Positions 1-64,000 of a stretch of 64,000 nt of DNA are shown piece by piece; the stretch's first letter is position 1; the number at the start of each line of letters is the position of its first letter. The DNA is taken from positions 96,001 through 160,000 of the forward strand of contig CAVZDU010000005.1 of NCBI GenBank assembly GCA_963774265.1, in the 5' to 3' direction. The position numbers and the translations under genes were made by a program. This stretch comes from an uncultured Chloroflexia bacterium (GTDB lineage Bacteria > Chloroflexota > Anaerolineae > CG2-30-64-16). Under the pieces are notes generated by a model. The model saw only the letters and a list, made by a program, of their open reading frames with translations. It was not told the DNA's origin and searched no databases.

Positions 1-3000
1 CCGTCACAGAAACGACCTACATCGGCAACTTCACTACCCTCGGCATGCGCTACTGGCGCGTGCGCGCCCTCCCCGGTGGGGACTGGATGGCCGCGTGGCG
101 GTTCACCGTCGCCGGCGACGTGGTGCAGGTGACGACCCATGTTGATTATGATCACTCGCCGTCCATCGCACGCACGAGCGACGGCAAGCTGTGGACCGTC
201 TGGTCGTCTCCCCGAACAGGCGACTATAACCTCTGGTACAAAACATCGGGCGATGGCGGCGCGAGCTGGTCGGCTGACACACAGCTCACCACGGTCGGCA
301 ACTTCGACGGATACTCCGCCATCACCCAGGCCGATGACGGCAAGCTGTGGACGGTTTGGACCTCTGACCGTACTGGCAACTACGATCTGTGGTACAAGGC
401 GTCGACCGACGACGGCGCCACATGGTCTGCCGACACTCAGTTGACCACTCATAGCAGCATCGATTACTATCCGGCCATCACTCAGGCCAGTGACGGTAAG
501 ATGTGGGTGGTCTGGTCTTCGTCCCGCTCCGGAAACTACGATCTTTGGTACAAGACCTCGGGCGACGGCGGCGCCACTTGGTCGGCCGACACGCAGCTGA
601 CCGACCATACCGACGGCGACGACGTTCCTGCCATCACCCAGGCAAGTGACGGCAAGTTGTGGATCGTCTGGAACTCTGGTCGTTCCGGCAACTACGATCT
701 CTGGTACAAAACCACGACCGACGGCGGCGCGACCTGGTCGGTCGACACACAGCTCACCACGGACAGCAGCTTCCACAGGGAACCCGCCATAACGCAGGCC
801 AGTGATGGCAAGCTGTGGGTTGCCTGGGTCTCGTATCGCTCCGGAAACCCTGATATTTGGTACAAGACCTCGAACGATGCTGGCGCTACGTGGGGCACGG
901 ACACGCGCTTCACGCGTTTCATCGGGAGGGACGAACGGCCAGCGCTCGCTTCCTTGACGAACGGCAAGATCGGTATTGCCTGGGACTCCGACCGGAGTAA
1001 CGACTACAGGGACATCTGGTTCGGAATCCCCGGCGAGCGGGAGGACCTCAACCCGCCACCCTACGTGTCCAGTACCGACCACCAGCCCTCGCCCAACCCG
1101 GACAGCGACGACACCATCACGGTCCGTGCGTGGGCGCAAGACGAAACTGGCGTGGCGAGCGTGGGATCTGGTCTGGACTCTGGACGGCGTGGCCCAGCCT
1201 GACCTGCCGATGGTTGACGACGGCGCGCATGGCGACAGAGCAGCCGGCGACGGGGTCTGGGGCGTGCAACACACACCCCTGCCGGCGGGCAGCCAGGTGA
1301 TCTACCGAGTCCGCGCCACCGATATTGACGGCAACACCTACCTCTACCGGTATGAGAACTCATTCATAGTGTTGACGCCGTTCATTAAGACGGCCGACAT
1401 CCTTTTCGTGCCGGACCACGGCGGCAACGATACAACCTGGTTCCAGCCCTATTACACCAATGCATTGGACACCCTCGGCTACACCTATGATGTGTGGGAC
1501 ACCGGATTGCGGGGGGCTGTACCCGACAGCATCCTAAACCAGTATGCCGTGGGCAACGTGATCTGGGGTGTGCCCGATTGGGGATACATCATCAACGATA
1601 GCGACCAGCGCGCGGCCATGCAGGCCTATCTGGATGCCGGTGGGAAGCTCTTCATCTCAGGTCAGAACATCGCAGCAAACCTGAACGGCAACGCATTTCT
1701 GACCGGCTACTTGCACGCCAGCTATGTGCAGGACGACACGGGGTTGTATGGACTGGTGGGCACGGCTTCCGACCCCATCGGGGACGGATTGACGTTGAAC
1801 CTGTCGGGGGGTGACGGGGCCAACAACCAGTACACGAAGGACGAGGTCGACCCCATCAGTCCGGCTGAGGCGGTCTTCACCTACCAGGCGGGAGCCAGCC
1901 AGATGCTGCGGGCCCCGGTCGTTCCTGCGCAGGAGGCGCCAGTCGGACAGGGAGAACCAGATGGACGGTTGCCTGACCTGGCCGGCGAGCTGCCTGGCAA
2001 GGAACGATCTATGCAGCTCGCTGCCGCTGCGGCGACAGGGCCGCAGGACATCATCGGCTCGGGCACGGCGGGGTTAAAGGTGGATACGGGAACCTACAAG
2101 GTGGTCTACTTCGCGTTCGGTTTCGAGGGGATCAACGACGCCAGCCAGCGCGCCGTGGTGATGGAACGCAGTCTGGCCTGGCTCAGTGGAGTCTTGCCGC
2201 GGCCGGGGCTGCTGACGCCGGCGGATGGGCAGGCGCTCCCAACTGGTGACGTGGCGTTCAGCTGGGCGGGCGTACCTGGCGCGGCGGGCTATGAGATCCA
2301 GATCGACACCGTGCCGACGTTCGAGTCGGCCGGGTTGATCGACCAGACGGTCACAGAGCTGAGCTATACCCACAACTTCACCACCCTTGGCACGCGCTAC
2401 TGGCGCGTGCGCGCTCTCCTCGGCGGGGACTGGACCACGGCCTGGACCTTCGCCGTTGCCGGGCCGTTGGTGCAGGTGACGACCGACACTAATACCGACT
2501 ACTGGCCGGCTATGACGCGGACAAGCGACGGCACGCTGTGGGCGGTCTGGTCCTCTTACCGCTCCGGTAACGCCGACCTCTGGTACAAGATATCGAGCGA
2601 TGGCGGGGCCACCTGGACGGCCGATACGCAGCTCACCACGGACGGCAATACCGATTACTATCCGGCCGTCACCCAGACTGCCGACGGCACGCTGTGGGCG
2701 GTCTGGTCCTCTTACCGCTCCGGTAACGCCGACCTCTGGTATAAGACATCGAGCGATGGGGGCGCGACCTGGTCGATCGAGACGCAGCTCATCACGGACG
2801 GCAATACCGATTACTATCCGGCCGTCACCCAGGCGGCTGACGGCACGCTGTGGGTGGTCTGGACCTCCTATCGCTCGGGCAACTACGATCTCTGGTACAA
2901 GACTACGGCCGACGGCGGCGTGACCTGGACAGCCGATACTCAACTCACCACCCATACCGGCACCGACTACCTTCCGGCCATGACCTGGGCCGGTGATGGC

Positions 3001-6000
3001 AGGCTGTGGGTGGTCTGGTCTTCGTCCCGCTCCGGAAACTACGATCTTTGGTACAAGACCACGGCCGACGGCGGCGCGACCTGGTCGGCCGATACGCAGA
3101 ACACTACACACGGCAACACCGACCGTTATCCAGCAATCACGCAGGCCGATGACGGTACGTTCTGGGTGGTCTGGTCTTCGTCCCGCTCCGGAGCCTATGA
3201 TCTGTGGTACAAGACCTCGAGCGATGACGGCGTCACATGGTCCTCGGACATGCGCTTCACGCGCTTCGCTGGGTTGGATTATCGGCCTGCCCTCGCTTCC
3301 TTGACTGACGGCAGGATCGGCGTGGCCTGGTATTCGAACCGCAGCGGCAACTACGACATTTGGTACGGCATCCCTGGCGAGCGGGAGGACCTCAACCCGC
3401 CGCCTTACATATCAAGTGCCCAACACCAACCCTCGCCCAACCCGGACAGCGACGACTCCATCACTTTCCGCGCCGGGGTGACAGACGAAACTGGCGTGAC
3501 GAGCGTGGATCTGGTCTGGACTCTGGACGGCGTGGCCCAGCCTGACCTGCCGATGGTTGACGACGGCGCGCATGGCGACAGCGCAGCCGGCGACGGGGTC
3601 TGGGGCGTGCAGCACGCGGCGCTGGGGGCGGGCAGTCAGGTCACCTACCGAGTCCGCGCCGCCGACACCGACGACAACACCTCTGTATCAGGGCAGTACT
3701 CCTTCACGGTGCTGTCTCCGTTTGTCAAGACGTCTGACATTTTGTTCGTGCCCGACTACGGTGGCAACGATACAACCTGGTTCCAGCCTTATTACACGAA
3801 TGCGCTGGATGCCCTCGGATATACCTATGATGTCTGGGATACAAGATGGCGGGGGGTTGTGCCCGGTAGCATCATGAACCAGTATGTTGGGGGCAGCGTG
3901 ATCTGGGCTGCACCCTATTGGGGCTATATCACCGACAACAGCAGCCAGCGCACAGCGGTGCAGGATTACCTGGTGGGCGGTGGCAAGCTCTTCATCTCAG
4001 GCCAGAACATCGCAACAAGTTTGAGCGGCTACGCATTTCTGACCGGCTACTTGCACGCCAGCTATGTGCAGGACGACACGGGGTTGTATGAACTGGCGGG
4101 TACGGCTTCCGACCCCATCGGGGACGGATTGGCGTTGAACCTCTCCGGCGGTGATGGCGCCAACAACCAGTACACGAAGGATGAGATAGACCCCATCAGC
4201 CCGGCCGAGACGATCTTGACCTACCTGGCTGGGTCCAGTCAGATGTTGGCTGAGCCGAGCCGGCTCACTGGCCTCTCGCCGATCGACCCGCCGGATCCGC
4301 ACCACCAATCTTTGCCCGGCGAGCCTGGCGCGGCGCTTCAGCCGGATATCGAGGCTGAGCCGCTTGCTCGCGTGACTGCTGCGCCGGAGGCCAACATCAG
4401 CTCGGGCACGGCCGGGCTGCGCGTGGACACCGGCACCTACAAGGTGGTCTACTTGGCGTTCGGCTTCGAGGGAATCAACAGCGGAGCCGATCGGGCCAGG
4501 GTGATGGGCCGGGTGCTCGACTGGTTAGGTATGTCCCCGAGCATCCTTTCACGCGATCTGACCATCCAGAAGTCGCTGGAACCCGACTCGGGTCCTGCCG
4601 AGCCGGACGCTACGTTGACTTTCCGGCTGGCTTACGCTAACTTGGGCAATCAAAGCGCAAGCGATGTGCGTATCGTAGACACTCTTCCCGCCGGGATGGA
4701 ATACGTGAGCGCGACCGGACCGGTGGAACCAACCGTGACCGGACAAACCCTCACTTGGGATCTTGGTTCACTGCCTCGCCTGACTGCGCCGGCCGCCTCC
4801 GGCGTCATCTTGCTCACCGCTAAGATCGCCGCTAATACGCCAGCAGGGACCCGGCTGGACAACGCGGCCGAGATCTCCACCAGTGACACTGAAACGGACG
4901 CAACCGGCAGCGGACTCACCGGCAGCTACTACCAGTATGACGGCGACGCCATCGGCATGCCGCCCAACGACCCCTTCGGGAACGGTGTGCTCACGTTGCG
5001 CCGGGTCGACCCGACGGTGGACTTCGATTGGGGAGAAGGCTCGCCGCAATCCGGGATAGTTCACTCCAATTGGTTTGCAGTCCGTTGGACTGGGTATGTC
5101 TATGCACCGTTGGATGGAACCTACACATTCGCCACCGTCACCGATGACGGAGCCAGGCTTTGGGTCGACAGCCAACAGTTGGTGGACGACTGGACGCAAC
5201 ACGGCATGGAGACTCGTTCCGGGCAGATCGTGCTGACAGGCGGGCAATGGTATGCCGTCCAGTTCGACACAGAGGAGGGCGGCGGCGGCGCAGGCGCGCG
5301 GCTGCAGTGGCAACTGCCCGGCAGCAGCAGCCTTGTGACGATCCCACAGCGGTATCTCTCGCCCGAAGCCGGGTTTGCCAACGATCGCAGCGTTCTCGGC
5401 TTCAGCGTCGCGCCGCCACTCAAAACCAGCGACTTGTTGCTAGTGCTGGACTGCGGCGGCAACGACACCGATTGGTTCAGGCCTTACTACACAACGTCGC
5501 TGAACGAGTTGGGACACAGCTATGATGTCTGGGACGCCGAAGCACTGGGGGCGCCCCAGAGTTGGGTGTTGGACCGATACCTGGGCGGCGCTGTCATCTG
5601 GACAACACCGTATTGGGGATACATCATCTACCCAGACACCTTCTCCGCGGTGCAATCCTACCTGGATCAAGGCGGCCGGCTGTTCCTGACCAGCCAGGAT
5701 ACCGGATACTACCTGAACGAATGGGGCAACACTGGGTTCTTAAATAACTACCTGCACGCTACTTACATACAAGACAGCACGGCTCTGTATGCAGTGACAG
5801 GTGCATCCAGCGATCCCATCGGTGATGGGCTGGTTCTGTCTCTGTCCGGTGGTGACGGCGCCAGCAATCAAGGGGATGGCGATGAATTCGACTCAGTCAG
5901 CCCCGCAACGCCGGTCTTCACCTATGGCGCCGGCGGAGGTGGTGCTGTCGCCGCCGGCACTTGGGGGGAAGCTGCCAGCTTGCTGCAGCCCCAGATCTTG

Positions 6001-9000
6001 CCCATCCCACCTGGCGCGGGTCAGAAGCAGCCTCCGGCAGATGCGTCGAAAACCGCAGGCCTGGAGGGGAGCATCTCTTCCGGCACCGCCGGCCTGCGCG
6101 TCGACACCGGCACGTACAAAGTCGTCTACTTTGGTTTTGGCTTTGAGGGCATCAACTCCCGTGCTGATCGCAACGCGGTGATGGAGCGCACCCTGGCCTG
6201 GTTGCGGGGCGTGACCCCGAATCCGACGCTACAGGCGCCCGCCGACGGCGTGCCGCTGCCGGTTGGCGACGTGACCTTCAATTGGCGGGGGGCGACCGGC
6301 GGCACCTACGAGATCCAGATCGACACCGTGCCTACCTTCGACTCGGCCGGACTGATCGATCAGACCGTCACCGGCGCCAGCTACACCCACGACCTATCCA
6401 CCATCGGCACACGTTACTGGCGCGTGCGCGCACTGCCGGACGGCGCCTGGACTGCCGTCTGGCGCTTCACCCTCGGCTACCCGCCGGAGCTGGCCTACAG
6501 CCCGTCCAGCTTCGATGTCACCGTCAACGCCGACCAGGTCATCACCCGTGCCTTGACCATCGAAAACAACGGTTTGAGCTCCCTGACCTTCGATCTGACG
6601 ACGACCGGCGGCGTGGTGAGCCTGGAGCCAACGGCAGGCACTCTGTCTAGCAGCGCCAGCCAAACCATCACAGCCACCTTTGATGGCCGGCTTTTTGCCC
6701 TGGGCACGCATACCGGCGCGATCGAGATTCACTCGAATGACCCGTCGGCCGGCACCAAGGTCATCCCGGTCACGCTGACCGTCGTGCAGCAGCCTCCCGG
6801 CGCGCCAGCCGGCCCGACGCCTCAGGACGGCGAGGTCAACGTGCGCGTCGATGCCTCGTTGACATGGCAAGCTTCAGCGCGGCGGGCTCCTACGACCTGA
6901 CTCTTTGGCCCGATGGACAGTCACGCCCGGGCACGCCCACGGCCGCTGCCTTGACCCAGACGAGCTTCAACCCGCCGGGCGACCTGGCGACGGGAACCCT
7001 TTACCATTGGGACGTGGTTGCGCGCAATTCCGGCGGGACGACACAGGGGCCGGCGTGGTCCTTCACGAGCGAGGGGATACCCGATCTGCAGGTAACGGCC
7101 GTCACCGTGCCGCCGACTGCTTTCTCGGGGCAGGCATTCATGGTCACGTGGGATGTGCTGAATGCGGGGAACCGCGGCACGACCGTGTCCACCTGGTACG
7201 ACCGCGTGTACATCTCAACGGCCCCGACCTTCGACCCTGTTGCCGCGACCTACCTGGGGCAGGTCACGAATCCGGCATATCTTGGCCCAGGGGAGAGTTA
7301 CCGCAAGGAAGGGACGTTCACCCTGCCACAAGGCATCAGCGGCCAGTACTACGCCTACGTGCTCACCGACACCGCCAATGCGCTCCGGGAGTCGAATGAG
7401 ACCAATAACACCGGCCGCAGCGTCAATGCCAGCGATGTGGGGCTGACCCCGCCGCCCGACCTGCAGGTGCAGGCGATCAGCGGCCCGGCGAACGCTTTCT
7501 CCGGCACCACCGTGCCGGTGCAATGGACTGTAGCCAACAATGGCACAGGCGGCACGGTGGGCACAGCCTGGTCGGATCGGATCTACCTCTCGGCCGACGC
7601 GACATGGGAGAGCACCGACACGATCCTCAAGCTCGCCGGCCACAGCGGCGCGCTGGCGTCCGGCGCGTCCTACGAGGGCTCGCACACCGTCACGCTGCCG
7701 CAGGCGATCTACGGCACGTACTACGTTTTCGCGGTCACCGACATCTACAACCAGATCTACGAGCACGCAGGTGAGAGCAATAACACGAGCCCCACGAGCG
7801 AGCCGCTGCAGATCACCTTGACGCCGCCGCCCGATCTCCAGGTCTCCACCCTAGGTGTCAGCCCCAACCCTGCAAGCTCGGGCGCGAGCCTGCAGGTGAC
7901 GTGGCAGGTCACCAACAATGGCGCGGGCGCGTCCTTCGAGACCTCCTGGTCTGACGCGGTTTACCTGTCGCCGTCGACCAGCATCACGGACCCCGCGAGG
8001 GTCTTGCTCGGCCAGTATCTCGCACAGCGGCATCCTCGAGCCGGGCGACAGCTACTCGATGACGCGCGATCTCACCGTGCCGAACGGCATCAGCGGCGAT
8101 TTCTATGTCCTGGTGCACGCGGATAGCCTGAACCGGGTCTTCGAGTTCAACTCAGACGACAACAACGTGAGCCATGTGCCGCTAACGGTGAGCCTGTCGC
8201 CGTCGCCCGACCTTCAGGTCACCAGTGTGGCCACCGGCGCCGAGGGACCAGTCGTGGCCGGCTCGGCAGCGATCATGACGTGGACCGTCGCTAACCTGGG
8301 CGAAGGTGCTGCTGCCGCCAGTTGGTCCGATGCCCTGTACCTTTCGGCGAGCGCGACCTGGCCCGGCAGTGGCGTCTACCTTGGGAGCTTTGGTCGGCCC
8401 TGGCCGCTCCCGGCCGGCGGGTCATACACGCAGGATCGTTCCGTCGTGCTGCCCGCCAGCCTGGCCGCGGGCGTCTACTACATCTACGCGCGCGCGGACG
8501 TGAGCAACGCGATCTACGAGCATAACTCGGAGTCCAATAACATCACGCGCAGCCTGGCTCAGCTCACAGTCACGCGGCCGCCGGACGCGCCCAAGGCTGA
8601 CCTTGAGATCGGCAGCCTGACGGGCCCGGCGACCGGCGATTCGGGTACGGTTCTCTCGGTCGGTTGGACGGTAACCAACGCGGGGGCCGGCGCGACTTCG
8701 GCCAGTTCCTGGCTGGACCGGATCTATCTCTCGGCCGATGCCAGCCTGAACCCGGCCAGCGACATTACCCTGGGCAGTGCCTCGCGCTCAGGGTTCCTGG
8801 CGGTCGGCGCATCGTATGTTCGCACGCTTGATGTCACGCTGCCGAACGGGATCTCCGGCGAGTACTATCTGTTCTTCCGGGCCGACGTGAACCAGGCGGG
8901 CAATGACAGCAATTGGCTGAACAACACCGGCTACCTGGCGACGCCGATCGCCGTCACCCTGTCGCCCTCGCCTGACCTGGTCCCGGCCGCGGTCAACCCG

Positions 9001-12000
9001 ACGACCAGCGGGATTGCCAGCCAGCCGGTGGAGGTGAGCTGGTCGGTGACGAACGGTGGGGCAGGCGCGGCCGCGGGCAGCTGGTACGATGCTGTCTACT
9101 GGTCGATCGATGCTTCGCTGGGCGCCGGTGACACCCAGCTCGCCAGCCGCGCTCACATCGGCGGCCTGGCGTCGGGGAGCGTCTACAACCAGTCGGAGAC
9201 GCTCACCCTGCCAAGCAGTACGGCGGGCCAGTACTACCTACTCGTTAAGGCCGACAGCCGCGGCGCGGTATACGAGCACGAAGCCGAAGCCAACAACGTG
9301 ATCGCGTGGCCGATCGAGGTCACCGTGCCGCAGCCCTCGGACCTGATCGTGACCGGGGTAACGGTCCCCAGCACCGCTGTGCCTGGCGAAATCGTCAGCA
9401 TCGGCTGGACGCTGCAGAACCAGGGGGATTCGGCGGCCAGCGGCTATCTGTGCGACGCGGTCTACATTTCCGGCGACCAGGCCTGGGACATCGACGACGC
9501 GCACACCGGCGACAACTGCAGGACCATCAATCTCGCGCCCGGCGCCACCGGCAGCGTGCAGATGCAGATGCGTATGCCCGACCGGGAGACGCTGGCCGCG
9601 TTGGCGGCTGACACTGACTGGACCGGCGGCATGCCCGGCGTCACACCCGGCGCCTACTACGCGATCGTACGCGCCGACATCCGCAACCAGATCCGCGAGA
9701 CCGACGACGCCAACAACACCGGCGCTTCCGCCGACACTCTCGCGGTGGATGTGGAAGAGCTGACGTTGGGCACACCCACCAGCGGCACGCTGGCCAGTGG
9801 CGAGGCCCGCTTTTATCGGGTGGAGGTAACTGCGGGCCAGACACTGCTGGTCACGCTCGATAGCAGCGCGATCGAGGGCGCGAACGAATTGTACGTTCGC
9901 TACGGCGCGATCCCGTCGCGCGGCGTGTTCGACTATGGTTACTCCGCACCGCTTCAGCCGGACCAAGAGGTGGTCGTCCCATCGACGCAGACCGGGACAT
10001 ACTACGTCCTGCTTTATGGCGCCGGGGTGGCGGGAACGCCAAGTTTCGACCTGACCGCGAGCATCCTGACTTTTGGCCTGCGCTCGGTCAGTCCCAGCGA
10101 GGGCGGCCAGGGCGGCAAGATCACCGTTCGGCTGGATGGCGCGGCTCTGCAACCCAACCTCACGGCATTTCTCGACAGCGCCGTGACCCACCTTCAAGCT
10201 TCAGAGCTCTATTGGTCTGATGCGACCAAGGTGTACGCTACGTTTGACCTTGCAGATGTGGCGCTAGGCACCTATGATCTATCGATTCAACAAGTGGTAT
10301 CGCAGATCCAGTTCAACGATGATTACGATAGCCCGATTGAGGTGTTCACGAACACTGTGCAATCGGTCTTGCCAAGCGCCTTCACTGTCGTGCCCCCCAA
10401 GATCCTTAAGCCAGCCATTAGAGTAAGCACGCCGAATGCGTTGCGTCCAAATCAGTACTTCGAATCAGTGATAGAGGTTGCCAATCCTGCCAACAACGAT
10501 ATGGTAAGTCCGCTGTTGTTGATCTACGGAGTCCCGGATTTTCGAACAAGGTTGGCAGGCGACAGCAACTTCTCGTTTGGCGCTCGCAAGGCGCTGGTGA
10601 TCTCGCCTGACGGTCCCGCCGGCATCATGCGGGCGGGGGCTGTCACGACGATTCGGCTTGCGGGGATTGCACCCACAACATCGGGCCTGTTGCAGATCGA
10701 GGTTGCTCCTATCAGTGAGACAGTTGTGGTCTTTGATCTAGCTAGCGAGTTGAGAGAGGTTGGCGTAACACCGGATGAGCCTCTGTGGAGCGAAGGTGTG
10801 AACATCCTCGCGACCGAAGCTGGGGACAATTGGGAAAGCTACGAAAAACGCCTGGCTCAGACCGCAACTGGCTTGGATGAGAGAGGCACCCGACAGATAG
10901 ATGCAGATAGCCTGCTTCTAGCGACACTTGCCGATATCATGCAAGAAGCCTCAGCTTCGGCACAATCCAGCGTACAATTGTCGGATTCCTACCAGGGTGG
11001 AAGGAGACTGCTGACCCCTCCGTCCGACGTTCCTTCAACTGAGCCCCGTGCTCTCTCACCCGACGATGTGCCCGACTGCTCACAGACAACGATAGACGGG
11101 CAGCGAACTGGACTAGAGGCGATTGCCGCGCTGTTCGTCACGCCTTTCATGGCGCCCACCGCAAGCAACTATCTACAGCACTTCCTGGATGGCGATGGCT
11201 CTCCCAGAGACAACGACGTCTACTCGCTTGTTGCGCTGGAGACGCGCTTATACGGTCACACGCTGAAGAGCTATTCTGAGATCCATGCGGCTGTCGAAGG
11301 TAGGGTCAGGACTGAGATAGAAACACAGATCCGTGCGCAGACTGGTCCACAATACGTTATGACAGATATTGATCTAGACGACACTGAAGTTGGCCGTCCC
11401 GTCTTCTACCCAAAGCATTCGGACAATCGCTGTCCTGTCGATTACCCTGTTTGGCCAGGGAGCGATTTGGCTTGCGCCTTCGGAGTGATGGGCGAGCCGT
11501 CTAGCGCCACCACGACGGATGGCCAGGCGACCGTCCAGCAATCGCCGGCCTGTGAAGAGGGAACAGTCGCATCCTACGCGGTCAGGATCGGATACAGATT
11601 TGCCGACTTCTACCAATGGACACCCGCACACATCGGGATGAGCCCTTGGGATGATTGGGCCTACAACTTACAGGTGTGTGGCGAAGCCACGCCATTCTTT
11701 AGCTCGATTGCACTCCAGGAGACAATAACTGGCAAAGTCGTCCTGGATGACAGACTTCACTGTGTATCACCAGCCTCACCGACAAATCCCCATGAGATAC
11801 TAATCGTCCAACCTGTTGACCCCAACGACATCGTCGGCCCGGCCGGCTACGGCGACGCGAAATGGGTCGCGGCCAGTAACTCGCTCGGCTACACCATCCG
11901 CTTCGAGAACGACCCTGCGCTGGCCACCGCGCCCGCGCAGCGGGTGACTATCGAGCAGACACTTGATGGCGACCTAAACGTCAGCAGCTTCCGGCTGGGT

Positions 12001-15000
12001 GCATTCGGGTTCGGCGGGCAGATCTACACACCGCCGGCCAACCGAGCTTTCTACCAGGCGCGGCTTGGACCGGTGGAGGTGACAGGCAACACGCTATACG
12101 TGGACGTCAACGCGGGCATCGATGTGGTGAACCGCAAGGCGTTCTGGATCTTCCAGTCCATCGACCCAGCGACGGGCAAGCCGCCCACGGACGCCATGGC
12201 AGGTTTCCTGCCGCCTGACGCGGTCGAGGGAGAGGGCCAAGGCTTCGTCTCCTACACCGTCACGCCGTCGGTCTCCTCAGCCACTGGCGATGTGATCGAC
12301 GCGCTGGCGCGCATCGTGTTCGACACCAACGATCCGATCGACACGCCACCGACCTTTAGCACCGTGGACGCGGGTCTGCCCACCTCCTTGCTGGATGCCC
12401 TGCCTGCGACAACCGCCAGTACCGATGTCCTGCTGCAGTGGAGCGGCAGCGATGACGCAGGCGGCTCCGGGCTGGCGGGTATCGAACTGTACGCGTCGGA
12501 GGACGGCGGGCCGTTCGTGTTAGCGCAGAGCAACATTGCACAGACCACTACGATCTTTAGCGGTAAGGCCGGTCATACCTACGGGTTCTATGCCCTCGCG
12601 GCCGACAATGCCGGCAACCGAGAAGCGGCCAAGAACGCCGCCGAGGCGACCACGCAGCTGCTGCCTGCAAGCATTCCGGCGTCCGTCGAGCTGCAAGTTA
12701 CGCCGGCAACCCTGCTGGCCGACGGGACGAGCACCGCGACGGTCACGGCCATCGTGAAGGACAGCCTGGGGGCGACGCTGGCCGCACAACCGATCAGCTT
12801 CGCGGCCTCGAACGGCACGATCAGCCCGGCTCTGATGACGACAAACGCCAGTGGAGTGGCGGTCGCCACCCTGACCGCGCCCACGGTCGCGACGACCATC
12901 GACGTCACAGCGACCAGCGGCGACGCTGCGGCGACGGCCCAGGTGGCGGTCCTCGACATCCCGATCGCGGGCCTGGCTGCCACCAACGACAGCCCAACCG
13001 AGCTCGGTGTGGCCACCAACTTCGCCGCGACGATCACGGCCGGCACAAATGCAACCTACACCTGGGACTTCGGCGACGGTGCCTCCGGAACCGGTGCGCA
13101 GGTGGCGCACGTGTACGCCGCGGTCGGCGCCTATACGGCGACGGTCACCGCGCTGAACGGCCGCGGGACTGTGATTGCCACCACGACCGTATCTGTGATC
13201 GACGTGCCAATCGTGGGTCTGGTCGCGACCAACGACAGCCCAACCGAGCTCGGCGCGGCCACCAACTTCGCCGCGACGATCACGGCCGGCACAAACGCAA
13301 CATACACCTGGGACTTCGGCGACGGCGCCTCCGGAACCGGTGCGCAGGCAAGCCACATGTACGCCGCGCCCGGCGCCTACACGGCGACGGTCACCGCCTT
13401 GAACGGCCGCGGTTCCGTGACCGCCACGACCTTGGTGACGGTGACCGGCACGTTGCCCTGCCAGTCAGCCATTACTGTCGCCAGTGACGCTGACAGCGGC
13501 GCGGGGTCGCTCCGCGATGCGATAGGGAGCGTATGTTCGGGCGGCACGATCACCTTTGCAGGTGACTCTACCATCATGCTGACCAGCCCACTCACGGTCA
13601 CGACGAGCTTAACGGTTGATGGCTCTGGGAACAACATCACCATCAGCGGCAACAATGCCAGCCGCGTGTTCCATGTGAACTCAGGTGTCGACGCTACGCT
13701 GAGAAATCTGACGGTGGCGGACGGTAAAGTAAGCGGCTACTACATTACCGGTGGTGGCATTGTGAACGAAGGCGCGCTGACCGCGACCAACGTCAGCTTC
13801 TTGCGCAACACAGCTGCTGCCACCTGGCGGAGTTATGGCGGTGCGATCTACAGCACCGGTGCGCTCACGGTCACCGACAGCACTTTCTCGAGCAATAATG
13901 CCGCGGGTGGCAATGGTGGCGGCATCGCCAATTTCGGTAAACTTCAAGTCACCAACAGCAGTTTCAACCCTAACAGCGCATACGGCGGTGGCGGATGTAT
14001 CTACAACGCCGGCAACGCGACGATCACCGGCGCTGCCCTTACCGGCAGCGTATACTACTCGGGTGGCGGCATCGACAATGAGGGTACGATGACCGTCACC
14101 AACAGCAGCCTCGTGGGCAACATTGCCAGTATGTATCACGGCGGCGGCGGCGGGATTTACAACGCAGGTGCGCTGACCGTCACTAACAGCACATTCTCCG
14201 GTAACCAGGCGCGGGCCGATGGTAACGGGGGCGGCATCCTCTCCGAAGCGGGTACCCTGACCCTGACGAATAACACTTTTTCTGGCAACACCGCCAGCGG
14301 CGGCCGAGGCGGCGGTATCGCTGTCGTGAACGCCGCCGCGCAGGCCTGGATCGTGAACAGCACCCTCTCGGGAAATGGTGCCGGCTCCGATGGCGGCATC
14401 TACAGCTTCGGCGCGGCCGTCACGCTCGCGAACACGATCGTCGCCAACAGCACGACGGGGGGGAACTGCGCTACTGATCCCGCAATGACAGACGGGGGCG
14501 GCAACCTGACGTGGGGCGACACGACCTGTCCTGGTATCAACAGCGATCCGAAGCTTGGCACGTTGGCCCACAACGGTGGCGCCACTCAGACCTTCGCCTT
14601 GCTGATGGATAGCCCAGCGATTGATGCTGCGGTTGACATCAACTGCCCGCCAGCCGACCAACGCGGCGTGGCGCGGCCGCAGCCGCAAGGTGGACATTGC
14701 GACATTGGCTCCTTCGAAAGCCTGGCAGCAACGCCGCTAAGGGTTGGTGCCAGGAGGTTGCTTGGCGCAATCCAGTTCAGTTGGGTGCACCGGGATCCGC
14801 AAATCCAGCGATACGAAGTGTACCGAGGGCCGAATCCCTTTGCCCCACCCGGCGAGAATGCATCCGTCAAAATCGGCGAAGCGGACGGACTCCCTGACCT
14901 CGGCCAGAATGTGACATACGTCGATGACACCGCTTTCACTCCTCCGCTGACGAACTGGTTCTACGTTGTGCGGGGAGTGAAAGCGGTCGGCGAGGTGCTG

Positions 15001-15051
15001 TCGAACGGGGCGGGAAGCTTCAATTTCGGGTTGGTGCCGGGGACGCAATAG
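1..15051 (+). CDS. Giant modular secreted/surface protein, 5'-partial, about 5000 aa once three frameshifts (~1163, ~6880, ~8020) are repaired. Modules: BNR/Asp-box beta-propellers, choice-of-anchor X-like domains, DUF11-like, PA14, about 7 CARDB, PPC, DPND-type domain, invasin-like Ig, 2 PKD, pmp-like GGAI/FxxN repeats, choice-of-anchor Q
   Basis: ORFs 45-1202, 976-6900, 6864-8126 and 7918-15051 continue one another's domains across the junctions. The first shift is an extra G (gcgtgggatctgg) compared with the internal duplicate at ~3503 (gcgtggatctgg). Motifs seen: SxDGGxTW, DDGAHGDxxAGDGVW, FATVTDDGARLWVD, PDLQV...ESNETNN, DPNDIVGP, YTWDFGDG, DQRGVARP...CDIGSFE. Confidence 0.85.
110..1030 (+). 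repeat. BNR/Asp-box repeat block 1 (~159-bp, 53-aa units)
   Basis: Recurring unit PAITQAxDGKLWxVWxSxRSGNYDLWYKTSxDGGATWSADTQLT. Confidence 0.85.
2467..3375 (+). repeat. BNR/Asp-box repeat block 2, part of a ~2.35-kb internal duplication of the giant gene
   Basis: Same 53-aa unit. Flanking DNA is near-identical between ~1030-1340 and ~3372-3680. Confidence 0.85.
12953..13440 (+). repeat. Tandem duplicated PKD domains (~246-bp period)
   Basis: Two near-identical copies of ATNDSPTELGxATNFAATITAGTNATYTWDFGDGASGTGAQ. Confidence 0.85.
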
Positions 15052-15267
15052 ACTGGCGCGTCAGTCAGCTAATGCCGGGCGGGTGAGTTCAGCTTCGACC
15101 TTGTCCCGCGGGGGGCTTCCCTAGCCCGGCAACCGACGTTGAGTATTGAACCAGATGCGCGCCCTGATAGGCCGGAGACCTGTCAGGGCGTTGCGTTTCT
15201 TGCTGCCTATCTCCGTTTCTCGTAGCAAAATGATATCTCTTCTCACTGAGCCGGGGGGAACGGCCAC

Positions 15268-16200
15268 ATGCATCTGCCTCCTGAAGTCGTGGTCATCGGC
15301 AACGTCGGGATCGACACCAACATCTACCTCTACGGCGCGGATGTCGACTGGAGCGTCGAGGCCAACTTCACGCAAAACCTGGACTACGTGGGGCAGGCGG
15401 GTGGGTACGCAAGCCGGGGTTACGCCCGCCTGGGACACGGGACCGCCTTCATCGGCACGGTGGGGGACGACTATCACGGCCGGTTCATCCGTGAGGAACT
15501 GGCCCGGGATGGCATCGACCTGGCCGGCCTGTTCGTCGATCCCCAAGGCACCGCGCGCAGCGTCAACCTGATGTATCGCGACGGCCGGCGGAAGAATTTC
15601 TACGACGGCAAAGGCCACATGGCGCTGGAGCCTGACCTGGCGGCCTGCCGCGCGGTGCTGGCAGGCGCGCGGCTGGCGCACTTCAACATCCCCAATTGGG
15701 CGCGCCAACTTCTGCCCCTGGCGCGCGAGCTGGGCGTCAAGATCGCCGTCGATTTGCAGGATGTCGTCTCGCCCGACGATCCATATCGCCGGGATTTCGT
15801 CGAGCAGGCTGACATCCTTCTTTTCTCCGCGGCCAACTACGCTGACCCCTCGCCCTTGATCCAGTACTTTCTCGGAAACGTGCCGGATCGGATCGTCGTC
15901 TGCGGCATGGGTGCGGCCGGCTGTGCGCTGGGCACGAGCGCGGGCGTCCGGTTCTTCGGACCCGTGGCGTGGCCCGAGCCTGTGATCGATACTAACGGCG
16001 CTGGCGACGCGCTGGCTGTGGGATTCCTCAGCAGCTATGTGCTGGGCAGCTATTCGCTCGAGGATTCCGTGCTGCGCGGCCAGATCGCCGCGCGCCACAC
16101 GTGTACGCAGAAGGCATCGTCTTCGACCCTGATCAATGCTGAACTCCTCGACCGTCGCCACCGCACATTAGCCACTGACGCAGCGTCCCAGAACGGTTAG
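15268..16200 (+). CDS. PfkB/ribokinase-family carbohydrate or nucleoside kinase
   Basis: G-x-V-G-D-D-x-x-G motif and C-terminal DTNGAGD signature. Confidence 0.9.
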
Positions 16201-16267
16201 GCACCAGTCAACTCGGATGGTATACTCCGAGCGAAATCAACGTAGAGGGGTAGCGGGAGGCTCTATC

Positions 16268-17533
<1,266 letters not shown>

Positions 17534-17534
17534 T

Positions 17535-18965
17535 ATGAGCGAGCCGGTCTCCTATTCCCACGATACTTATCTGTCGCCCTACACCTGGCGCTATGGCTCC
17601 GCGGAGATGCGCCGCGTGTGGAGCGAGCTGCACCGGCGGCGTCTGTGGCGGCGGATGTGGGTGGCGCTGGCCGAAGCCGAGCAGTCTGCCGGGTTGGTCA
17701 CGGCGGCGCAGGTGGCGGACTTGAAGGCGCACGCGGAGGAAATCGATCTGCCGCGCGCGCTCGCCATTGAGGCGGAGATCCATCACGACCTGATGGCAGA
17801 GGTGCGCACCTATGCGGAACAGTGCCCCATCGGCGGCGGGATTATCCACCTGGGCGCGACTTCGATGGACATCGAGGATAACGCCGAGGCGCTGCGGATG
17901 CGCGAGGCATTGGACCTGCTCCTCGGCAAGCTGTCGGCCCTCCTGATTGCATTTTCGGACCAGATCGAGCGATGGGCCGACGCTCCGACCATGGCGTTCA
18001 CGCACTTGCAGCCTGCAGAACCGACGACCGTGGGTTACCGCCTGGCCCAGTACGCCCAGGATTTACTCAGCGACTATGGTGACTTACGGAGGGTGCGCGG
18101 GGAGGTGCGCGGCAAGGGATTGAAGGGGGCGGTCGGCACCTCGGCGTCCTATGCCGAACTGCTGTCCGGCACGGATGTAAGCCCCAGAGAACTCGAAGCG
18201 CGCGTGCTCCGCGGCCTCGACCTCGAAGCGTTCCCCGTCGCGACGCAGATTTATCCCCGCAAGCAAGACTACACGGTCTTGTCAGCGTTGGCCAGTCTGG
18301 CACAGTCGCTTTACAAGTTCGCGTTTGACTTGCGGTTTCTTCAGTCGCCCCCCATCGGAGAATGGGCCGAGCCCTTTGGCAAGGCACAGGTGGGCTCCAG
18401 CGCCATGCCCTTCAAGCGCAACCCGATCCACGCCGAGAACGTAGATAGTCTTGCACGCCTGCTCGCGGCTCTGCCACGCGTCGCGTGGGACAATGCGGCA
18501 CATAGCCTTTTGGAGCGGACTCTCGATGACTCGGCGAACCGGCGCACCATTCTGCCGGAGGGATTCTTGATCGCTGACGAGTTGGTCACCCGGTCGACGC
18601 GTCTGATCACCGGGCTACAGGTTGACCGCAGCGCTGCCGAGCGGCTGCTGAGCACCTACGGTCCTTTCGCCGCGACCGAACGGCTGCTGATGGCGCTAGC
18701 GCGCCGCGGCGCGGACCGGCAGGCCGTGCACGAGGTCATTCGGGAGCACGCCATGGCTGCCTGGGTTGTCGTGCAGGCGGGCGGCGTAAACCCGTTGATC
18801 GAGTCGCTGTGCGCGGATGCGCGCCTGACGCAATATGCCTCAGTTGAAGAGATGCGCGGCTGGTTGGATGCATCCCCTTACGTGGGCGATGCGCCGGAAC
18901 GGGCGCGCGACCTGGCTGCGATTCTCAAGCGCAATAGGGGTGAAGCGAGTGCAAGGACCCTCTGA
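17535..18965 (+). CDS. purB: Adenylosuccinate lyase
   Basis: GSSAMPFKRNP fumarase-superfamily signature, IHLGATS, FTHLQPAEPTT; directly follows purA. Confidence 0.95.
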   Translation: MSEPVSYSHDTYLSPYTWRYGSAEMRRVWSELHRRRLWRRMWVALAEAEQSAGLVTAAQVADLKAHAEEIDLPRALAIEAEIHHDLMAEVRTYAEQCPIGGGIIHLGATSMDIEDNAEALRMREALDLLLGKLSALLIAFSDQIERWADAPTMAFTHLQPAEPTTVGYRLAQYAQDLLSDYGDLRRVRGEVRGKGLKGAVGTSASYAELLSGTDVSPRELEARVLRGLDLEAFPVATQIYPRKQDYTVLSALASLAQSLYKFAFDLRFLQSPPIGEWAEPFGKAQVGSSAMPFKRNPIHAENVDSLARLLAALPRVAWDNAAHSLLERTLDDSANRRTILPEGFLIADELVTRSTRLITGLQVDRSAAERLLSTYGPFAATERLLMALARRGADRQAVHEVIREHAMAAWVVVQAGGVNPLIESLCADARLTQYASVEEMRGWLDASPYVGDAPERARDLAAILKRNRGEASARTL

Positions 18966-18990
18966 CTCGAGCCGCGGCCGGCCAACTGGG

Positions 18991-20307
18991 ATGACGGCCT
19001 TCACTGTCGTCTGGCTCGGCCAGATAATATCGGTCCTCGCCACCAATATGACCGCCTTCGCTCAGTCGATCTGGGTGTTCCAGGAGACGGGCAGCGCAAT
19101 GGCGCTCGGATTGGTGCAAGTCTGCTTCATCGTTCCCTTCCTGATCCTTTCGCCTGTCGCCGGCGTGATGGTCGATCGCTACAACCGGAAGCTCATGATG
19201 ATGGTGAGCGACCTGGTGGCGATCCTCCCCACCGTTGGGCTGTTGATCCTCTCAGCCGCAGGCCGGTTGGAGGTGTGGCACTTTTACGTCGCAGCGGCCT
19301 TCCAGGGCATCGGCAACACGTTCCAATGGCCGGCCTATTCCGCGGCCATCGCGGTCATGGTCCCGAAAGAACAGCTTGGCCGGGCCAATGGCATGATGTC
19401 GCTGATCGAAGCCGGACCGGGCGTGCTGGCGCCGCTCATGGCGGGTGCACTGCTGCCGCTGATCGGGCTGACGGGTATCTTGGGCATCGATGTCGCGACC
19501 TTCCTTCTCGCGATCGTGGGCCTCGCCATCGTGTTCATTCCGCAGCCCGAGCGCACAGCGGCAGGGCGCGAGGCGCAGGGCAGCTTCCTTAAAGAAGCGG
19601 CCTACGGCTTTCGTTACATTTTTGCGCGGCCAAGCCTGCTTGGCCTGCAGCTGCTTTTCTTCGCGGGCAATCTTTTCTGGGGCATCGCCATGACGCTGAC
19701 CGCACCCATGGTCCTGGCTCGCACGGACAATAACAGCCTGGCCCTCGCCACCGTGCAGTCAGCCGGGGCCCTTGCCGCCGTGGCCGGCGGCGTCATCATG
19801 AGTGCGTGGGGTGGCTTCAAACGCCGCACCTACGGCGTCATCTTCGGTTGGCTGTTGGCCGCGTTGGGACTCATCCCGTTGGGGTTGGGGAGGGTTGTGC
19901 CGGTGTGGGTGGCGGCCGCCGTCTTCGCGGATCTGTGGAGCCCGCTGATCAACGGTTCGAACCAGGCCATCTGGCAATCTAAGGTGGCGCCCGATGTGCA
20001 AGGCAGGGTGTTTTCCGCGCGGCGATTGATTGCCTGGTTCGCCCAGCCCATCAGCCCGATTATTGCCGGTGCGGCGGCCGACTATATCCTGGAACCGGCG
20101 ATGCGCTCCGGTCGCGGGCTGGCCCTGGTCTTTGGCGGGCTATTCGGCACGGGGCCGGGCTCCGGGATGGGGCTGCTGATCGCGCTCAGCGGCATCCTTG
20201 CCGCTGCGGTGGCGCTGGGCGGGTATCTCGTGCCGGCTATCCGGGATGCCGAGGATCGCCTGCCGGATTACGATCACCGGCCGGCTGAGGAACCGGTAGC
20301 CAGCTAG
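18991..20307 (+). CDS. MFS transporter (DHA3/macrolide-efflux-like); start uncertain
   Basis: About 12 hydrophobic segments, GVMVDRYNRK motif A, and WQSKVAPDVQGRVFS. Confidence 0.88.
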   Translation: MTAFTVVWLGQIISVLATNMTAFAQSIWVFQETGSAMALGLVQVCFIVPFLILSPVAGVMVDRYNRKLMMMVSDLVAILPTVGLLILSAAGRLEVWHFYVAAAFQGIGNTFQWPAYSAAIAVMVPKEQLGRANGMMSLIEAGPGVLAPLMAGALLPLIGLTGILGIDVATFLLAIVGLAIVFIPQPERTAAGREAQGSFLKEAAYGFRYIFARPSLLGLQLLFFAGNLFWGIAMTLTAPMVLARTDNNSLALATVQSAGALAAVAGGVIMSAWGGFKRRTYGVIFGWLLAALGLIPLGLGRVVPVWVAAAVFADLWSPLINGSNQAIWQSKVAPDVQGRVFSARRLIAWFAQPISPIIAGAAADYILEPAMRSGRGLALVFGGLFGTGPGSGMGLLIALSGILAAAVALGGYLVPAIRDAEDRLPDYDHRPAEEPVAS

Positions 20308-20319
20308 GGCGCTTGTCGG

Positions 20320-20373
20320 AGACCTTCGAGGTCACGTGAGGAGGCTGCGCGATCTCGCAGACCTTGAAGGTCT
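20320..20373. repeat. REP-like palindrome pair (agaccttcgaggtc ... agaccttgaaggtct) between convergent genes
   Basis: Inverted repeat; same family as 52204-52234 and 53465-53497. Confidence 0.6.
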
Positions 20374-20394
20374 ATTCGTCGACGTCCCTGGTCT

Positions 20395-22341
20395 TCAGTC
20401 CACCTGGTATGGCACGTCAACAACGATCACGCCGGGGATGAACATGAGCGCCAGCCGCAGGAAGGTGGCGGTCTGGGTGTGCAGCAGGTTATCGAACCAA
20501 TGGCGCGGCACAAACTGGGGCACGACGACGGTGATGACTTCGTTTGGCCGTCGCGCGGCCGCCAGTTGACGGATATACCGCAGCAGCGGTTCGTGCATCA
20601 GCCGGTAGGGCGACTCCACGATCACCAGGCGCACCCCTTCCCCCCACATCTGCCAGCGTTGCTCCACGCGCGCGGCTGAAACCGGATCGATGGAGACGTG
20701 GACCGCGGTCACATCCGAGGATAGGAGCTGCGCGTATTCCAGCGCCGCTAGCGTGCCCTGGTGAACCCCACTGATGGGGAGGATCACACGGTGGCGCTGA
20801 GGAGGCGGCCCGGGATTGAAGTTTTCCAGGGTCAGGCGCGAGGCGAGATGGCGATAGTGCCGGTGGATGCGGAAAAAGAGCAGCACCAGCGCGGGCAAAA
20901 GGATCAGGATGATCCAGGCGCCCTGGCTGAACTTCGTAACGGCAAAAATCACCGTGACGACGACCGTAATGAAAGCACCCAGGGCGTTAATGGCCATTTT
21001 GCTCTGCCAGCCCGTTTCGTACTTCAGGACTGACCCCCGTTCCGCGCGCGTTTCCTGGGATCCCAGTTGACCGGCCTTCCACCAGCGCCGCGACATGCCC
21101 GCTTGCGACAGGCTGAACGAAAGAAACACGCCGATCGCGTACAGTGGAATCAACGCCGTAACGCTGGCCCTGAAGAGGATAATGAATCCGGAGGCGAGCA
21201 GCGCCAGGACGACGATGCCGCGCGAGTAGACCAGCCGGCTGCCCTGGTACGAAAGCTGGCGCGGCAGGAAGCCATCCATAGCCAGCAGTGCACTCAGCCG
21301 CGGGAAGCCGTTGTAGGAGGTGTTGGCGGCCATGATCAAGATGACGGTCGTGCCTGCAATCGTGAGCAGATAGAGCAGACCGCGTGCCCCATCGGCAGTG
21401 CGCGCCACCTGCGAGATGATCGTTTCTTCCTCCGAAGGGATCGCGCCCACCTGGACGGCCAGGAAGGTGATAGCAACCAGGAGCACGGCCAGGATGCCGC
21501 CCATCCAGAGGAGTGTAATGCCGGCGTTACGGCTGCGCGGCTCTTTGAAGGCCGGCACGCCGTTTGCAATCGCCTCGACGCCCGTCAGCGCGGTGGTGCC
21601 GGAGGAAAACGCGCGGAGGATCAGGAAGAGCGTCAGCCCCTGCGGCCCGCCGAGCACCTCCATCGGGGGCGGGTCTGTAACCATACCGAGCGAGCCTGTG
21701 AAGTGACGGAAGAAGCCGATGATCACGGTGGTGAACATCATGATCACGAAGAAATAGGTTGGGATTGCGAAGATCGTGCCCGATTCGCGCACCCCGCGCA
21801 GGTTGATCAGCATGACGAGCAGGGCCAACCCGACGGCCAGCTCCACGCGATACTCGAAAAGCCGCGGGAACGCAGATGTGATCTGCGCGACCCCGGACGA
21901 AATGGAGACTGCGACCGTGAGGATGTAGTCAATCAGCAGCGCTGCGCCTGCGATAGCCGCGGGGGGGTCGCCCAGGTTATCGCGCGCGACAATATACGCG
22001 CCGCCGCCGCCGGGATAGGCGTGGATCGTCTGCTCATAGGACGCCGTGACGATCGCCAGCAGCGCGACGATGCCGAGTGATAACGGAATGGAAAGACCGA
22101 AGGCTATCGTGCCCGCGGCTGCCAGCACCACAAGCATTTCCTGCGTGGCGTACGCGGTCGACGAGAGCGCGTCCGATGCAAACACCGCCAGTCCGACGAT
22201 CTTGCGAATCGCCTGGTGGGGCGCTTCGGCGGTGGCCAGTGGGTCGCCGGTGAGAAGGGTCAGCCACGAGCGCTGCGGTTTTTCGCCGGCCAGCTGGTGA
22301 TGTATGCTGGGTGCGTCATCATCATCAATTTGGGATCGCAT
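20395..22341 (-). CDS. APC-superfamily permease, KimA/YdaO-like (putative K+ importer)
   Basis: FASDALSSTAYATQE, YPGGGGAYIVARDNLG, ALTGVEAIANGVPAFKEP, LIPLYAIGVF, plus a soluble C-terminal domain. Confidence 0.85.
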   Translation of the reverse strand: MRSQIDDDDAPSIHHQLAGEKPQRSWLTLLTGDPLATAEAPHQAIRKIVGLAVFASDALSSTAYATQEMLVVLAAAGTIAFGLSIPLSLGIVALLAIVTASYEQTIHAYPGGGGAYIVARDNLGDPPAAIAGAALLIDYILTVAVSISSGVAQITSAFPRLFEYRVELAVGLALLVMLINLRGVRESGTIFAIPTYFFVIMMFTTVIIGFFRHFTGSLGMVTDPPPMEVLGGPQGLTLFLILRAFSSGTTALTGVEAIANGVPAFKEPRSRNAGITLLWMGGILAVLLVAITFLAVQVGAIPSEEETIISQVARTADGARGLLYLLTIAGTTVILIMAANTSYNGFPRLSALLAMDGFLPRQLSYQGSRLVYSRGIVVLALLASGFIILFRASVTALIPLYAIGVFLSFSLSQAGMSRRWWKAGQLGSQETRAERGSVLKYETGWQSKMAINALGAFITVVVTVIFAVTKFSQGAWIILILLPALVLLFFRIHRHYRHLASRLTLENFNPGPPPQRHRVILPISGVHQGTLAALEYAQLLSSDVTAVHVSIDPVSAARVEQRWQMWGEGVRLVIVESPYRLMHEPLLRYIRQLAAARRPNEVITVVVPQFVPRHWFDNLLHTQTATFLRLALMFIPGVIVVDVPYQVD

Positions 22342-22459
22342 GTGACTCAAATCTTGGTGGGATTCTCGGTGTCTGCACTCATGTTAGCACAGCGCGCGGT
22401 GGATGCAAGTGACGGCGGGGTTGTGCTGGAGTCCGAGTTGAATGTTTGCGCGGCGTTGC

Positions 22460-22488
22460 TTGACAAGGACCGCGGCTTCGGGCATAAT
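22460..22488 (+). promoter_or_regulatory. Sigma70-type promoter of the pheST leader
   Basis: TTGACA-17 bp-CATAAT immediately upstream of the T-box. Confidence 0.8.
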
Positions 22489-22492
22489 CTGG

Positions 22493-24349
22493 TCATAATT
22501 GAATCGCCATTGGCGCAGCCATAAAGCGATGACGGAGGAAAGTAGGCGGGGGGATGACCCCAGAGAAGCCGGGCCCCTGCGAGGGGGCTGAAAGCCCGGC
22601 CGGCCCCAACCCCGATGAAGTTCCCTCCTGAGCGGGCGGGTGAAAGCAATCGTGAAGTAGTCCGCCACGGCAGCCCACCGTTATGGGGCAGCCGGTAAGC
22701 CTGTACAGCCGGGCCGCCGGCCAGAGAGCGGCTTCCCAAGGGAAGCTCGAACCAGGGTGGCACCGCGGAGTGAATACGCGCACTTCGTCCCTCTGCCCGT
22801 TGACAATAAACTGCATAGGCTGCGCAAGCTCACAGCTCACCCAAAGTACCTTCTTACCGTCCTCGTATGCCAGTGTTCCTTCGACGTTCAGTGTTTCTAT
22901 GGCTCTTCGCCGCGTCGCGAAGTCTGATTCGGCGCCTTCCAGACTGACCGCAATCTTAGCGGCGAAGTCTTGCAGGTCCGCTATCTGGTCAGCGGTCAGC
23001 AGGTGCGCCGTCAGGTAGTCGGCCAGGCCGGCGCGCTCCTTCTCCAGCGCGCCTATGGTCGTCTCGATACGGGTGCGGCGCTCGGTCAGCAGGTCCTTGG
23101 AGAAGTCGCCCGAAAGATATAGGTCAAGCAGACGCTCTAGCTGCGTGCGATTCTCGCGGATCAGGTCTTCCACTACCTTCAGCCGCGTTCGTATTGGCGT
23201 ATGCTCGGCTTCTTGTCGCTCGCGGTATGACTCCAGGCCGTCAGCTAGTTTTTGCGGATCAAGCAGGAAGGACCGCACCCAACCCCACACGATAGCGTCG
23301 ACGTCGTCGGCATGCGCTCGCGGGCCGACCTCGCAGGAGTGCGATATCTCACGTTTAGCATGACAGATATAATAGCGCCGCGTCGCGGTCTGCGAATTGG
23401 CGACCAGGCGCGCGCCGCAATGGACGCAGCGCAGCCGACCACTCATTAGATAATCGTAGATCGACTTACGGCGCAGGCTTGTGCGATTGTGGTCCATACG
23501 TACTTGGGCTTGGGCGAAGGTCTCGCGACTTATCAGGGCGGGCACGGTCACGGACAGCGCAGCGTCTTGTGTGAAGTCGCGGTGGTAGCGCCAAAGGCCG
23601 GCGTAGGTCTCGTTACTCAGTATCTTGGATATCGTGCCGCGCGCCCATACGCCGTGCTTGCGCTTCTTGGTGTGTACTTGCCGCGTGTCTTCGTAGGTCG
23701 GCGCACACATGGCGTCCAGCGCGTTCTTAATCGCGGTCATGCTCAGCGCACCGCCCGCGCCGTCGCCGGTCGTATACCACTGGAAGATAAGCCGTACAAT
23801 GCTTGCTTCAGCTTCCTCGATAACCAGCGCAAACTTGCCATTCTCTGACCGATAACGATAGCCATAGGGCGGCCTGCCGTGTACCATGACGCTGCCGGCC
23901 TGGACCTTCAGCACGCGCCCACGCGTCATGCGTTCGTTGATCTTCTCGCGTTCGTATTCGGCTATAGTCGCCTTGATATGCTTGTTTAGCCGGCCTTCGG
24001 GCGAATCGGGATACTCGCCAAGCACGTATTCGATCTGCACGCCAGCCCGCCTTAGCTCTTCTTCGACGACGAGCTGCTTTGCCAGCGACCGCGATAGCCG
24101 GTCGATCTCGCGCACGATCAAGACGTCGAAGTCGCCCGCACGCGCCATGTCACGAACGCGGTTCAGTCGCTCCAGCTCGAAGGCGGCGCCCGACGCGCCG
24201 CGGTCGTCTTCGTGCAGCTCAGCGATGATCTCATAGCCGTGCTCGGTCGCATACTTGCGGCACATCTCCAATTGACCGGCCAGGTTGCGGCCTTCGCGCT
24301 TGGTATCGTCGCTGCTGACTCTGGCGTATAAAACGGATCGCTTGGTCAT
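22493..24349 (-). CDS. Large serine recombinase (integrase); the ORF runs through attL into the antisense T-box
   Basis: YARVSS catalytic motif, DRLSR, AEYEREKINERM, PPYGY, recombinase domain, zinc ribbon (LRCVHCG...YYIC...C) and coiled coil. Confidence 0.95.
   Translation of the reverse strand: MTKRSVLYARVSSDDTKREGRNLAGQLEMCRKYATEHGYEIIAELHEDDRGASGAAFELERLNRVRDMARAGDFDVLIVREIDRLSRSLAKQLVVEEELRRAGVQIEYVLGEYPDSPEGRLNKHIKATIAEYEREKINERMTRGRVLKVQAGSVMVHGRPPYGYRYRSENGKFALVIEEAEASIVRLIFQWYTTGDGAGGALSMTAIKNALDAMCAPTYEDTRQVHTKKRKHGVWARGTISKILSNETYAGLWRYHRDFTQDAALSVTVPALISRETFAQAQVRMDHNRTSLRRKSIYDYLMSGRLRCVHCGARLVANSQTATRRYYICHAKREISHSCEVGPRAHADDVDAIVWGWVRSFLLDPQKLADGLESYRERQEAEHTPIRTRLKVVEDLIRENRTQLERLLDLYLSGDFSKDLLTERRTRIETTIGALEKERAGLADYLTAHLLTADQIADLQDFAAKIAVSLEGAESDFATRRRAIETLNVEGTLAYEDGKKVLWVSCELAQPMQFIVNGQRDEVRVFTPRCHPGSSFPWEAALWPAARLYRLTGCPITVGCRGGLLHDCFHPPAQEGTSSGLGPAGLSAPSQGPGFSGVIPPPTFLRHRFMAAPMAIQL
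22520..22792 (+). ncRNA. T-box riboswitch (Phe-type, pheST leader) whose terminator is truncated by the integrated element
   Basis: Stem I hallmarks (GCGATGACGGAGGAAAGTAG, CAGAGAAGCC, GCTGAAAG), likely specifier TTC at 22621-22623, T-box AACCAGGGTGGCACCGCG, and antiterminator pairing AGGG/CCCT and GCGGAG/CTTCGT. Confidence 0.93.
22775..22808. other. attL junction (host B arm, CT core at 22791-22792, element arm ctgcccgttgacaata)
   Basis: The element arm is a 14/16 inverted match to the arm at 35877-35892. Confidence 0.88.
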
Positions 24350-24384
24350 GGTGTGTTCTCCTTCTTGGGCTAGTCGCCTCACGG

Positions 24385-24412
24385 CTGCGCAGCATGACGT
24401 CATGCTGCGCAG
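24385..24412. repeat. Perfect 28-bp palindrome upstream of the integrase
   Basis: ctgcgcagcatgac|gtcatgctgcgcag. Confidence 0.85.
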
Positions 24413-24424
24413 GGCGTCAGTCGG

Positions 24425-24679
24425 CTAGTCAGCGTCCTTTAGTAACAGGTTAGCGGGCTGCGCGGCCAGCTCCACGCCAATAGCGAAGCAAGCTTCGCCA
24501 TACGCGGCAGCGTAAGCGCTGCCGGCAGCCTCCAGGTCCAGGACCAGGGCGTCATGCTGCGGTGCGACGGTGCGCAGCTTCTCAATCAGGGCGCTGAAGG
24601 CGGCGCTCTCGGCCTGCGCGCGGTCGCTTGCTTGCACGGTTACGACGCCCTCGAAGGCGTCTGCAAAGGTCTTTGTCAT
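24425..24679 (-). CDS. Hypothetical protein (84 aa)
   Basis: AAAGGA Shine-Dalgarno before MTKTFADAF; element-like codon usage. Confidence 0.6.
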   Translation of the reverse strand: MTKTFADAFEGVVTVQASDRAQAESAAFSALIEKLRTVAPQHDALVLDLEAAGSAYAAAYGEACFAIGVELAAQPANLLLKDAD

Positions 24680-24704
24680 GGTCGGATTTCCTTTCTCGGC
24701 GATT

Positions 24705-25028
24705 CTATTGTCGTGTCTTGCCATTGCGGCGCAGCGACCTGGTCGGCTGCGGGTCATAAAACATGCCTTCAGGCAGCGCGGCCCAGTCGCGCGCCTTGCG
24801 CCAATTGAAGTCAGGATCATGGAACGCGCACGGCTCGAAGGCGCCCGCGCGGCGGCAGTTGCCAGCCGCGTAGGCCGAACAGGTGCAGATATCGCGCAGC
24901 ATGTCAGGTTGCGCGCCGCCATGCGCATAAGCGTTGACCTGCGGGCAAAGTTCTCGTTCGTCCAGCCATGTAACATGATTGCGTTGCACGCCGGGTAGCT
25001 CTTTCCAGGTCACGGTCAAGATAGCCAT
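24705..25028 (-). CDS. Hypothetical Cys-rich protein
   Basis: AAGGAGG Shine-Dalgarno before MAILTVTW; CxC...C...C pattern. Confidence 0.55.
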   Translation of the reverse strand: MAILTVTWKELPGVQRNHVTWLDERELCPQVNAYAHGGAQPDMLRDICTCSAYAAGNCRRAGAFEPCAFHDPDFNWRKARDWAALPEGMFYDPQPTRSLRRNGKTRQ

Positions 25029-25231
25029 TGTCAAAGCCCTCCTTGTGATAGGGCCGGGCATTATGGTATGATGTGCCCGGCGTATGGTTCTGCCATTGCC
25101 GACCGGCTCGGCGTGCGTGTCAGCGCTCGCCGGGCCTCTTCTTTCCTTGGTCTCTCGCTGTGCCCTCCTTCCCCTGCTCTATCGTGTCTTGCTTATGGTC
25201 GAAGCTGCCGACCTGTAAGCATGTAAGCAAG

Positions 25232-26042
25232 TTAGTTAGTAACGTCTCGGCCCATGACGTGCCGGCGCAAGATGGGCGTCGCTTGCGCGGGCGTCATGGT
25301 CAGTTGCCAGCCCAGGCGCCGGCGCTCAGGATCGCGCCATGCGGCGACGCCCAGGTCGATCAAGATATCGCGCTTCTTGGCGAAGGCGGCGCGCGCTGCC
25401 GGCGCGGGCGGGATGCCTTGCGCGCTCTCGGACGTGCCGACATTCGCGCACTTGGTCACGAAGGCCAGCAGGTCGACCAGTTCGGCCTGCGCTGCGTTTG
25501 CCTTCTGGATGCGGCCGGCCGTCGCGGGCTTCGCTTGGATTGACCAGCACGGGCGCGGCGTTGACGGTCGGCCTGCCGACATAGCGGTCGCCGTCCAGGT
25601 CGCGCTGCGTGATAGTTTCGATCTGCCATAGCAGGGCGTCGGCCAGGCGCAGGCGCCATAGCCAGGCCAGCGCCAGGACCACGGCGAAGACGATCACGGG
25701 CACGCGCCAGGACCAGCCGGCCGCCCAGGCCAGCAGGCCGGCCATGACGCCGAAGGCGCAGGACGTCAGGAAGGCTTGCGCTGCCGGCACTTGGACGTCA
25801 CTTTCCCAGGTCACGGCGCGCTGCGCCTTCCTGGTCTCGTATTGCGCGACGGATTCGTCTTCCTGGTGCGCTTGCGGCAGGTGTAGCTGGATCACGGGTG
25901 CCGGCAGGCGCGGCCTCCAGCCTTCAGGCGGCCTCACGTCTTCAGGCAGCGCCGGCAGCAGCTCGCCTTCGATCTCTTGGCGGCTCAGGTTGCGCTGCGT
26001 GTAATGCGCCGGTATTGTGTCGATCAATCGCCTAGTTGCCAT
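25232..26042 (-). CDS. Hypothetical membrane protein with two TM helices (frameshift near 25520)
   Basis: ORF 25326-26042 continues in ORF 25232-25582; hydrophobic hairpin and a DLDGD motif. Confidence 0.6.
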
Positions 26043-26222
26043 GCTGTGTATCTTCCAAAAACAAACGCCGGTCGGCTCGGCTGATATGTCGCCAAGCTGA
26101 CCGGCGTAAGTTGCACGGCTGCGCTGTAATGGTAGAATCGTTATAACCGTGTCGCCGGTAGCTTCGGCGGTTGCGGCCAGGGCCGCGCAGGTGTTAGTAG
26201 CACTTGCGCGGTCTGCTTTTCG

Positions 26223-26402
26223 TCAGTCTTCGGTCGCTTCTCCTTGATACTTCGGTAACTCGATCTCGCCATTGGTCCAGGCGCTCAGCAGCCGGCGCAA
26301 GACTTGCGCCAGCGTGATATCTTCGGCCTGCGCCTTCTTCTCGGCTCGGTCGAAGAGTTCCTGCGGTAGTCTGAAGCGAAAGCTCTTATCCTTCGGTATC
26401 AT
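26223..26402 (-). CDS. Ribbon-helix-helix (CopG/Arc-like) DNA-binding protein
   Basis: KSFRFRLPQELFDRAEKKAQAEDITLAQVLRRLL pattern. Confidence 0.7.
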   Translation of the reverse strand: MIPKDKSFRFRLPQELFDRAEKKAQAEDITLAQVLRRLLSAWTNGEIELPKYQGEATED

Positions 26403-26494
26403 GTGTCCCTCATGTGTCACTGAAGGGACTATAACCCAAGGCGACACAGGTGTCAAATTGGCGAAGTGCCGCGCAAGTCGGTTGTCAAGGTGCG

Positions 26495-26528
26495 TAACTG
26501 GCATTATCCCTAGTGATAATGCCAGTTA
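26495..26528. other. lox/dif-like site: perfect 14-bp arms around a 6-bp spacer
   Basis: taactggcattatc-cctagt-gataatgccagtta. Confidence 0.7.
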
Positions 26529-26542
26529 TAAGAAGTTATAGC

Positions 26543-26791
26543 CTACTCGGTCCGACCGACGCGCAGCCGACCGTGCTGCTCGATCTCGCAGATCGCCGAC
26601 GCCATGACTGCCGCGCTCATGCTGCGCCAGGCGACTTCTGACAGTTGGCCTTGACTGTGGCGCATGGCTGCGTCGTGTAGCTTGGCCCATTCGATGACGT
26701 CCAGCGCGGCCAGCACTTCTAACGTCAGCTCTTCAACTTGCTGCGCCAGGGTGGGCTTGATCGCGGCGCGACGCGTCGTGACGTCAGCCAT
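26543..26791 (-). CDS. Hypothetical protein
   Basis: 82-aa ORF co-oriented with its neighbours. Confidence 0.45.
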   Translation of the reverse strand: MADVTTRRAAIKPTLAQQVEELTLEVLAALDVIEWAKLHDAAMRHSQGQLSEVAWRSMSAAVMASAICEIEQHGRLRVGRTE

Positions 26792-26871
26792 GCGGGCCGC
26801 GGTCGCAAACGAAAGTTCGCCGCGCTGTTACGTTCTCGCCCATTTTCGCACCTTTCCCCCGCGCGGGAGGG

Positions 26872-27336
26872 TTAGAAACCGTTTATCGCCAGGTCGTCAA
26901 AATCTCTGCCATACGTCCGTTGACACCACAGCTCAATGAGCGGTGCGTTTTCGTCTGCCCATGCGTTGGCCTCGCGTTCCTGTTGTGCGTTGACACTTGC
27001 CGCCTTCGCATTACTGCGCGCCGCACTCGCAGGCCCAAGTTGCGCGTCAAGTTCGGCTATCCGCGCGACACGTTCGGCTTGTTCCCGTTCGGAGATGTGC
27101 CGCCGCGCGCAATGGCCTAGCTTGATGTGCGCGATTTCATGACTCAACGCCCAAAGCAAGCTGGGCTTGCTGGGGTCGCCATGTATCGCGATGCGCGGGT
27201 CAATCACGATGTGCCAGGCGCGTTCACCTTCGCCCATGCGCGCGCACGCCAGCCCGCCAGGCTCGTACGCCGGGTAGACAATGCACCGTTCACCGCACAT
27301 TTTCGATGCTACACGCGCCAAGAAAAAGACGTTCAT
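26872..27336 (-). CDS. HExxH zinc metallopeptidase-like protein (ImmA/IrrE-like)
   Basis: LSHEIAHIKLGH followed by EREANAWA. Confidence 0.65.
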   Translation of the reverse strand: MNVFFLARVASKMCGERCIVYPAYEPGGLACARMGEGERAWHIVIDPRIAIHGDPSKPSLLWALSHEIAHIKLGHCARRHISEREQAERVARIAELDAQLGPASAARSNAKAASVNAQQEREANAWADENAPLIELWCQRTYGRDFDDLAINGF

Positions 27337-27947
27337 TACCCCGCCTCTCTCTCTGATTCCAGGTCGTTGACCGTCAGGGTGGTTGCCAACGCGCACGCTT
27401 GGGAGACGATCACGAAGGTAAGTTGTGCCTCTTCCACCACGCGCCGCGCCTCTTCCCGTAGGGTGTCGCGAGACTCACCCGCAGCCTGCTTTTGCTCCGC
27501 CGCGAATGGCGCGATACTTTGCCGCGCACGTTCTAGCGCGGCGTTAGCTGCCACGTTCGCGCGTGTCTCAAAGCGCCGTAAGAACGGGATACGCGTTTCC
27601 AGTTCCGCGCGCCGCTGTAGCCAAGCGTCAAGTTGCGCCTCTTCCGTCGGCTCGTGCTCCAAATGCGCGGCCAGCGCCCGCGTCGCTTCAAGCACTACGC
27701 CATGCAACCGCGCTTGCTCTGCGGCCGTCGCGCGCACATCGTCAGCCAGGGCTTGCGGGACAAGCGCAACAAGTTCCGCCTTGATTTCCGAAACCCGCTC
27801 GACCGTGGGGCGCAGCGCTTCAGCCCGGCGTTCCGCATCGGCGTGGGCAACTGCGATATTTGCCGCGTCGATTGTCGCTTGCCGGTCCTCTGTCATGGGT
27901 TCCAACCCAATCCAACCCGACCACCTTGAGAAAAATCCGCCTGTCAT
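27336..27947 (-). CDS. Hypothetical alpha-helical/coiled-coil protein
   Basis: AAAGGA Shine-Dalgarno; rich in A/E/R; abuts the next gene. Confidence 0.6.
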   Translation of the reverse strand: MTGGFFSRWSGWIGLEPMTEDRQATIDAANIAVAHADAERRAEALRPTVERVSEIKAELVALVPQALADDVRATAAEQARLHGVVLEATRALAAHLEHEPTEEAQLDAWLQRRAELETRIPFLRRFETRANVAANAALERARQSIAPFAAEQKQAAGESRDTLREEARRVVEEAQLTFVIVSQACALATTLTVNDLESEREAG

Positions 27948-27992
27948 GCTGTGTTCCTTTCTGCCCGCTTAGGGCTGCCATTTGCTAACAAA

Positions 27993-28583
27993 CTAGAAGG
28001 TGATAAATGCGAATAGCTTCCTGCTGTCTGGCACGCGCTCGGCATACCAGCAGGCAAGCGCTGCGCTCAGGACGAGATCGTCGTGTACGCCCTCGCGCCA
28101 GGCAGCATAGCTGTCATGGGCCGTTTGCGGGTCGATCTTGACCTTGAAGTTTAGAAGCTCGGTTATCATGGTCGGGCCTAAAGCCAGGCCGTCAGCGACC
28201 TTCAGCCGGCCAGTCTGCAAGACGGTCAGCAGGCCGAAGACTAGATCGCGCTTCGGCACGCGCCAATGACCGGCTTCGCAGACGGGCTTGTCGCCGCCCG
28301 TAATGGTTACGGGTGCGACGGCCAGCTGCGCCTGGTGCAGCAGGTCGACCACGGGCGCGCCTACGCCGGTCGCATCCGCGACGATGATGTAACGCCCGTC
28401 GATCTCTGGACCTTCGACCAGCTCTTTGACGCGCGCGACGATGGCCGGGTATGGCGTGCCTAACTTCGGGCGTTCGATATGCCGCAAGGCGTAGGTTATC
28501 GGCTCGGTCTCCAGGCGCTCGATCACGGTTATAGCCGTGTAGTCGGTCGCTTGGCCCAGGTCCAGCCCGACAAAGTATGTCAT
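27993..28583 (-). CDS. Terminase large-subunit nuclease (RNase H-fold) domain encoded as a separate gene
   Basis: GLDLGQATDYTA, ADATGVG, HDDLVLSAALA; own GGAGG Shine-Dalgarno. Confidence 0.8.
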   Translation of the reverse strand: MTYFVGLDLGQATDYTAITVIERLETEPITYALRHIERPKLGTPYPAIVARVKELVEGPEIDGRYIIVADATGVGAPVVDLLHQAQLAVAPVTITGGDKPVCEAGHWRVPKRDLVFGLLTVLQTGRLKVADGLALGPTMITELLNFKVKIDPQTAHDSYAAWREGVHDDLVLSAALACWYAERVPDSRKLFAFITF

Positions 28584-28585
28584 AT

Positions 28586-29336
28586 TCAACCTCCGAATAG
28601 CGGCTTGACGTCTGCCGTAATGCTCGACATGACTAGGTCATAGCCGAAGACCTGGTCGACGGTTTCGACAAATTCGCAAAGGTATTCTTGGCGATACCAG
28701 AAGTCGCCAAGCGCGGCGCGCTCTTCTGCCAGGAAGGCCGGCGCGATCGCGCGGGCAGTCGTGCGCTGTGACCTTGACACGCTGCCAGCCGGCGCCGCCA
28801 TTGGTCCAGGTATCGAAGTACCAGCCGCGCTTGCCGAAGGGCGTGCTCAGGCCGACCAGCCGCCCGCCCGATACGGCCAGCATGGGCCGCACGCTGAAGT
28901 ATAGGTCGTCGGGTACGCGCGCGGCTTCGTCCAGGACCAGTAGATTGACGCCACTGTAGCCGCGGATCGTCTCTTCCTTGCCCGGCAGCGATACGATGCG
29001 GCTGCCGTTCTTCAGGTGCAGCGCCAGGGCGCTCTCTGCGGCGCTAGGTGCTTCTGTGGCGAATTGCGCGTAGAATGACATGACCTTGCGGAAAAGCTCG
29101 CCAGACTGGCGCAGCGACGGCGACAGCAGTAAGACCAGCGCAGGCGGGCGATAGATTGCTTCCCACAAGGCCGCGCAGGCGGTCACGGTTGACTTGCCGG
29201 CCTGCCGGGTGCATAACAGCAGCGACCGCGGCGCTCGGCTGCGCAGTAGATCACGCTGCCATTGGTCGGGGTCCAGGCCGGCGCGGGCCATGACCAGCGA
29301 TGGGTCAAGCGCGACGGCCAGGTCGTCAGTCAACAT
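28586..29336 (-). CDS. Terminase large-subunit ATPase domain (one indel near 28748)
   Basis: Q motif (WQ), Walker A CTRQAGKS, Walker B LLVLDEAA, coupling motif LSTP, and QEYLCEF after the frameshift. Confidence 0.85.
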
Positions 29337-29811
29337 TGCGCAGCGCCTCCGCGACGGCGATACGGGCGTCAGGGTACGGCGCCAGCGCGTCAAGGATCAC
29401 GCCGCGCACGCGCTGCCAGTCGGGCGACTGGACCAGCACGGCGACTTGCACGCGCTCGGCCTCCAGTTCTCCGACGATGCGCCCGACCAGCTCCAGGTTC
29501 TGCCGCGCTTGGCTGACAGCTTGCAGCGCGGTGCGCAGGTCTTGCGCCTCGTAAGCGATTTTCAGTATGTTCATGGTGACGATCTGCAAGCGCTTCATTT
29601 GCGCCAGCAGATCATCGGCCTGCGCGACCTCGCGCGCTTCCTGCGCCTTCGCCAGCGCCGCGGGAAGGTGCTTCTCTTTGTGCCGGCGCAGCGACGTCTC
29701 GATAACGTCGTATAGCGTCGCAATCTCGCGATTTGAGACGCTACCGGCAGCCAGCGCACGGTCGATAGCTTCGCGCTGCGGGTGGGTGCAGATCGTGCAA
29801 GGTCGCGTCAT
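29326..29811 (-). CDS. Putative small terminase / HTH protein
   Basis: CTICTHP zinc motif, HTH (NREIATLYDV...SLRRH), helical tail; overlaps the start of the terminase ATPase gene. Confidence 0.6.
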   Translation of the reverse strand: MTRPCTICTHPQREAIDRALAAGSVSNREIATLYDVIETSLRRHKEKHLPAALAKAQEAREVAQADDLLAQMKRLQIVTMNILKIAYEAQDLRTALQAVSQARQNLELVGRIVGELEAERVQVAVLVQSPDWQRVRGVILDALAPYPDARIAVAEALRNVD

Positions 29812-29825
29812 TTTCGTTGCCTCAT

Positions 29826-30146
29826 TTATTCGTCTTCGACCAGCCAGTCGGGCGCCATGCCGGCGAAGGGGTTAGACTCTGCGTCGGGCTTGTGCGCGCC
29901 ATACCTGCGCAGGTGCTTCGCCAGGTTCTCCTGGAGGGCGTACAGTAGCAGCCAGGCGTTATGCGGCGTCATGATGATGCGGGCGTCGACCTGGACCGTC
30001 AACGGGCTAGGCAGCAGCTTGGCGAAGTCGATCACAATCTCAGACTCAGCATGGCTGATAATCGCGTGATTGCTGTAAACCGGCTCCAGCTTCGCAGGTA
30101 GCCAGACGGCGACCTGCGGGGCGCTGCGCTTCTTATGCTTGCTCAT
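29826..30146 (-). CDS. DUF3467-like protein
   Basis: VYSNHAIISH...EIVIDF...ARIIMTP pattern. Confidence 0.7.
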   Translation of the reverse strand: MSKHKKRSAPQVAVWLPAKLEPVYSNHAIISHAESEIVIDFAKLLPSPLTVQVDARIIMTPHNAWLLLYALQENLAKHLRRYGAHKPDAESNPFAGMAPDWLVEDE

Positions 30147-30212
30147 ATCTTCGATCTCCTGTGCTTGGGCCGGCCTGCGACCTCTTGTCAGCAGGCCGGC
30201 GCAGGTGTATGC

Positions 30213-30743
30213 TTAGGCCAGGTCTTCGTCAGTCGGGCCTGGATCGGCTAGGTCGTCGTCACTCAGTTCGGGCCAGCCGGGCGGCTCGGCGTGCGAAGTC
30301 TGCGCTACGGTCGCCCGCGGTTGCATCGCGGGCGGCTGCGCGTCTGGCGCTGGCTGTGCCCTTCTGGTCGGCAGCGCGGCGCGGACCGGCAGCACATCTT
30401 TGACCTTGTTATAGGTCTCGCCGTCGCTGCCGCGCTCGGTGCTGACGACGATCTGGACGCGCTTGTCCAACAGGTCGTCGCTGTCGAAGGTGTAGTCGTC
30501 GGGAATGGCACGCCCGCCAAAGATCGCGGCCTTGGCCCAGGCCCATAGCTTCGCCTTGGGTGACAGCTTGCAGGACGTCCAGCCGGTCAGCGACCGATCG
30601 CTGAAGTCAGGGTCCAGCAGGTCGAAGCGGATCTTAAGCTGACTACCGAATTGCCCTTCGGCCTGCTCTACGTTGCCGACCTGCGCCATATAGACGCCAG
30701 CCGGGATAGGTTCATACTTCGTCTGTTCAATTTTGATTCCCAT
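30213..30743 (-). CDS. Putative phage-type single-stranded DNA-binding protein (DUF669-like)
   Basis: YEPIPAGVYMAQV N-terminus, beta-rich core and acidic C-terminal tail; next to the primase. Confidence 0.55.
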   Translation of the reverse strand: MGIKIEQTKYEPIPAGVYMAQVGNVEQAEGQFGSQLKIRFDLLDPDFSDRSLTGWTSCKLSPKAKLWAWAKAAIFGGRAIPDDYTFDSDDLLDKRVQIVVSTERGSDGETYNKVKDVLPVRAALPTRRAQPAPDAQPPAMQPRATVAQTSHAEPPGWPELSDDDLADPGPTDEDLA

Positions 30744-30788
30744 TGCGATTGCTCCTAAGTGTGCTGTGTGCCTTGCGGCTTTGGGTTG

Positions 30789-30852
30789 CGTCTGCGTGTG
30801 TGCGGTCCAGGCACGTCTGCGTTTGTGCGGTCCAGGCACGTCTGCGTTTGTG
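30789..30852. repeat. 2.5 tandem copies of a 25-bp unit (iteron-like)
   Basis: cgtctgcgt(g/t)tgtgcggtccaggca at 30789 and 30814, partial copy at 30839. Confidence 0.8.
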
Positions 30853-30855
30853 TTC

Positions 30856-31206
30856 TCAGGCGGCAGCCTCCAAGTCGGCTACATACAGCGTGCCGGTCGT
30901 CGGGTCGCCCCCGACGATGCGCAGCCCGCGCTCGGCCAGGTACTCGCTCGGCGTGAAGTCCCACGATAACGGGATATGCAGCGGTTGCGCGTTCGGGTCG
31001 CTGCGCCAGGACAGCCGGCGCAGGTAGTCGAGCAGCTCGGCCTTATGCTCGGCCAGGCCGGCGCGCAGATCGTCGTCTATGGCGCCCTTCGGCGCTTCGA
31101 CATACAGTCTCTCGCCGCGCGCGGCAAGCCCGATTTGCCGGCCTTCGCACTCGTTTAGCAGGTCAGATAGCTCTTGATAATGTCGCTTGTAAGAAGGCAT
31201 TGTCAT
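30856..31206 (-). CDS. Small primase-associated hypothetical protein (TubC-N-like)
   Basis: LYVEAPKGAIDDDLRAGLAEHKAELLDYL; overlaps the primase stop codon. Confidence 0.55.
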   Translation of the reverse strand: MTMPSYKRHYQELSDLLNECEGRQIGLAARGERLYVEAPKGAIDDDLRAGLAEHKAELLDYLRRLSWRSDPNAQPLHIPLSWDFTPSEYLAERGLRIVGGDPTTGTLYVADLEAAA

Positions 31207-33551
31207 AGCTCGAAGACCTCCACTTCGACAGGCGCGACTACCTGGTCGTCAGTCTGTGCCGTTATGCCGTCGCTGCCGTTTGTGCCGTTAATATAGAGAG
31301 TATCGCCTTGGGTCTTCTCCAGTTCTTCAGGTATCGGCAGCCCATAGGCGACCAGCCAGCCGACAAGGTCGGCCGCGCTGATATGCCAGCCCTTCGCTTT
31401 CGACGTGCGCTCGGCCTTCAGGCGCATCTTGCCCAGGACGCGACCGACGCGGCGCGACGTTACGCTATCCGGGTCCATGTCGGCCTCGATTTCCTCGACT
31501 ACTTCCTTCGCGGCCTGCGTGATGGCTGAAGTCTTGAAGGTAAATGCCTTCTCGACAGTCTCCTTATTAACGGCACTAATGGCATTGGCGGCATAACGGC
31601 ACAAGGCGCGAATGACGATGGCGGTCAGGTCGCCGATCTCCAGATCGACGCGCTCTTCCTGGTAGGCTAGGCTCAGGGCTTCGATGCGGTCCCATAAGCC
31701 GGCTGTGCCGTTATCGTCCAGCCATAAGGCGACGGCCAGGATCGCGCGCCAAGGCTCCAGGTTGCGACCAGTCAGGCGGCCGCGCTCGTTAACCAGCGTC
31801 TCATAGCGCGGCAGCTCAGGCAGCCGGCTCAGGCCCAAGGCCCATAGATCGTCAAGTAAGCTGCGCCGGTCGTGCGGCCATAGCTCATAGTCCAGCGGGT
31901 CAGCGTTCGCCCGGTAGCGGTCGGGTGTGCGGATTAACGGCACGATGATTGTGCGGCTTGCCAGGATTGCGTCGGGTAGCTTAGTTGCGCTGAAGAGACG
32001 CGGGCAGAAGGTGTTGACATAGCGTGTGCGCCATTGGCGCTCGCCGGCAGACTCTTTTACCGGCACGGTATTGCCGCGCCGGTTGCCGGCCAGTAGCAGC
32101 GCGCGCTTGTCAGGATCACTTGACTTTGCGTCGCTCATGTTCTCGGCGTCGTCGAAGGCCAGCATGGCGCCATAGTCGGCCAAATCGCGCAGACTTGCAA
32201 AGCTGCCGCCCGCCAAGATCACTTGGCCCAAGTAGCCAAGTTCAGCATCGACGGTCAGTAACTGCGTCTTGCCGCTGCCGCGGTCGCCGTTCGGCCATAG
32301 GAAGCCGACCACGTTGAAGGCGTCCAGAAAGTAGGAAGCCAGCACGTAGCAGGCGTTTAGCTCAGCCATTGTGCGCTGGTCAGCCAATGACTTGTTGAAG
32401 TCAATGAAGCGGTCGACAGTGTCAGTCACGCGGGCGAAGACGCCGGCCGGGTCGGGTCGCTGACCGGCTTTATATGCCTTGACAGCGCGGGCGCTCCATA
32501 GCTTCTCAGCGGGCGGGATTTCAGGCAGATGCACTTCGATAGCCAGCTCCTCGAAGCTGGCGTCGCCGCCGTCGCCAAAGATGCGGCCATCGTCACGGAT
32601 CACGAAGACCTGTCGCGTTGTCGTGATAATAGGCGGGTTATGCCGCACGATCTCGCCGGTCTTCGATATGCTCTCGGTCTGCGTGACCTTGACGTATAGC
32701 CAGGTCGCCGCGTAGGCGCGGCCGTCGATCAAGGCCAGCGGGCGGCCTATCATGCGCGGCTCGGCCTCCAGTAATTCGATCTGTGCCGGCGACGGCGTCG
32801 GCAGCGGTCGCGGTGCTTCGACCAGGGCTTCCAGCTCGGCGCGGGTATGACCGGCTGCGAAGAAGTCGTCAATACCTTGTTTCTTGCCGCCCTCGCCGGG
32901 CGGCAGATAGACAACGGTTACGCGCGCGCCGCGGCGCTGTAGGAAGGGCGTCAGGCGCTTCAGGGCTTGTTGCACTTCAAACTTGCGCGTTACGTCACTG
33001 TCGAAGACGATGCGCACAGCGCGGCCCTTCAGGGCGACGTCTTCCCAGTCGGCTAGGGCAGTTGTGCCGCCCACGTCATTGCTGCCGCGCCAGTTCCAGA
33101 CGCCAAGTAGGGCGATAGCGCAATAGCCTTGCGAAGCCAGCGCGTCGGCCTTCTTCTGGCCCTCTGTCAGCCATAGGTCGACGGTCGGGTCGCCAAGTTG
33201 CGGGCGACAGGTAGGCGGGCAGTCCAGGCGCATCGAAGCCTTCTTCGGTTGCTCATACTTCAGGACGTCCTGCGGGTAGGTGCCGTCTGGAAGCTTCGGC
33301 TTGTCCTTCTTGTCGAAGACGCGCGGCGCATCGGGTCGAATCACATACAGGCCATTACTGGCATCGGGCGGGCAGACGGGCAAGACCAGCGCCGGCACGC
33401 GGCGCTGCGCAGGTGCAAAGCCCAGGTCGGCCAGTTCTTCGCGGGCCGTCGCGGTGAAGTAGCCGCGCGCTTGGATCACGGCGTCGCTGATAGCCGATTC
33501 CTCGCGCAATATGGCGCGATGCTCAGGCGACAGGTAGCTTCTGTCTGGCAT
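31203..33551 (-). CDS. Replication protein: DUF3854/Toprim-like primase fused to a P-loop NTPase
   Basis: LWLTEGQKKAD, IVFDSD, KQGIDDF; Walker A GDRGSGKT and Walker B LAFDDAE. Confidence 0.85.
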   Translation of the reverse strand: MPDRSYLSPEHRAILREESAISDAVIQARGYFTATAREELADLGFAPAQRRVPALVLPVCPPDASNGLYVIRPDAPRVFDKKDKPKLPDGTYPQDVLKYEQPKKASMRLDCPPTCRPQLGDPTVDLWLTEGQKKADALASQGYCAIALLGVWNWRGSNDVGGTTALADWEDVALKGRAVRIVFDSDVTRKFEVQQALKRLTPFLQRRGARVTVVYLPPGEGGKKQGIDDFFAAGHTRAELEALVEAPRPLPTPSPAQIELLEAEPRMIGRPLALIDGRAYAATWLYVKVTQTESISKTGEIVRHNPPIITTTRQVFVIRDDGRIFGDGGDASFEELAIEVHLPEIPPAEKLWSARAVKAYKAGQRPDPAGVFARVTDTVDRFIDFNKSLADQRTMAELNACYVLASYFLDAFNVVGFLWPNGDRGSGKTQLLTVDAELGYLGQVILAGGSFASLRDLADYGAMLAFDDAENMSDAKSSDPDKRALLLAGNRRGNTVPVKESAGERQWRTRYVNTFCPRLFSATKLPDAILASRTIIVPLIRTPDRYRANADPLDYELWPHDRRSLLDDLWALGLSRLPELPRYETLVNERGRLTGRNLEPWRAILAVALWLDDNGTAGLWDRIEALSLAYQEERVDLEIGDLTAIVIRALCRYAANAISAVNKETVEKAFTFKTSAITQAAKEVVEEIEADMDPDSVTSRRVGRVLGKMRLKAERTSKAKGWHISAADLVGWLVAYGLPIPEELEKTQGDTLYINGTNGSDGITAQTDDQVVAPVEVEVFEL

Positions 33552-33711
33552 TGGTTGTCTCGATTTCGGTCTGTTGGGTAGTCTGGTCGGCAGCCTGCGC
33601 GCGTTGCCGCGCGGCCAGGTCCAGCAATAGGGCATAAACCGCGCCCAGGCGCCGCTTGCGCTCTTCGTCGGTCATGGGTGCGGCGGTCGGTCGGTCAGCT
33701 TTGGCGGTCAT
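33523..33711 (-). CDS. Small hypothetical protein
   Basis: AAGGAG Shine-Dalgarno; overlaps both neighbours. Confidence 0.5.
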   Translation of the reverse strand: MTAKADRPTAAPMTDEERKRRLGAVYALLLDLAARQRAQAADQTTQQTEIETTNARQKLPVA

Positions 33712-33889
33712 GCTGCGCTCCTTGCGGCTCGGCAGCCGGCGCCGGCTCGGTGGATAGCTCGCGCTTGACAGCGTCGCGCACAAGCTGCGCCAGAACGGCT
33801 TCTTCAGGTTCGCGGCGCTTCTCGGCAAGCTCGGCCAGCGCCAGGCGCTCCATTAGCGGTAGTCTTATCCTTTGCCAGCCTACGGTCAT
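33695..33889 (-). CDS. Small RHH-like DNA-binding protein
   Basis: IRLPLMERLALAELAEKRREP...LAQLVRDAV; GGAG Shine-Dalgarno. Confidence 0.5.
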   Translation of the reverse strand: MTVGWQRIRLPLMERLALAELAEKRREPEEAVLAQLVRDAVKRELSTEPAPAAEPQGAQHDRQS

Positions 33890-33899
33890 ATGCATCTCC

Positions 33900-33939
33900 A
33901 AAAACAAGAATGGGCGTGACTTTCGATCACGCCCATTCT
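33900..33939 (-). terminator. Intrinsic terminator/attenuator ahead of the replication operon
   Basis: 13-bp perfect stem agaatgggcgtga/tcacgcccattct followed by TGTTTTT on the minus strand. Confidence 0.65.
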
Positions 33940-33968
33940 CATATGGTTTGCCGTTCGCTTAGGTCTAT

Positions 33969-34671
33969 TTAGACATTTCGCACTTTTCGCACAAGCCTAG
34001 TTTCGATCTCTCGCTTGATCTCGGCTTCGATCTCAGGCCAAGTCTCACGGTAGCGCTCCAGGGTCGACCGCGCCTTGCCGACCAATTGCGCAGCTTCGTC
34101 TCGGCTATTGCCGTTCTCCAGGTAATAGCGAAGATACTTTCTCAGTTCGCCCTCCATGACCTCGCGGCGTGGGTCGCCAGGCTCCAGGTCTGCCAGTCGT
34201 GGCGCGCCGTACGTCGCGCGCTCGCGGCGGCTCGGCCTGCGTCTGGTCGATCACCAGCCCGCGCTGCGTTAGTTCGGCCTGGACCTTCTCCCATAGTGGC
34301 GCCATACTCGAAAAGTCTTCGACCAGTTCGCTTTGCGCGGGCTTGTCGCGATCAGTCTTGGTATACTGGACGATGCGCGCACTCGCAGTTAACAGGGTGT
34401 AGTCGGTTAGCTTCTCGGCTTGAAACATGCCGCCCCTGAATCCCTGCCTATCGGGCGAATATCGGCCTATGACTTCGATCACGATAACGGGCGTCTCTTC
34501 TGGTAGGTCCAGTGTCGACCAGTTGCGCACCTTCCTGGTAACATCGGCCATACTGGTAGGCCGGTCTTCGTGGGGATACACCACAGGACGAAGGTCAGGG
34601 TCTTCGGCCAGGACGGCCAGCACGCGCCGGGCGATCTGCGCCGGTGTGCCCTTGCATTTGATCTCTTCCAT
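33969..34671 (-). CDS. Hypothetical protein with a C-terminal HTH (frameshift near 34225)
   Basis: ORF 34105-34671 joins the frame ending SRDEAAQLVGKARSTLERY. Confidence 0.55.
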
Positions 34672-34711
34672 CGTCTCACCTCTGCGTTTGCGTTTGCGTT
34701 TTTGGCCGGCT

Positions 34712-35689
34712 TCAGTCTCGGCGTGTGATGTACGGAATGTGCAAGCTCTTGCTCGCCTTGCGCTTGACTTCGTCGCCGCGCCGGTCATAGTTGGCGGTCG
34801 TCGTCGGGCTGCTGTGGCCCATTAGCTTTTGCACCGTAACTAGGTCGTTACCATTATCTAGCAGGTTGCCCGCGAAGGTGCGTCGGAAGTCATGCCAGCT
34901 GAGCGGTGCGACGCCGGCCTGCTCGCGGCGCTTCTGTAGCATTTGCGCCAGCGCTTCGTCGCTCGGACCGTGCCCGGCGTCGATCGCGCCGCCCTTATTG
35001 ATCGCATAGAATAGCGGCCCTGCGGCGTCGCCGCGCAGGGCCAGCCAGTCGGCCAGATAGCTTGCGGCGCCATTGAAGACATAGACGACGCGCGGCTTCT
35101 GGCCCTTGCCGAAGATGTGCAGATCGCCTTCGTTGGCGCCCGTATTGATGTAGTCAGCTCGCTTCAGGCCGGCCAATTCGGACCGGCGCGCGCCGGTCGA
35201 CCAGCCCAGGGCGATGATTGCCGCGTCGCGGGCGCCTGCGGGCGACGGATCGTTGACGCAGGCTTCCAGCAGCGCCTTGACTTCGCCGGTCGTGATATGC
35301 CGGCCCTTCTGTGTGCGCTCGCCGCGCACGTCGCGCACGCCAGCGACGCGCTCGGCTTGGGCGACGATCTCGGCACGCTCAGCGCGTTCTTTGTCGTCGC
35401 GGGCGGGTCGATCTTGCGCCTTGTCGGACAGCCGGCGCGCATACCAGCGGATCGCGGCCAGCGTGCGGTTGATCGTTCTTGGCGCCTTGCCGGCCTGCTG
35501 AAGCTCGGCCGCGTAGGATTCGACCAGCAGCTTTGACAATGGCCGGCTGCCGCGCCAGGTCTCGAAGGTGTGCAGATCGCGCAGATAGCCGCGCTTCGTG
35601 TTCAGCGACCGCAGGCGCGGGTCGCTCTCTAGCTCGGCAGCGATGCGCTGAAGGGCGTCATTCTCGATAACGGTCAGGCTTGCGGTCAT
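34712..35689 (-). CDS. Tyrosine recombinase (XerD-like)
   Basis: RDAAII...TGARRSEL, GKG, HDFRRT, LMGHSSPTTTANYDRR. Confidence 0.95.
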   Translation of the reverse strand: MTASLTVIENDALQRIAAELESDPRLRSLNTKRGYLRDLHTFETWRGSRPLSKLLVESYAAELQQAGKAPRTINRTLAAIRWYARRLSDKAQDRPARDDKERAERAEIVAQAERVAGVRDVRGERTQKGRHITTGEVKALLEACVNDPSPAGARDAAIIALGWSTGARRSELAGLKRADYINTGANEGDLHIFGKGQKPRVVYVFNGAASYLADWLALRGDAAGPLFYAINKGGAIDAGHGPSDEALAQMLQKRREQAGVAPLSWHDFRRTFAGNLLDNGNDLVTVQKLMGHSSPTTTANYDRRGDEVKRKASKSLHIPYITRRD

Positions 35690-35746
35690 GGTGTTTACTC
35701 CTTGGCGCTTGCGCTTGTCTTCTTACAAGTTAGATTATCACTAGCG

Positions 35747-35774
35747 ATTATAACACAGAACAGGCGCCTGTCAA
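35747..35774 (-). promoter_or_regulatory. Consensus promoter for the tyrosine recombinase operon
   Basis: Minus strand TTGACA-16 bp-TATAAT with an extended TG; inverted repeat ggcgcctg/caggcgcc (35763-35788) overlaps the -35. Confidence 0.8.
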
Positions 35775-35804
35775 GTCGACCAGGCGCCCGTAAAAGCTCC
35801 GACT

Positions 35805-35833
35805 TTGCCCTTATCGGCCTTTAGTCTTACAAT
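35805..35833 (+). promoter_or_regulatory. Element-encoded outward promoter pointing at pheS
   Basis: TTGCCC-17 bp-TACAAT, 60 bp inside attR. Confidence 0.65.
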
Positions 35834-35876
35834 TCGCAAGCTCAAAACGCGCCGCGATGGCGTAAGGCATTGTATC

Positions 35877-35914
35877 TATTGTCAATGGGAAGCTGTGACG
35901 GAGGGCGCGTTTTG
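35877..35914. other. attR junction (element arm tattgtcaatgggaag, CT core at 35893-35894, then the 3' half of the T-box terminator)
   Basis: gacggagggcgcgt pairs with acgcgcacttcgtc at 22776-22789 and is followed by TTT. Confidence 0.88.
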
Positions 35915-36016
35915 CGTTAAGAGGGGCTTTCCCAATCGCAAAGCCACAAACAAGCACAAAGATCACAAAGGACGTCGAACTGTTCATGCGAGGCGTAGTA
36001 TGTCGGAGGTGTCAGT

Positions 36017-37069
36017 ATGCACGATAACCTGAGCAAGCTGCAGGCTGAGGCGCTGGAGGCGCTGGCCGCGGCGACGGAGGCGGACGCGCTCGAAGCGTGG
36101 CGCGTGCGCTATCTGAGCCGAAAGGGCGGCGCGTTGTCTGCGGCCATGGATGTGATCGGCAAGTTGCCGCGCGAGGAACGACCCGCATACGGCCAGGCGG
36201 CCAACGAGGTGAAGGCCAGCCTGGAAGAGGCGTTCGGCGCACGGCAGGAAGCGCTGAAGCAGGAGGCTCTGGCCGCGGAGCTCGCCGGTGGGATCGTGGA
36301 TGTCACGCTGCCCGGCCGGCCGCCCAGCATCGGCCACCTGCACATCACGACGCAGAACCTGCGCGAATATCGAGCCGTCTTTGCGGAGATGGGCTTCGAG
36401 GTCTACGACGCGCCGGATGTCGAAACGGACGAGAACAACTTCGGCCTGCTGAACATTCCGCCTTACCACCCGGCTCGCGATATGTGGGACACCTTCTGGG
36501 TCAGCCAGGACGTGCGGCCCGATCCGGGACAGCGCACCTTGGTGATGCGCACACACACCAGCCCGGGCCAGATTCGCGCGATGCGGGAGCGCTGCCCCGA
36601 GCCGATCCGCGTCATTCTGCCGGGCAAGTGCTACCGCTACGAGCAGATTACGGCGCGTTCGGAGCACCAGTTCTACCAGATCGAAGGGTTGGCGGTGGGC
36701 AAGAACATCCGCCTGACCGATCTGATCGGCACCCTCAAGCAGTTCGCTGTGAAGATGTACGGCGCAGGCGAGCTGCGGGTGCGCGGCAGCTACTTCCCCT
36801 TCACTGAGCCGAGCATCGAGGCCGACATGAATTGCGTTCTGTGCGACGGGAAGGGGTGCGGCGTATGCAAGTATACCGGCTGGCTGGAGATCGCCGGCGC
36901 GGGTATGGTGCACCCGGTCGTGCTGCGGAACGGCGGCTACGACCCCGACGTGTTCACCGGCTTCGCGTTCGGCATGGGTGTCGAGCGGCCGGCCATGCTG
37001 CGGCATGCAATCAGCGACATCCGGTATTTTTACTCGAACGACCTGCGTTTTCTCGGGCAGTTCGGTTGA
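36017..37069 (+). CDS. pheS: Phenylalanine--tRNA ligase alpha subunit
   Basis: HPARDMWDTF, RTHTSPGQ, FYQIEGL, YFPFTEPS, GFAFGMGVER. Confidence 0.98.
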   Translation: MHDNLSKLQAEALEALAAATEADALEAWRVRYLSRKGGALSAAMDVIGKLPREERPAYGQAANEVKASLEEAFGARQEALKQEALAAELAGGIVDVTLPGRPPSIGHLHITTQNLREYRAVFAEMGFEVYDAPDVETDENNFGLLNIPPYHPARDMWDTFWVSQDVRPDPGQRTLVMRTHTSPGQIRAMRERCPEPIRVILPGKCYRYEQITARSEHQFYQIEGLAVGKNIRLTDLIGTLKQFAVKMYGAGELRVRGSYFPFTEPSIEADMNCVLCDGKGCGVCKYTGWLEIAGAGMVHPVVLRNGGYDPDVFTGFAFGMGVERPAMLRHAISDIRYFYSNDLRFLGQFG

Positions 37070-37104
37070 TCTGCGGGTTGCAGGCTGAAAGTTGAAGGTT
37101 GACC

Positions 37105-39597
37105 ATGAAACTACCACTGAGTTGGCTGAAAGATTACGTCGATATCACCATGACGCCCGAGGCATTGGCGGAAAGGCTCACGTTGGCCGGGCTGGAGGTC
37201 GAATCGATTACGAAGATCGGTGAGTTCTGGGACCGCGATAAGATTTTCGTGGGTCAGATTCTTGAGGTGGTGCGCCACCCGGACGCGGAGCGGCTAACCC
37301 TCGTACGCGTCGACTACGGCGCGGCGCAGCCCATGACCGTCGTTACCGGCGCGCCCAACATGATGCCCTACATCGGACAGGACCTGTCCGGCGGCAAGGG
37401 GCCCAAGGTCGCGTACGCGATGTCGGGCGCGCGGTTGGTCGACGGCCACAGCGAAGAGCGCAAGATCGTGCGGTTGAAGCCGAGCAAGATTCGCGGGGTT
37501 GTCTCCGAGGGCATGGTCTGCTCGGAGAAGGAGCTGGACCTCAGCGACAGCCACGAGGGCAACCTGGTGCTGCCCGACGATGCGCCGGTGGGAATGCCGT
37601 TGTTCGATTACATGGGCGATGTCGTGCTCGACTATGACGTCAAGGGCGCGATCGCGCACTTGCAGTGCATCTATCGGCATCGGCGCGGGAGGTGTCCGCC
37701 ATGACGGGGCAGCCGCTGCGCCGGGACGTGATGACGATCCTGGAACGGGAACCGGTGGCGATCACGCCGCGATGCGGATTTCACCGGCATCGAGATCGAA
37801 GCCCCGGACTTGTGCCTGCGCTACTCGGCCGCGTTGATCGAGGGCGTGAAGGTCGGGCCTTCGCCCATGTGGATGCAACAGCGCCTGCTGCGCGCGGGGA
37901 TGCGCCCCATCGATAACGTCGTTGACGTGACGAACTACGTGATGCTCGAGCTGGGGCAGCCGTTGCACGCGTTCGACTACGACTTGTTACGCCAGCGCGC
38001 AGGGGGTGGCCGGCCCACGATCATCATGCGCCGCGCCCATCCCGGCGAGCGTCTGAAAACGCTCGACGGCCAGGACCGGCAGCTCGACCCCGAAATGCTG
38101 ATGATCACCGACACCGCGGGCTCCATCGCGGTGGCCGGGGTGATGGGCGGCGCGGATACCGAGGTCAGCGCTGGCACGAGCACTATTCTGCTCGAGTCGG
38201 CCAACTTCAACTTCCTGAGCATTCGACGGACCGGCCAGATGTTGGGGCTGCGCAGCGAGGCAGGTAGTCGCTTCGGCAAGCGGGTGGACCCGGAACTGAC
38301 GGTCAAGGCGCTGGCGCGTGCGTGCCAGTTGCTGGAGCAGCTGGCCGGCGGTAAGGCGCGGCCCCTCTACGGCGACAACTACCCAGGCAAGACCGGCGCG
38401 AATCAGATCGAGCTCGACCCAAGCTATGCCAACCGGCTGCTCGGCGTGGATCTGCCCGCGGCTGAGATGGCCCGCATCCTGAGGGCGCTTGAATTCATCG
38501 TGGAAAGCTCGGGCCCGGTCCTCAGCGTTGGCGTACCCAGCCACCGGCAGGATGTGAATATCCCGGCTGACCTGGTGGAGGAGATCGGGCGCATCTACGG
38601 TTACGACCGGCTGCCGAGCACCCTTCTGGAAGACGAGTTGCCGCGGACCCCGCGCAACGTGGCTCTTGAGGCTGAGGAGAAGGTGCGCGACGTGCTGGTC
38701 GGGTGTGGGTTGGACGAGGTGATCACCTACTCGATGGTCGATGTGCGCGACGAGGCCAAGTGGCTGGGCGAGGCGACCACAGCCCTGCAGCCGCACGTAA
38801 CGGTGTTGAACCCGCTGTCGGCTGAGCGCGGCCATCTGCGCGTGACGCTGCTGCCGTCTTTGATCGAGACCGCGCAGGCAAATCTACGGTTCGGCGAACG
38901 GGTTGCGATCTTCGAGATCGGCCGCGTGTATCTGCCACGGCCCGATCAGACGCTACCTGCCGAGCCGCGGCGGCTGGCTGTCCTGCTCGTTGGCCCGCGA
39001 GAGGCCGGGACCTGGTTGGGACACGATGCGGAGCCAATGGGCTTTTTCGATCTCAAGGGTGTGGCCGAGACGTTGTTGCTCCGCCTCGGGCTGACGAATG
39101 TGGCCTGGGAGCGAGGCAGCCACCCGACGATGCACCCCGGGCGAACCGCACAGATTGTCGTCAACGGCATAGCCGTGGGCATGCTGGGCGAGTTGCATCC
39201 GCGGGTGCGAGTCGCGTTCGACCTACCAAACCTGCCCGTTGCAGCAATGGAACTGGATCTCGAAGCGTTGCTCTCCGGTTGGGGCGCAAAGCAAGAGATG
39301 TCTGACTTCTCGTCCCAACCGGCCGTGTTTGAGGACCTGGCGTTGATCGTGGACGAGAGCGTGCCTGCCGCCCAGGTGGCCAGCCTGATTCGCCAGACGG
39401 GCGGGAAGCTGCTGGTCGATCTACGATTGTTCGACGTGTATCGCGGCGGGCAGGTGGCGCAGGGAAAGAAGAGCCTTGCTTACTCGCTCACCTTCCAGGC
39501 GCTGGACCGGACGCTGACCGCAGAGGACACCGCAAAAGCGCGGCAGAAGATCGTGGCGCGGCTGGAGCGGGAGGCGGGCGCGACGCTGCGCGCATGA
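37105..39597 (+). CDS. pheT: Phenylalanine--tRNA ligase beta subunit (indels near 37670-37780)
   Basis: [59 protein letters not shown]...KKSLAY. Confidence 0.95.
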
Positions 39598-39850
39598 TAG
39601 CGATCGAGTGAACTCGAGATGAGAGCCTCCGCGAACAGGTCGTTCCGGAGGCTCTTGTGCAATTTGCCCCACTAGGACTACCTCGGCAACAATTCAGTTG
39701 ATCCAACGCTCCTGTTTGCATCTTATTAATCCCCTTGTTACAATGAGAACGAAGTAAATATCCCCATCTTGAAAAATCGAAATACCCCATCTCGATCCGA
39801 AAACCAGTCAGGCTTTGGACGCCTAAAACATTTATTCCAAGGGAGGCGGC

Positions 39851-41671
39851 ATGTTCAAGGGAATCATCATCCGTCTGCGTCTGGTGGCGTTCCTCATCGT
39901 GGTGCTGGCTATTGGGCCAGGCTCAGCGCCAATCGCCGTTGCCGCGCAAGCAAATGGCCAGACGGCGCCATCTGGTCCTTTGGCGTCGACGAAGGCCACA
40001 CCGCCAGTAGTGGCAGCAGGGGAATCATCCGACCCGTACTACAGCGTCCAAACCATCACGCTCAGTGACGGCACACAGGTGGATCGGACGACGATCAATG
40101 GCCCGGCCAAGCCGCCGCCAGGTTACGAACTCGAGCGCGCACCCGTGGCGGCGTCTGGGCTCAACAGGCCGGGGGTTGCCTCCAGCCTGACCGTTCCAGC
40201 ATACAACTGGGTCTTCGGATGTGGCGCCGTCTCAGGCGCGATGATCGGCGCGTACTTCGACCGAAACGGGCTTCCGGACATATACACCGGTCCTACGAAC
40301 GGCGGCATCATGCCGATGGATAACAGCATCTGGCCGAAATGGACGGACAGCGTTGGCGTCACCTATCCCGGAAACCCACTTGTGGCTTCACGCAACGGAT
40401 CGGATGGCAGGACAATTCGCGGCTCTATCGACGACTACTGGGTGGCTGATGGGAGCACTGCCCCAGATCCCTACCTTACGGGTGGGTGGGCGCAACACGC
40501 TTGGGGCGATGCATTTGGCGACTACATGAAGACCAGCCAATCCGCCTACGGCAATGCAGACGGCTCGTCAGTCCTTTACACCTGGACGTCATCCGCAGCG
40601 CCGCTGATGTGTGCGCAGATGGTGTCAGACGGTATTGCGGACGAAGATGCCACCTATGGACGCAAGCTGTTCTACGAGGCGCGCGGCTATTCAGTGACTG
40701 AATGCTACAACCAAAAAACCGATAACAATGGCGGTGGATTCTCCTTTGCAAACTACAAGGCGCAGATCGATGCAGGTTATCCCGTTTTTCTCATGCTTAC
40801 AGGGCACTTTGTGGTTGGCGTCGGCTATGCCGATCCGTCAACGGTCTACCTGAATGACACGTGGGATTATCTGACGCACTCGATGACCTGGGGCGGGTCC
40901 TATTCAGGCCGGCTGCTACTGGCCGTCGGCATCGTGAATCCGGCCGTGCCCACAATACCCACGCCGACAATCACCGGGCTCGTTCCCGCCTCCGCGACAC
41001 CGGGCGGTCCGGCCTTCACGCTGACCGTCAACGGCACGAACTTTGCCAACAATTCGGTGGTGCGTTGGAACGGTGCGGACCGCGTCACGACGTATGTGAG
41101 CAGCACACGGCTGACGGCGACAATCACTGCAGCAGATATTGCTACGACTTCAACGGCCAGCATCACTGTCTTCAACCCGGCGTCTGGCGGCCGCACATCG
41201 AATGCGGTGCTGTTCCCCGTGAGCACGCAGCGCAAGGTCTATCTGCCGCAGACCGTCAAAGGCCTGACAGGGCCTCAGCCCGGTTACTGGCGGGATGACC
41301 TGCGCCTGGAATTCTATGTGACCTCAGACCGGAAGTACGTGGACGATTTCGCAATCTACATTACCGGCGACTGTGGAGATTACAAGATCACACACGTCGT
41401 GCCAGAACCGATCTCCGGCAATGCGTTCACCTTCAGCGGGCCGTTCTATGGGTCCGGCACGTTTTCGTCGACGACTGCTGCCAACGTGACCGCGGGGCTC
41501 AGCAATTTCTACATCGATGGATGTGGTTTTATCAGCGGCGGGCCCTGGTCTTCGACTGCGACCTGGCGATATGCTGCAGCGGCGATGGGTGCACCAGGCA
41601 GCGGCGCCGGCATCAATGCCGCGGAACCGGCGACCGGCATGCCTGGCCTGGAGGTGATACGTGTAAAGTAA
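39851..41671 (+). CDS. Secreted papain-like (C39/C10-like) cysteine peptidase with an IPT/TIG domain
   Basis: Signal peptide; [17 protein letters not shown] (Cys), GHFVVGVGY (His), YLNDTW; [12 protein letters not shown] motif; KVYLPQTVK. Confidence 0.7.
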
Positions 41672-41758
41672 ACTGACCTGCCAATCGTGAACGGGGCCAG
41701 CATCTATAAGCCCAAACATCCGTTTGTTTGATTTAGATATGCCCCACACAGGTAACGA

Positions 41759-44700
41759 ATGTTCATCAAGTTCAGCCTCTCGACGGCTCTACTGATACTC
41801 GCGCTCGTTTTTCCTGGCCGATTGGCAGCATCTACGCCCGGTGGCGTGGTCAACAGCGACCGCGGCTGGAGGACCGTTCGCCGCGCATCAGATCATCGAG
41901 CCGCCGAGCGGGACCGGCACGCCGTCGGGCACGGTCACCGATGGCGGCGACAGCACCCCCCTGTCCGGCGCGTCCGTGAGCCCCTATCCTTCAGGCGGCG
42001 ATGTGCTGGAGGCGCAAACTGCAGCGCAGGACTTCGCGCTGGATGCGATCGCGCCGGTGACCGACCTGAGTATTACACGGTCCGGTACGGACGCGCAGCT
42101 GAGTTGGAGCGTGCCGGGTGACGAAGTAGAGAGCTATGAGCTGTGGCGCGGCACAACGCCCTACTTCGTTGCCGCTCCGGTCGACGGCGAGGCCACTCCA
42201 GTTGACATGGAAATGTGTGCCCTCATAGGGGATACGATCACCTGCACCAATGCAGCCGCGATCGGTGATCCGGCGGTCAATTACTTCTACCTGGTGCTGG
42301 CCGTCGGCGCGAGCGGCGATCGATCCGTGCCATCGAATCGTGTTGGCGAGTTCGATTTTGCTTTGGAGCAGGGAGGCGGGGGAGCCACGGAACCCACCCT
42401 GACACCGACCGAGACGTCGACCCTGACGCCTACTGACACGCCGACTGCACCGCTGCCGACCGACACGCCCACTGCGTCGCCGACCGATACGGCCACGCCA
42501 ACCGCGACACCGACTGCGCCGGTGCCGACTGACACGCCCACGCCGACCGAGACATCGACCGATGCGCCCACTGCCACAGCGACCACGACACCGACTGCAA
42601 CCCATACGCCGACTGTTACACCGACCGCGACCGAAGCCCACACCTACTGGTATGTGGACAATGCTGCTCATGGCGCCAACAACGGCACGTCGTGGAGAGA
42701 TGCCTGGGAGTCGTTTGCCGATATTGACTGGGGAACTGGCGGCGTGACATCGGGAGATACGCTCTACATTTCGGGTGGGTCCAGTTCAAAGACATACTAT
42801 GAGATGTTGGCCGTGGGAGCCAGCGGAGGCGCAGACCACCTTATTACCATCGACGTGGGCGCCAACAGTCCTTCACCTTCCGGGCACGAGGGTGCGGTCA
42901 TCATTGATGGCGAATCATCCCGTCACGCCGGCATCTACATTAACGGCAAGGCGTACATCCGGATCAACGGGCTGAGCAGATCGGACTACAAGCTGCTGGT
43001 GCGGAATCATGTTACTGATACTACAGGATCAGTTGACATTAACAATGCATCTTACGTACATGCAGACTATATTAAGATCGACATCGCCACAGATCGCGGC
43101 GTCTTTTTGGATAATGCCGACCACAGCCGCGTACGAGGTTGCGATATCCGCACTGGATCGGTCAGCAACGCCACTGAAACAGACGGAGTCTATGCCCAAT
43201 TCGGCAATGACAATGTGGTGGAGGACAACGTGGTTGTTTTGGGCAATAGCGGCACCAACCATAATGATGCGCTGCAGGCGGCCAACGGCGAAAACCGGCT
43301 CATCGTGCGCAATAACTGGTTGGAATGGACCAACGGGCGCGGCAACTCGCTAAGCCAGGGATTCATCATCGAAGATTCCAGTGACTGGGTGTACTTCTAC
43401 AATAACGTCGTGCTCGGCAGTTCCGAGAACCCCTACCAGGCCGCGCTATTCAAGGAGGCAGACCCAGGCGGCATTTATTACATCTGGAACAACACTATCG
43501 TTGCGCAGCACCCGACGGGTGTGGCGTTGAACCTGCTCAACTGCACCGATGACGAGATCGGCGAGATCAAGAACAACCTCATCATCAGCCCCGGGCATTA
43601 CGCGATTTTCAGTCTCGAGGCTCCCATGGCCAGCAAGGTGGACTACAACGATCTGTACACGGGCGGCCAGTATATCGCCTATATCAATGGCTCCAAGACC
43701 TGGGCGCAATACCGGGCAGAGGGATACGACGCTCATGGCTACAACCTGTATCCATATTACGACACCAGCGATGGATACCGGCTGACCGGCTCTTCGGCCT
43801 GTTGTATCGACAGCGGCGCCACCCTCAGCTCTCATTTCAACACGGATCGCGACGGATTGACCAGGCCAATCGGGCTGGCTTGGGACATCGGCGCTTACGA
43901 GTATGAGGCCACATCGACCCCGGCGCCGACCGACACGCCGACTGCGACGCCGACCTTCACACCAACCGCAACGCCGATTGCGACGCCGACCGACACACCG
44001 ACCACAACGCCAACCGCAACGCCGACCGTCACGTCCACAGCGACGCCGACCGTGCCGCCGCCGACGGACGCACCAACTGTGCCACCGACCGACACACCGA
44101 CTGCGACACCGACCGTGCCGCCGCCGACCGTCACGTCCACAGCGACGCCGACCGTGCCGCCGCCGACGGACGCACCAACTGTGCCACCGACCGACACACC
44201 GACTGCGACGCCGACCACGCCGACGACGGACACGCCGACTGTGCCGCCGCCAACCGATACACCCACTCTGCCGCCGCCGACCGAGACCCCAATCGTACCG
44301 CCGCCGCCGACCGCTGTGGCGCCTGATTCTGCGCCCGCAGGCGGCTCTGCCGTCCTGGCGGGACTCGAAGCTGGCAGCGGCGCCGAGGAGGGCTACGGTG
44401 CGCGATCGTCTGCGGCGCGTCCGGCAGCCTGTGCGGCTGGAACTCCGGCTCCTTTCTCCCGGTTCAGCTACTTCCCCCTGGTGTGGCAGGGCTGGAATGG
44501 TCCGCAGCCTCTGCCGAATCTCGTCGTGGACCACGTCTCCTTGAGGATGCGCGGATATGACGGCAGTTGTGTCACGAAATGAATGTACTGGTCATGATGG
44601 CCTGTATTCGGAATCAGGGGCTGGGGGATGCGGGGCCTTTCAGGATCGCCGTCGATGAGTTGGATTGCGGTAGATTTCCGGGCCTTGAGAAGGGATGGTC

Positions 44701-44770
44701 CCTATCCCAACCCCACCGATCCTGTGCACCGCAACTCCGACACCGGGTGCTGCCCCCACCAGGAGGTTGA
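41759..44770 (+). CDS. Secreted right-handed beta-helix (pectin-lyase-like) protein with PT-rich linkers; frameshifts near both ends
   Basis: Signal peptide in the 41759 frame and main ORF 41841-44582. Motifs: [30 protein letters not shown] repeats, DRDG..R..WDIGAYE. A CARDB-like start (PNLVV) continues as IRNQG...AGPF in the 44567 frame. Confidence 0.7.
43910..44312 (+). repeat. Pro/Thr low-complexity linker with a ~102-bp tandem duplication (a second PT linker lies at ~42390-42640)
   Basis: [29 protein letters not shown] occurs twice. Confidence 0.8.
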
Positions 44771-44894
44771 CGGGACGGTGAGCGGGGGCGGCATCTTTGA
44801 GCCGGGTGAGTAACGCCGCCTCAGCAGGGAGATTGCCACCCACCTTGTGTCACACGCGTTTTTGGGACCGGCTTCAACGGCGCTCAGGCTCGAT

Positions 44895-45542
44895 CTATTC
44901 CTTTCCTGGCACCAGCCCGCGTTGGTACGCCGCGACTGCAGCCTGCGTGCGGTCTTCCACGCCCATCTTCTGCAGGATCGCGCTGACGTAGTTGCGCACG
45001 GTGCCGGGCGCAAGGTGCAACTGCTGGGCGATTTCCGGGTTGCTGTAGCCGCGGCAGATCAGCCGCAGCACGCCGAGTTCGCGTTCCGTGAGCACCTCGG
45101 CGGACGGTTTCAAGGGCTCCGCAGGTGCGACCATCTGCGCCAGCACCTTGCCGGCAATGGTTGGATCGAGAAACGTCTGCCCCGCCGCAGTCCCCTTGAT
45201 CGCGGCAATCAGAATGTCGCGCCGCGTGTCCTTGAGCAGATAGCCTGATGCGCCGGCGCGCATCGCGTCCAGCACCCAGGCATCGTCTGCGTAGGTGGTG
45301 AGGATCAGCACCCGGATGGCCGGACGGCGCGCCCGCAGCCGCGCGGTCGCCTGGACTCCGTTCATCACCGGCATCTTCAAGTCCATCAGGACGACATCCG
45401 GCTGCCGTTCTTCGGCCAGGGTCACCGCTTCTTCGCCGTGCCGCGCGACTCCCACGACCTCGATTTCATCGTCGGTGCTGAGGATGGCCTCCAGGCCGTC
45501 GCGGACGACGGTCTGGTCGTCACAGATTAGAACACGAATCAT
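44895..45542 (-). CDS. NarL/LuxR-family response regulator
   Basis: CDDQ, DVVLMDLKMP, GYLLKD, LTERE...GYSNPEIA...TVRNYVS. Confidence 0.95.
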   Translation of the reverse strand: MIRVLICDDQTVVRDGLEAILSTDDEIEVVGVARHGEEAVTLAEERQPDVVLMDLKMPVMNGVQATARLRARRPAIRVLILTTYADDAWVLDAMRAGASGYLLKDTRRDILIAAIKGTAAGQTFLDPTIAGKVLAQMVAPAEPLKPSAEVLTERELGVLRLICRGYSNPEIAQQLHLAPGTVRNYVSAILQKMGVEDRTQAAVAAYQRGLVPGKE

Positions 45543-45566
45543 CGGCGCCTTTCTCCAGGGGCACAG

Positions 45567-46835
45567 TCAGCGTCGCACGCGCGTTCCCTGCCCGGCCGCG
45601 CTGCTGATATCCAGTTGGGCGCCGATCAGTCCCGCACGTTCGTGCATGCCGCGAATACCCAGGCGGTCGTCATCATCCCCCGCGGCAGTCAACGTCTCGG
45701 CGCCGATGCCCTGGCCATCATCCTGCACCGTAAGCACCAGTGAACCCGGGCCTTCGACCAATTCGACCGTGATGGATCGTGCGCCGGCGTGGCGGACGAC
45801 GTTCTCCAATGTCTCCTGCGCGATGCGGTACACCCCCTGCTCGACGCCCAGCGCCAGGCAGCCCCCAACAGAAGCGGGCAAGCGCACCGTCAGTCGCGCA
45901 CCCGTCCGCTGCGCCGCGCTTTCAGCAAGCTCCTGCAGCGCGGGGAACAGGCCGAGGTCCTCTAGGGGGGAGGCGCGCAGCGCCTGCAGCGCGCGCCGCG
46001 CCTCGGCCAGGCCGGTGCGCGCGGTCTCATCGGCCTGGCCGAGGATGTGGTGGGCCTTGCCCGGGTGTTTCGCCCACAGCGCCTGCACCGCCTCCAATTG
46101 GACGGTGAGTGCGCTCAGGGAGTGGGCAAGTGTGTCGTGCAATTCGCGGGCCAGCCGGTTGCGTTCGCGGCTGATGGCCAGCTCCTCAAGGGTGGCGGCA
46201 TATTGCTTCAGCCGTTCGTTGGCCGCGGCCTGGCGTTGGTACGCCTCGGACAAGGCGGCTCGCTGGTTGGCCTGGACGGTCGCCAGTGTGGCTGTGACAT
46301 ATCCGGCCAGGAGCATCATCACCGCCTGGAGCACCTGGAAGCCCACCGGCACCGTCCACGGGACATTGGCCTTCGCTGGGGACACGAGCACCTGGTAGAG
46401 AGTGAGCGCGATGACGAAGAGATACAGGTAGCGATATTTGTATTCCCAGGCGACGAGAACGGCTGTGACGAAGAAGAACATCACAAAGGGCGATTGGAGC
46501 GGATTGTCCGCAGGCCACAGATAGTAACCAGCGAGAAGCGGGATCAGGCCCAGGCTAAGGGTCAACGGCACGAACCACCGGCCCAGGCGCTGTGCCTTTG
46601 GCCATATCAGGAGGGCCAGCAAAAGCACCTCGATCACGAGCAGCGGCGCAATGTTTGGCAACGAAAGGTTGCGAATCAGGCGTTCACCGGCCACGCGGTC
46701 GCCGGTCAACATGGGGTCGCCGGCGATCTCCAGAAGGATCAGGACCGGACCCAGCGCCAGCCAGAAGAGAATCCGGATCACCACGAAAAGACGGTAAGCT
46801 GGGATAAACCCGGGCTCCGGTGCGTTGTCTTCCAT
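45567..46835 (-). CDS. Membrane sensor histidine kinase (HisKA_3)
   Basis: ERNRLARELHDTLAH, QETLENVVRHA, DDGQG, GIRGMHERA. Confidence 0.93.
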   Translation of the reverse strand: MEDNAPEPGFIPAYRLFVVIRILFWLALGPVLILLEIAGDPMLTGDRVAGERLIRNLSLPNIAPLLVIEVLLLALLIWPKAQRLGRWFVPLTLSLGLIPLLAGYYLWPADNPLQSPFVMFFFVTAVLVAWEYKYRYLYLFVIALTLYQVLVSPAKANVPWTVPVGFQVLQAVMMLLAGYVTATLATVQANQRAALSEAYQRQAAANERLKQYAATLEELAISRERNRLARELHDTLAHSLSALTVQLEAVQALWAKHPGKAHHILGQADETARTGLAEARRALQALRASPLEDLGLFPALQELAESAAQRTGARLTVRLPASVGGCLALGVEQGVYRIAQETLENVVRHAGARSITVELVEGPGSLVLTVQDDGQGIGAETLTAAGDDDDRLGIRGMHERAGLIGAQLDISSAAGQGTRVRR

Positions 46836-46864
46836 GCAGCGAGTATAGCACGCTGCAAGACAAG

Positions 46865-46910
46865 TGTCATATGACATCTTCGTGACTGGTGACACTATGC
46901 TGCATGACAG
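46865..46910. promoter_or_regulatory. Putative response-regulator operator in the divergent intergenic region
   Basis: Palindrome tgtcatatgaca plus further TGAC(A/T) repeats. Confidence 0.45.
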
Positions 46911-46984
46911 GCCGGGGCATATACTGCCCATGGCGACGCTGAGGCGGCGCTATTTCGCGTTCGAAGCGTAGTAAGTAGGAATTT

Positions 46985-49384
46985 GTGTTGACGACACCGT
47001 GGGCGAAAGTACTGATCGACCTCTGGGAGCACCGTGTGCGGACATTGGTTGTGGCCCTGGCCATTGCAGTCGGTGTGTATGCAGTCGGTGTGGTGCTCAA
47101 CGCTCGTGAAATCCTGGTGCGCGAGTACCAGCAGGATCAGGCGAAGGCGCAGATGGCGTCCGCGGTCGTGTACACCAGCAGGCCTTTTGAGGATGATCTG
47201 GCCGAAAGTGCGGCCCGCTTGCCCCTGGTGGCGGCCGCGGAGGGGCGAAACTCCGCAACCGGTCGCGTCTCTCGCGCAGATGACTCACCCCAAGAGATCG
47301 TGCTGATGGCTGTCCCTGATTTCGAGAATATGAAGGTGGACACTATCGCGCCCCTGGCCGGCCAGTATCCGCCTGGGCGCCGGGAAGTGGTCGTCGAGGG
47401 CGCGTCGCTGGCGAGCCTGGGTGCAGGGATCGGCGATGAGATCACCGTGGAGATGAGCAACGATGCGGTCCGCACCCTACGAATCGTGGGGACGGTGCAC
47501 GATGCGCAACGGTTCAGCCCGATGCTGGCCGGCATCGCCACCGCCTATGTCACGCCTGACACGCTGGCAAGCCTCGGCTACAGCGCAATGAATACCGAAC
47601 TGCGGATTCGCGTGACCGAGCCGAGCCAGGACGAGGCCCACATCGTCGCCGCGCTGGACCAGGTGGAGACCCTCCTCGAAGACACCGGACGGACAGTCGC
47701 CGGCCGACAGATCAACACCGAAAGCGCGGCCGATCCCTTTATCGGCAGCGTGGTGTTGATCCTCACCGGGTTCGGCGTGGTGATCCTGCTGCTGTCCGGC
47801 TTCCTGGTTGTCAATGCCATGTCCGCGCTGATCACTCAGCAGGTGCCTCAGATCGGGGTGATGAAGTTGATCGGCGCGCGGCGCGGGCAGATCATGGCCC
47901 TGTATCTGACCACCGTGCTGATCTACGGCCTGTTGGCGGTGGTCCTCGCGCTGCCCTTGGCGGGGTTGACCGCGCGCTTGCTGATGAGCCAGCTTGTGGA
48001 ACCGCTGCTGAACGTGCGGGTAGAGAGTTATAGCATTGGCTTGCCGTTCCTTCTTGCACAGGCCGCCGTGGGACTCCTTCTGCCGCTCGCAGCCGGTCTG
48101 GCGCCGGTGATCCGCGGCACACGGGTCACGACCCACCAGGCGCTGAACGATGTCGGCATGGGTGGCGGCGCCTCTGGCCGCGGCTTCACGGAGCGGCTGC
48201 TGGCGCGGGTGCAACAGATTCGCCGCATCGAACGGCCCGTGCTTCTGGCGATCCGCAATACGCTGCGTCACAAGGGCCGGTTAGCCCAGACGTTGGTCGT
48301 GCTGGTGTTCGGCACTGCGCTCTTTGTCTCCGTGTTCAGCGTGCGGGCCTCGGTGGATGCAACGCTGGATGCCTTCATGCGCTTCCATCGCTACGACGTG
48401 TCAGTGGTCATGGAGCAGGGGGAGCTGATCACGCGGCTCGAGGCGGCTGCACGCGAGGTCCCGCACGTGGATGCCGTCGAGGTGTGGTCGAGCGGCGGTG
48501 CGACCCGCGTGCGCGCCGATGACACCGAGAGCAACCCGTTCCGCGTGGTCGCGGTACCCCCCGAGACGTCGTTCATGGATCCGGAGCTGATCTCGGGGCA
48601 ATGGCTGCCGGCGGCCGGAAGCATCCCCAATGCGGTCGTTGTCAACTCAGACCTGGTGGATGACGAGCGAGGGGTGGACGTGGGCCGCGAGATCGTGCTC
48701 GACGTCGATGGCCGCGAATCCACCTGGCGGGTGGTCGGCATTGTGAGCACCGAGTCGCGTGGGGCGGCAGTCTATGTGCATCGTGACGACTATGCGTACG
48801 CGGTCCGGCTGGCCGGCCAGGGCAATCGGGTGCAGGTGCGCATCGCCCAGGGCGCGCACGTGACGCAGGACGAGATGGCCGTGCAACTGCGCGAACATCT
48901 CGACGCGGTTGGACTGAAGGTCAGCGAAACGCAAACGGCGGAGGTGACGCAAACGGAGAACAACCTGCTGTTCACGATTGTTGTCGCCTTCCTCATCCTG
49001 ATGGCCCTGCTGTTGGCCGCGGTGGGCGGGCTGGGTCTGAGCACGACCATGAGCATCAACATGATGGAGCGGGTGCGCGAGGTGGGGGTGTTGCGGGCCA
49101 TCGGCGCGTCGAATGCATCTGTCCGCGGCATCGTCCTGGCTGAGGGCATCGCCATGTCGGTGATCAGTTGGGTGGCGGGTGTGTTCCTGTCGCTGCTGCT
49201 CGCGCCCGTCTTCAGCGATCAACTGGGGCTCGCGCTGATCAAGATCCCGTTGCAGTATCACTATTCGGCCTTAGGCGCCGTGATCTGGTTCTTTGTCCTA
49301 TCGGGCATTGCCGCAGTCGCCAGCCTGGCGCCGGCCCGCAATGCCGTCCGCCTGACAGTGCGGGAAGTGTTGGCATATGAGTGA
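46985..49384 (+). CDS. FtsX/MacB-like ABC permease (duplicated)
   Basis: [10 protein letters not shown] and [11 protein letters not shown] motifs; two extracytoplasmic loops. Confidence 0.92.
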
Positions 49385-50080
49385 GAATGGTGCATTGATC
49401 CGACTGAAGGACGTCCGCAAGGCATACAAGACGCCCGCGGGTGATTTCCACGCGTTGAAGGGCATCGATCTGGCCGTTCAGCCCGGCGAGTTTCTCGCGG
49501 TGGTGGGCAAGTCGGGCGCGGGAAAGTCGACCTTGATCAACATGTTGACCGGCATCGACCGTCCGACCGCGGGTGAGATCTGGGTGGGCAAGACGCGATC
49601 CAGAACATGAGCGAGGACCAGATTGCCGCCTGGCGCGGTCGTAACGTGGGCGTGGTGTTCCAGTTCTTCCAGCTGCTGCCCATGCTGACCTGCGCCCAGA
49701 ACGTGATGATGCCGATGGACTTCGCGGGGCTGTACGGAGGACCGCGGGAACGTCGCGAGCGCGCCCTGCACCTGCTCGAACGCGTCGGCATCGCCGAGCA
49801 TGCCGATAAGCTGCCATCGGCCGTGTCCGGCGGGCAGCGGCAGCGTGTGGCGATCGCCCGTGCGCTGGCCAACGATCCGATGCTGCTGGCCGCGGACGAG
49901 CCGACCGGCAACCTGGATTCCAGGACGACCAGCGAAATGTTCGACTTGTTTGGCTCCCTGGTTGATGAGGGCAAGACGATCCTGCTGGTGACGCACGACC
50001 GTGATCTGGCTGGCCACGCGACGCGCCGGGTACACATCGCGGATGGCCGGATTGTGGCGAGCGCGGTGCATCATGATTGA
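49377..50080 (+). CDS. ABC ATP-binding protein 1 (frameshift near 49600)
   Basis: [26 protein letters not shown]. Confidence 0.9.
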
Positions 50081-50781
50081 TAGCTCCGTATTACCCATGA
50101 TCGATCTGCGCGGGCTGACCAAGATCTACCAGACGCCGGTCGGGCCGTTTTCCGCGCTTCGTGGCATTGACCTGCAGATCCAGCCAGGCGAGTTTATCGC
50201 AGTGGTCGGCAAGTCGGGCAGCGGGAAATCGACGCTGATCAACATGTTCACGGGAATCGATCATCCGACCGATGGGGAGATCATCGTGGCCGGGACGCGC
50301 GTGCGCGAGCTGAACGAAGGCCAGATGGCCGCAGTGGCGCGGGCGGACGATGGGCATCGTGTTCCAGTTTTTTCAGCTGCTGCCCACGCTGACGCTGGTC
50401 GAGAACGTCATGCTGCCCATGGATCTGTGCGAGGCTCTACGCGCCCGGCGAGCGCTATGACCGCGCTTACCATCTGCTGGAGCAGGTGGGACTGGCCGAC
50501 GACGCGGCACAAGTTCCCCGCAGGCGTGTCCGGCGGGCAGCAGCAGCGGGCGGCGATTGCCCGTGCGCTGGCCAACGATCCGGCCATCATCGTGGCCGAC
50601 GAGCCGACCGGCAACCTGGACTCGCGAGCCGCCGAAGCGATCTTCGCGCTGTTTGAGGCGTCGGCGGCCGCCGGCAAGACGATCGTCATGGTGACGCATG
50701 ACGACGAACTGGCCGAGCGGGCTGCCGCGTACGGTGATCCTGGCCGACGGGCTGATTGTCGATGAGATTGTTAGAGCATAG
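50073..50781 (+). CDS. ABC ATP-binding protein 2 (several indels)
   Basis: [26 protein letters not shown]. Confidence 0.88.
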
Positions 50782-50805
50782 TGGAGACCTTGCATGCAGA
50801 TGACT

Positions 50806-50833
50806 GTAGAGACGTAGCTTGCTACGTCTCTAC
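50806..50833. repeat. GTAG-type REP palindrome
   Basis: gtagagacgtagc-tt-gctacgtctctac; a degenerate half copy lies at 50781. Confidence 0.7.
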
Positions 50834-50860
50834 CAGCGGGGGGGGATGATAGGAGTTCAG

Positions 50861-52180
50861 ATGAAGAAGCATCGCAAGATGATTGTTGCCTTGATCGGCC
50901 TGCTCGTGATCGCCGGCCTTGTGATCGGTGGGGTGGTGGTGTTTGCGCAGGAACGCGCCGGGACTCAGACTCCAACGGCTGAGGTGATGCCCACGGTCGA
51001 ATCCCCGAAGTCCGAGGATCGAGCTGTGATCGCCAAAGGCATCGTCGTGCCGGCCGAGCGCGCGACGCTGAGCATGGCAGCCAGTGGGATTGTGGCCGAG
51101 GTCCTGGTCAAGGAAGGGCAGCCGGTGGTGGCGGGCGATGTTATCCTGCGGTTGCGTGATGAGCGGCAGCGGGCCGCGCTGGCAGAGGCTGACGCGGCGG
51201 TGCTCGCCGCGCAGGCGCAACTTGCCATTGTTCAGGCCGGTGCGCGCAGCGAGGAGATCGCGGCGGCGCAGGCCGGTCTGGACGTCATGCAGGCGCGGGT
51301 GGCTCGGCTCGAAGAAGGCAGCCGTGACGGCGATGTGGCTGCGGCGCGGGCGAACGTGCAGGCCAGCCAGGCCGCGCTCCAGCGGTTGTATCAGGGAGCG
51401 GACGAGAACACCCGCACCGCAGCTGCGGCGGACCTGGCGAACGCAGAAGCTGTGCTGCGGAGCGCGCAGTCAGCTTACGACAAGATCAAGGAGCGGAGCG
51501 ACGTCGCGATGATGCCGCAGAGCCTGCAACTCGAACAGGCGACGAACGCCTACAAGGCCGCCCAGGCGCGCTATGCTGAGGTGGTGGCCCCGCCGAGGGC
51601 GGATCAGGTGGCGCAGGTGACCGCAGCTATCAAGGCCGCCCAGGCTGATTTCGGTCGCCTGGTGGACCCGGTGACGGACGCGGATCTGGCTGAGGCCCAG
51701 GCTGCGGTGCGGCAGGTCGCGGCGCAGCTCGAGCTGCTGCAGGCCGGCGCTCGTCAGCAAGAGATCGCATCAGCCGAGGCTGCAGTGGCCCAGGCTGAAG
51801 CCGCGCGCCAGCAGGCCGCAGCCGCACTCGGCGACACCGAGTTGGCTGCACCGTTCGATGGGCTGCTGGCCGTTCTGCACGTGCGGTCCGGGGAGCAGGT
51901 GGTCCAGGGTGCTCCGGTCGCTGAGATCGGTGACGTGAGCAATTGGCTTGTGGAGACGGATGACCTGAGCGAGCTCGATGTGGTGCGAGTGCAACCCGGG
52001 CAGGAAGTGCAATTGACCTTCGACGCGATCGCAGGCCTGGAATTGCGCGGCACTGTCGAGCGTATTCAGCCGAAGGGCGAGAAGAAGCTCGGGGACATGA
52101 CGTATATGGCGGTGGTGCGGGTGCAGGAGCCGGACACGCGGCTGTTGTGGAATATGACCGCGGTTGTCGAGCTGCCGTAG
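50861..52180 (+). CDS. HlyD/membrane-fusion adaptor protein
   Basis: N-terminal TM, GIVAEVLVKEGQPV lipoyl half, long coiled coil, LAAPFDG. Confidence 0.9.
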   Translation: MKKHRKMIVALIGLLVIAGLVIGGVVVFAQERAGTQTPTAEVMPTVESPKSEDRAVIAKGIVVPAERATLSMAASGIVAEVLVKEGQPVVAGDVILRLRDERQRAALAEADAAVLAAQAQLAIVQAGARSEEIAAAQAGLDVMQARVARLEEGSRDGDVAAARANVQASQAALQRLYQGADENTRTAAAADLANAEAVLRSAQSAYDKIKERSDVAMMPQSLQLEQATNAYKAAQARYAEVVAPPRADQVAQVTAAIKAAQADFGRLVDPVTDADLAEAQAAVRQVAAQLELLQAGARQQEIASAEAAVAQAEAARQQAAAALGDTELAAPFDGLLAVLHVRSGEQVVQGAPVAEIGDVSNWLVETDDLSELDVVRVQPGQEVQLTFDAIAGLELRGTVERIQPKGEKKLGDMTYMAVVRVQEPDTRLLWNMTAVVELP

Positions 52181-52203
52181 AGAATGTAAAAAGTGAACGC
52201 AAG

Positions 52204-52243
52204 GACCTCCGAGGTTTCGCAGACCTCGGAGGTCTGGTTTTTT
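52204..52243 (+). terminator. REP-like hairpin acting as terminator of the ABC operon
   Basis: gacctccgaggt/acctcggaggtc stem followed by tggtttttt. Confidence 0.65.
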
Positions 52244-52354
52244 GTGCTCTCTGCGTTCTTTGCGGTTAACTCGTCCGGTGCAGTTGTCACCCGGCCCAAG
52301 ACGGTGTTATCATGCGGCCAGCACTAACTTTCACATCCTCCGGGAGGCACAGCC

Positions 52355-53431
52355 GTGCAAATCGATATCCATACACTCAAACCGGGCGAGCAAAAACCAT
52401 TCCCCCAACAGTTGGGGTTTGGCCGCTACTTCGCCGACCGCATGTTCAGCCAGCGTTATACGCTCGCCAAGGGCTGGCATGATGCCTGCATTGGGCCGTA
52501 CGAGCCGTTGGTCATGGACCCTGCCGCGGTCGTCTTTCACTACGGCCAGGAGATTTTCGAAGGCCTGAAGGCTTACCGCCGATCCGACGGGCGGATCAAT
52601 CTGTTCAGGCCTTGGGAGAACACGGCGCGTTTCAACCGGTCGGCCCAACGGATGGCGATGGCGCTGGTTGATCCTGAAGATCATGTCGAGGCGATCGCGG
52701 CTTTGGTGAGCGTCGTGCATGAGGCCGTTCCTTCGCAGCCCGACTCGTCACTCTATATCCGCCCAACCTTGATCGCTACGGATGTGGGCCTGGGCGTCCA
52801 TGCAAGCAAGAGCTATCTGCACTTCATCATTGTCGGTCCGGTGGGCCCCTACTTCGCCACGGGCTTCAATCCCGTGGCGGTTTACGTATCCCGCGACAAG
52901 GTGCGCGCAGTGCGCGGGGGCACCGGCGAGGCCAAGACGGGCGGCAACTATGCTGCGAGTCTCTACGTGGCGGAGGAAGTGCAAAAGCTCGGCTTCCAGC
53001 AGGTGCTGTGGCTCGATGCGGTGGAGCGGCGGTACGTGGAAGAAGTCGGCGCGATGAATATTGCGTTTGTCTATGACGGCAAGCGCATCGTGACGCCCGC
53101 GTTATCCGGCAGCATCTTGCCCGGCATCACGCGCGATTCAGTGCTGCGCCTGGCGCCTGACCTGGGCTACGAAGTGTGCGAAGATCGCCTGGACGTGAAC
53201 CAGGTGCTGAGCGACATTCGCGCGGGGCGGGTGACTGAGGCGTTCGGCATCGGGACCGCGGCGGTGATCGCGCCGGTCGGTCGGCTGGGGGACGAGAACC
53301 AGGTGGAGACGATCAACAATAACGAGTCCGGCCCGGTGGCGCGGCATCTGTACGAGGCGCTGACGGATATCCAGTACGGCCGCGCAGCCGACCCGTATGG
53401 GTGGACGTACGCGGTGAAGCCCCGGGCATAG
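52355..53431 (+). CDS. ilvE: Branched-chain amino acid aminotransferase
   Basis: HYGQEIFEGLKAY, LYIRP, AKTGGNYAAS, EEVGAMN, ILPGITRDS. Confidence 0.95.
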   Translation: MQIDIHTLKPGEQKPFPQQLGFGRYFADRMFSQRYTLAKGWHDACIGPYEPLVMDPAAVVFHYGQEIFEGLKAYRRSDGRINLFRPWENTARFNRSAQRMAMALVDPEDHVEAIAALVSVVHEAVPSQPDSSLYIRPTLIATDVGLGVHASKSYLHFIIVGPVGPYFATGFNPVAVYVSRDKVRAVRGGTGEAKTGGNYAASLYVAEEVQKLGFQQVLWLDAVERRYVEEVGAMNIAFVYDGKRIVTPALSGSILPGITRDSVLRLAPDLGYEVCEDRLDVNQVLSDIRAGRVTEAFGIGTAAVIAPVGRLGDENQVETINNNESGPVARHLYEALTDIQYGRAADPYGWTYAVKPRA

Positions 53432-53464
53432 CCCCATCACCTTCGGGTCGCCAGGCCCAACACC

Positions 53465-53497
53465 AGACCCTAAGGGTTCCCGAAGCCCTTAGGGTCT
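53465..53497. terminator. REP-like hairpin between convergent ilvE and clpB
   Basis: agaccctaaggg/cccttagggtct. Confidence 0.6.
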
Positions 53498-53504
53498 TCG
53501 CATA

Positions 53505-56117
<2,613 letters not shown>

Positions 56118-56316
56118 GCTCAATCCTCCGTCCTTTTCTCGGTTACGAATCTATTGTATTTGAGGTGCGTTAGCGGGGTATTGGTGGGGTGTTAGTGAAG
56201 TGTGAGAGGGTGCTGGGGCACGTGTGCCCGAACGATGGCGCGTGAAATATCACAGCAAGAGGCGATGTGCCGCGGCCTGCCACCATGCGGGCGACTGGTA
56301 TCCAAGGATAGCCTCC

Positions 56317-56769
56317 TCAACTTCCCGGCAAGACCTGCTGGATGAACTCCCCGGGGAGCAGAATTCGCAGCGGCCGCACGGCCTCGCGCACCGTGTCGTT
56401 GGCCAGGTGCTTGCGATCAAGGGTGATCAGCAATTCAACCTGACTCGCCGTCGCGGCTGCAAGGACATGCGCGTCTTTTGGCGCCACGATCCCCTCCGCC
56501 GCACGTTCCTGTTCCTCTTCAACCTCGGGTAGTATCTCGACGGGGACCGAAGCCAAGGAGTCGTAGAAACGCACGAGCGCCGCCTGGGGGAGCTTATGCC
56601 GTATGTTGGTCTGCGCCTCCATCAGGACGCGCTGCGTGCACACGGCAGCGTACTGTTTGCCACGGCAGATGTCAAGAACGAGGGACGAGCCTCCGGAGGG
56701 CGAAGCGCTGGCAGCCACCCATACCGACGCGTCGATGAAAACGCGCTGTTTCGCCGGTTGACCCGTCAT
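56317..56769 (-). CDS. PIN-domain (VapC-like) toxin
   Basis: VFIDASVWVAA...E...KDAHVLAAA...LITLDRKHL. Confidence 0.88.
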   Translation of the reverse strand: MTGQPAKQRVFIDASVWVAASASPSGGSSLVLDICRGKQYAAVCTQRVLMEAQTNIRHKLPQAALVRFYDSLASVPVEILPEVEEEQERAAEGIVAPKDAHVLAAATASQVELLITLDRKHLANDTVREAVRPLRILLPGEFIQQVLPGS

Positions 56770-57035
56770 AGCTGACCAGATGCCAGCAGCCGGCGCACGG
56801 CGTTGGCGGTTTCATCGCTGATCTTATCGTCGTCCAGGAACTGCTGGATTTCGGCCTCCGTGTACTCCCGCAGCGATTGCGTGGTAGCAGGGACCAGGCG
56901 GATCTCGATCTTATCGCCCACGAGCTGCATCTCAAGCAGGGAGCCTTCTTTCAGCCCTAGCTTACGCCTGAAATCGGTTGGCAGCGTGATCTGGCCACGC
57001 GCCGGCAATTGCACAATCCGTGCCGAAGGCTGCAT
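56766..57035 (-). CDS. AbrB/MazE-family antitoxin
   Basis: RGQITLPTDFRRKLGLKEG; 4-bp overlap with the PIN gene. Confidence 0.88.
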   Translation of the reverse strand: MQPSARIVQLPARGQITLPTDFRRKLGLKEGSLLEMQLVGDKIEIRLVPATTQSLREYTEAEIQQFLDDDKISDETANAVRRLLASGQL

Positions 57036-57124
57036 GTCGTCCTCCCGTTCAATATATCCAAATATCAAGATATCATATTTTCAAGCAAACGTCAATACTG
57101 CCGCATCGAGAGACTGCTGGCAGG

Positions 57125-57394
57125 CTACTTCTCGAGCATATGCGCCAACGCCTGTACGCCCGCGTTCGTCAACACATACGTCGCCGCGGGGAATTTGAGG
57201 TTGCTCTGGATCAGGCCGAGGGTAACGAGGGATTCAACGAGGCCGCGCTCGACGGTTTCCGGTTCGCCAGCAAGGGGATAGAGCCGGTGGGTCTTCTCGC
57301 CGTCCAGCGTGCGATGGACCTTGAGCGTCGCGCCGTCACGAATGGCGCGGAGGATGTGGCGTTGGGGGGGAGCCAGGCGCATGGTTGGTGGCAA
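57125..57394 (-). CDS. Hypothetical protein (winged-helix-like)
   Basis: Compact ORF in an apparent operon. Confidence 0.55.
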   Translation of the reverse strand: MPPTMRLAPPQRHILRAIRDGATLKVHRTLDGEKTHRLYPLAGEPETVERGLVESLVTLGLIQSNLKFPAATYVLTNAGVQALAHMLEK

Positions 57395-57403
57395 CGTGTG
57401 TCG

Positions 57404-57610
57404 TTAACCCAGGTCTTTTGCATACTGCTGCAACTGGCGCTGGTTGATCTTCTGGAATTCGTCCGGCAGAATCTCGGCCATCTCCGCCTCGCTCAGGCGA
57501 ATGCGCAGGATGTTCAGCGCATCCTCGGGCGACTGGCCGTAGGCCAGCTTCTTCTTGCCGTTCTTCAGATCGAACAGGTACATGTAGTGAGGATTGGAGA
57601 AGCTGCTCAT
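57404..57610 (-). CDS. Small hypothetical protein
   Basis: 68-aa ORF with GC3-biased codons. Confidence 0.6.
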   Translation of the reverse strand: MSSFSNPHYMYLFDLKNGKKKLAYGQSPEDALNILRIRLSEAEMAEILPDEFQKINQRQLQQYAKDLG

Positions 57611-57629
57611 GCTTGTGCCCTGATTTGCT

Positions 57630-59042
57630 TTAGGCTTTCGTTACGCGCGTACAGGCCTGAGTAGCCGCGGCCGCTGCTCTTCCGGCGCTCAGGCCCCGGT
57701 TGACCTCGTCATCGTACTTGCCGGCCAGCAGCTCGCGGTAGAAGGCGTAGTCGACGCCCTTCGACCTTTTCGTCGTCGGGGAAGCGGTGGTAGTTGTCCT
57801 TCGACATCAGGCTCTTGCCTTCGGCGATGAGCTGGAAGCCCAGCGCCGAGCCGGGGTAGGGCGCGTAGTAGGAGATGGACGGGAAGACGCGCTTCATCCG
57901 CTTGAGCATGCGCATGGTCTTGAAGGCGTCCTCGGGCGTCTCGCCGGGGATGCCGAGCATGATGTTGGACCAGAACTTCGGCGGCTGCTTGCCCTGCGCC
58001 TGCCATGTCGTCGCCGATGCGGTTCACCAGGTCGATGGCGAAGTAGTTGTCTTCCTCGGTGCATTCCTTGTTGAGCAGCCGGAGGATGCGGTCGCTGCCC
58101 GACTCGAAGCCGATGGAGATCAGGTTCCAGTTGGTCTCTCGCACGCAGCGCCTCGAACAGGTCGGGCCATTGGCGCACGGTGTCGGCGCGGCCGGCCGCC
58201 CAGTAGGGCCAGCGCTTGTTGGCCTTGCGCGGGTACTTCTCGATCCATTCCTTCAGCCAGCTCGGGTTCTGGAAGAACATCGAGTCGTGGATGACCACCG
58301 AGCCGACGCCGTAGTTGTCGTCCAGGTAGTTCAGCTCGTCGATGACCTGGTCCACCGGCTTGCGGCCCATGTTGGGGATGTAGGAGTTCTCGTTGCAGAA
58401 GACGCACTGCCACGGGCAGACGCGGCTGGTGAGGATGGTCGCCACCGGCCCCGGCCCCCAGCCGCACTCCGGCTCCAGCGGCCAGTTGAACTGTCGCGCG
58501 CAGTCTGCCGGCTCGCCGGCTTGGGCCACAGCGTGCGGTCGATCATCGGCCACTCGGCCATCGACTTGGCGCTCTCGCCCTGGAAGAGGCGCGGGAACGC
58601 CGCCGGGTCCTTGCACCAGGTCGACGATCACCTTCTCGCCCGGCCCCTGGCAGATGTGGTCGAACTCGGGCGACCGCCAGCATCTCGTCCGGCGCGACGG
58701 TGGCGTGCATGCCGCCGGCCAGCACCATGCCCTTGCGGGTTGACCTCCTTGAAGAGCTGCGCAGCCTTGCGGCCCGACGGGAAGGTATAGCTGCGCACGT
58801 TCATGAGCGCCATGTCGTAGCCGGCGAGCTGCTTGCGCGAGCTGATCCCAGGAGGTCACTGCGCGCGTCGAGACGAGGTCGGTCTCGATGCCGTTCTGAT
58901 GCAGGATGGTGCGCAGCAGGCCCAGCCCGTGATCCTGCCACTGCTCGTGCGGCCCGTCGGGGTGCACCAGGTCGCCCAGGTCGCCCAGGTCAATCCACAC
59001 GATCTTCGCCTTCTGCTTCGTCCACGGCCAGGAATATGCCAT
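57630..59042 (-). CDS. B12-binding-domain radical SAM protein (many indels; 3' end approximate)
   Basis: GGMHAT, TSRVCPWQCVFC, IGFESGSDRIL, MLGIPGET spread over several frames. Confidence 0.85.
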
Positions 59043-59256
59043 GCTTAAGCTCGTCCTGTGAATTATTAGATTGAATTTGAGAGATATTATAGCCGAGAAG
59101 CCGCTGAACGCCAACTAGGGCAGGGTGTTGCACTGTTGCGGCAGTGTCGGTACGTAGGCTGCCACGTCTCTGCGTGTCCACACTTGTCCATTGTGGCGGG
59201 CCTGCGCTATGATTCCGTGCATCCCACCTGCACACCGCGAATGGAGGAAGCGTGCG

Positions 59257-59961
59257 ATGCCCAAGCCCAGCCAGCCAAACCTTCCTGGCGTCCAGTCAAA
59301 GATACCCACCCCGTCCAACAAAGCCCGGACCGGCCAGACTCCGAAAGCGCCACCCACACTACAAGAAAAACTGCCCACCGGCCTACAACAGGGCTACGTG
59401 GTAATGGTGAACCCCAAGGAAGGGTATGGATTTATCAGGCCCGACGGTTCTGATCGCGCTGGGGGACGAGATGTCCACTTCAGCATACGGCAAATTGAAG
59501 GGCACAAGGCCTTGCGCCCCGGGCAGAGCGTCAGTTACTATCTGACGCGCACCGACAAAGGCGTCACCGCGATCAAGGTGCGGCCCGGCTCGATATTCAG
59601 CATCCCGTATCTCAAGTTTCTCCTGATCGGGGTCGCCATGGCGTTGATCCTGCTCGCTGGCCTGACGATGGTGCTCGACCGGCCAGCTTCGCTGGCGTTG
59701 TGGATCGGTCTCTGGTCCCTCGCGTTCAGCATGGCCACCTTTGGCGTGTACTGGTACGACAAGATGCAGGCCCAGGCGGGCGGCCTACGCGTGCCAGAGG
59801 TTGTGCTGCATTTGCTCGGCGCCTTGGGCGGCACGCCGGGCGCGTTCATCGCCATGCGCCAGTTGCGGCACAAGATTCGGGATCACCGGTTCCAGGTGGT
59901 TTTCTGGCTGATCATCGCGGCACAAGTCGGTTTTTTGATCTGGTTCTTTTTCCTGCGCTAG
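59257..59961 (+). CDS. Cold-shock domain fused to a DUF1294 membrane domain
   Basis: GYGFIRP...DVHFS; YWYDK..A....RVPE..LH.....GGTPGA......RHK. Confidence 0.85.
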   Translation: MPKPSQPNLPGVQSKIPTPSNKARTGQTPKAPPTLQEKLPTGLQQGYVVMVNPKEGYGFIRPDGSDRAGGRDVHFSIRQIEGHKALRPGQSVSYYLTRTDKGVTAIKVRPGSIFSIPYLKFLLIGVAMALILLAGLTMVLDRPASLALWIGLWSLAFSMATFGVYWYDKMQAQAGGLRVPEVVLHLLGALGGTPGAFIAMRQLRHKIRDHRFQVVFWLIIAAQVGFLIWFFFLR

Positions 59962-61772
59962 CGTAAGTTTTGTGCAATCAGAGCCGGAGTCATGGAAATC
60001 GGCTCGAAATGACAACTTTGGAAGAGCGGCAGACTGAGCTGGACGACCCAGCTGCCGACCTGAATGATGCGACCGGCATAGAGACTATCATCCGAGAACC
60101 TTAACAAGCAACCGTTGGGTAGCCACTGGACACTGGCAGGCGTGTGAGCAGCAACCTGGACCAGCGTTTTGATGCTCGCTGTGACCGGTACGAGCCACTG
60201 GTTAGGCACTTGTCCGCAGTCATGGCACAACCAATGGGCGGCCCAGCGCAGGAAGTTGGCCGCAAAGGCGGCGAACTGTTCTTGCAGCCAGAGCGCCGGT
60301 AGGGAACGCACCTTGAGATGGTGCATCTGGAACACGCCCTTACCTTCCTTGATGCCCGCCTCGACCGTCTGGCGACCATTGTAGAAGGCAAACCAGCCAC
60401 CCAGATCTTTGGTGACAGCGTCCGACCCGAAGTGTAGGAGCGCGCCGTACCGCTCGGTCTTGCCTGTATAGAAGTGCTCAAGGGCAACATCGACCGGGTA
60501 GGGGTTGCCCTTGAAGAGCACGCCAGACCAGGCGATCATCTCGGCATTGGCACCTACGCGCACCCAGGGCGTCGTATCCTCGATCCTATGCAGCAAACTG
60601 GCCTTGACCTTCTGACTGTAGGGTCGGGTGTAGACCTCGTAGCCCAGTTCGATCAAGCGGGCGACGTTTTCCCAGGTGCCGAACCCGGCATCCAATCGAA
60701 AGACGGCATGGATGGGGGCCGGATTGGCAGCATTCTCCCGGTTGAAGTCGTCAAGCCGCTGGCCTAAGGTCCGCTCCATAGCCCGTAAGGCCGCGAACCG
60801 CACCTGCTCACGCGCGACGCTACGCTGAGCCTGCAGAAAGCGCTGCTGCTGGCGCTGCAAGCGGCGTTCGCAGGCGGCGAGATGCGCCCGAGCCTGTGCC
60901 AGACGGCAATGCGGTCGCCCCTTGCGCTGCGCGGCCTGCTCGCTGGCGGCCATCAGGCCAGTCAAGGCGGCATTCGCCTGACCTACCTGCTCGCTGCGAG
61001 CCTGCATCAACGCCTGTGCTGCGCTGAACGCCTGGCAGCGTTGCTGAAGGCGCTGCTCAACCAGCGCCCGCTCTTGGCTCACGGCGTGCAGGCGCTGGCC
61101 CAGTAATTCGGTACGCCGTCGGGGACGCACCCCGGTCTGGCCTTCTGCAGCCAGCACCATCTCTTCGGCTACTTGACAGGAAAGCACGTTGCCTGGATGC
61201 GGCTTGACTGAGAGCCACAGTCGACCATAGGTCGGGCTCTTTAGGCTGACGACAGCCGCTTGGTAGCCGAGGCGTACCGCATCGTCCATGTGGCCAAAGG
61301 CAGCCCCGGGGTAGCTCGTGCTGGTATTGGAGACGGGTCGGCCGGTAAGATCGCCGTCGTAAATGAGCCGGCCCTCCTGGAGCAGCGCCTGCGCCACCTG
61401 ATCGTCAATGAAGGGATGGCTGATTTGGCTTAAGGCAGCGGCGATCCGTTCCGCTTCCGGTTGAGTGAGCGCCTGTAAGGTCCGCCCAACGCCACTGTAG
61501 TCGGCCCAGCCGTCCTGCTGCCAGGCAGTCGCCACAACCAGGTCTTGGTCCAACGGCCGCGCATCGCGACTGATGTCCTCGAGATGCGGCAGGCCAGCCA
61601 GAATCGCCACCAGGAACTCGACCACCTTGGTTTGTGGCTGATGCGTGCGGGTCTTCTGATGCAGAGATGCCGCCATCAGGACCTGAATGAGCCCGAGATG
61701 CTGGGCGTACTGGCCCAGAAGTACCAAGAGCGCATGCTCCGTATGGCTCGGTTGAGTGGCGACTTCACGCAT
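59958..61772 (-). CDS. DDE transposase (IS1380/IS4-like) with a coiled-coil insertion
   Basis: IYDGDLT, FRLDAGFG, FYNGRQTVEAGIKEGK; AAGGAGG Shine-Dalgarno before MREV. Confidence 0.85.
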   Translation of the reverse strand: MREVATQPSHTEHALLVLLGQYAQHLGLIQVLMAASLHQKTRTHQPQTKVVEFLVAILAGLPHLEDISRDARPLDQDLVVATAWQQDGWADYSGVGRTLQALTQPEAERIAAALSQISHPFIDDQVAQALLQEGRLIYDGDLTGRPVSNTSTSYPGAAFGHMDDAVRLGYQAAVVSLKSPTYGRLWLSVKPHPGNVLSCQVAEEMVLAAEGQTGVRPRRRTELLGQRLHAVSQERALVEQRLQQRCQAFSAAQALMQARSEQVGQANAALTGLMAASEQAAQRKGRPHCRLAQARAHLAACERRLQRQQQRFLQAQRSVAREQVRFAALRAMERTLGQRLDDFNRENAANPAPIHAVFRLDAGFGTWENVARLIELGYEVYTRPYSQKVKASLLHRIEDTTPWVRVGANAEMIAWSGVLFKGNPYPVDVALEHFYTGKTERYGALLHFGSDAVTKDLGGWFAFYNGRQTVEAGIKEGKGVFQMHHLKVRSLPALWLQEQFAAFAANFLRWAAHWLCHDCGQVPNQWLVPVTASIKTLVQVAAHTPASVQWLPNGCLLRFSDDSLYAGRIIQVGSWVVQLSLPLFQSCHFEPISMTPALIAQNLR

Positions 61773-61893
61773 GGCGGATTCCTCCTTAACTGAGCGGAGA
61801 TTCGCCCCGAGCATAACGGTTGCCTGTCGATTATAAAAGTTCGAATTTCGGGCCGTTTTCTATGATTCGACCGCTGATTGCACAAAACCTGCG
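59962..61893 (-). mobile_element. Insertion sequence with ~49-bp imperfect TIRs, flanked by CTAG on both sides
   Basis: Left end cgtaagttttgtgcaatcag versus right end (reverse complement) cgcaggttttgtgcaatcag; CTAG at 59958-59961 and 61894-61897. Confidence 0.88.
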
Positions 61894-62637
61894 CTAGGCC
61901 GCGGTCCTGGTCTGCCGCTTATAGTCGCCTTTCCAACCGTTTATGCGAATGCGAAGGACATCGCGGAACATGCGCCAGGTGTCGTGGACGGGATTGACCC
62001 GGCTGTCCGGGTCGTGGTACCAGTTGATCGGCACAGCAACCACCTTGTAGCCGCGGTGCAAGGCGATGAAGAGCGCCTCGACATCGAATGCCCAACCGTC
62101 CATTGTCCCATCCTGGAATATCTCGCGGGCGACATCACGCCGGAAGCTCTTGAACCCACATTGCGTGTCCTGGAAGCGTGGGATGGCGATCACCCGTACG
62201 ATCAGGTTGAAGACACGGCCCATCAAGTGGCGGAAGGGCGGCTCATTGTACCGATGCGCTCCCGGCCCCTCGCGGGAAGCAATGGCGACATCGTAGTCCT
62301 CCAGGGCGGGCGGCAGGAATTTGCGCACCTCGTCGATGGGCATGGATAGATCTGAGTCGCACATGAAGAGATAGCGGCCCTGACCGGCCATCATCCCCGC
62401 TCGCACCGCGGCCCCCTTGCCCTTCGTACTGTGTAGCACCTGGATAAAAGGATGTTTTGCTGCGTAGGCTTCGGCGATTTCCGTCGTCCGGTCGCGGCTG
62501 CCGTTCTCGACGATCAAGACTTCGATCGGGTAGGTCAGCCGGGCCACAAACGCGACAATGCTGTCGAGCGATTTGGGGAGGCGATGCTCCTCGTTGTACG
62601 CCGGGATGATGATGCTGAGAAGAGGTTGCTGGTCCAT
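61894..62637 (-). CDS. GT2 glycosyltransferase (dolichyl-phosphate glucosyltransferase-like)
   Basis: SIIIPAYNEE, GKGAAVRAG, CDSDLS, DTQCGFK, FDVE. Confidence 0.92.
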   Translation of the reverse strand: MDQQPLLSIIIPAYNEEHRLPKSLDSIVAFVARLTYPIEVLIVENGSRDRTTEIAEAYAAKHPFIQVLHSTKGKGAAVRAGMMAGQGRYLFMCDSDLSMPIDEVRKFLPPALEDYDVAIASREGPGAHRYNEPPFRHLMGRVFNLIVRVIAIPRFQDTQCGFKSFRRDVAREIFQDGTMDGWAFDVEALFIALHRGYKVVAVPINWYHDPDSRVNPVHDTWRMFRDVLRIRINGWKGDYKRQTRTAA

Positions 62638-62678
62638 ATCTAGCTCGAACTCAGGATGGCGAAATGAAAGCGCGATGC

Positions 62679-63575
62679 TCACCACCGCATCAGGTTGAAG
62701 AGCGCCAGCCCCGCGATGCCTTGCACCGCCAGCGCGCCGAACCAGAGCAGATAGGCGGCTCCTCGCTGCACATGGCGGTACAACCAGACGCCCGCCCCTG
62801 TGTTGAAAATCCAGACTGCGAGGCCGATCAGCGGCAGCGTGAATAGCTCCGACTTGGGCGAGATGCGATCCGGCAACCCGGTGACGTCAAAGTGCAAAGG
62901 CAGGTCGGCTGACAGCCCGGGGTAGCGAAAGCATAGCGCGCCGAACAACACAAGGATGCCAAGCAGACCGGTCCCAATGAGGAACAGGGCCGCCAGATCG
63001 CGCCACAACGGCCATGTCCAGATCGGAGGACGCCGCAGCTCTGACTCGAGGGTGCGATTGACGCCGAGCGCGAAGCGTTCTTGCAGCGCATTGAGAAATT
63101 CCTGCGGGTCCAATGGCGAGATGCTGTAGTTCTCATCACTGGTCACCAGGACGATCTGTTCGCCCAACGGCACTGTGCCGTACGCGTTCACTGTGCCGTA
63201 CGTCTCGGTTCGCATGCGGCGGCGATGCGGACAAGGCCAGTGCCAGGGCGAGGCGGCATCCAGCGGCGCCACCTTCGACGATGGAACCACGCGCTGGATC
63301 TGGCCCATCGGCACGATCTGCCGTGTCGGTCCCCACACCAGCGTGATCCCGTCCCGGTCGACCCAGTACTCCAGGTTGAACGCGCCCCGGCTGCGGTAGT
63401 ACAGGTAGAAGATGGCCAGCAGGCTGACCAGCACGACCAGGGCCAGCAGAAAGCTGAGGCCGTCCACGGGGCGCTTAGTCAGGATTCGCACGAGCAGAAC
63501 GTCCAGCACGATCAGGCCCAGTATGGCTAGCAGGCCAAGCCAGCGGTCCGCGCACGGTATCGGTTTGAAGCTCAC
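62679..63575 (-). CDS. Membrane protein with bacterial PH-like and DUF1648-like domains
   Basis: TM pairs, YSISP..P..F, LPLHFDVTGLPDR. Confidence 0.7.
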   Translation of the reverse strand: MSFKPIPCADRWLGLLAILGLIVLDVLLVRILTKRPVDGLSFLLALVVLVSLLAIFYLYYRSRGAFNLEYWVDRDGITLVWGPTRQIVPMGQIQRVVPSSKVAPLDAASPWHWPCPHRRRMRTETYGTVNAYGTVPLGEQIVLVTSDENYSISPLDPQEFLNALQERFALGVNRTLESELRRPPIWTWPLWRDLAALFLIGTGLLGILVLFGALCFRYPGLSADLPLHFDVTGLPDRISPKSELFTLPLIGLAVWIFNTGAGVWLYRHVQRGAAYLLWFGALAVQGIAGLALFNLMRW

Positions 63576-63675
63576 GAAGGGTTAGACCTCTACCTTTAAG
63601 AGACGATCACGGAGTCGATGATTGGCCCAATTGTAACGGTGACCGGCTCAACCGCCAATTGCACACGTGCACATG

Positions 63676-64000
63676 TCACGGCGTTGTCGGTTCTTTATCC
63701 TTGTGTTTGACAAAGATGCGCACCGGTGAACTCTTGACCTCGTTGCCGGCCTTATCGAACGCCTTGACCCAGATCGTGTGGATCTCGTGCAACTTGCCGT
63801 CCATGACTGTCGCACCTGCGCCGCCGCCGGTCATGATGACCACGCGCTGAGCGGTCGTCCCGTCTGGCTTCTTGTATTTCTCGGTCTTTGTTTCGCGGTC
63901 GATTACCTGCTCGGTCGTCACCGTGCCGTCAGGGTTGGTGATTACCTTCGTGGCGTACACCGTCGGCCCGCTCTTGGGCACAACATCCGTCATCTTGATG
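63676..64000 (-). CDS. 3' end of a gene with a C-terminal Ig-like domain (partial)
   Basis: HTIWVKAFDKAGN...SSPVRIFV; the frame is open to the window edge. Confidence 0.55.
   Translation of the reverse strand, partial: IKMTDVVPKSGPTVYATKVITNPDGTVTTEQVIDRETKTEKYKKPDGTTAQRVVIMTGGGAGATVMDGKLHEIHTIWVKAFDKAGNEVKSSPVRIFVKHKDKEPTTP

Follow-up and report, generated by a model that had tools for sequence, protein, structure and literature searches.

The integrases of SPbeta (SprA/spsM) and skin (SpoIVCA/sigK) share a three-domain architecture, a 2-bp crossover and a quasi-palindromic attP, and A118/comK, phiC31 and Bxb1 are further large serine integrase systems. Gene-intervening serine-integrase elements insert inside a functional host unit that can be restored by precise excision. 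Other prophages and islands reside in intrinsic terminators or tRNA genes, where the target is a conserved hairpin-forming non-coding word, the site comes after a gene and the displaced part is usually restored by the element.

The locus described here lies in a window (the whole stretch of DNA analyzed, 64,000 nucleotides) from a metagenome-assembled Chloroflexota genome. As in SPbeta and skin, we found a three-domain integrase, a 2-bp crossover and a quasi-palindromic attP; as in gene-intervening elements, a functional host unit is interrupted that precise excision would restore; and as in terminators and tRNA genes, the target is a conserved hairpin-forming word. Unlike in the large serine integrase systems named above, however, the target is a riboswitch-type expression platform rather than a coding sequence or a tRNA gene, and what is interrupted governs an essential housekeeping operon, which must stay expressed in the lysogen. 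In contrast to prophages in terminators and tRNA genes, the regulatory terminator precedes the genes, which have lost contact with their sensor. The kind of event is known and the target is unusual; in the literature searched, we found no description of an attachment site in a T-box or riboswitch. As judged from the DNA, it is very probable that a 13,102-bp integrative element was inserted by its own serine integrase into the terminator loop of the pheST T-box, and that pheST would since have been driven by the element. The features of the host locus and of the element borders are as follows.

22460-22488, + strand: promoter-like site in host DNA, ahead of the T-box leader (TTGACA-17-CATAAT, matching at 11/12)
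22493-24403, - strand: large serine integrase open reading frame, probable start at 24352 (MTKRSVLYARVSS)
22520-22795, + strand: Phe T-box leader (Rfam RF00230)
22776-22792, + strand: 5' arm of the terminator, doubling as the 3' strand of the antiterminator and as the left half of attB; its last two bases (22791-22792) are the crossover CT
22793-35894, no strand assigned: integrated element of 13,102 bp, with all recognizable genes on the - strand
22793-22808, no strand assigned: attP right arm (left end of the element), an inverted match with 35877-35892
35805-35833, + strand: candidate outward promoter towards pheS, TTGCCC-17-TACAAT
35843-35853, + strand: element-borne 11-mer CAAAACGCGCC, putative surrogate terminator arm, exact complement of host 35904-35914
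35877-35894, no strand assigned: attP left arm (35877-35892) with the crossover CT (35893-35894)
35895-35914, + strand: orphaned terminator 3' arm with U-run, the attB right half
36017-37069, + strand: pheS (Pfam PF01409, PF02912)
37099-39597, + strand: pheT, as two open reading frames (37099-37704 and 37810-39597) resulting from two frame changes

The sequence-only reading had placed a complete Phe T-box 13.2 kb upstream of pheS and considered the two uncoupled. Both statements held: RF00230 matched 22520-22795 on the + strand over its full length (model positions 1-219 of 219, E 1.4e-13), the pheS open reading frame starts at 36017, and the separation of the leader from pheS, for which a single match was found in the assembly, is read directly in the sequence. 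In the leader we recognize Stem I, bearing UUC in the specifier position, together with the T-box sequence and the entire antiterminator. Its score of 69.9 bits is below the curated cut-off of 93 bits, but intact T-box-pheS leaders of relatives (n = 14) score equally low (51.2-77.7 bits), so that the low value characterizes the clade rather than indicating truncation. The word GAAGTTCCCTCC is unchanged in all 15 aligned T-box leaders. UUC, which follows GAAG beside the Stem I closing strand, is likewise invariant in 15 of 15, and the downstream gene in the relatives is pheS; we partly infer from this position that it is the specifier codon. The promoter-like region at 22460-22488 aligns from the first query base in three relatives of the genus (L002, L004 and L008).

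In the window as it stands the terminator is split. Joining 22792 to 35895 in silico, as had been proposed, gave a terminator hairpin followed by a U-run that folds at -23.5 kcal/mol, with the junction letters at 22776-22792 and 35895-35913 as originally written. The element ends agreed with the proposal, too: around CT, 14 of the 16 positions of the arm at 22793-22808 pair with the arm at 35877-35892, and among 300,000 pairs of random positions drawn from the window this level was never reached. The only sequence common to both junctions is CT, a 2-bp overlap. The crossover lies directly 3' of the antiterminator's 3' strand, leaving the entire T-box with its antiterminator on the left side; the terminator 3' arm, the U-run and pheST are displaced by 13.1 kb.

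If this reconstruction is right, relatives lacking the element should carry an uninterrupted leader. We retrieved 20 loci; setting aside L001, which represents the window, and the truncated L007, 18 loci of relatives cover the site. In all 18 the T-box, the terminator 3' arm and pheS are contiguous, and the exact 19-nt junction word made in silico is present in two of them (L005 and L014); absence of this word from relatives had been named as what would speak against the insertion. In all 18, too, the antiterminator and the terminator exclude each other and a U-run follows, an arrangement that the window shows only once its flanks are joined. Across these relatives 93.3% of cells in the terminator helix are paired, compared to 23-62% when the helix is slid, and compensatory changes occur at 3 pairs; this conservation argues that the terminator is real. 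The left attB half (CTTCGTCCCTG) is found in 15 of the 18 and is among the most conserved non-coding words of the family.

Empty sites were also found in soil-metagenome contigs. In two runs, 22790 is joined to 35893 with a 2-base ambiguity (CT), skipping 13,102 bases (X1, depth 3.2, side 36; X3, depth 2, side 29). In X2, a loose end at 22792 runs on into the terminator arm of a relative, and pieces of 151-240 nt are 93-97% like the integrase and other element genes. Empty (X1, X3) and occupied (X2) forms of closely related DNA are present in soil runs of one study, with the empty-site contigs differing from the window at several nearby bases. Of the two junctions that the earlier reading had advised looking for, empty attB and circular attP, the former was recovered; no attP circle junction, the excision product, was seen in the metagenome contigs searched.

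These observations bear on whether the locus could be an assembly artefact in which two unrelated pieces were wrongly joined. The metagenome-assembled genome is 84% complete in 10 contigs, and frame changes in pheT and in the terminase gene indicate that base-level errors exist. An artefact of this kind is nevertheless extremely unlikely: both junctions are precise to the nucleotide and together make up a conserved attB, attP arms are present at the ends of the element, an integrase gene lies at its edge and independent contigs skip the same 13,102 bases.

The integrase itself belongs to the large serine recombinases, having an N-terminal resolvase-type catalytic domain with its serine nucleophile (Resolvase PF00239, E 7e-27, residues 24-170), recombinase (PF07508, 5.5e-13) and zinc-ribbon (Zn_ribbon_recom PF13408, 9e-10) domains and a 2-bp non-palindromic core. 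The nearest structure, a distant match, is that of the SPbeta integrase (9dxh, E 1.8e-14). The translation contains a YARVSS motif, and its RVSSDD segment is aligned to RRSRQD near the N-terminus of 9dxh. The protein also distantly matches 706 phage records, the ten best of the 706 being 26-29% identical, and homologues can be aligned over its whole length with no interrupting stop. There is thus good support for a serine-integrase attP x attB event in the terminator loop.

The attP and the 3' end of the integrase gene overlap. Because the open reading frame runs across the left junction, its last codons (22792 down to 22493) consist of T-box DNA of the host in antisense. The predicted protein has 619 residues in the integrated state and 547 with the element ends joined; integration would thereby swap a C-terminal tail of 27 element-encoded residues for one of 99 host-encoded residues. 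Phage Mx8, whose Int is a tyrosine integrase, offers a parallel. According to PMC6070905, its attP lies inside the int coding sequence and the integrase gene acquires a different 3' end upon integration. The present tail changes past the junction in a similar way, but in a serine integrase, and any effect of the swap is hypothetical. Among 30 homologue loci with a C-terminal match, the open reading frames of 25 carry unrelated tails right after the alignment.

Whether the terminator is the regular target of this integrase is less clear. It had been proposed that the enzyme uses the terminator palindrome as its attB. The terminator loop is indeed the target here, yet recognition of the palindrome as such is doubtful, given that the dyad does not coincide with CT: the attB arms are symmetric at 12 of 15 positions when slid by one base and at only 2 of 15 in the register centered on CT. 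As a regular attB the site is no more than a candidate, being a single instance from one metagenome-assembled genome: a T-box motif was present at none of 53 integrase homologue loci, 15 such loci scanned gave no Rfam match, and the related element of another genome (G012) occupies instead the 3' terminus of a Peptidase_S9 gene. We found no close relative of the integrase (the best full-length match is about 53%), so its choice of attB is without replicate. The insertion could thus be an accident at a secondary (pseudo-attB) site, the normal target lying elsewhere and the lysogen being a tolerated one-off. The solitary occurrence, the different targets of homologues and the poor symmetry of the attB arms about CT would fit such an accident, but the left attB half is highly conserved, a type of target favored by site-specific elements, and we consider an accident unlikely, also in view of the right end described below.

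The recognizable content of the element beyond the integrase is listed here.

26223-26504, - strand: Arc-like repressor candidate (phrog_6506, E 1.6e-8)
26872-27396, - strand: 174-aa protein with an HExxH motif (HEIAH) and a putative function (phrog_1914, E 0.005), without a Pfam match
27993-28589, - strand: terminase large subunit, nuclease half, as a separate open reading frame (Terminase_6C, E 9.8e-4)
28586-29393, - strand: terminase large subunit, ATPase half (Terminase_6N, E 8.8e-10), with one frame change near 28800
29326-29811, - strand: 161-aa open reading frame at the position of a small terminase, weak HTH match only
30213-30839, - strand: DUF669 protein (Pfam, E 7.3e-4)
31203-33635, - strand: 810-aa replication protein (PF12965, DUF3854 Toprim-like N-terminus, E 8.7e-22)
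34712-35689, - strand: tyrosine recombinase, XerC/D-like (PF00589 and PF02899)
35747-35774, - strand: perfect consensus promoter reading into the element, TTGACA-16-TG-TATAAT

The replication protein, whose translation contains a GSGKT P-loop-like motif, has homologues in 18 of 401 genomes of the class, several of them adjoining an integrase homologue. In the related G012 element the terminase nuclease half is likewise its own open reading frame, and a 55% identical counterpart of the 161-aa protein occupies the same place. Such an element family is seen in Chloroflexota, with the gene order replication protein, terminase genes and then a large serine integrase at the edge. With 13 kb, an integrase, repressor-like genes, a primase-type replication protein, terminase genes and no recognizable capsid, portal or tail genes, the element resembles PICI-type phage satellites and is a candidate member of that group; unlike these, it has a large terminase in two open reading frames and an extra tyrosine recombinase. 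No match to the element was found in viral contigs, and none of its genes was recognizable by homology as a directionality factor.

The tyrosine recombinase lies at the edge opposite the integrase, behind the perfect consensus promoter, and could for this reason be suspected of having made the insertion. This is very improbable. Recombination by such enzymes requires some 6-8 bp of identical overlap, so that a tyrosine recombinase cannot explain junctions with 2 bp in common. Moreover, the inverted arms center on CT beside the serine integrase gene, and the tyrosine recombinase is, unlike the rest of the element, the sole part with DNA paralogues (67-69%) elsewhere in the same genome and in the genus.

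With the element in place, the T-box would gate nothing further, the competing terminator being gone, and transcription from its promoter would run constitutively into the element and in antisense to int. Read-through over 13 kb from this promoter is unlikely, as the element contains two strong + strand hairpins (26180-26214 and 33907-33939). We infer that single-copy pheST would be transcribed from the right end of the element, where the candidate promoter at 35805-35833 matches the consensus at 9 of 12 positions, although the consensus used in the scan may not model promoters of the host phylum. Downstream of it, the 11-nt element stretch is complementary to the orphaned terminator arm, and a hybrid hairpin would therefore re-form before pheS (predicted fold -32.4 kcal/mol, z -2.85), through which the pheST transcript would pass. 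A complement as long arose in 4 of 5,000 shuffles (P ~0.0008, a post hoc value since the complement was noticed after looking), and none of 635 other 100-nt windows within the window was as good. Transcription from the element end via this hairpin would mean that expression is set by the element and that charging of tRNA-Phe is no longer sensed. Such a stretch beside the site is hard to explain if the insertion was accidental.

The same arm suggests adaptation to the site and brings up the idea of a reversible regulatory switch ("active lysogeny"), in which excision and re-integration toggle pheST between T-box and element control to the benefit of the host. Serine-integrase excision is precise and would thus rebuild the leader exactly, with a terminator identical to that of relatives; the integrase open reading frame is intact, and empty and occupied forms occur in soil runs of one study. 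Serine-recombinase precedents are found in SPbeta/spsM (PMC5499854) and skin/sigK (PMC5025042). We nonetheless regard a switch as quite improbable. The occupied state is not conserved, the element being present in none of 7 other genomes of the genus and all 18 relatives' loci being empty; the metagenomes gave no circle joint and empty-site contigs that are not identical to the window; and a directionality factor was not identified. In addition, pheST is needed at all times, so the on/off logic of sporulation genes does not apply. A related and equally doubtful idea is that of a site-adapted element whose own promoter and hybrid hairpin, formed only upon integration, would replace tRNA sensing, with the T-box promoter acting as a brake on int and excision reversing the arrangement.

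Insertion by the element's own serine integrase, our preferred reading, has several implications. Known targets of site-specific elements are tRNA genes, terminators and certain coding genes, and a riboswitch expression platform would extend these classes. As an attB it would have its own logic: the strand shared by antiterminator and terminator is held constant by RNA structure, and the inverted repeat inherent in any terminator suits a recombinase that acts as a dimer. A systematic scan of T-box terminators for integration hot spots is conceivable, and the integrase, given its 2-bp core and short sites, is a candidate for use as an orthogonal recombinase. If the site-adapted reading were true, the locus would represent a reversible, DNA-level swap of riboswitch output. 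For the host, the question is how loss of tRNA-charge sensing is tolerated for an essential synthetase and whether the element compensates for it; the candidate outward promoter and the surrogate hairpin arm suggest that the element might do so.

The leader and coding part of the pheST operon lie on either side of a 13,102-bp element (22793-35894), with the following features in and around it.

Features of the interrupted pheST locus and of the element (window coordinates)
22460-22488, + strand: promoter-like site ahead of the T-box leader (TTGACA-17-CATAAT)
22776-22792: 5' arm of the terminator, the leader's final bases and also the 3' strand of the antiterminator in the Rfam alignment
24403 down to 22493, - strand: serine integrase ORF (likely start 24352), crossing the left junction at 22793/22792
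27993-29393, - strand: large terminase, two ORFs
34712-35689: tyrosine recombinase at the element's right edge
35747-35774, - strand: perfect inward promoter, sigma-70 consensus with extended -10 (TTGACA-16-TG-TATAAT, 12/12)
35805-35833, + strand: candidate outward promoter (9/12 consensus match)
35895-35914: 3' arm of the terminator and U-run
36017: start of pheS, followed by pheT
element, - strand: Arc-like repressor candidate
element, - strand: protein with an HExxH motif
element, - strand: DUF669 protein
element, - strand: TubC_N-like protein
element, - strand: DUF3854 replication protein (810 aa)

The sequence-only reading had placed a complete Phe T-box upstream of pheS, and the leader (22520-22795) indeed matched the Rfam T-box model, which stops at the antiterminator, over its full length (model 1-219, 69.9 bits, E 1.4e-13). 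This score lies below the Rfam cut-off of 93 bits, as do those of all 14 uninterrupted T-box-pheS leaders scanned in relatives (51.2-77.7 bits), so that a low score is simply how the leaders of this clade score. The word GAAGTTCCCTCC, with UUC at the specifier position, was invariant in 15/15 aligned leaders. No second copy of pheS was found in the source assembly (5.5 Mb, 10 contigs, 84% complete).

Joining the two flanks in silico produced the terminator hairpin predicted by that reading, at -23.5 kcal/mol, and the same arrangement was found in other genomes. A search with the left flank gave matches in 40 of 61 neighbourhood genomes; among the matches listed were 20 loci, one of them the window itself and one (L007) cut, leaving 18 usable. 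In all 18 the left flank ran into the terminator 3' arm, U-run and pheS without interruption, and in two (L005 and L014) the 19-nt junction word was identical to the predicted one. Across these loci the terminator helix was 93.3% paired, compared with 23-62% with a slid partner, and three pairs carried changes on both sides. In one relative (G018, locus L020), tandem repeats of the GGTAGATTGG type, followed by inverted copies, occupy the space downstream of the pheS T-box terminator. Independently of these genomes, Logan contigs from two soil runs joined 22790 to 35893 with the 13,102 bases absent and a 2-base ambiguity, which is the predicted CT junction, and a third run showed a loose end at 22792 followed by a relative's terminator arm. 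The empty-site contigs carry base differences from the window near the junction; they are empty sites in close relatives and not excision in this strain. The empty attB junction was recovered from contigs of close relatives, the attP circle was not: neither a circle joint nor a contig bridging attL or attR, the left and right junctions, was present in contigs of four runs, which contain only 0.06-0.09 of sampled words and leave most of the element with little or no cover. The reversible DNA-level switch suggested by the sequence-only reading is no more than a possibility.

The two junctions share only the dinucleotide CT (22791-22792 and 35893-35894), other registers being incompatible with the four sequences. 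Around this core the element ends are complementary at 14/16 positions, a value not reached by any of 300,000 pairs of positions drawn at random from the window; this bears out the proposed CT core and attP arms. Serine integrases are characterised by a 2-bp overlap flanked by inverted arms, and the gene at the left edge encodes Resolvase, Recombinase and Zn_ribbon_recom domains and shows distant similarity to the SPbeta integrase structure. As a candidate for the inserting enzyme, the tyrosine recombinase at the right edge was rejected, since such an enzyme would require a longer identical overlap than the 2 bp found here. It is the sole part of the element with DNA paralogues (67-69%) elsewhere in the genome and genus (G000:C2:818185-822353 in the source assembly; G007:C15 and G001:C40 in two genus relatives), and may belong with small elements or Xer-like genes that form a widespread family of their own. 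The further proposal that the integrase takes the terminator palindrome as attB held for the location of the target and the CT crossover. Use of the palindrome as such is no more than a possibility, as the centre of the terminator dyad and the CT are offset by a single base (arm symmetry 2/15 about CT, 12/15 after a one-base slide). Overall, the insertion is real and exactly delimited, and the serine-integrase mechanism is well supported.

The integrase gene itself changes at the junction. In the integrated state the protein carries 99 host-encoded C-terminal residues (619 aa), and with the element ends joined it would continue for 27 residues past the junction (547 aa). A C-terminal match was obtained at 25 of 30 homologue loci; at these the ORF ends soon past the end of the alignment in an unrelated tail of 1-64 residues, and overlap of attP with the 3' end of the integrase gene thus appears to be usual in the clade. 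A passage in PMC6070905 describes such an attP-in-int arrangement in phage Mx8; the integrase of the window likewise gains a new 3' end at the junction.

All recognisable genes of the element lie on the - strand. No capsid, portal or tail genes were recognisable among them, so the element is not a complete prophage and resembles a satellite or small integrative replicon. GC content shows no contrast between element and flanks, and composition is hence neutral on foreign origin. The terminase ATPase and nuclease occupy separate ORFs in this element, as they do in a related one of another genome, G012 (L088 11546-13000), where they share a frame with a stop between; the split may be a trait of the element family. 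In the window, one further frame change interrupts the ATPase ORF near 28800. Frame changes are also present in pheT, which comes out as two ORFs: 37099-37704, with tRNA_bind, and 37810-39597, with B3_4, B5, the core domain and FDX-ACB. Between them (37640-37810), the frame that encodes PheT-like sequence departs from frame 0 near 37650 and is back near 37780, by two compensating changes. With pheT being an essential gene, the frame changes are probably due to consensus or indel errors of the assembly, and the terminase was not called a pseudogene.

How is the operon likely to be transcribed after insertion? The antiterminator is intact in the window, without a competing terminator. No terminator-like site was detected at the left end of the element (22300-24600), nor a surrogate arm at attL, where no complement exceeds 5 nt (P 0.88). 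Judging from sequence, the T-box would gate nothing now, and its promoter should transcribe constitutively into the element, antisense to the integrase gene. Read-through over 13 kb to pheS appears unlikely, because two strong + strand hairpins intervene (26180-26214 and 33907-33939). Both stand in intergenic gaps, are perfect or near-perfect with 16 and 13 pairs, and are possible bidirectional terminators splitting the element into transcription units. Transcription of pheS would then probably depend on the right end of the element, where the candidate outward promoter adjoins the inward 12/12 promoter. The latter, in a 62% GC genome, is directed at the tyrosine recombinase gene and, beyond it, the remainder of the element. 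No promoter was called in the spacer between U-run and pheS, which is unconserved among the 6 relatives aligned with the window. On the other side, an amino-acid permease gene (20395-22350, - strand) diverges from the T-box promoter, and - strand transcripts leaving the element via the integrase ORF (end 22493) would reach it in the sense direction.

Insertion also creates a hybrid hairpin, present in the integrated state only. Element positions 35843-35853 are exactly complementary to host positions 35904-35914, the orphaned terminator arm and U-run, and the fold computed for the RNA starting at 35840 has -32.4 kcal/mol (z -2.85). Dinucleotide shuffling gave an equally long complement in 4 of 5000 trials, and none of 635 other 100-nt windows of this stretch contained one, in a test made post hoc. 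At a guess, the hairpin might stop some of the transcripts ahead of pheS, as a partial terminator, or serve as an insulator. An exact complement beside the junction argues, within the limits of a post hoc test, for an element adapted to the pheST T-box site.

Among 401 class genomes, 18 contain replication-protein homologues and 60 contain integrase homologues, the latter tally counting one unpublished genome (G370); the best full-length integrase identity is about 53%. Neither protein had relatives among viral contigs, and the replication protein gave a single weak partial match in a phage collection. The G012 element has the same gene order (replication protein, small ORF, two terminase ORFs, integrase), and its integrase, 49% identical, uses a different target: the element sits where a Peptidase_S9 gene ends. 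At this locus (L088, G012:C6:497000-516999) the integrase ORF (17016-18932, - strand) overlaps the convergent Peptidase_S9 3' end by 77 nt, and an excisionase-like HTH_17 ORF lies immediately upstream (15093-15512), with no counterpart recognised in the element of the window. Inverted repeats were uninformative as delimiters of the G012 element. The insertion sites of integrase homologues, to which the sequence-only reading had pointed, do not repeat the T-box target: the motif occurred in 0 of 53 such loci (controls, 19/20 T-box loci, L007 being cut, and L021), and an Rfam E-value scan of 15 gave no matches. As the element was also found in none of the 7 other genus genomes, the T-box target appears specific to this integrase, in one instance.

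Serine-recombinase switches in coding genes are already described in PMC5499854, PMC5025042 and PMC5595907. A riboswitch or T-box as attachment site is unreported in the titles and abstracts listed, and tables of large serine-integrase site surveys could contain one. The attB target is unusual, and regulatory consequences of the insertion for pheST are plausible.

Follow-up and report, generated by a model that had tools for sequence, protein, structure and literature searches.

A mobile element splits the T-box terminator hairpin of the pheST operon in an uncultured Chloroflexia bacterium and may supply a replacement promoter and a re-pairing leader

The window analyzed here, a stretch of 64,000 nucleotides from an uncultured Chloroflexia bacterium (GCA_963774265.1, CAVZDU010000005.1:96001-160000; positions are counted from its first letter), contains the essential pheST operon on the plus strand. 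pheS (36017-37069) is preceded by a GGAGG Shine-Dalgarno sequence (36005-36009) and was found in one copy in the assembly, which is 84% complete and probably contains indel errors. pheT (37105-39597) was read with two local frame changes near 37660-37790. Between 37640 and 37800 the reading passes into another frame for approximately 40 codons and then returns, i.e., two compensating frame changes, which are probably assembly indels; if they are real, an essential gene is altered. Two very large plus-strand ORFs were observed elsewhere in the window, at 976-6900 (1974 aa) and at 7918-15051 (2377 aa), the latter with 84-nt tandem-like repeats near 14062-14275.

In several phyla, most aminoacyl-tRNA synthetase genes are under the control of T-box leaders. 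We found a T-box leader on the plus strand at 22520-22795, extending from stem I to the antiterminator and the 5' strand of the terminator. Our data indicate that this leader matches RF00230 with 69.9 bits (E 4e-15 in a 601-nt search), a score below the curated gathering score of 93, so that an Rfam run over the whole window at the gathering score returned no T-box match. The lower score is consistent with the absence of one terminator strand and with the long insertions in the alignment. The motif AACCAGGGUGGCACCGCG and the stem I motifs AGAGA, GAA, and AGUA aligned across the full model (positions 1-219), UUC stands at the position aligned to the specifier region, and an antiterminator with a UGGN bulge forms in the fold of the left-end region. 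The host pheST promoter, TTGACA-17-CATAAT (22460-22488, plus strand), has 11 of 12 consensus matches and lies in a stretch conserved in same-genus relatives. Both the promoter and the T-box now lie 13 kb upstream of pheS and the promoter is cut off from the gene by an integrated element.

The undisturbed arrangement can be seen in relatives. The leader stretch was matched in 28 of the 41 genomes searched (the window's own counted), and pheS adjoins the leader in 10 of the 11 relatives' loci that were fetched. In 8 of these 11 loci the order is T-box motif, terminator hairpin, T-tract, and pheS, with the terminator hairpin and U-tract intact before pheS. Since the leader runs on into the terminator and pheS in relatives, the element lies inside the pheST leader. 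In the window the terminator is split: its 5' strand, CGCGCACTTCGTC, remains at 22777-22789, as identified from the fold of the deduced empty site and from relatives with the same hairpin, while its 3' strand and U-tract are found at 35897-35913. The orphaned 3' strand, GACGGAGGGCGCG (35897-35914, plus strand), includes the U-tract at 35910-35913 followed by a G. When the two strands are rejoined, the deduced empty site folds as a terminator with a stem of 6 + 7 bp, one mismatch, and the loop CCUGU (-20.3 kcal/mol). These data indicate that a mobile element splits the hairpin that normally switches the essential pheST operon on and off.

The spacer of 94 nt that separates the terminator from the pheS ribosome-binding site (35922-36015) is C- and A-rich. 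It is absent from three contigs of the metagenome run X2, which have 8 nt in its place, and in relatives the length of this spacer ranges from about 20 to more than 300 nt.

Homology with relatives stops at approximately 22792-22795 on the left and restarts at 35893 on the right. Two contigs from run X2 match the window from 35893 onward with the end of a T-box leader directly before, i.e., an empty site. Thus the element announced in the preliminary description exists, and its right junction falls at 35893/35894. We placed attL at 22786-22808 from the end of homology and an arm match, with a host B arm, a CT crossover at 22791-22792, and an element P' arm at 22793-22808. attR (35877-35905), placed from the arm match and a loose contig end in run X2, consists of an element P arm at 35877-35892, a CT crossover at 35893-35894, and the start of the host B' arm. 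The P arm, TATTGTCAATGGGAAG, and 22793-22808 form an inverted repeat around the CT with 14 of 16 positions matching, and no long direct repeat flanking the element was found. Inverted-repeat ends around a central dinucleotide are, judged from the sequence, the layout of a serine-recombinase attP. The CT crossover falls centrally within the 5-nt loop of that terminator. The arms and junctions thus show that a 13.1-kb element was integrated by a large serine recombinase (LSR) at CT inside the loop of the pheST T-box terminator. The junction data together with the empty-site contigs also establish that ggcgcgttttg (35904-35914), as had been proposed, is the 3' strand of the host terminator plus its U-tract, an assignment on which relatives and the terminator fold agree. 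This host 11-mer is conserved across the genus, at 11 of 11 positions in one relative (L005) and 10 of 11 in two others (L002 and L007).

The integrated element (22793-35892) was delimited by profile matches, synteny with a related element (L014), and empty sites in relatives and in the two X2 contigs. It encodes an LSR, an Arc-like repressor, two TerL-like halves, a DUF669-like protein, a DUF3854 protein (31203-33635, minus strand, profile match), and a tyrosine recombinase (34712-35689, minus strand, with Phage_integrase and SAM-like N domains). Each of the 8 element ORFs supported by homology is encoded on the minus strand, i.e., points away from pheST. The TerL-like terminase is present as two ORFs holding its N and C domains (27993-29393), and likewise in L014 (6038-7492); either the split is conserved or it is an indel error common to both long-contig assemblies. 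The tyrosine recombinase gene has a promoter with 12 of 12 matches, TTGACA-16-TGnTATAAT (35747-35774, minus strand, TG present), whose -35 hexamer lies in the loop of a palindrome at 35762-35788. A 33-nt motif with CTAGTGATAAT occurs in three copies that are approximately 79% alike (26503-26535, 31167-31199, and 35716-35751), one of them just downstream of the tyrosine recombinase promoter and the other two in opposite orientation. These motifs are probably operators of an element regulator, e.g., the Arc-like protein encoded at 26223-26504. No recombination directionality factor was recognized among the element ORFs, and no excised form was seen.

The LSR gene (22493-24352, minus strand, conserved part 22796-24352) encodes the catalytic, recombinase, and zinc-ribbon domains of its class (Resolvase PF00239, Recombinase PF07508, and Zn_ribbon_recom PF13408), with YARVSS near the N-terminus. 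In the integrated state the reading frame crosses attL and runs antisense to the T-box until a stop at 22493, giving a protein of 619 aa whose last 100 residues are antisense T-box. In the deduced excised form the frame continues instead into 35892-35811, giving 547 aa. attP therefore sits within the 3' end of the LSR gene, a layout shared with L014, and the recombinase is one whose C-terminus is altered by integration.

We found that the last approximately 105 nt of the element form a unit of their own (35789-35892), which holds the P arm, the tail codons of the LSR in its excised form, a promoter-like site, and an 11-mer discussed below. Contigs that are approximately 90-92% identical to 34703-35788, one of 13,412 nt from run X4 and one of 1,117 nt from run X2, end their match at 35788, which is also the end of the palindrome. 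Since the match stops there, the last approximately 105 nt are separate from the tyrosine recombinase module. The tyrosine recombinase gene and its promoter region look like a separately exchangeable module. A paralogue of the tyrosine recombinase, 69% identical, is encoded elsewhere in the same genome (G000 contig C2, 821514-822353). In the excised form the right-end unit is contiguous with the LSR gene and constitutes its last 28 codons, up to a stop at 35811-35813, and the 3' UTR. Its G+C content is 0.486, compared with 0.60-0.66 in genes. The LSR tail of the excised form gives a mundane reason for the existence of this segment. As judged from these positions, the unit appears to travel with the LSR and its attP, as a plug adapted to the site would. 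Folding the minus strand of 35800-35900 as a terminator for the LSR gene gave no excess stability (z +0.33).

Within this unit we confirmed a promoter-like site directed toward pheS (P_out, 35805-35833, plus strand), with TTGCCC at 35805-35810, a 17-nt spacer, and TACAAT at 35828-35833. It has 9 of 12 consensus matches and a spacing within the 16-18 nt of sigma-70-type promoters, with only 4 of 6 matches in the -35 hexamer. A consensus scan of 35500-36100 found P_out as the sole sigma-70-like site on the plus strand. On both strands of this interval there are 2 promoter-like sites, the other being the tyrosine recombinase promoter, against a mean of 0.1 in 50 shuffles. The 390 nt at the right end of the element and the 122-nt host leader contain no further plus-strand promoter-like site, and scanning 35500-36100 returned no canonical terminator between P_out and pheS. 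Over the 13.7 kb from 22400 to 36100, 11 promoter-like sites were found compared with 3.1 expected by chance. A lone site with 9 of 12 matches, a call made on sequence, is weak evidence for a promoter. Among sequencing runs, five matched the locus, all of them DNA and with word shares of 0.05-0.07, and no RNA run did.

The locus can be regarded as a natural experiment in which a living cell has an essential operon detached from both its promoter and its tRNA sensor. Since pheST is severed and the cell lives, the last approximately 105 nt of the element must replace both promoter and sensor. Furthermore, because pheS is single-copy and the element genes point the opposite way, a promoter borne by the element is needed, and P_out is the only candidate near the junction. 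Of the earlier proposal that the element supplies a replacement promoter, the need for one and the position of P_out as the sole outward candidate therefore stand, and we infer its use by pheST. Taken together, pheST is probably transcribed constitutively from a weak P_out, with a predicted start at approximately 35839-35841 and without sensing of tRNA-Phe.

The element 11-mer caaaacgcgcc (35843-35853, plus strand), found by complement search, is the exact reverse complement of the host 11-mer, as the preliminary description had reported. We asked how often such complementarity arises by chance. When the 60-nt element leader was shuffled preserving dinucleotides and compared with the 123-nt host leader, perfect complementarity of at least 11 nt arose in 22 of 20,000 shuffles, and against the terminator 3' strand alone in 1 of 20,000. 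Among sliding pairs of 60 and 123 nt in the window, 17 of 3190 contained complementarity of at least 11 nt. The site at 35843 is the only 11-mer on either strand of the 64 kb that complements any part of 35896-35918, apart from that part's own complement. When one mismatch is allowed, two matches in the window are what is expected (mean 2.3; two or more in 70 of 100 shuffles). The pairing energy of the real leader with the orphaned strand is -23.5 kcal/mol, which is equalled or exceeded by 1224 of 12788 natural 60-mers of the window. Our data thus indicate that the exact 11-nt match is rare while the strength of the pairing is ordinary.

The 11-mer has as its core ACGCGC, the hexamer that also forms the 5' strand of the host lower stem (22776-22781), and its flanks pair better than the host's own. 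Two other origins of the 11-mer were considered and rejected. Capture of host DNA was rejected since only 8 of 11 bases match the host 5' strand, flanking similarity is absent, and the position relative to the crossover is wrong. A recombinase-binding site was rejected since the 11-mer lies 41-51 bp from the crossover, a distance that usual att half-sites do not reach.

The preliminary description had predicted a hybrid RNA structure across attR, and in our folds the 11-bp pairing is indeed part of the predicted minimum-free-energy structure. In both the minimum-free-energy and centroid folds of 35840-35925 the putative transcript is predicted to start with a three-way junction that the 11-bp helix closes. 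This fold has an energy of -32.4 kcal/mol (z -2.85), and 2 of 200 shuffles are as stable. The pairing stays when 100 nt of additional 5' context are included (z -2.64), and in a 201-nt leader the G-C core has a pair probability of 0.95-0.99. Folding the full 181-nt leader, however, gave a structure no more stable than shuffles (z +0.39; 136 of 200 as stable). The helix begins at +1 to +4 of the predicted transcript, the 5' end itself being predicted. Part of the same proposal was that the structure could sequester the U-tract. This is mechanistically weak and unlikely, as an intrinsic terminator relies on its U-tract at the stage when the tract is part of the RNA:DNA hybrid. Bidirectional terminators normally carry an A-tract on their upstream and a U-tract on their downstream side, and a G-C stem that ends at the U-tract looks, in the predicted fold, more like a rebuilt stem than a neutralized one.

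The insertion has left attL with the T-box, its host promoter, and the 5' strand of the terminator, and attR with the 3' strand, the U-tract, and pheST. From these observations we propose the following mechanism. The outward promoter in the last approximately 105 nt would take over pheST in a constitutive, tRNA-blind manner. Bases +4 to +14 of its transcript would pair with the orphaned terminator strand and in doing so would rebuild the lower stem of the old terminator (core ACGCGC/GCGCGU) as the closing helix of the three-way junction. The hybrid stem would act mainly as a protective stem at the 5' terminus and not as a mask of the U-tract, mimicking native T-box mRNA after processing, which begins with the terminator hairpin. 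As a whole, the combination of LSR insertion, pheST driven by P_out, a stem rebuilt by the 11-mer, and a plug adapted to its site is the best explanation we can offer, and we hold it tentatively. That the 11-nt pairing is under selection at all is a separate matter on which we lean slightly toward doubt. The functional reading of promoter and pairing, based on sequence comparison and folding, is plausible but unproven.

The alternative that survives best is coincidence in a spacer, in which the approximately 105 nt are simply the 3' tail and UTR of the LSR gene and in which chance produced both the promoter-like hexamers and the 11-mer. Expression of pheST would in that case come from an unrecognized weak start, or mostly from cells that have rid themselves of the element, and the empty-site contigs, although from another sample, are consistent with such cells. 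The 28 codons of LSR tail ending at the stop already described, a P_out with matches at only 9 of 12 positions when approximately 3 such sites are expected per 13.7 kb, the ordinary pairing energy, the unexceptional fold of the whole leader, and the unrelated end of L014 all point the same way. What coincidence explains poorly is the exactness of the match to the terminator strand, reached in 1 of 20,000 shuffles at a site unique in 128 kb of sequence, and the lack of any further plus-strand promoter-like site in the adjoining element end or host leader. In addition, the tail, at a G+C content of 0.486, is unlike the L014 tail (deduced by eye), and coding constraint on it is unlikely. We consider this alternative unlikely overall, if the most serious of those weighed.

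Another possibility is that P_out is real and that the hybrid forms a rebuilt attenuator, a partial intrinsic terminator blind to tRNA that throttles pheST. When an RNA that stops at the final G ahead of the U-tract is folded, a 6-bp CGCGCC/GGCGCG helix is already present at minimum free energy; the U-tract with its surroundings, GCGCGTTTTGCGTTAA, belongs to the working native terminator and is conserved within the genus; and the arrangement of A-tract and U-tract is typical of bidirectional terminators. Despite stem and U-tract, the hybrid (35843-35914) does not qualify as an intrinsic terminator, as its helix closes a branched loop of 50 nt compared with 3-8 nt in canonical terminators, and the scan of 35500-36100 found no terminator-like site. 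Throttling an essential operon under a weak promoter would also bring no obvious benefit, and we regard this possibility as improbable. Constitutive read-through of all 13 kb from the host promoter at 22460-22488, antisense to the element genes, is very improbable: the promoter is strong in consensus (11 of 12), the antiterminator is intact, and no replacement terminator follows attL, but such a transcript would require 13 kb of untranslated antisense RNA, passage through two long plus-strand hairpins (26180-26214, 16 pairs, and 33907-33939, 13 pairs), and head-on passage through at least two near-consensus minus-strand promoters.

The left end of the element has consequences of its own. The host promoter at attL keeps its antiterminator while the terminator 3' strand is gone, no substitute 3' strand was found in the first 100 nt of element DNA past attL, and the fold of the left end is no more stable than expected (z 0.00). 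Since the terminator is lost and none is substituted, the T-box promoter should transcribe into the element constitutively, antisense to the LSR gene. This antisense transcription may silence excision.

We next considered whether related elements support adaptation to this site. A search of 36 other genomes of the order turned up no second copy of the 211-nt right end. Among 400 other genomes of the class, 6 match 34700-35900, all within the coding part of the tyrosine recombinase and at 64-73% identity. A scan of genome contigs for the LSR returned 10 loci at 26-67% identity, of which only L014 is syntenic, and none of the 10 has a T-box motif. Viral contigs contained no relatives of the LSR or of P0004, an LSR relative described below, and relatives of the tyrosine recombinase at 48% identity or less only. 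The DUF3854 scan of metagenome contigs gave one distant locus, and a search for P0004 across the class gave a best match of 53% identity. The target of the L014 element is different (a peptidase S9 gene, at its 3' end), and the sequence at the end of that element is unrelated to the right end in the window, an alignment of the two giving no meaningful similarity. An outward promoter-like site in L014 overlaps a palindrome and offers weak support at best. The L014 element is flanked by a 15-bp imperfect direct repeat (1180-1194 and 11567-11581) and occupies the final codons of the peptidase S9 gene, with a MoxR ATPase gene immediately downstream and the original C-terminal codons of the peptidase gene remaining at the far junction.

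A protein search returned 976 relatives of the LSR, and among the matches listed the closest full-length relative is P0004, 62% identical. P0004 and its cluster members P0122 and P0124, both full-length members at the 90% level, have tails with RGATL[VI], which corresponds to the T-box motif translated antisense and in another frame; this was so for 1 of the 119 other proteins listed. Judged from these tails, a second LSR lineage also sits in a T-box terminator. Since the tail of P0004 is antisense T-box, targeting of the T-box terminator appears to be a trait of a small LSR clade, and with a host 11-mer that varies little across the genus, one fixed element leader would fit several hosts. We infer on these grounds that the element may be adapted to the T-box site, against which stand the different target and unrelated end of L014 and a left end without compensation. 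A broader proposal, which we think rather unlikely, is that a Chloroflexota LSR clade has specialized for T-box terminator loops, with the attP module serving as a plug of promoter and re-pairing leader and the decapitated T-box promoter, antisense to the LSR, locking the element in.

A full-text literature search returned no report of a mobile element in, or targeting, a T-box leader. Insertion sequences with outward-facing or hybrid promoters drive adjacent host genes and, as at this locus, provide the end of a mobile element as a promoter for a neighboring host gene. They insert largely without specificity and are selected afterwards, whereas here the recombinase fixes the site, so that the end could be pre-adapted, and the leader has its match in host RNA on the far side of the junction. 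Where an integrase inserts into a tRNA gene, the element DNA supplies a restored 3' end for that gene; similarly, the element described here carries a copy of a displaced part of its target, by which function would be kept. The differences are that the tRNA-gene systems have a direct repeat at the crossover while the 11-mer lies 41-51 nt inside the element, and that the strand of the lower stem alone is replaced here and the sensing part of the T-box is not restored. Myxophage Mx8 has its attP inside the integrase gene intP, and there too integration alters the C-terminus of the integrase (here 547 aa excised, 619 aa integrated). Mx8 Int is a tyrosine recombinase, whereas the enzyme here is a serine recombinase and its new tail is antisense T-box.

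The closest documented case in the literature examined is prophage phiOXC141 of Streptococcus pneumoniae, which inserts into csRNA3 and alters the non-coding RNA (bioRxiv 10.1101/2022.09.21.508813). Both cases involve site-specific insertion in a regulatory RNA gene and a junction-spanning hybrid RNA with changed activity. The phiOXC141 target is a trans-acting small RNA and the phage benefits via lowered transformation, whereas here the target is the cis-acting T-box terminator of an essential operon and the hybrid RNA is predicted. The comK prophage of Listeria is an LSR prophage that splits a host gene and acts as a switch (PMC7397523). Such switch prophages share with this locus an element inside a host functional unit that excision would restore precisely. 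They lie in non-essential coding genes that are off while the element is present, while the operon split off here from its promoter and riboswitch is essential, must stay on, and needs a replacement promoter. SPbeta in spsM and skin in sigK are further LSR elements that split host genes. A precedent for the protective stem is the thrS leader of Bacillus subtilis, which is cleaved just upstream of the terminator stem, after which the hairpin protects the mRNA (PMC7913692, citing Condon et al. 1996). On that account the mature thrS mRNA, like the transcript proposed here, starts with a stem made from the terminator 3' strand; in thrS this is the native hairpin released by RNase cleavage, while here the 5' strand is predicted to come from element DNA and to close a three-way junction.

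Taken together, the locus is a site-specific integration with possible compensation. If the promoter and leader are not functional, it still represents a new class of attB and a recombinase with an integration-changed C-terminus. If they are functional, a site-specific element carries RNA-level compensation tuned to its landing site, and its recombinase uses a conserved riboswitch terminator as attB. Should the right end indeed act as a plug for this site, integration would convert a tRNA-sensing operon to element control, with host transcription rewired to stabilize the insertion.
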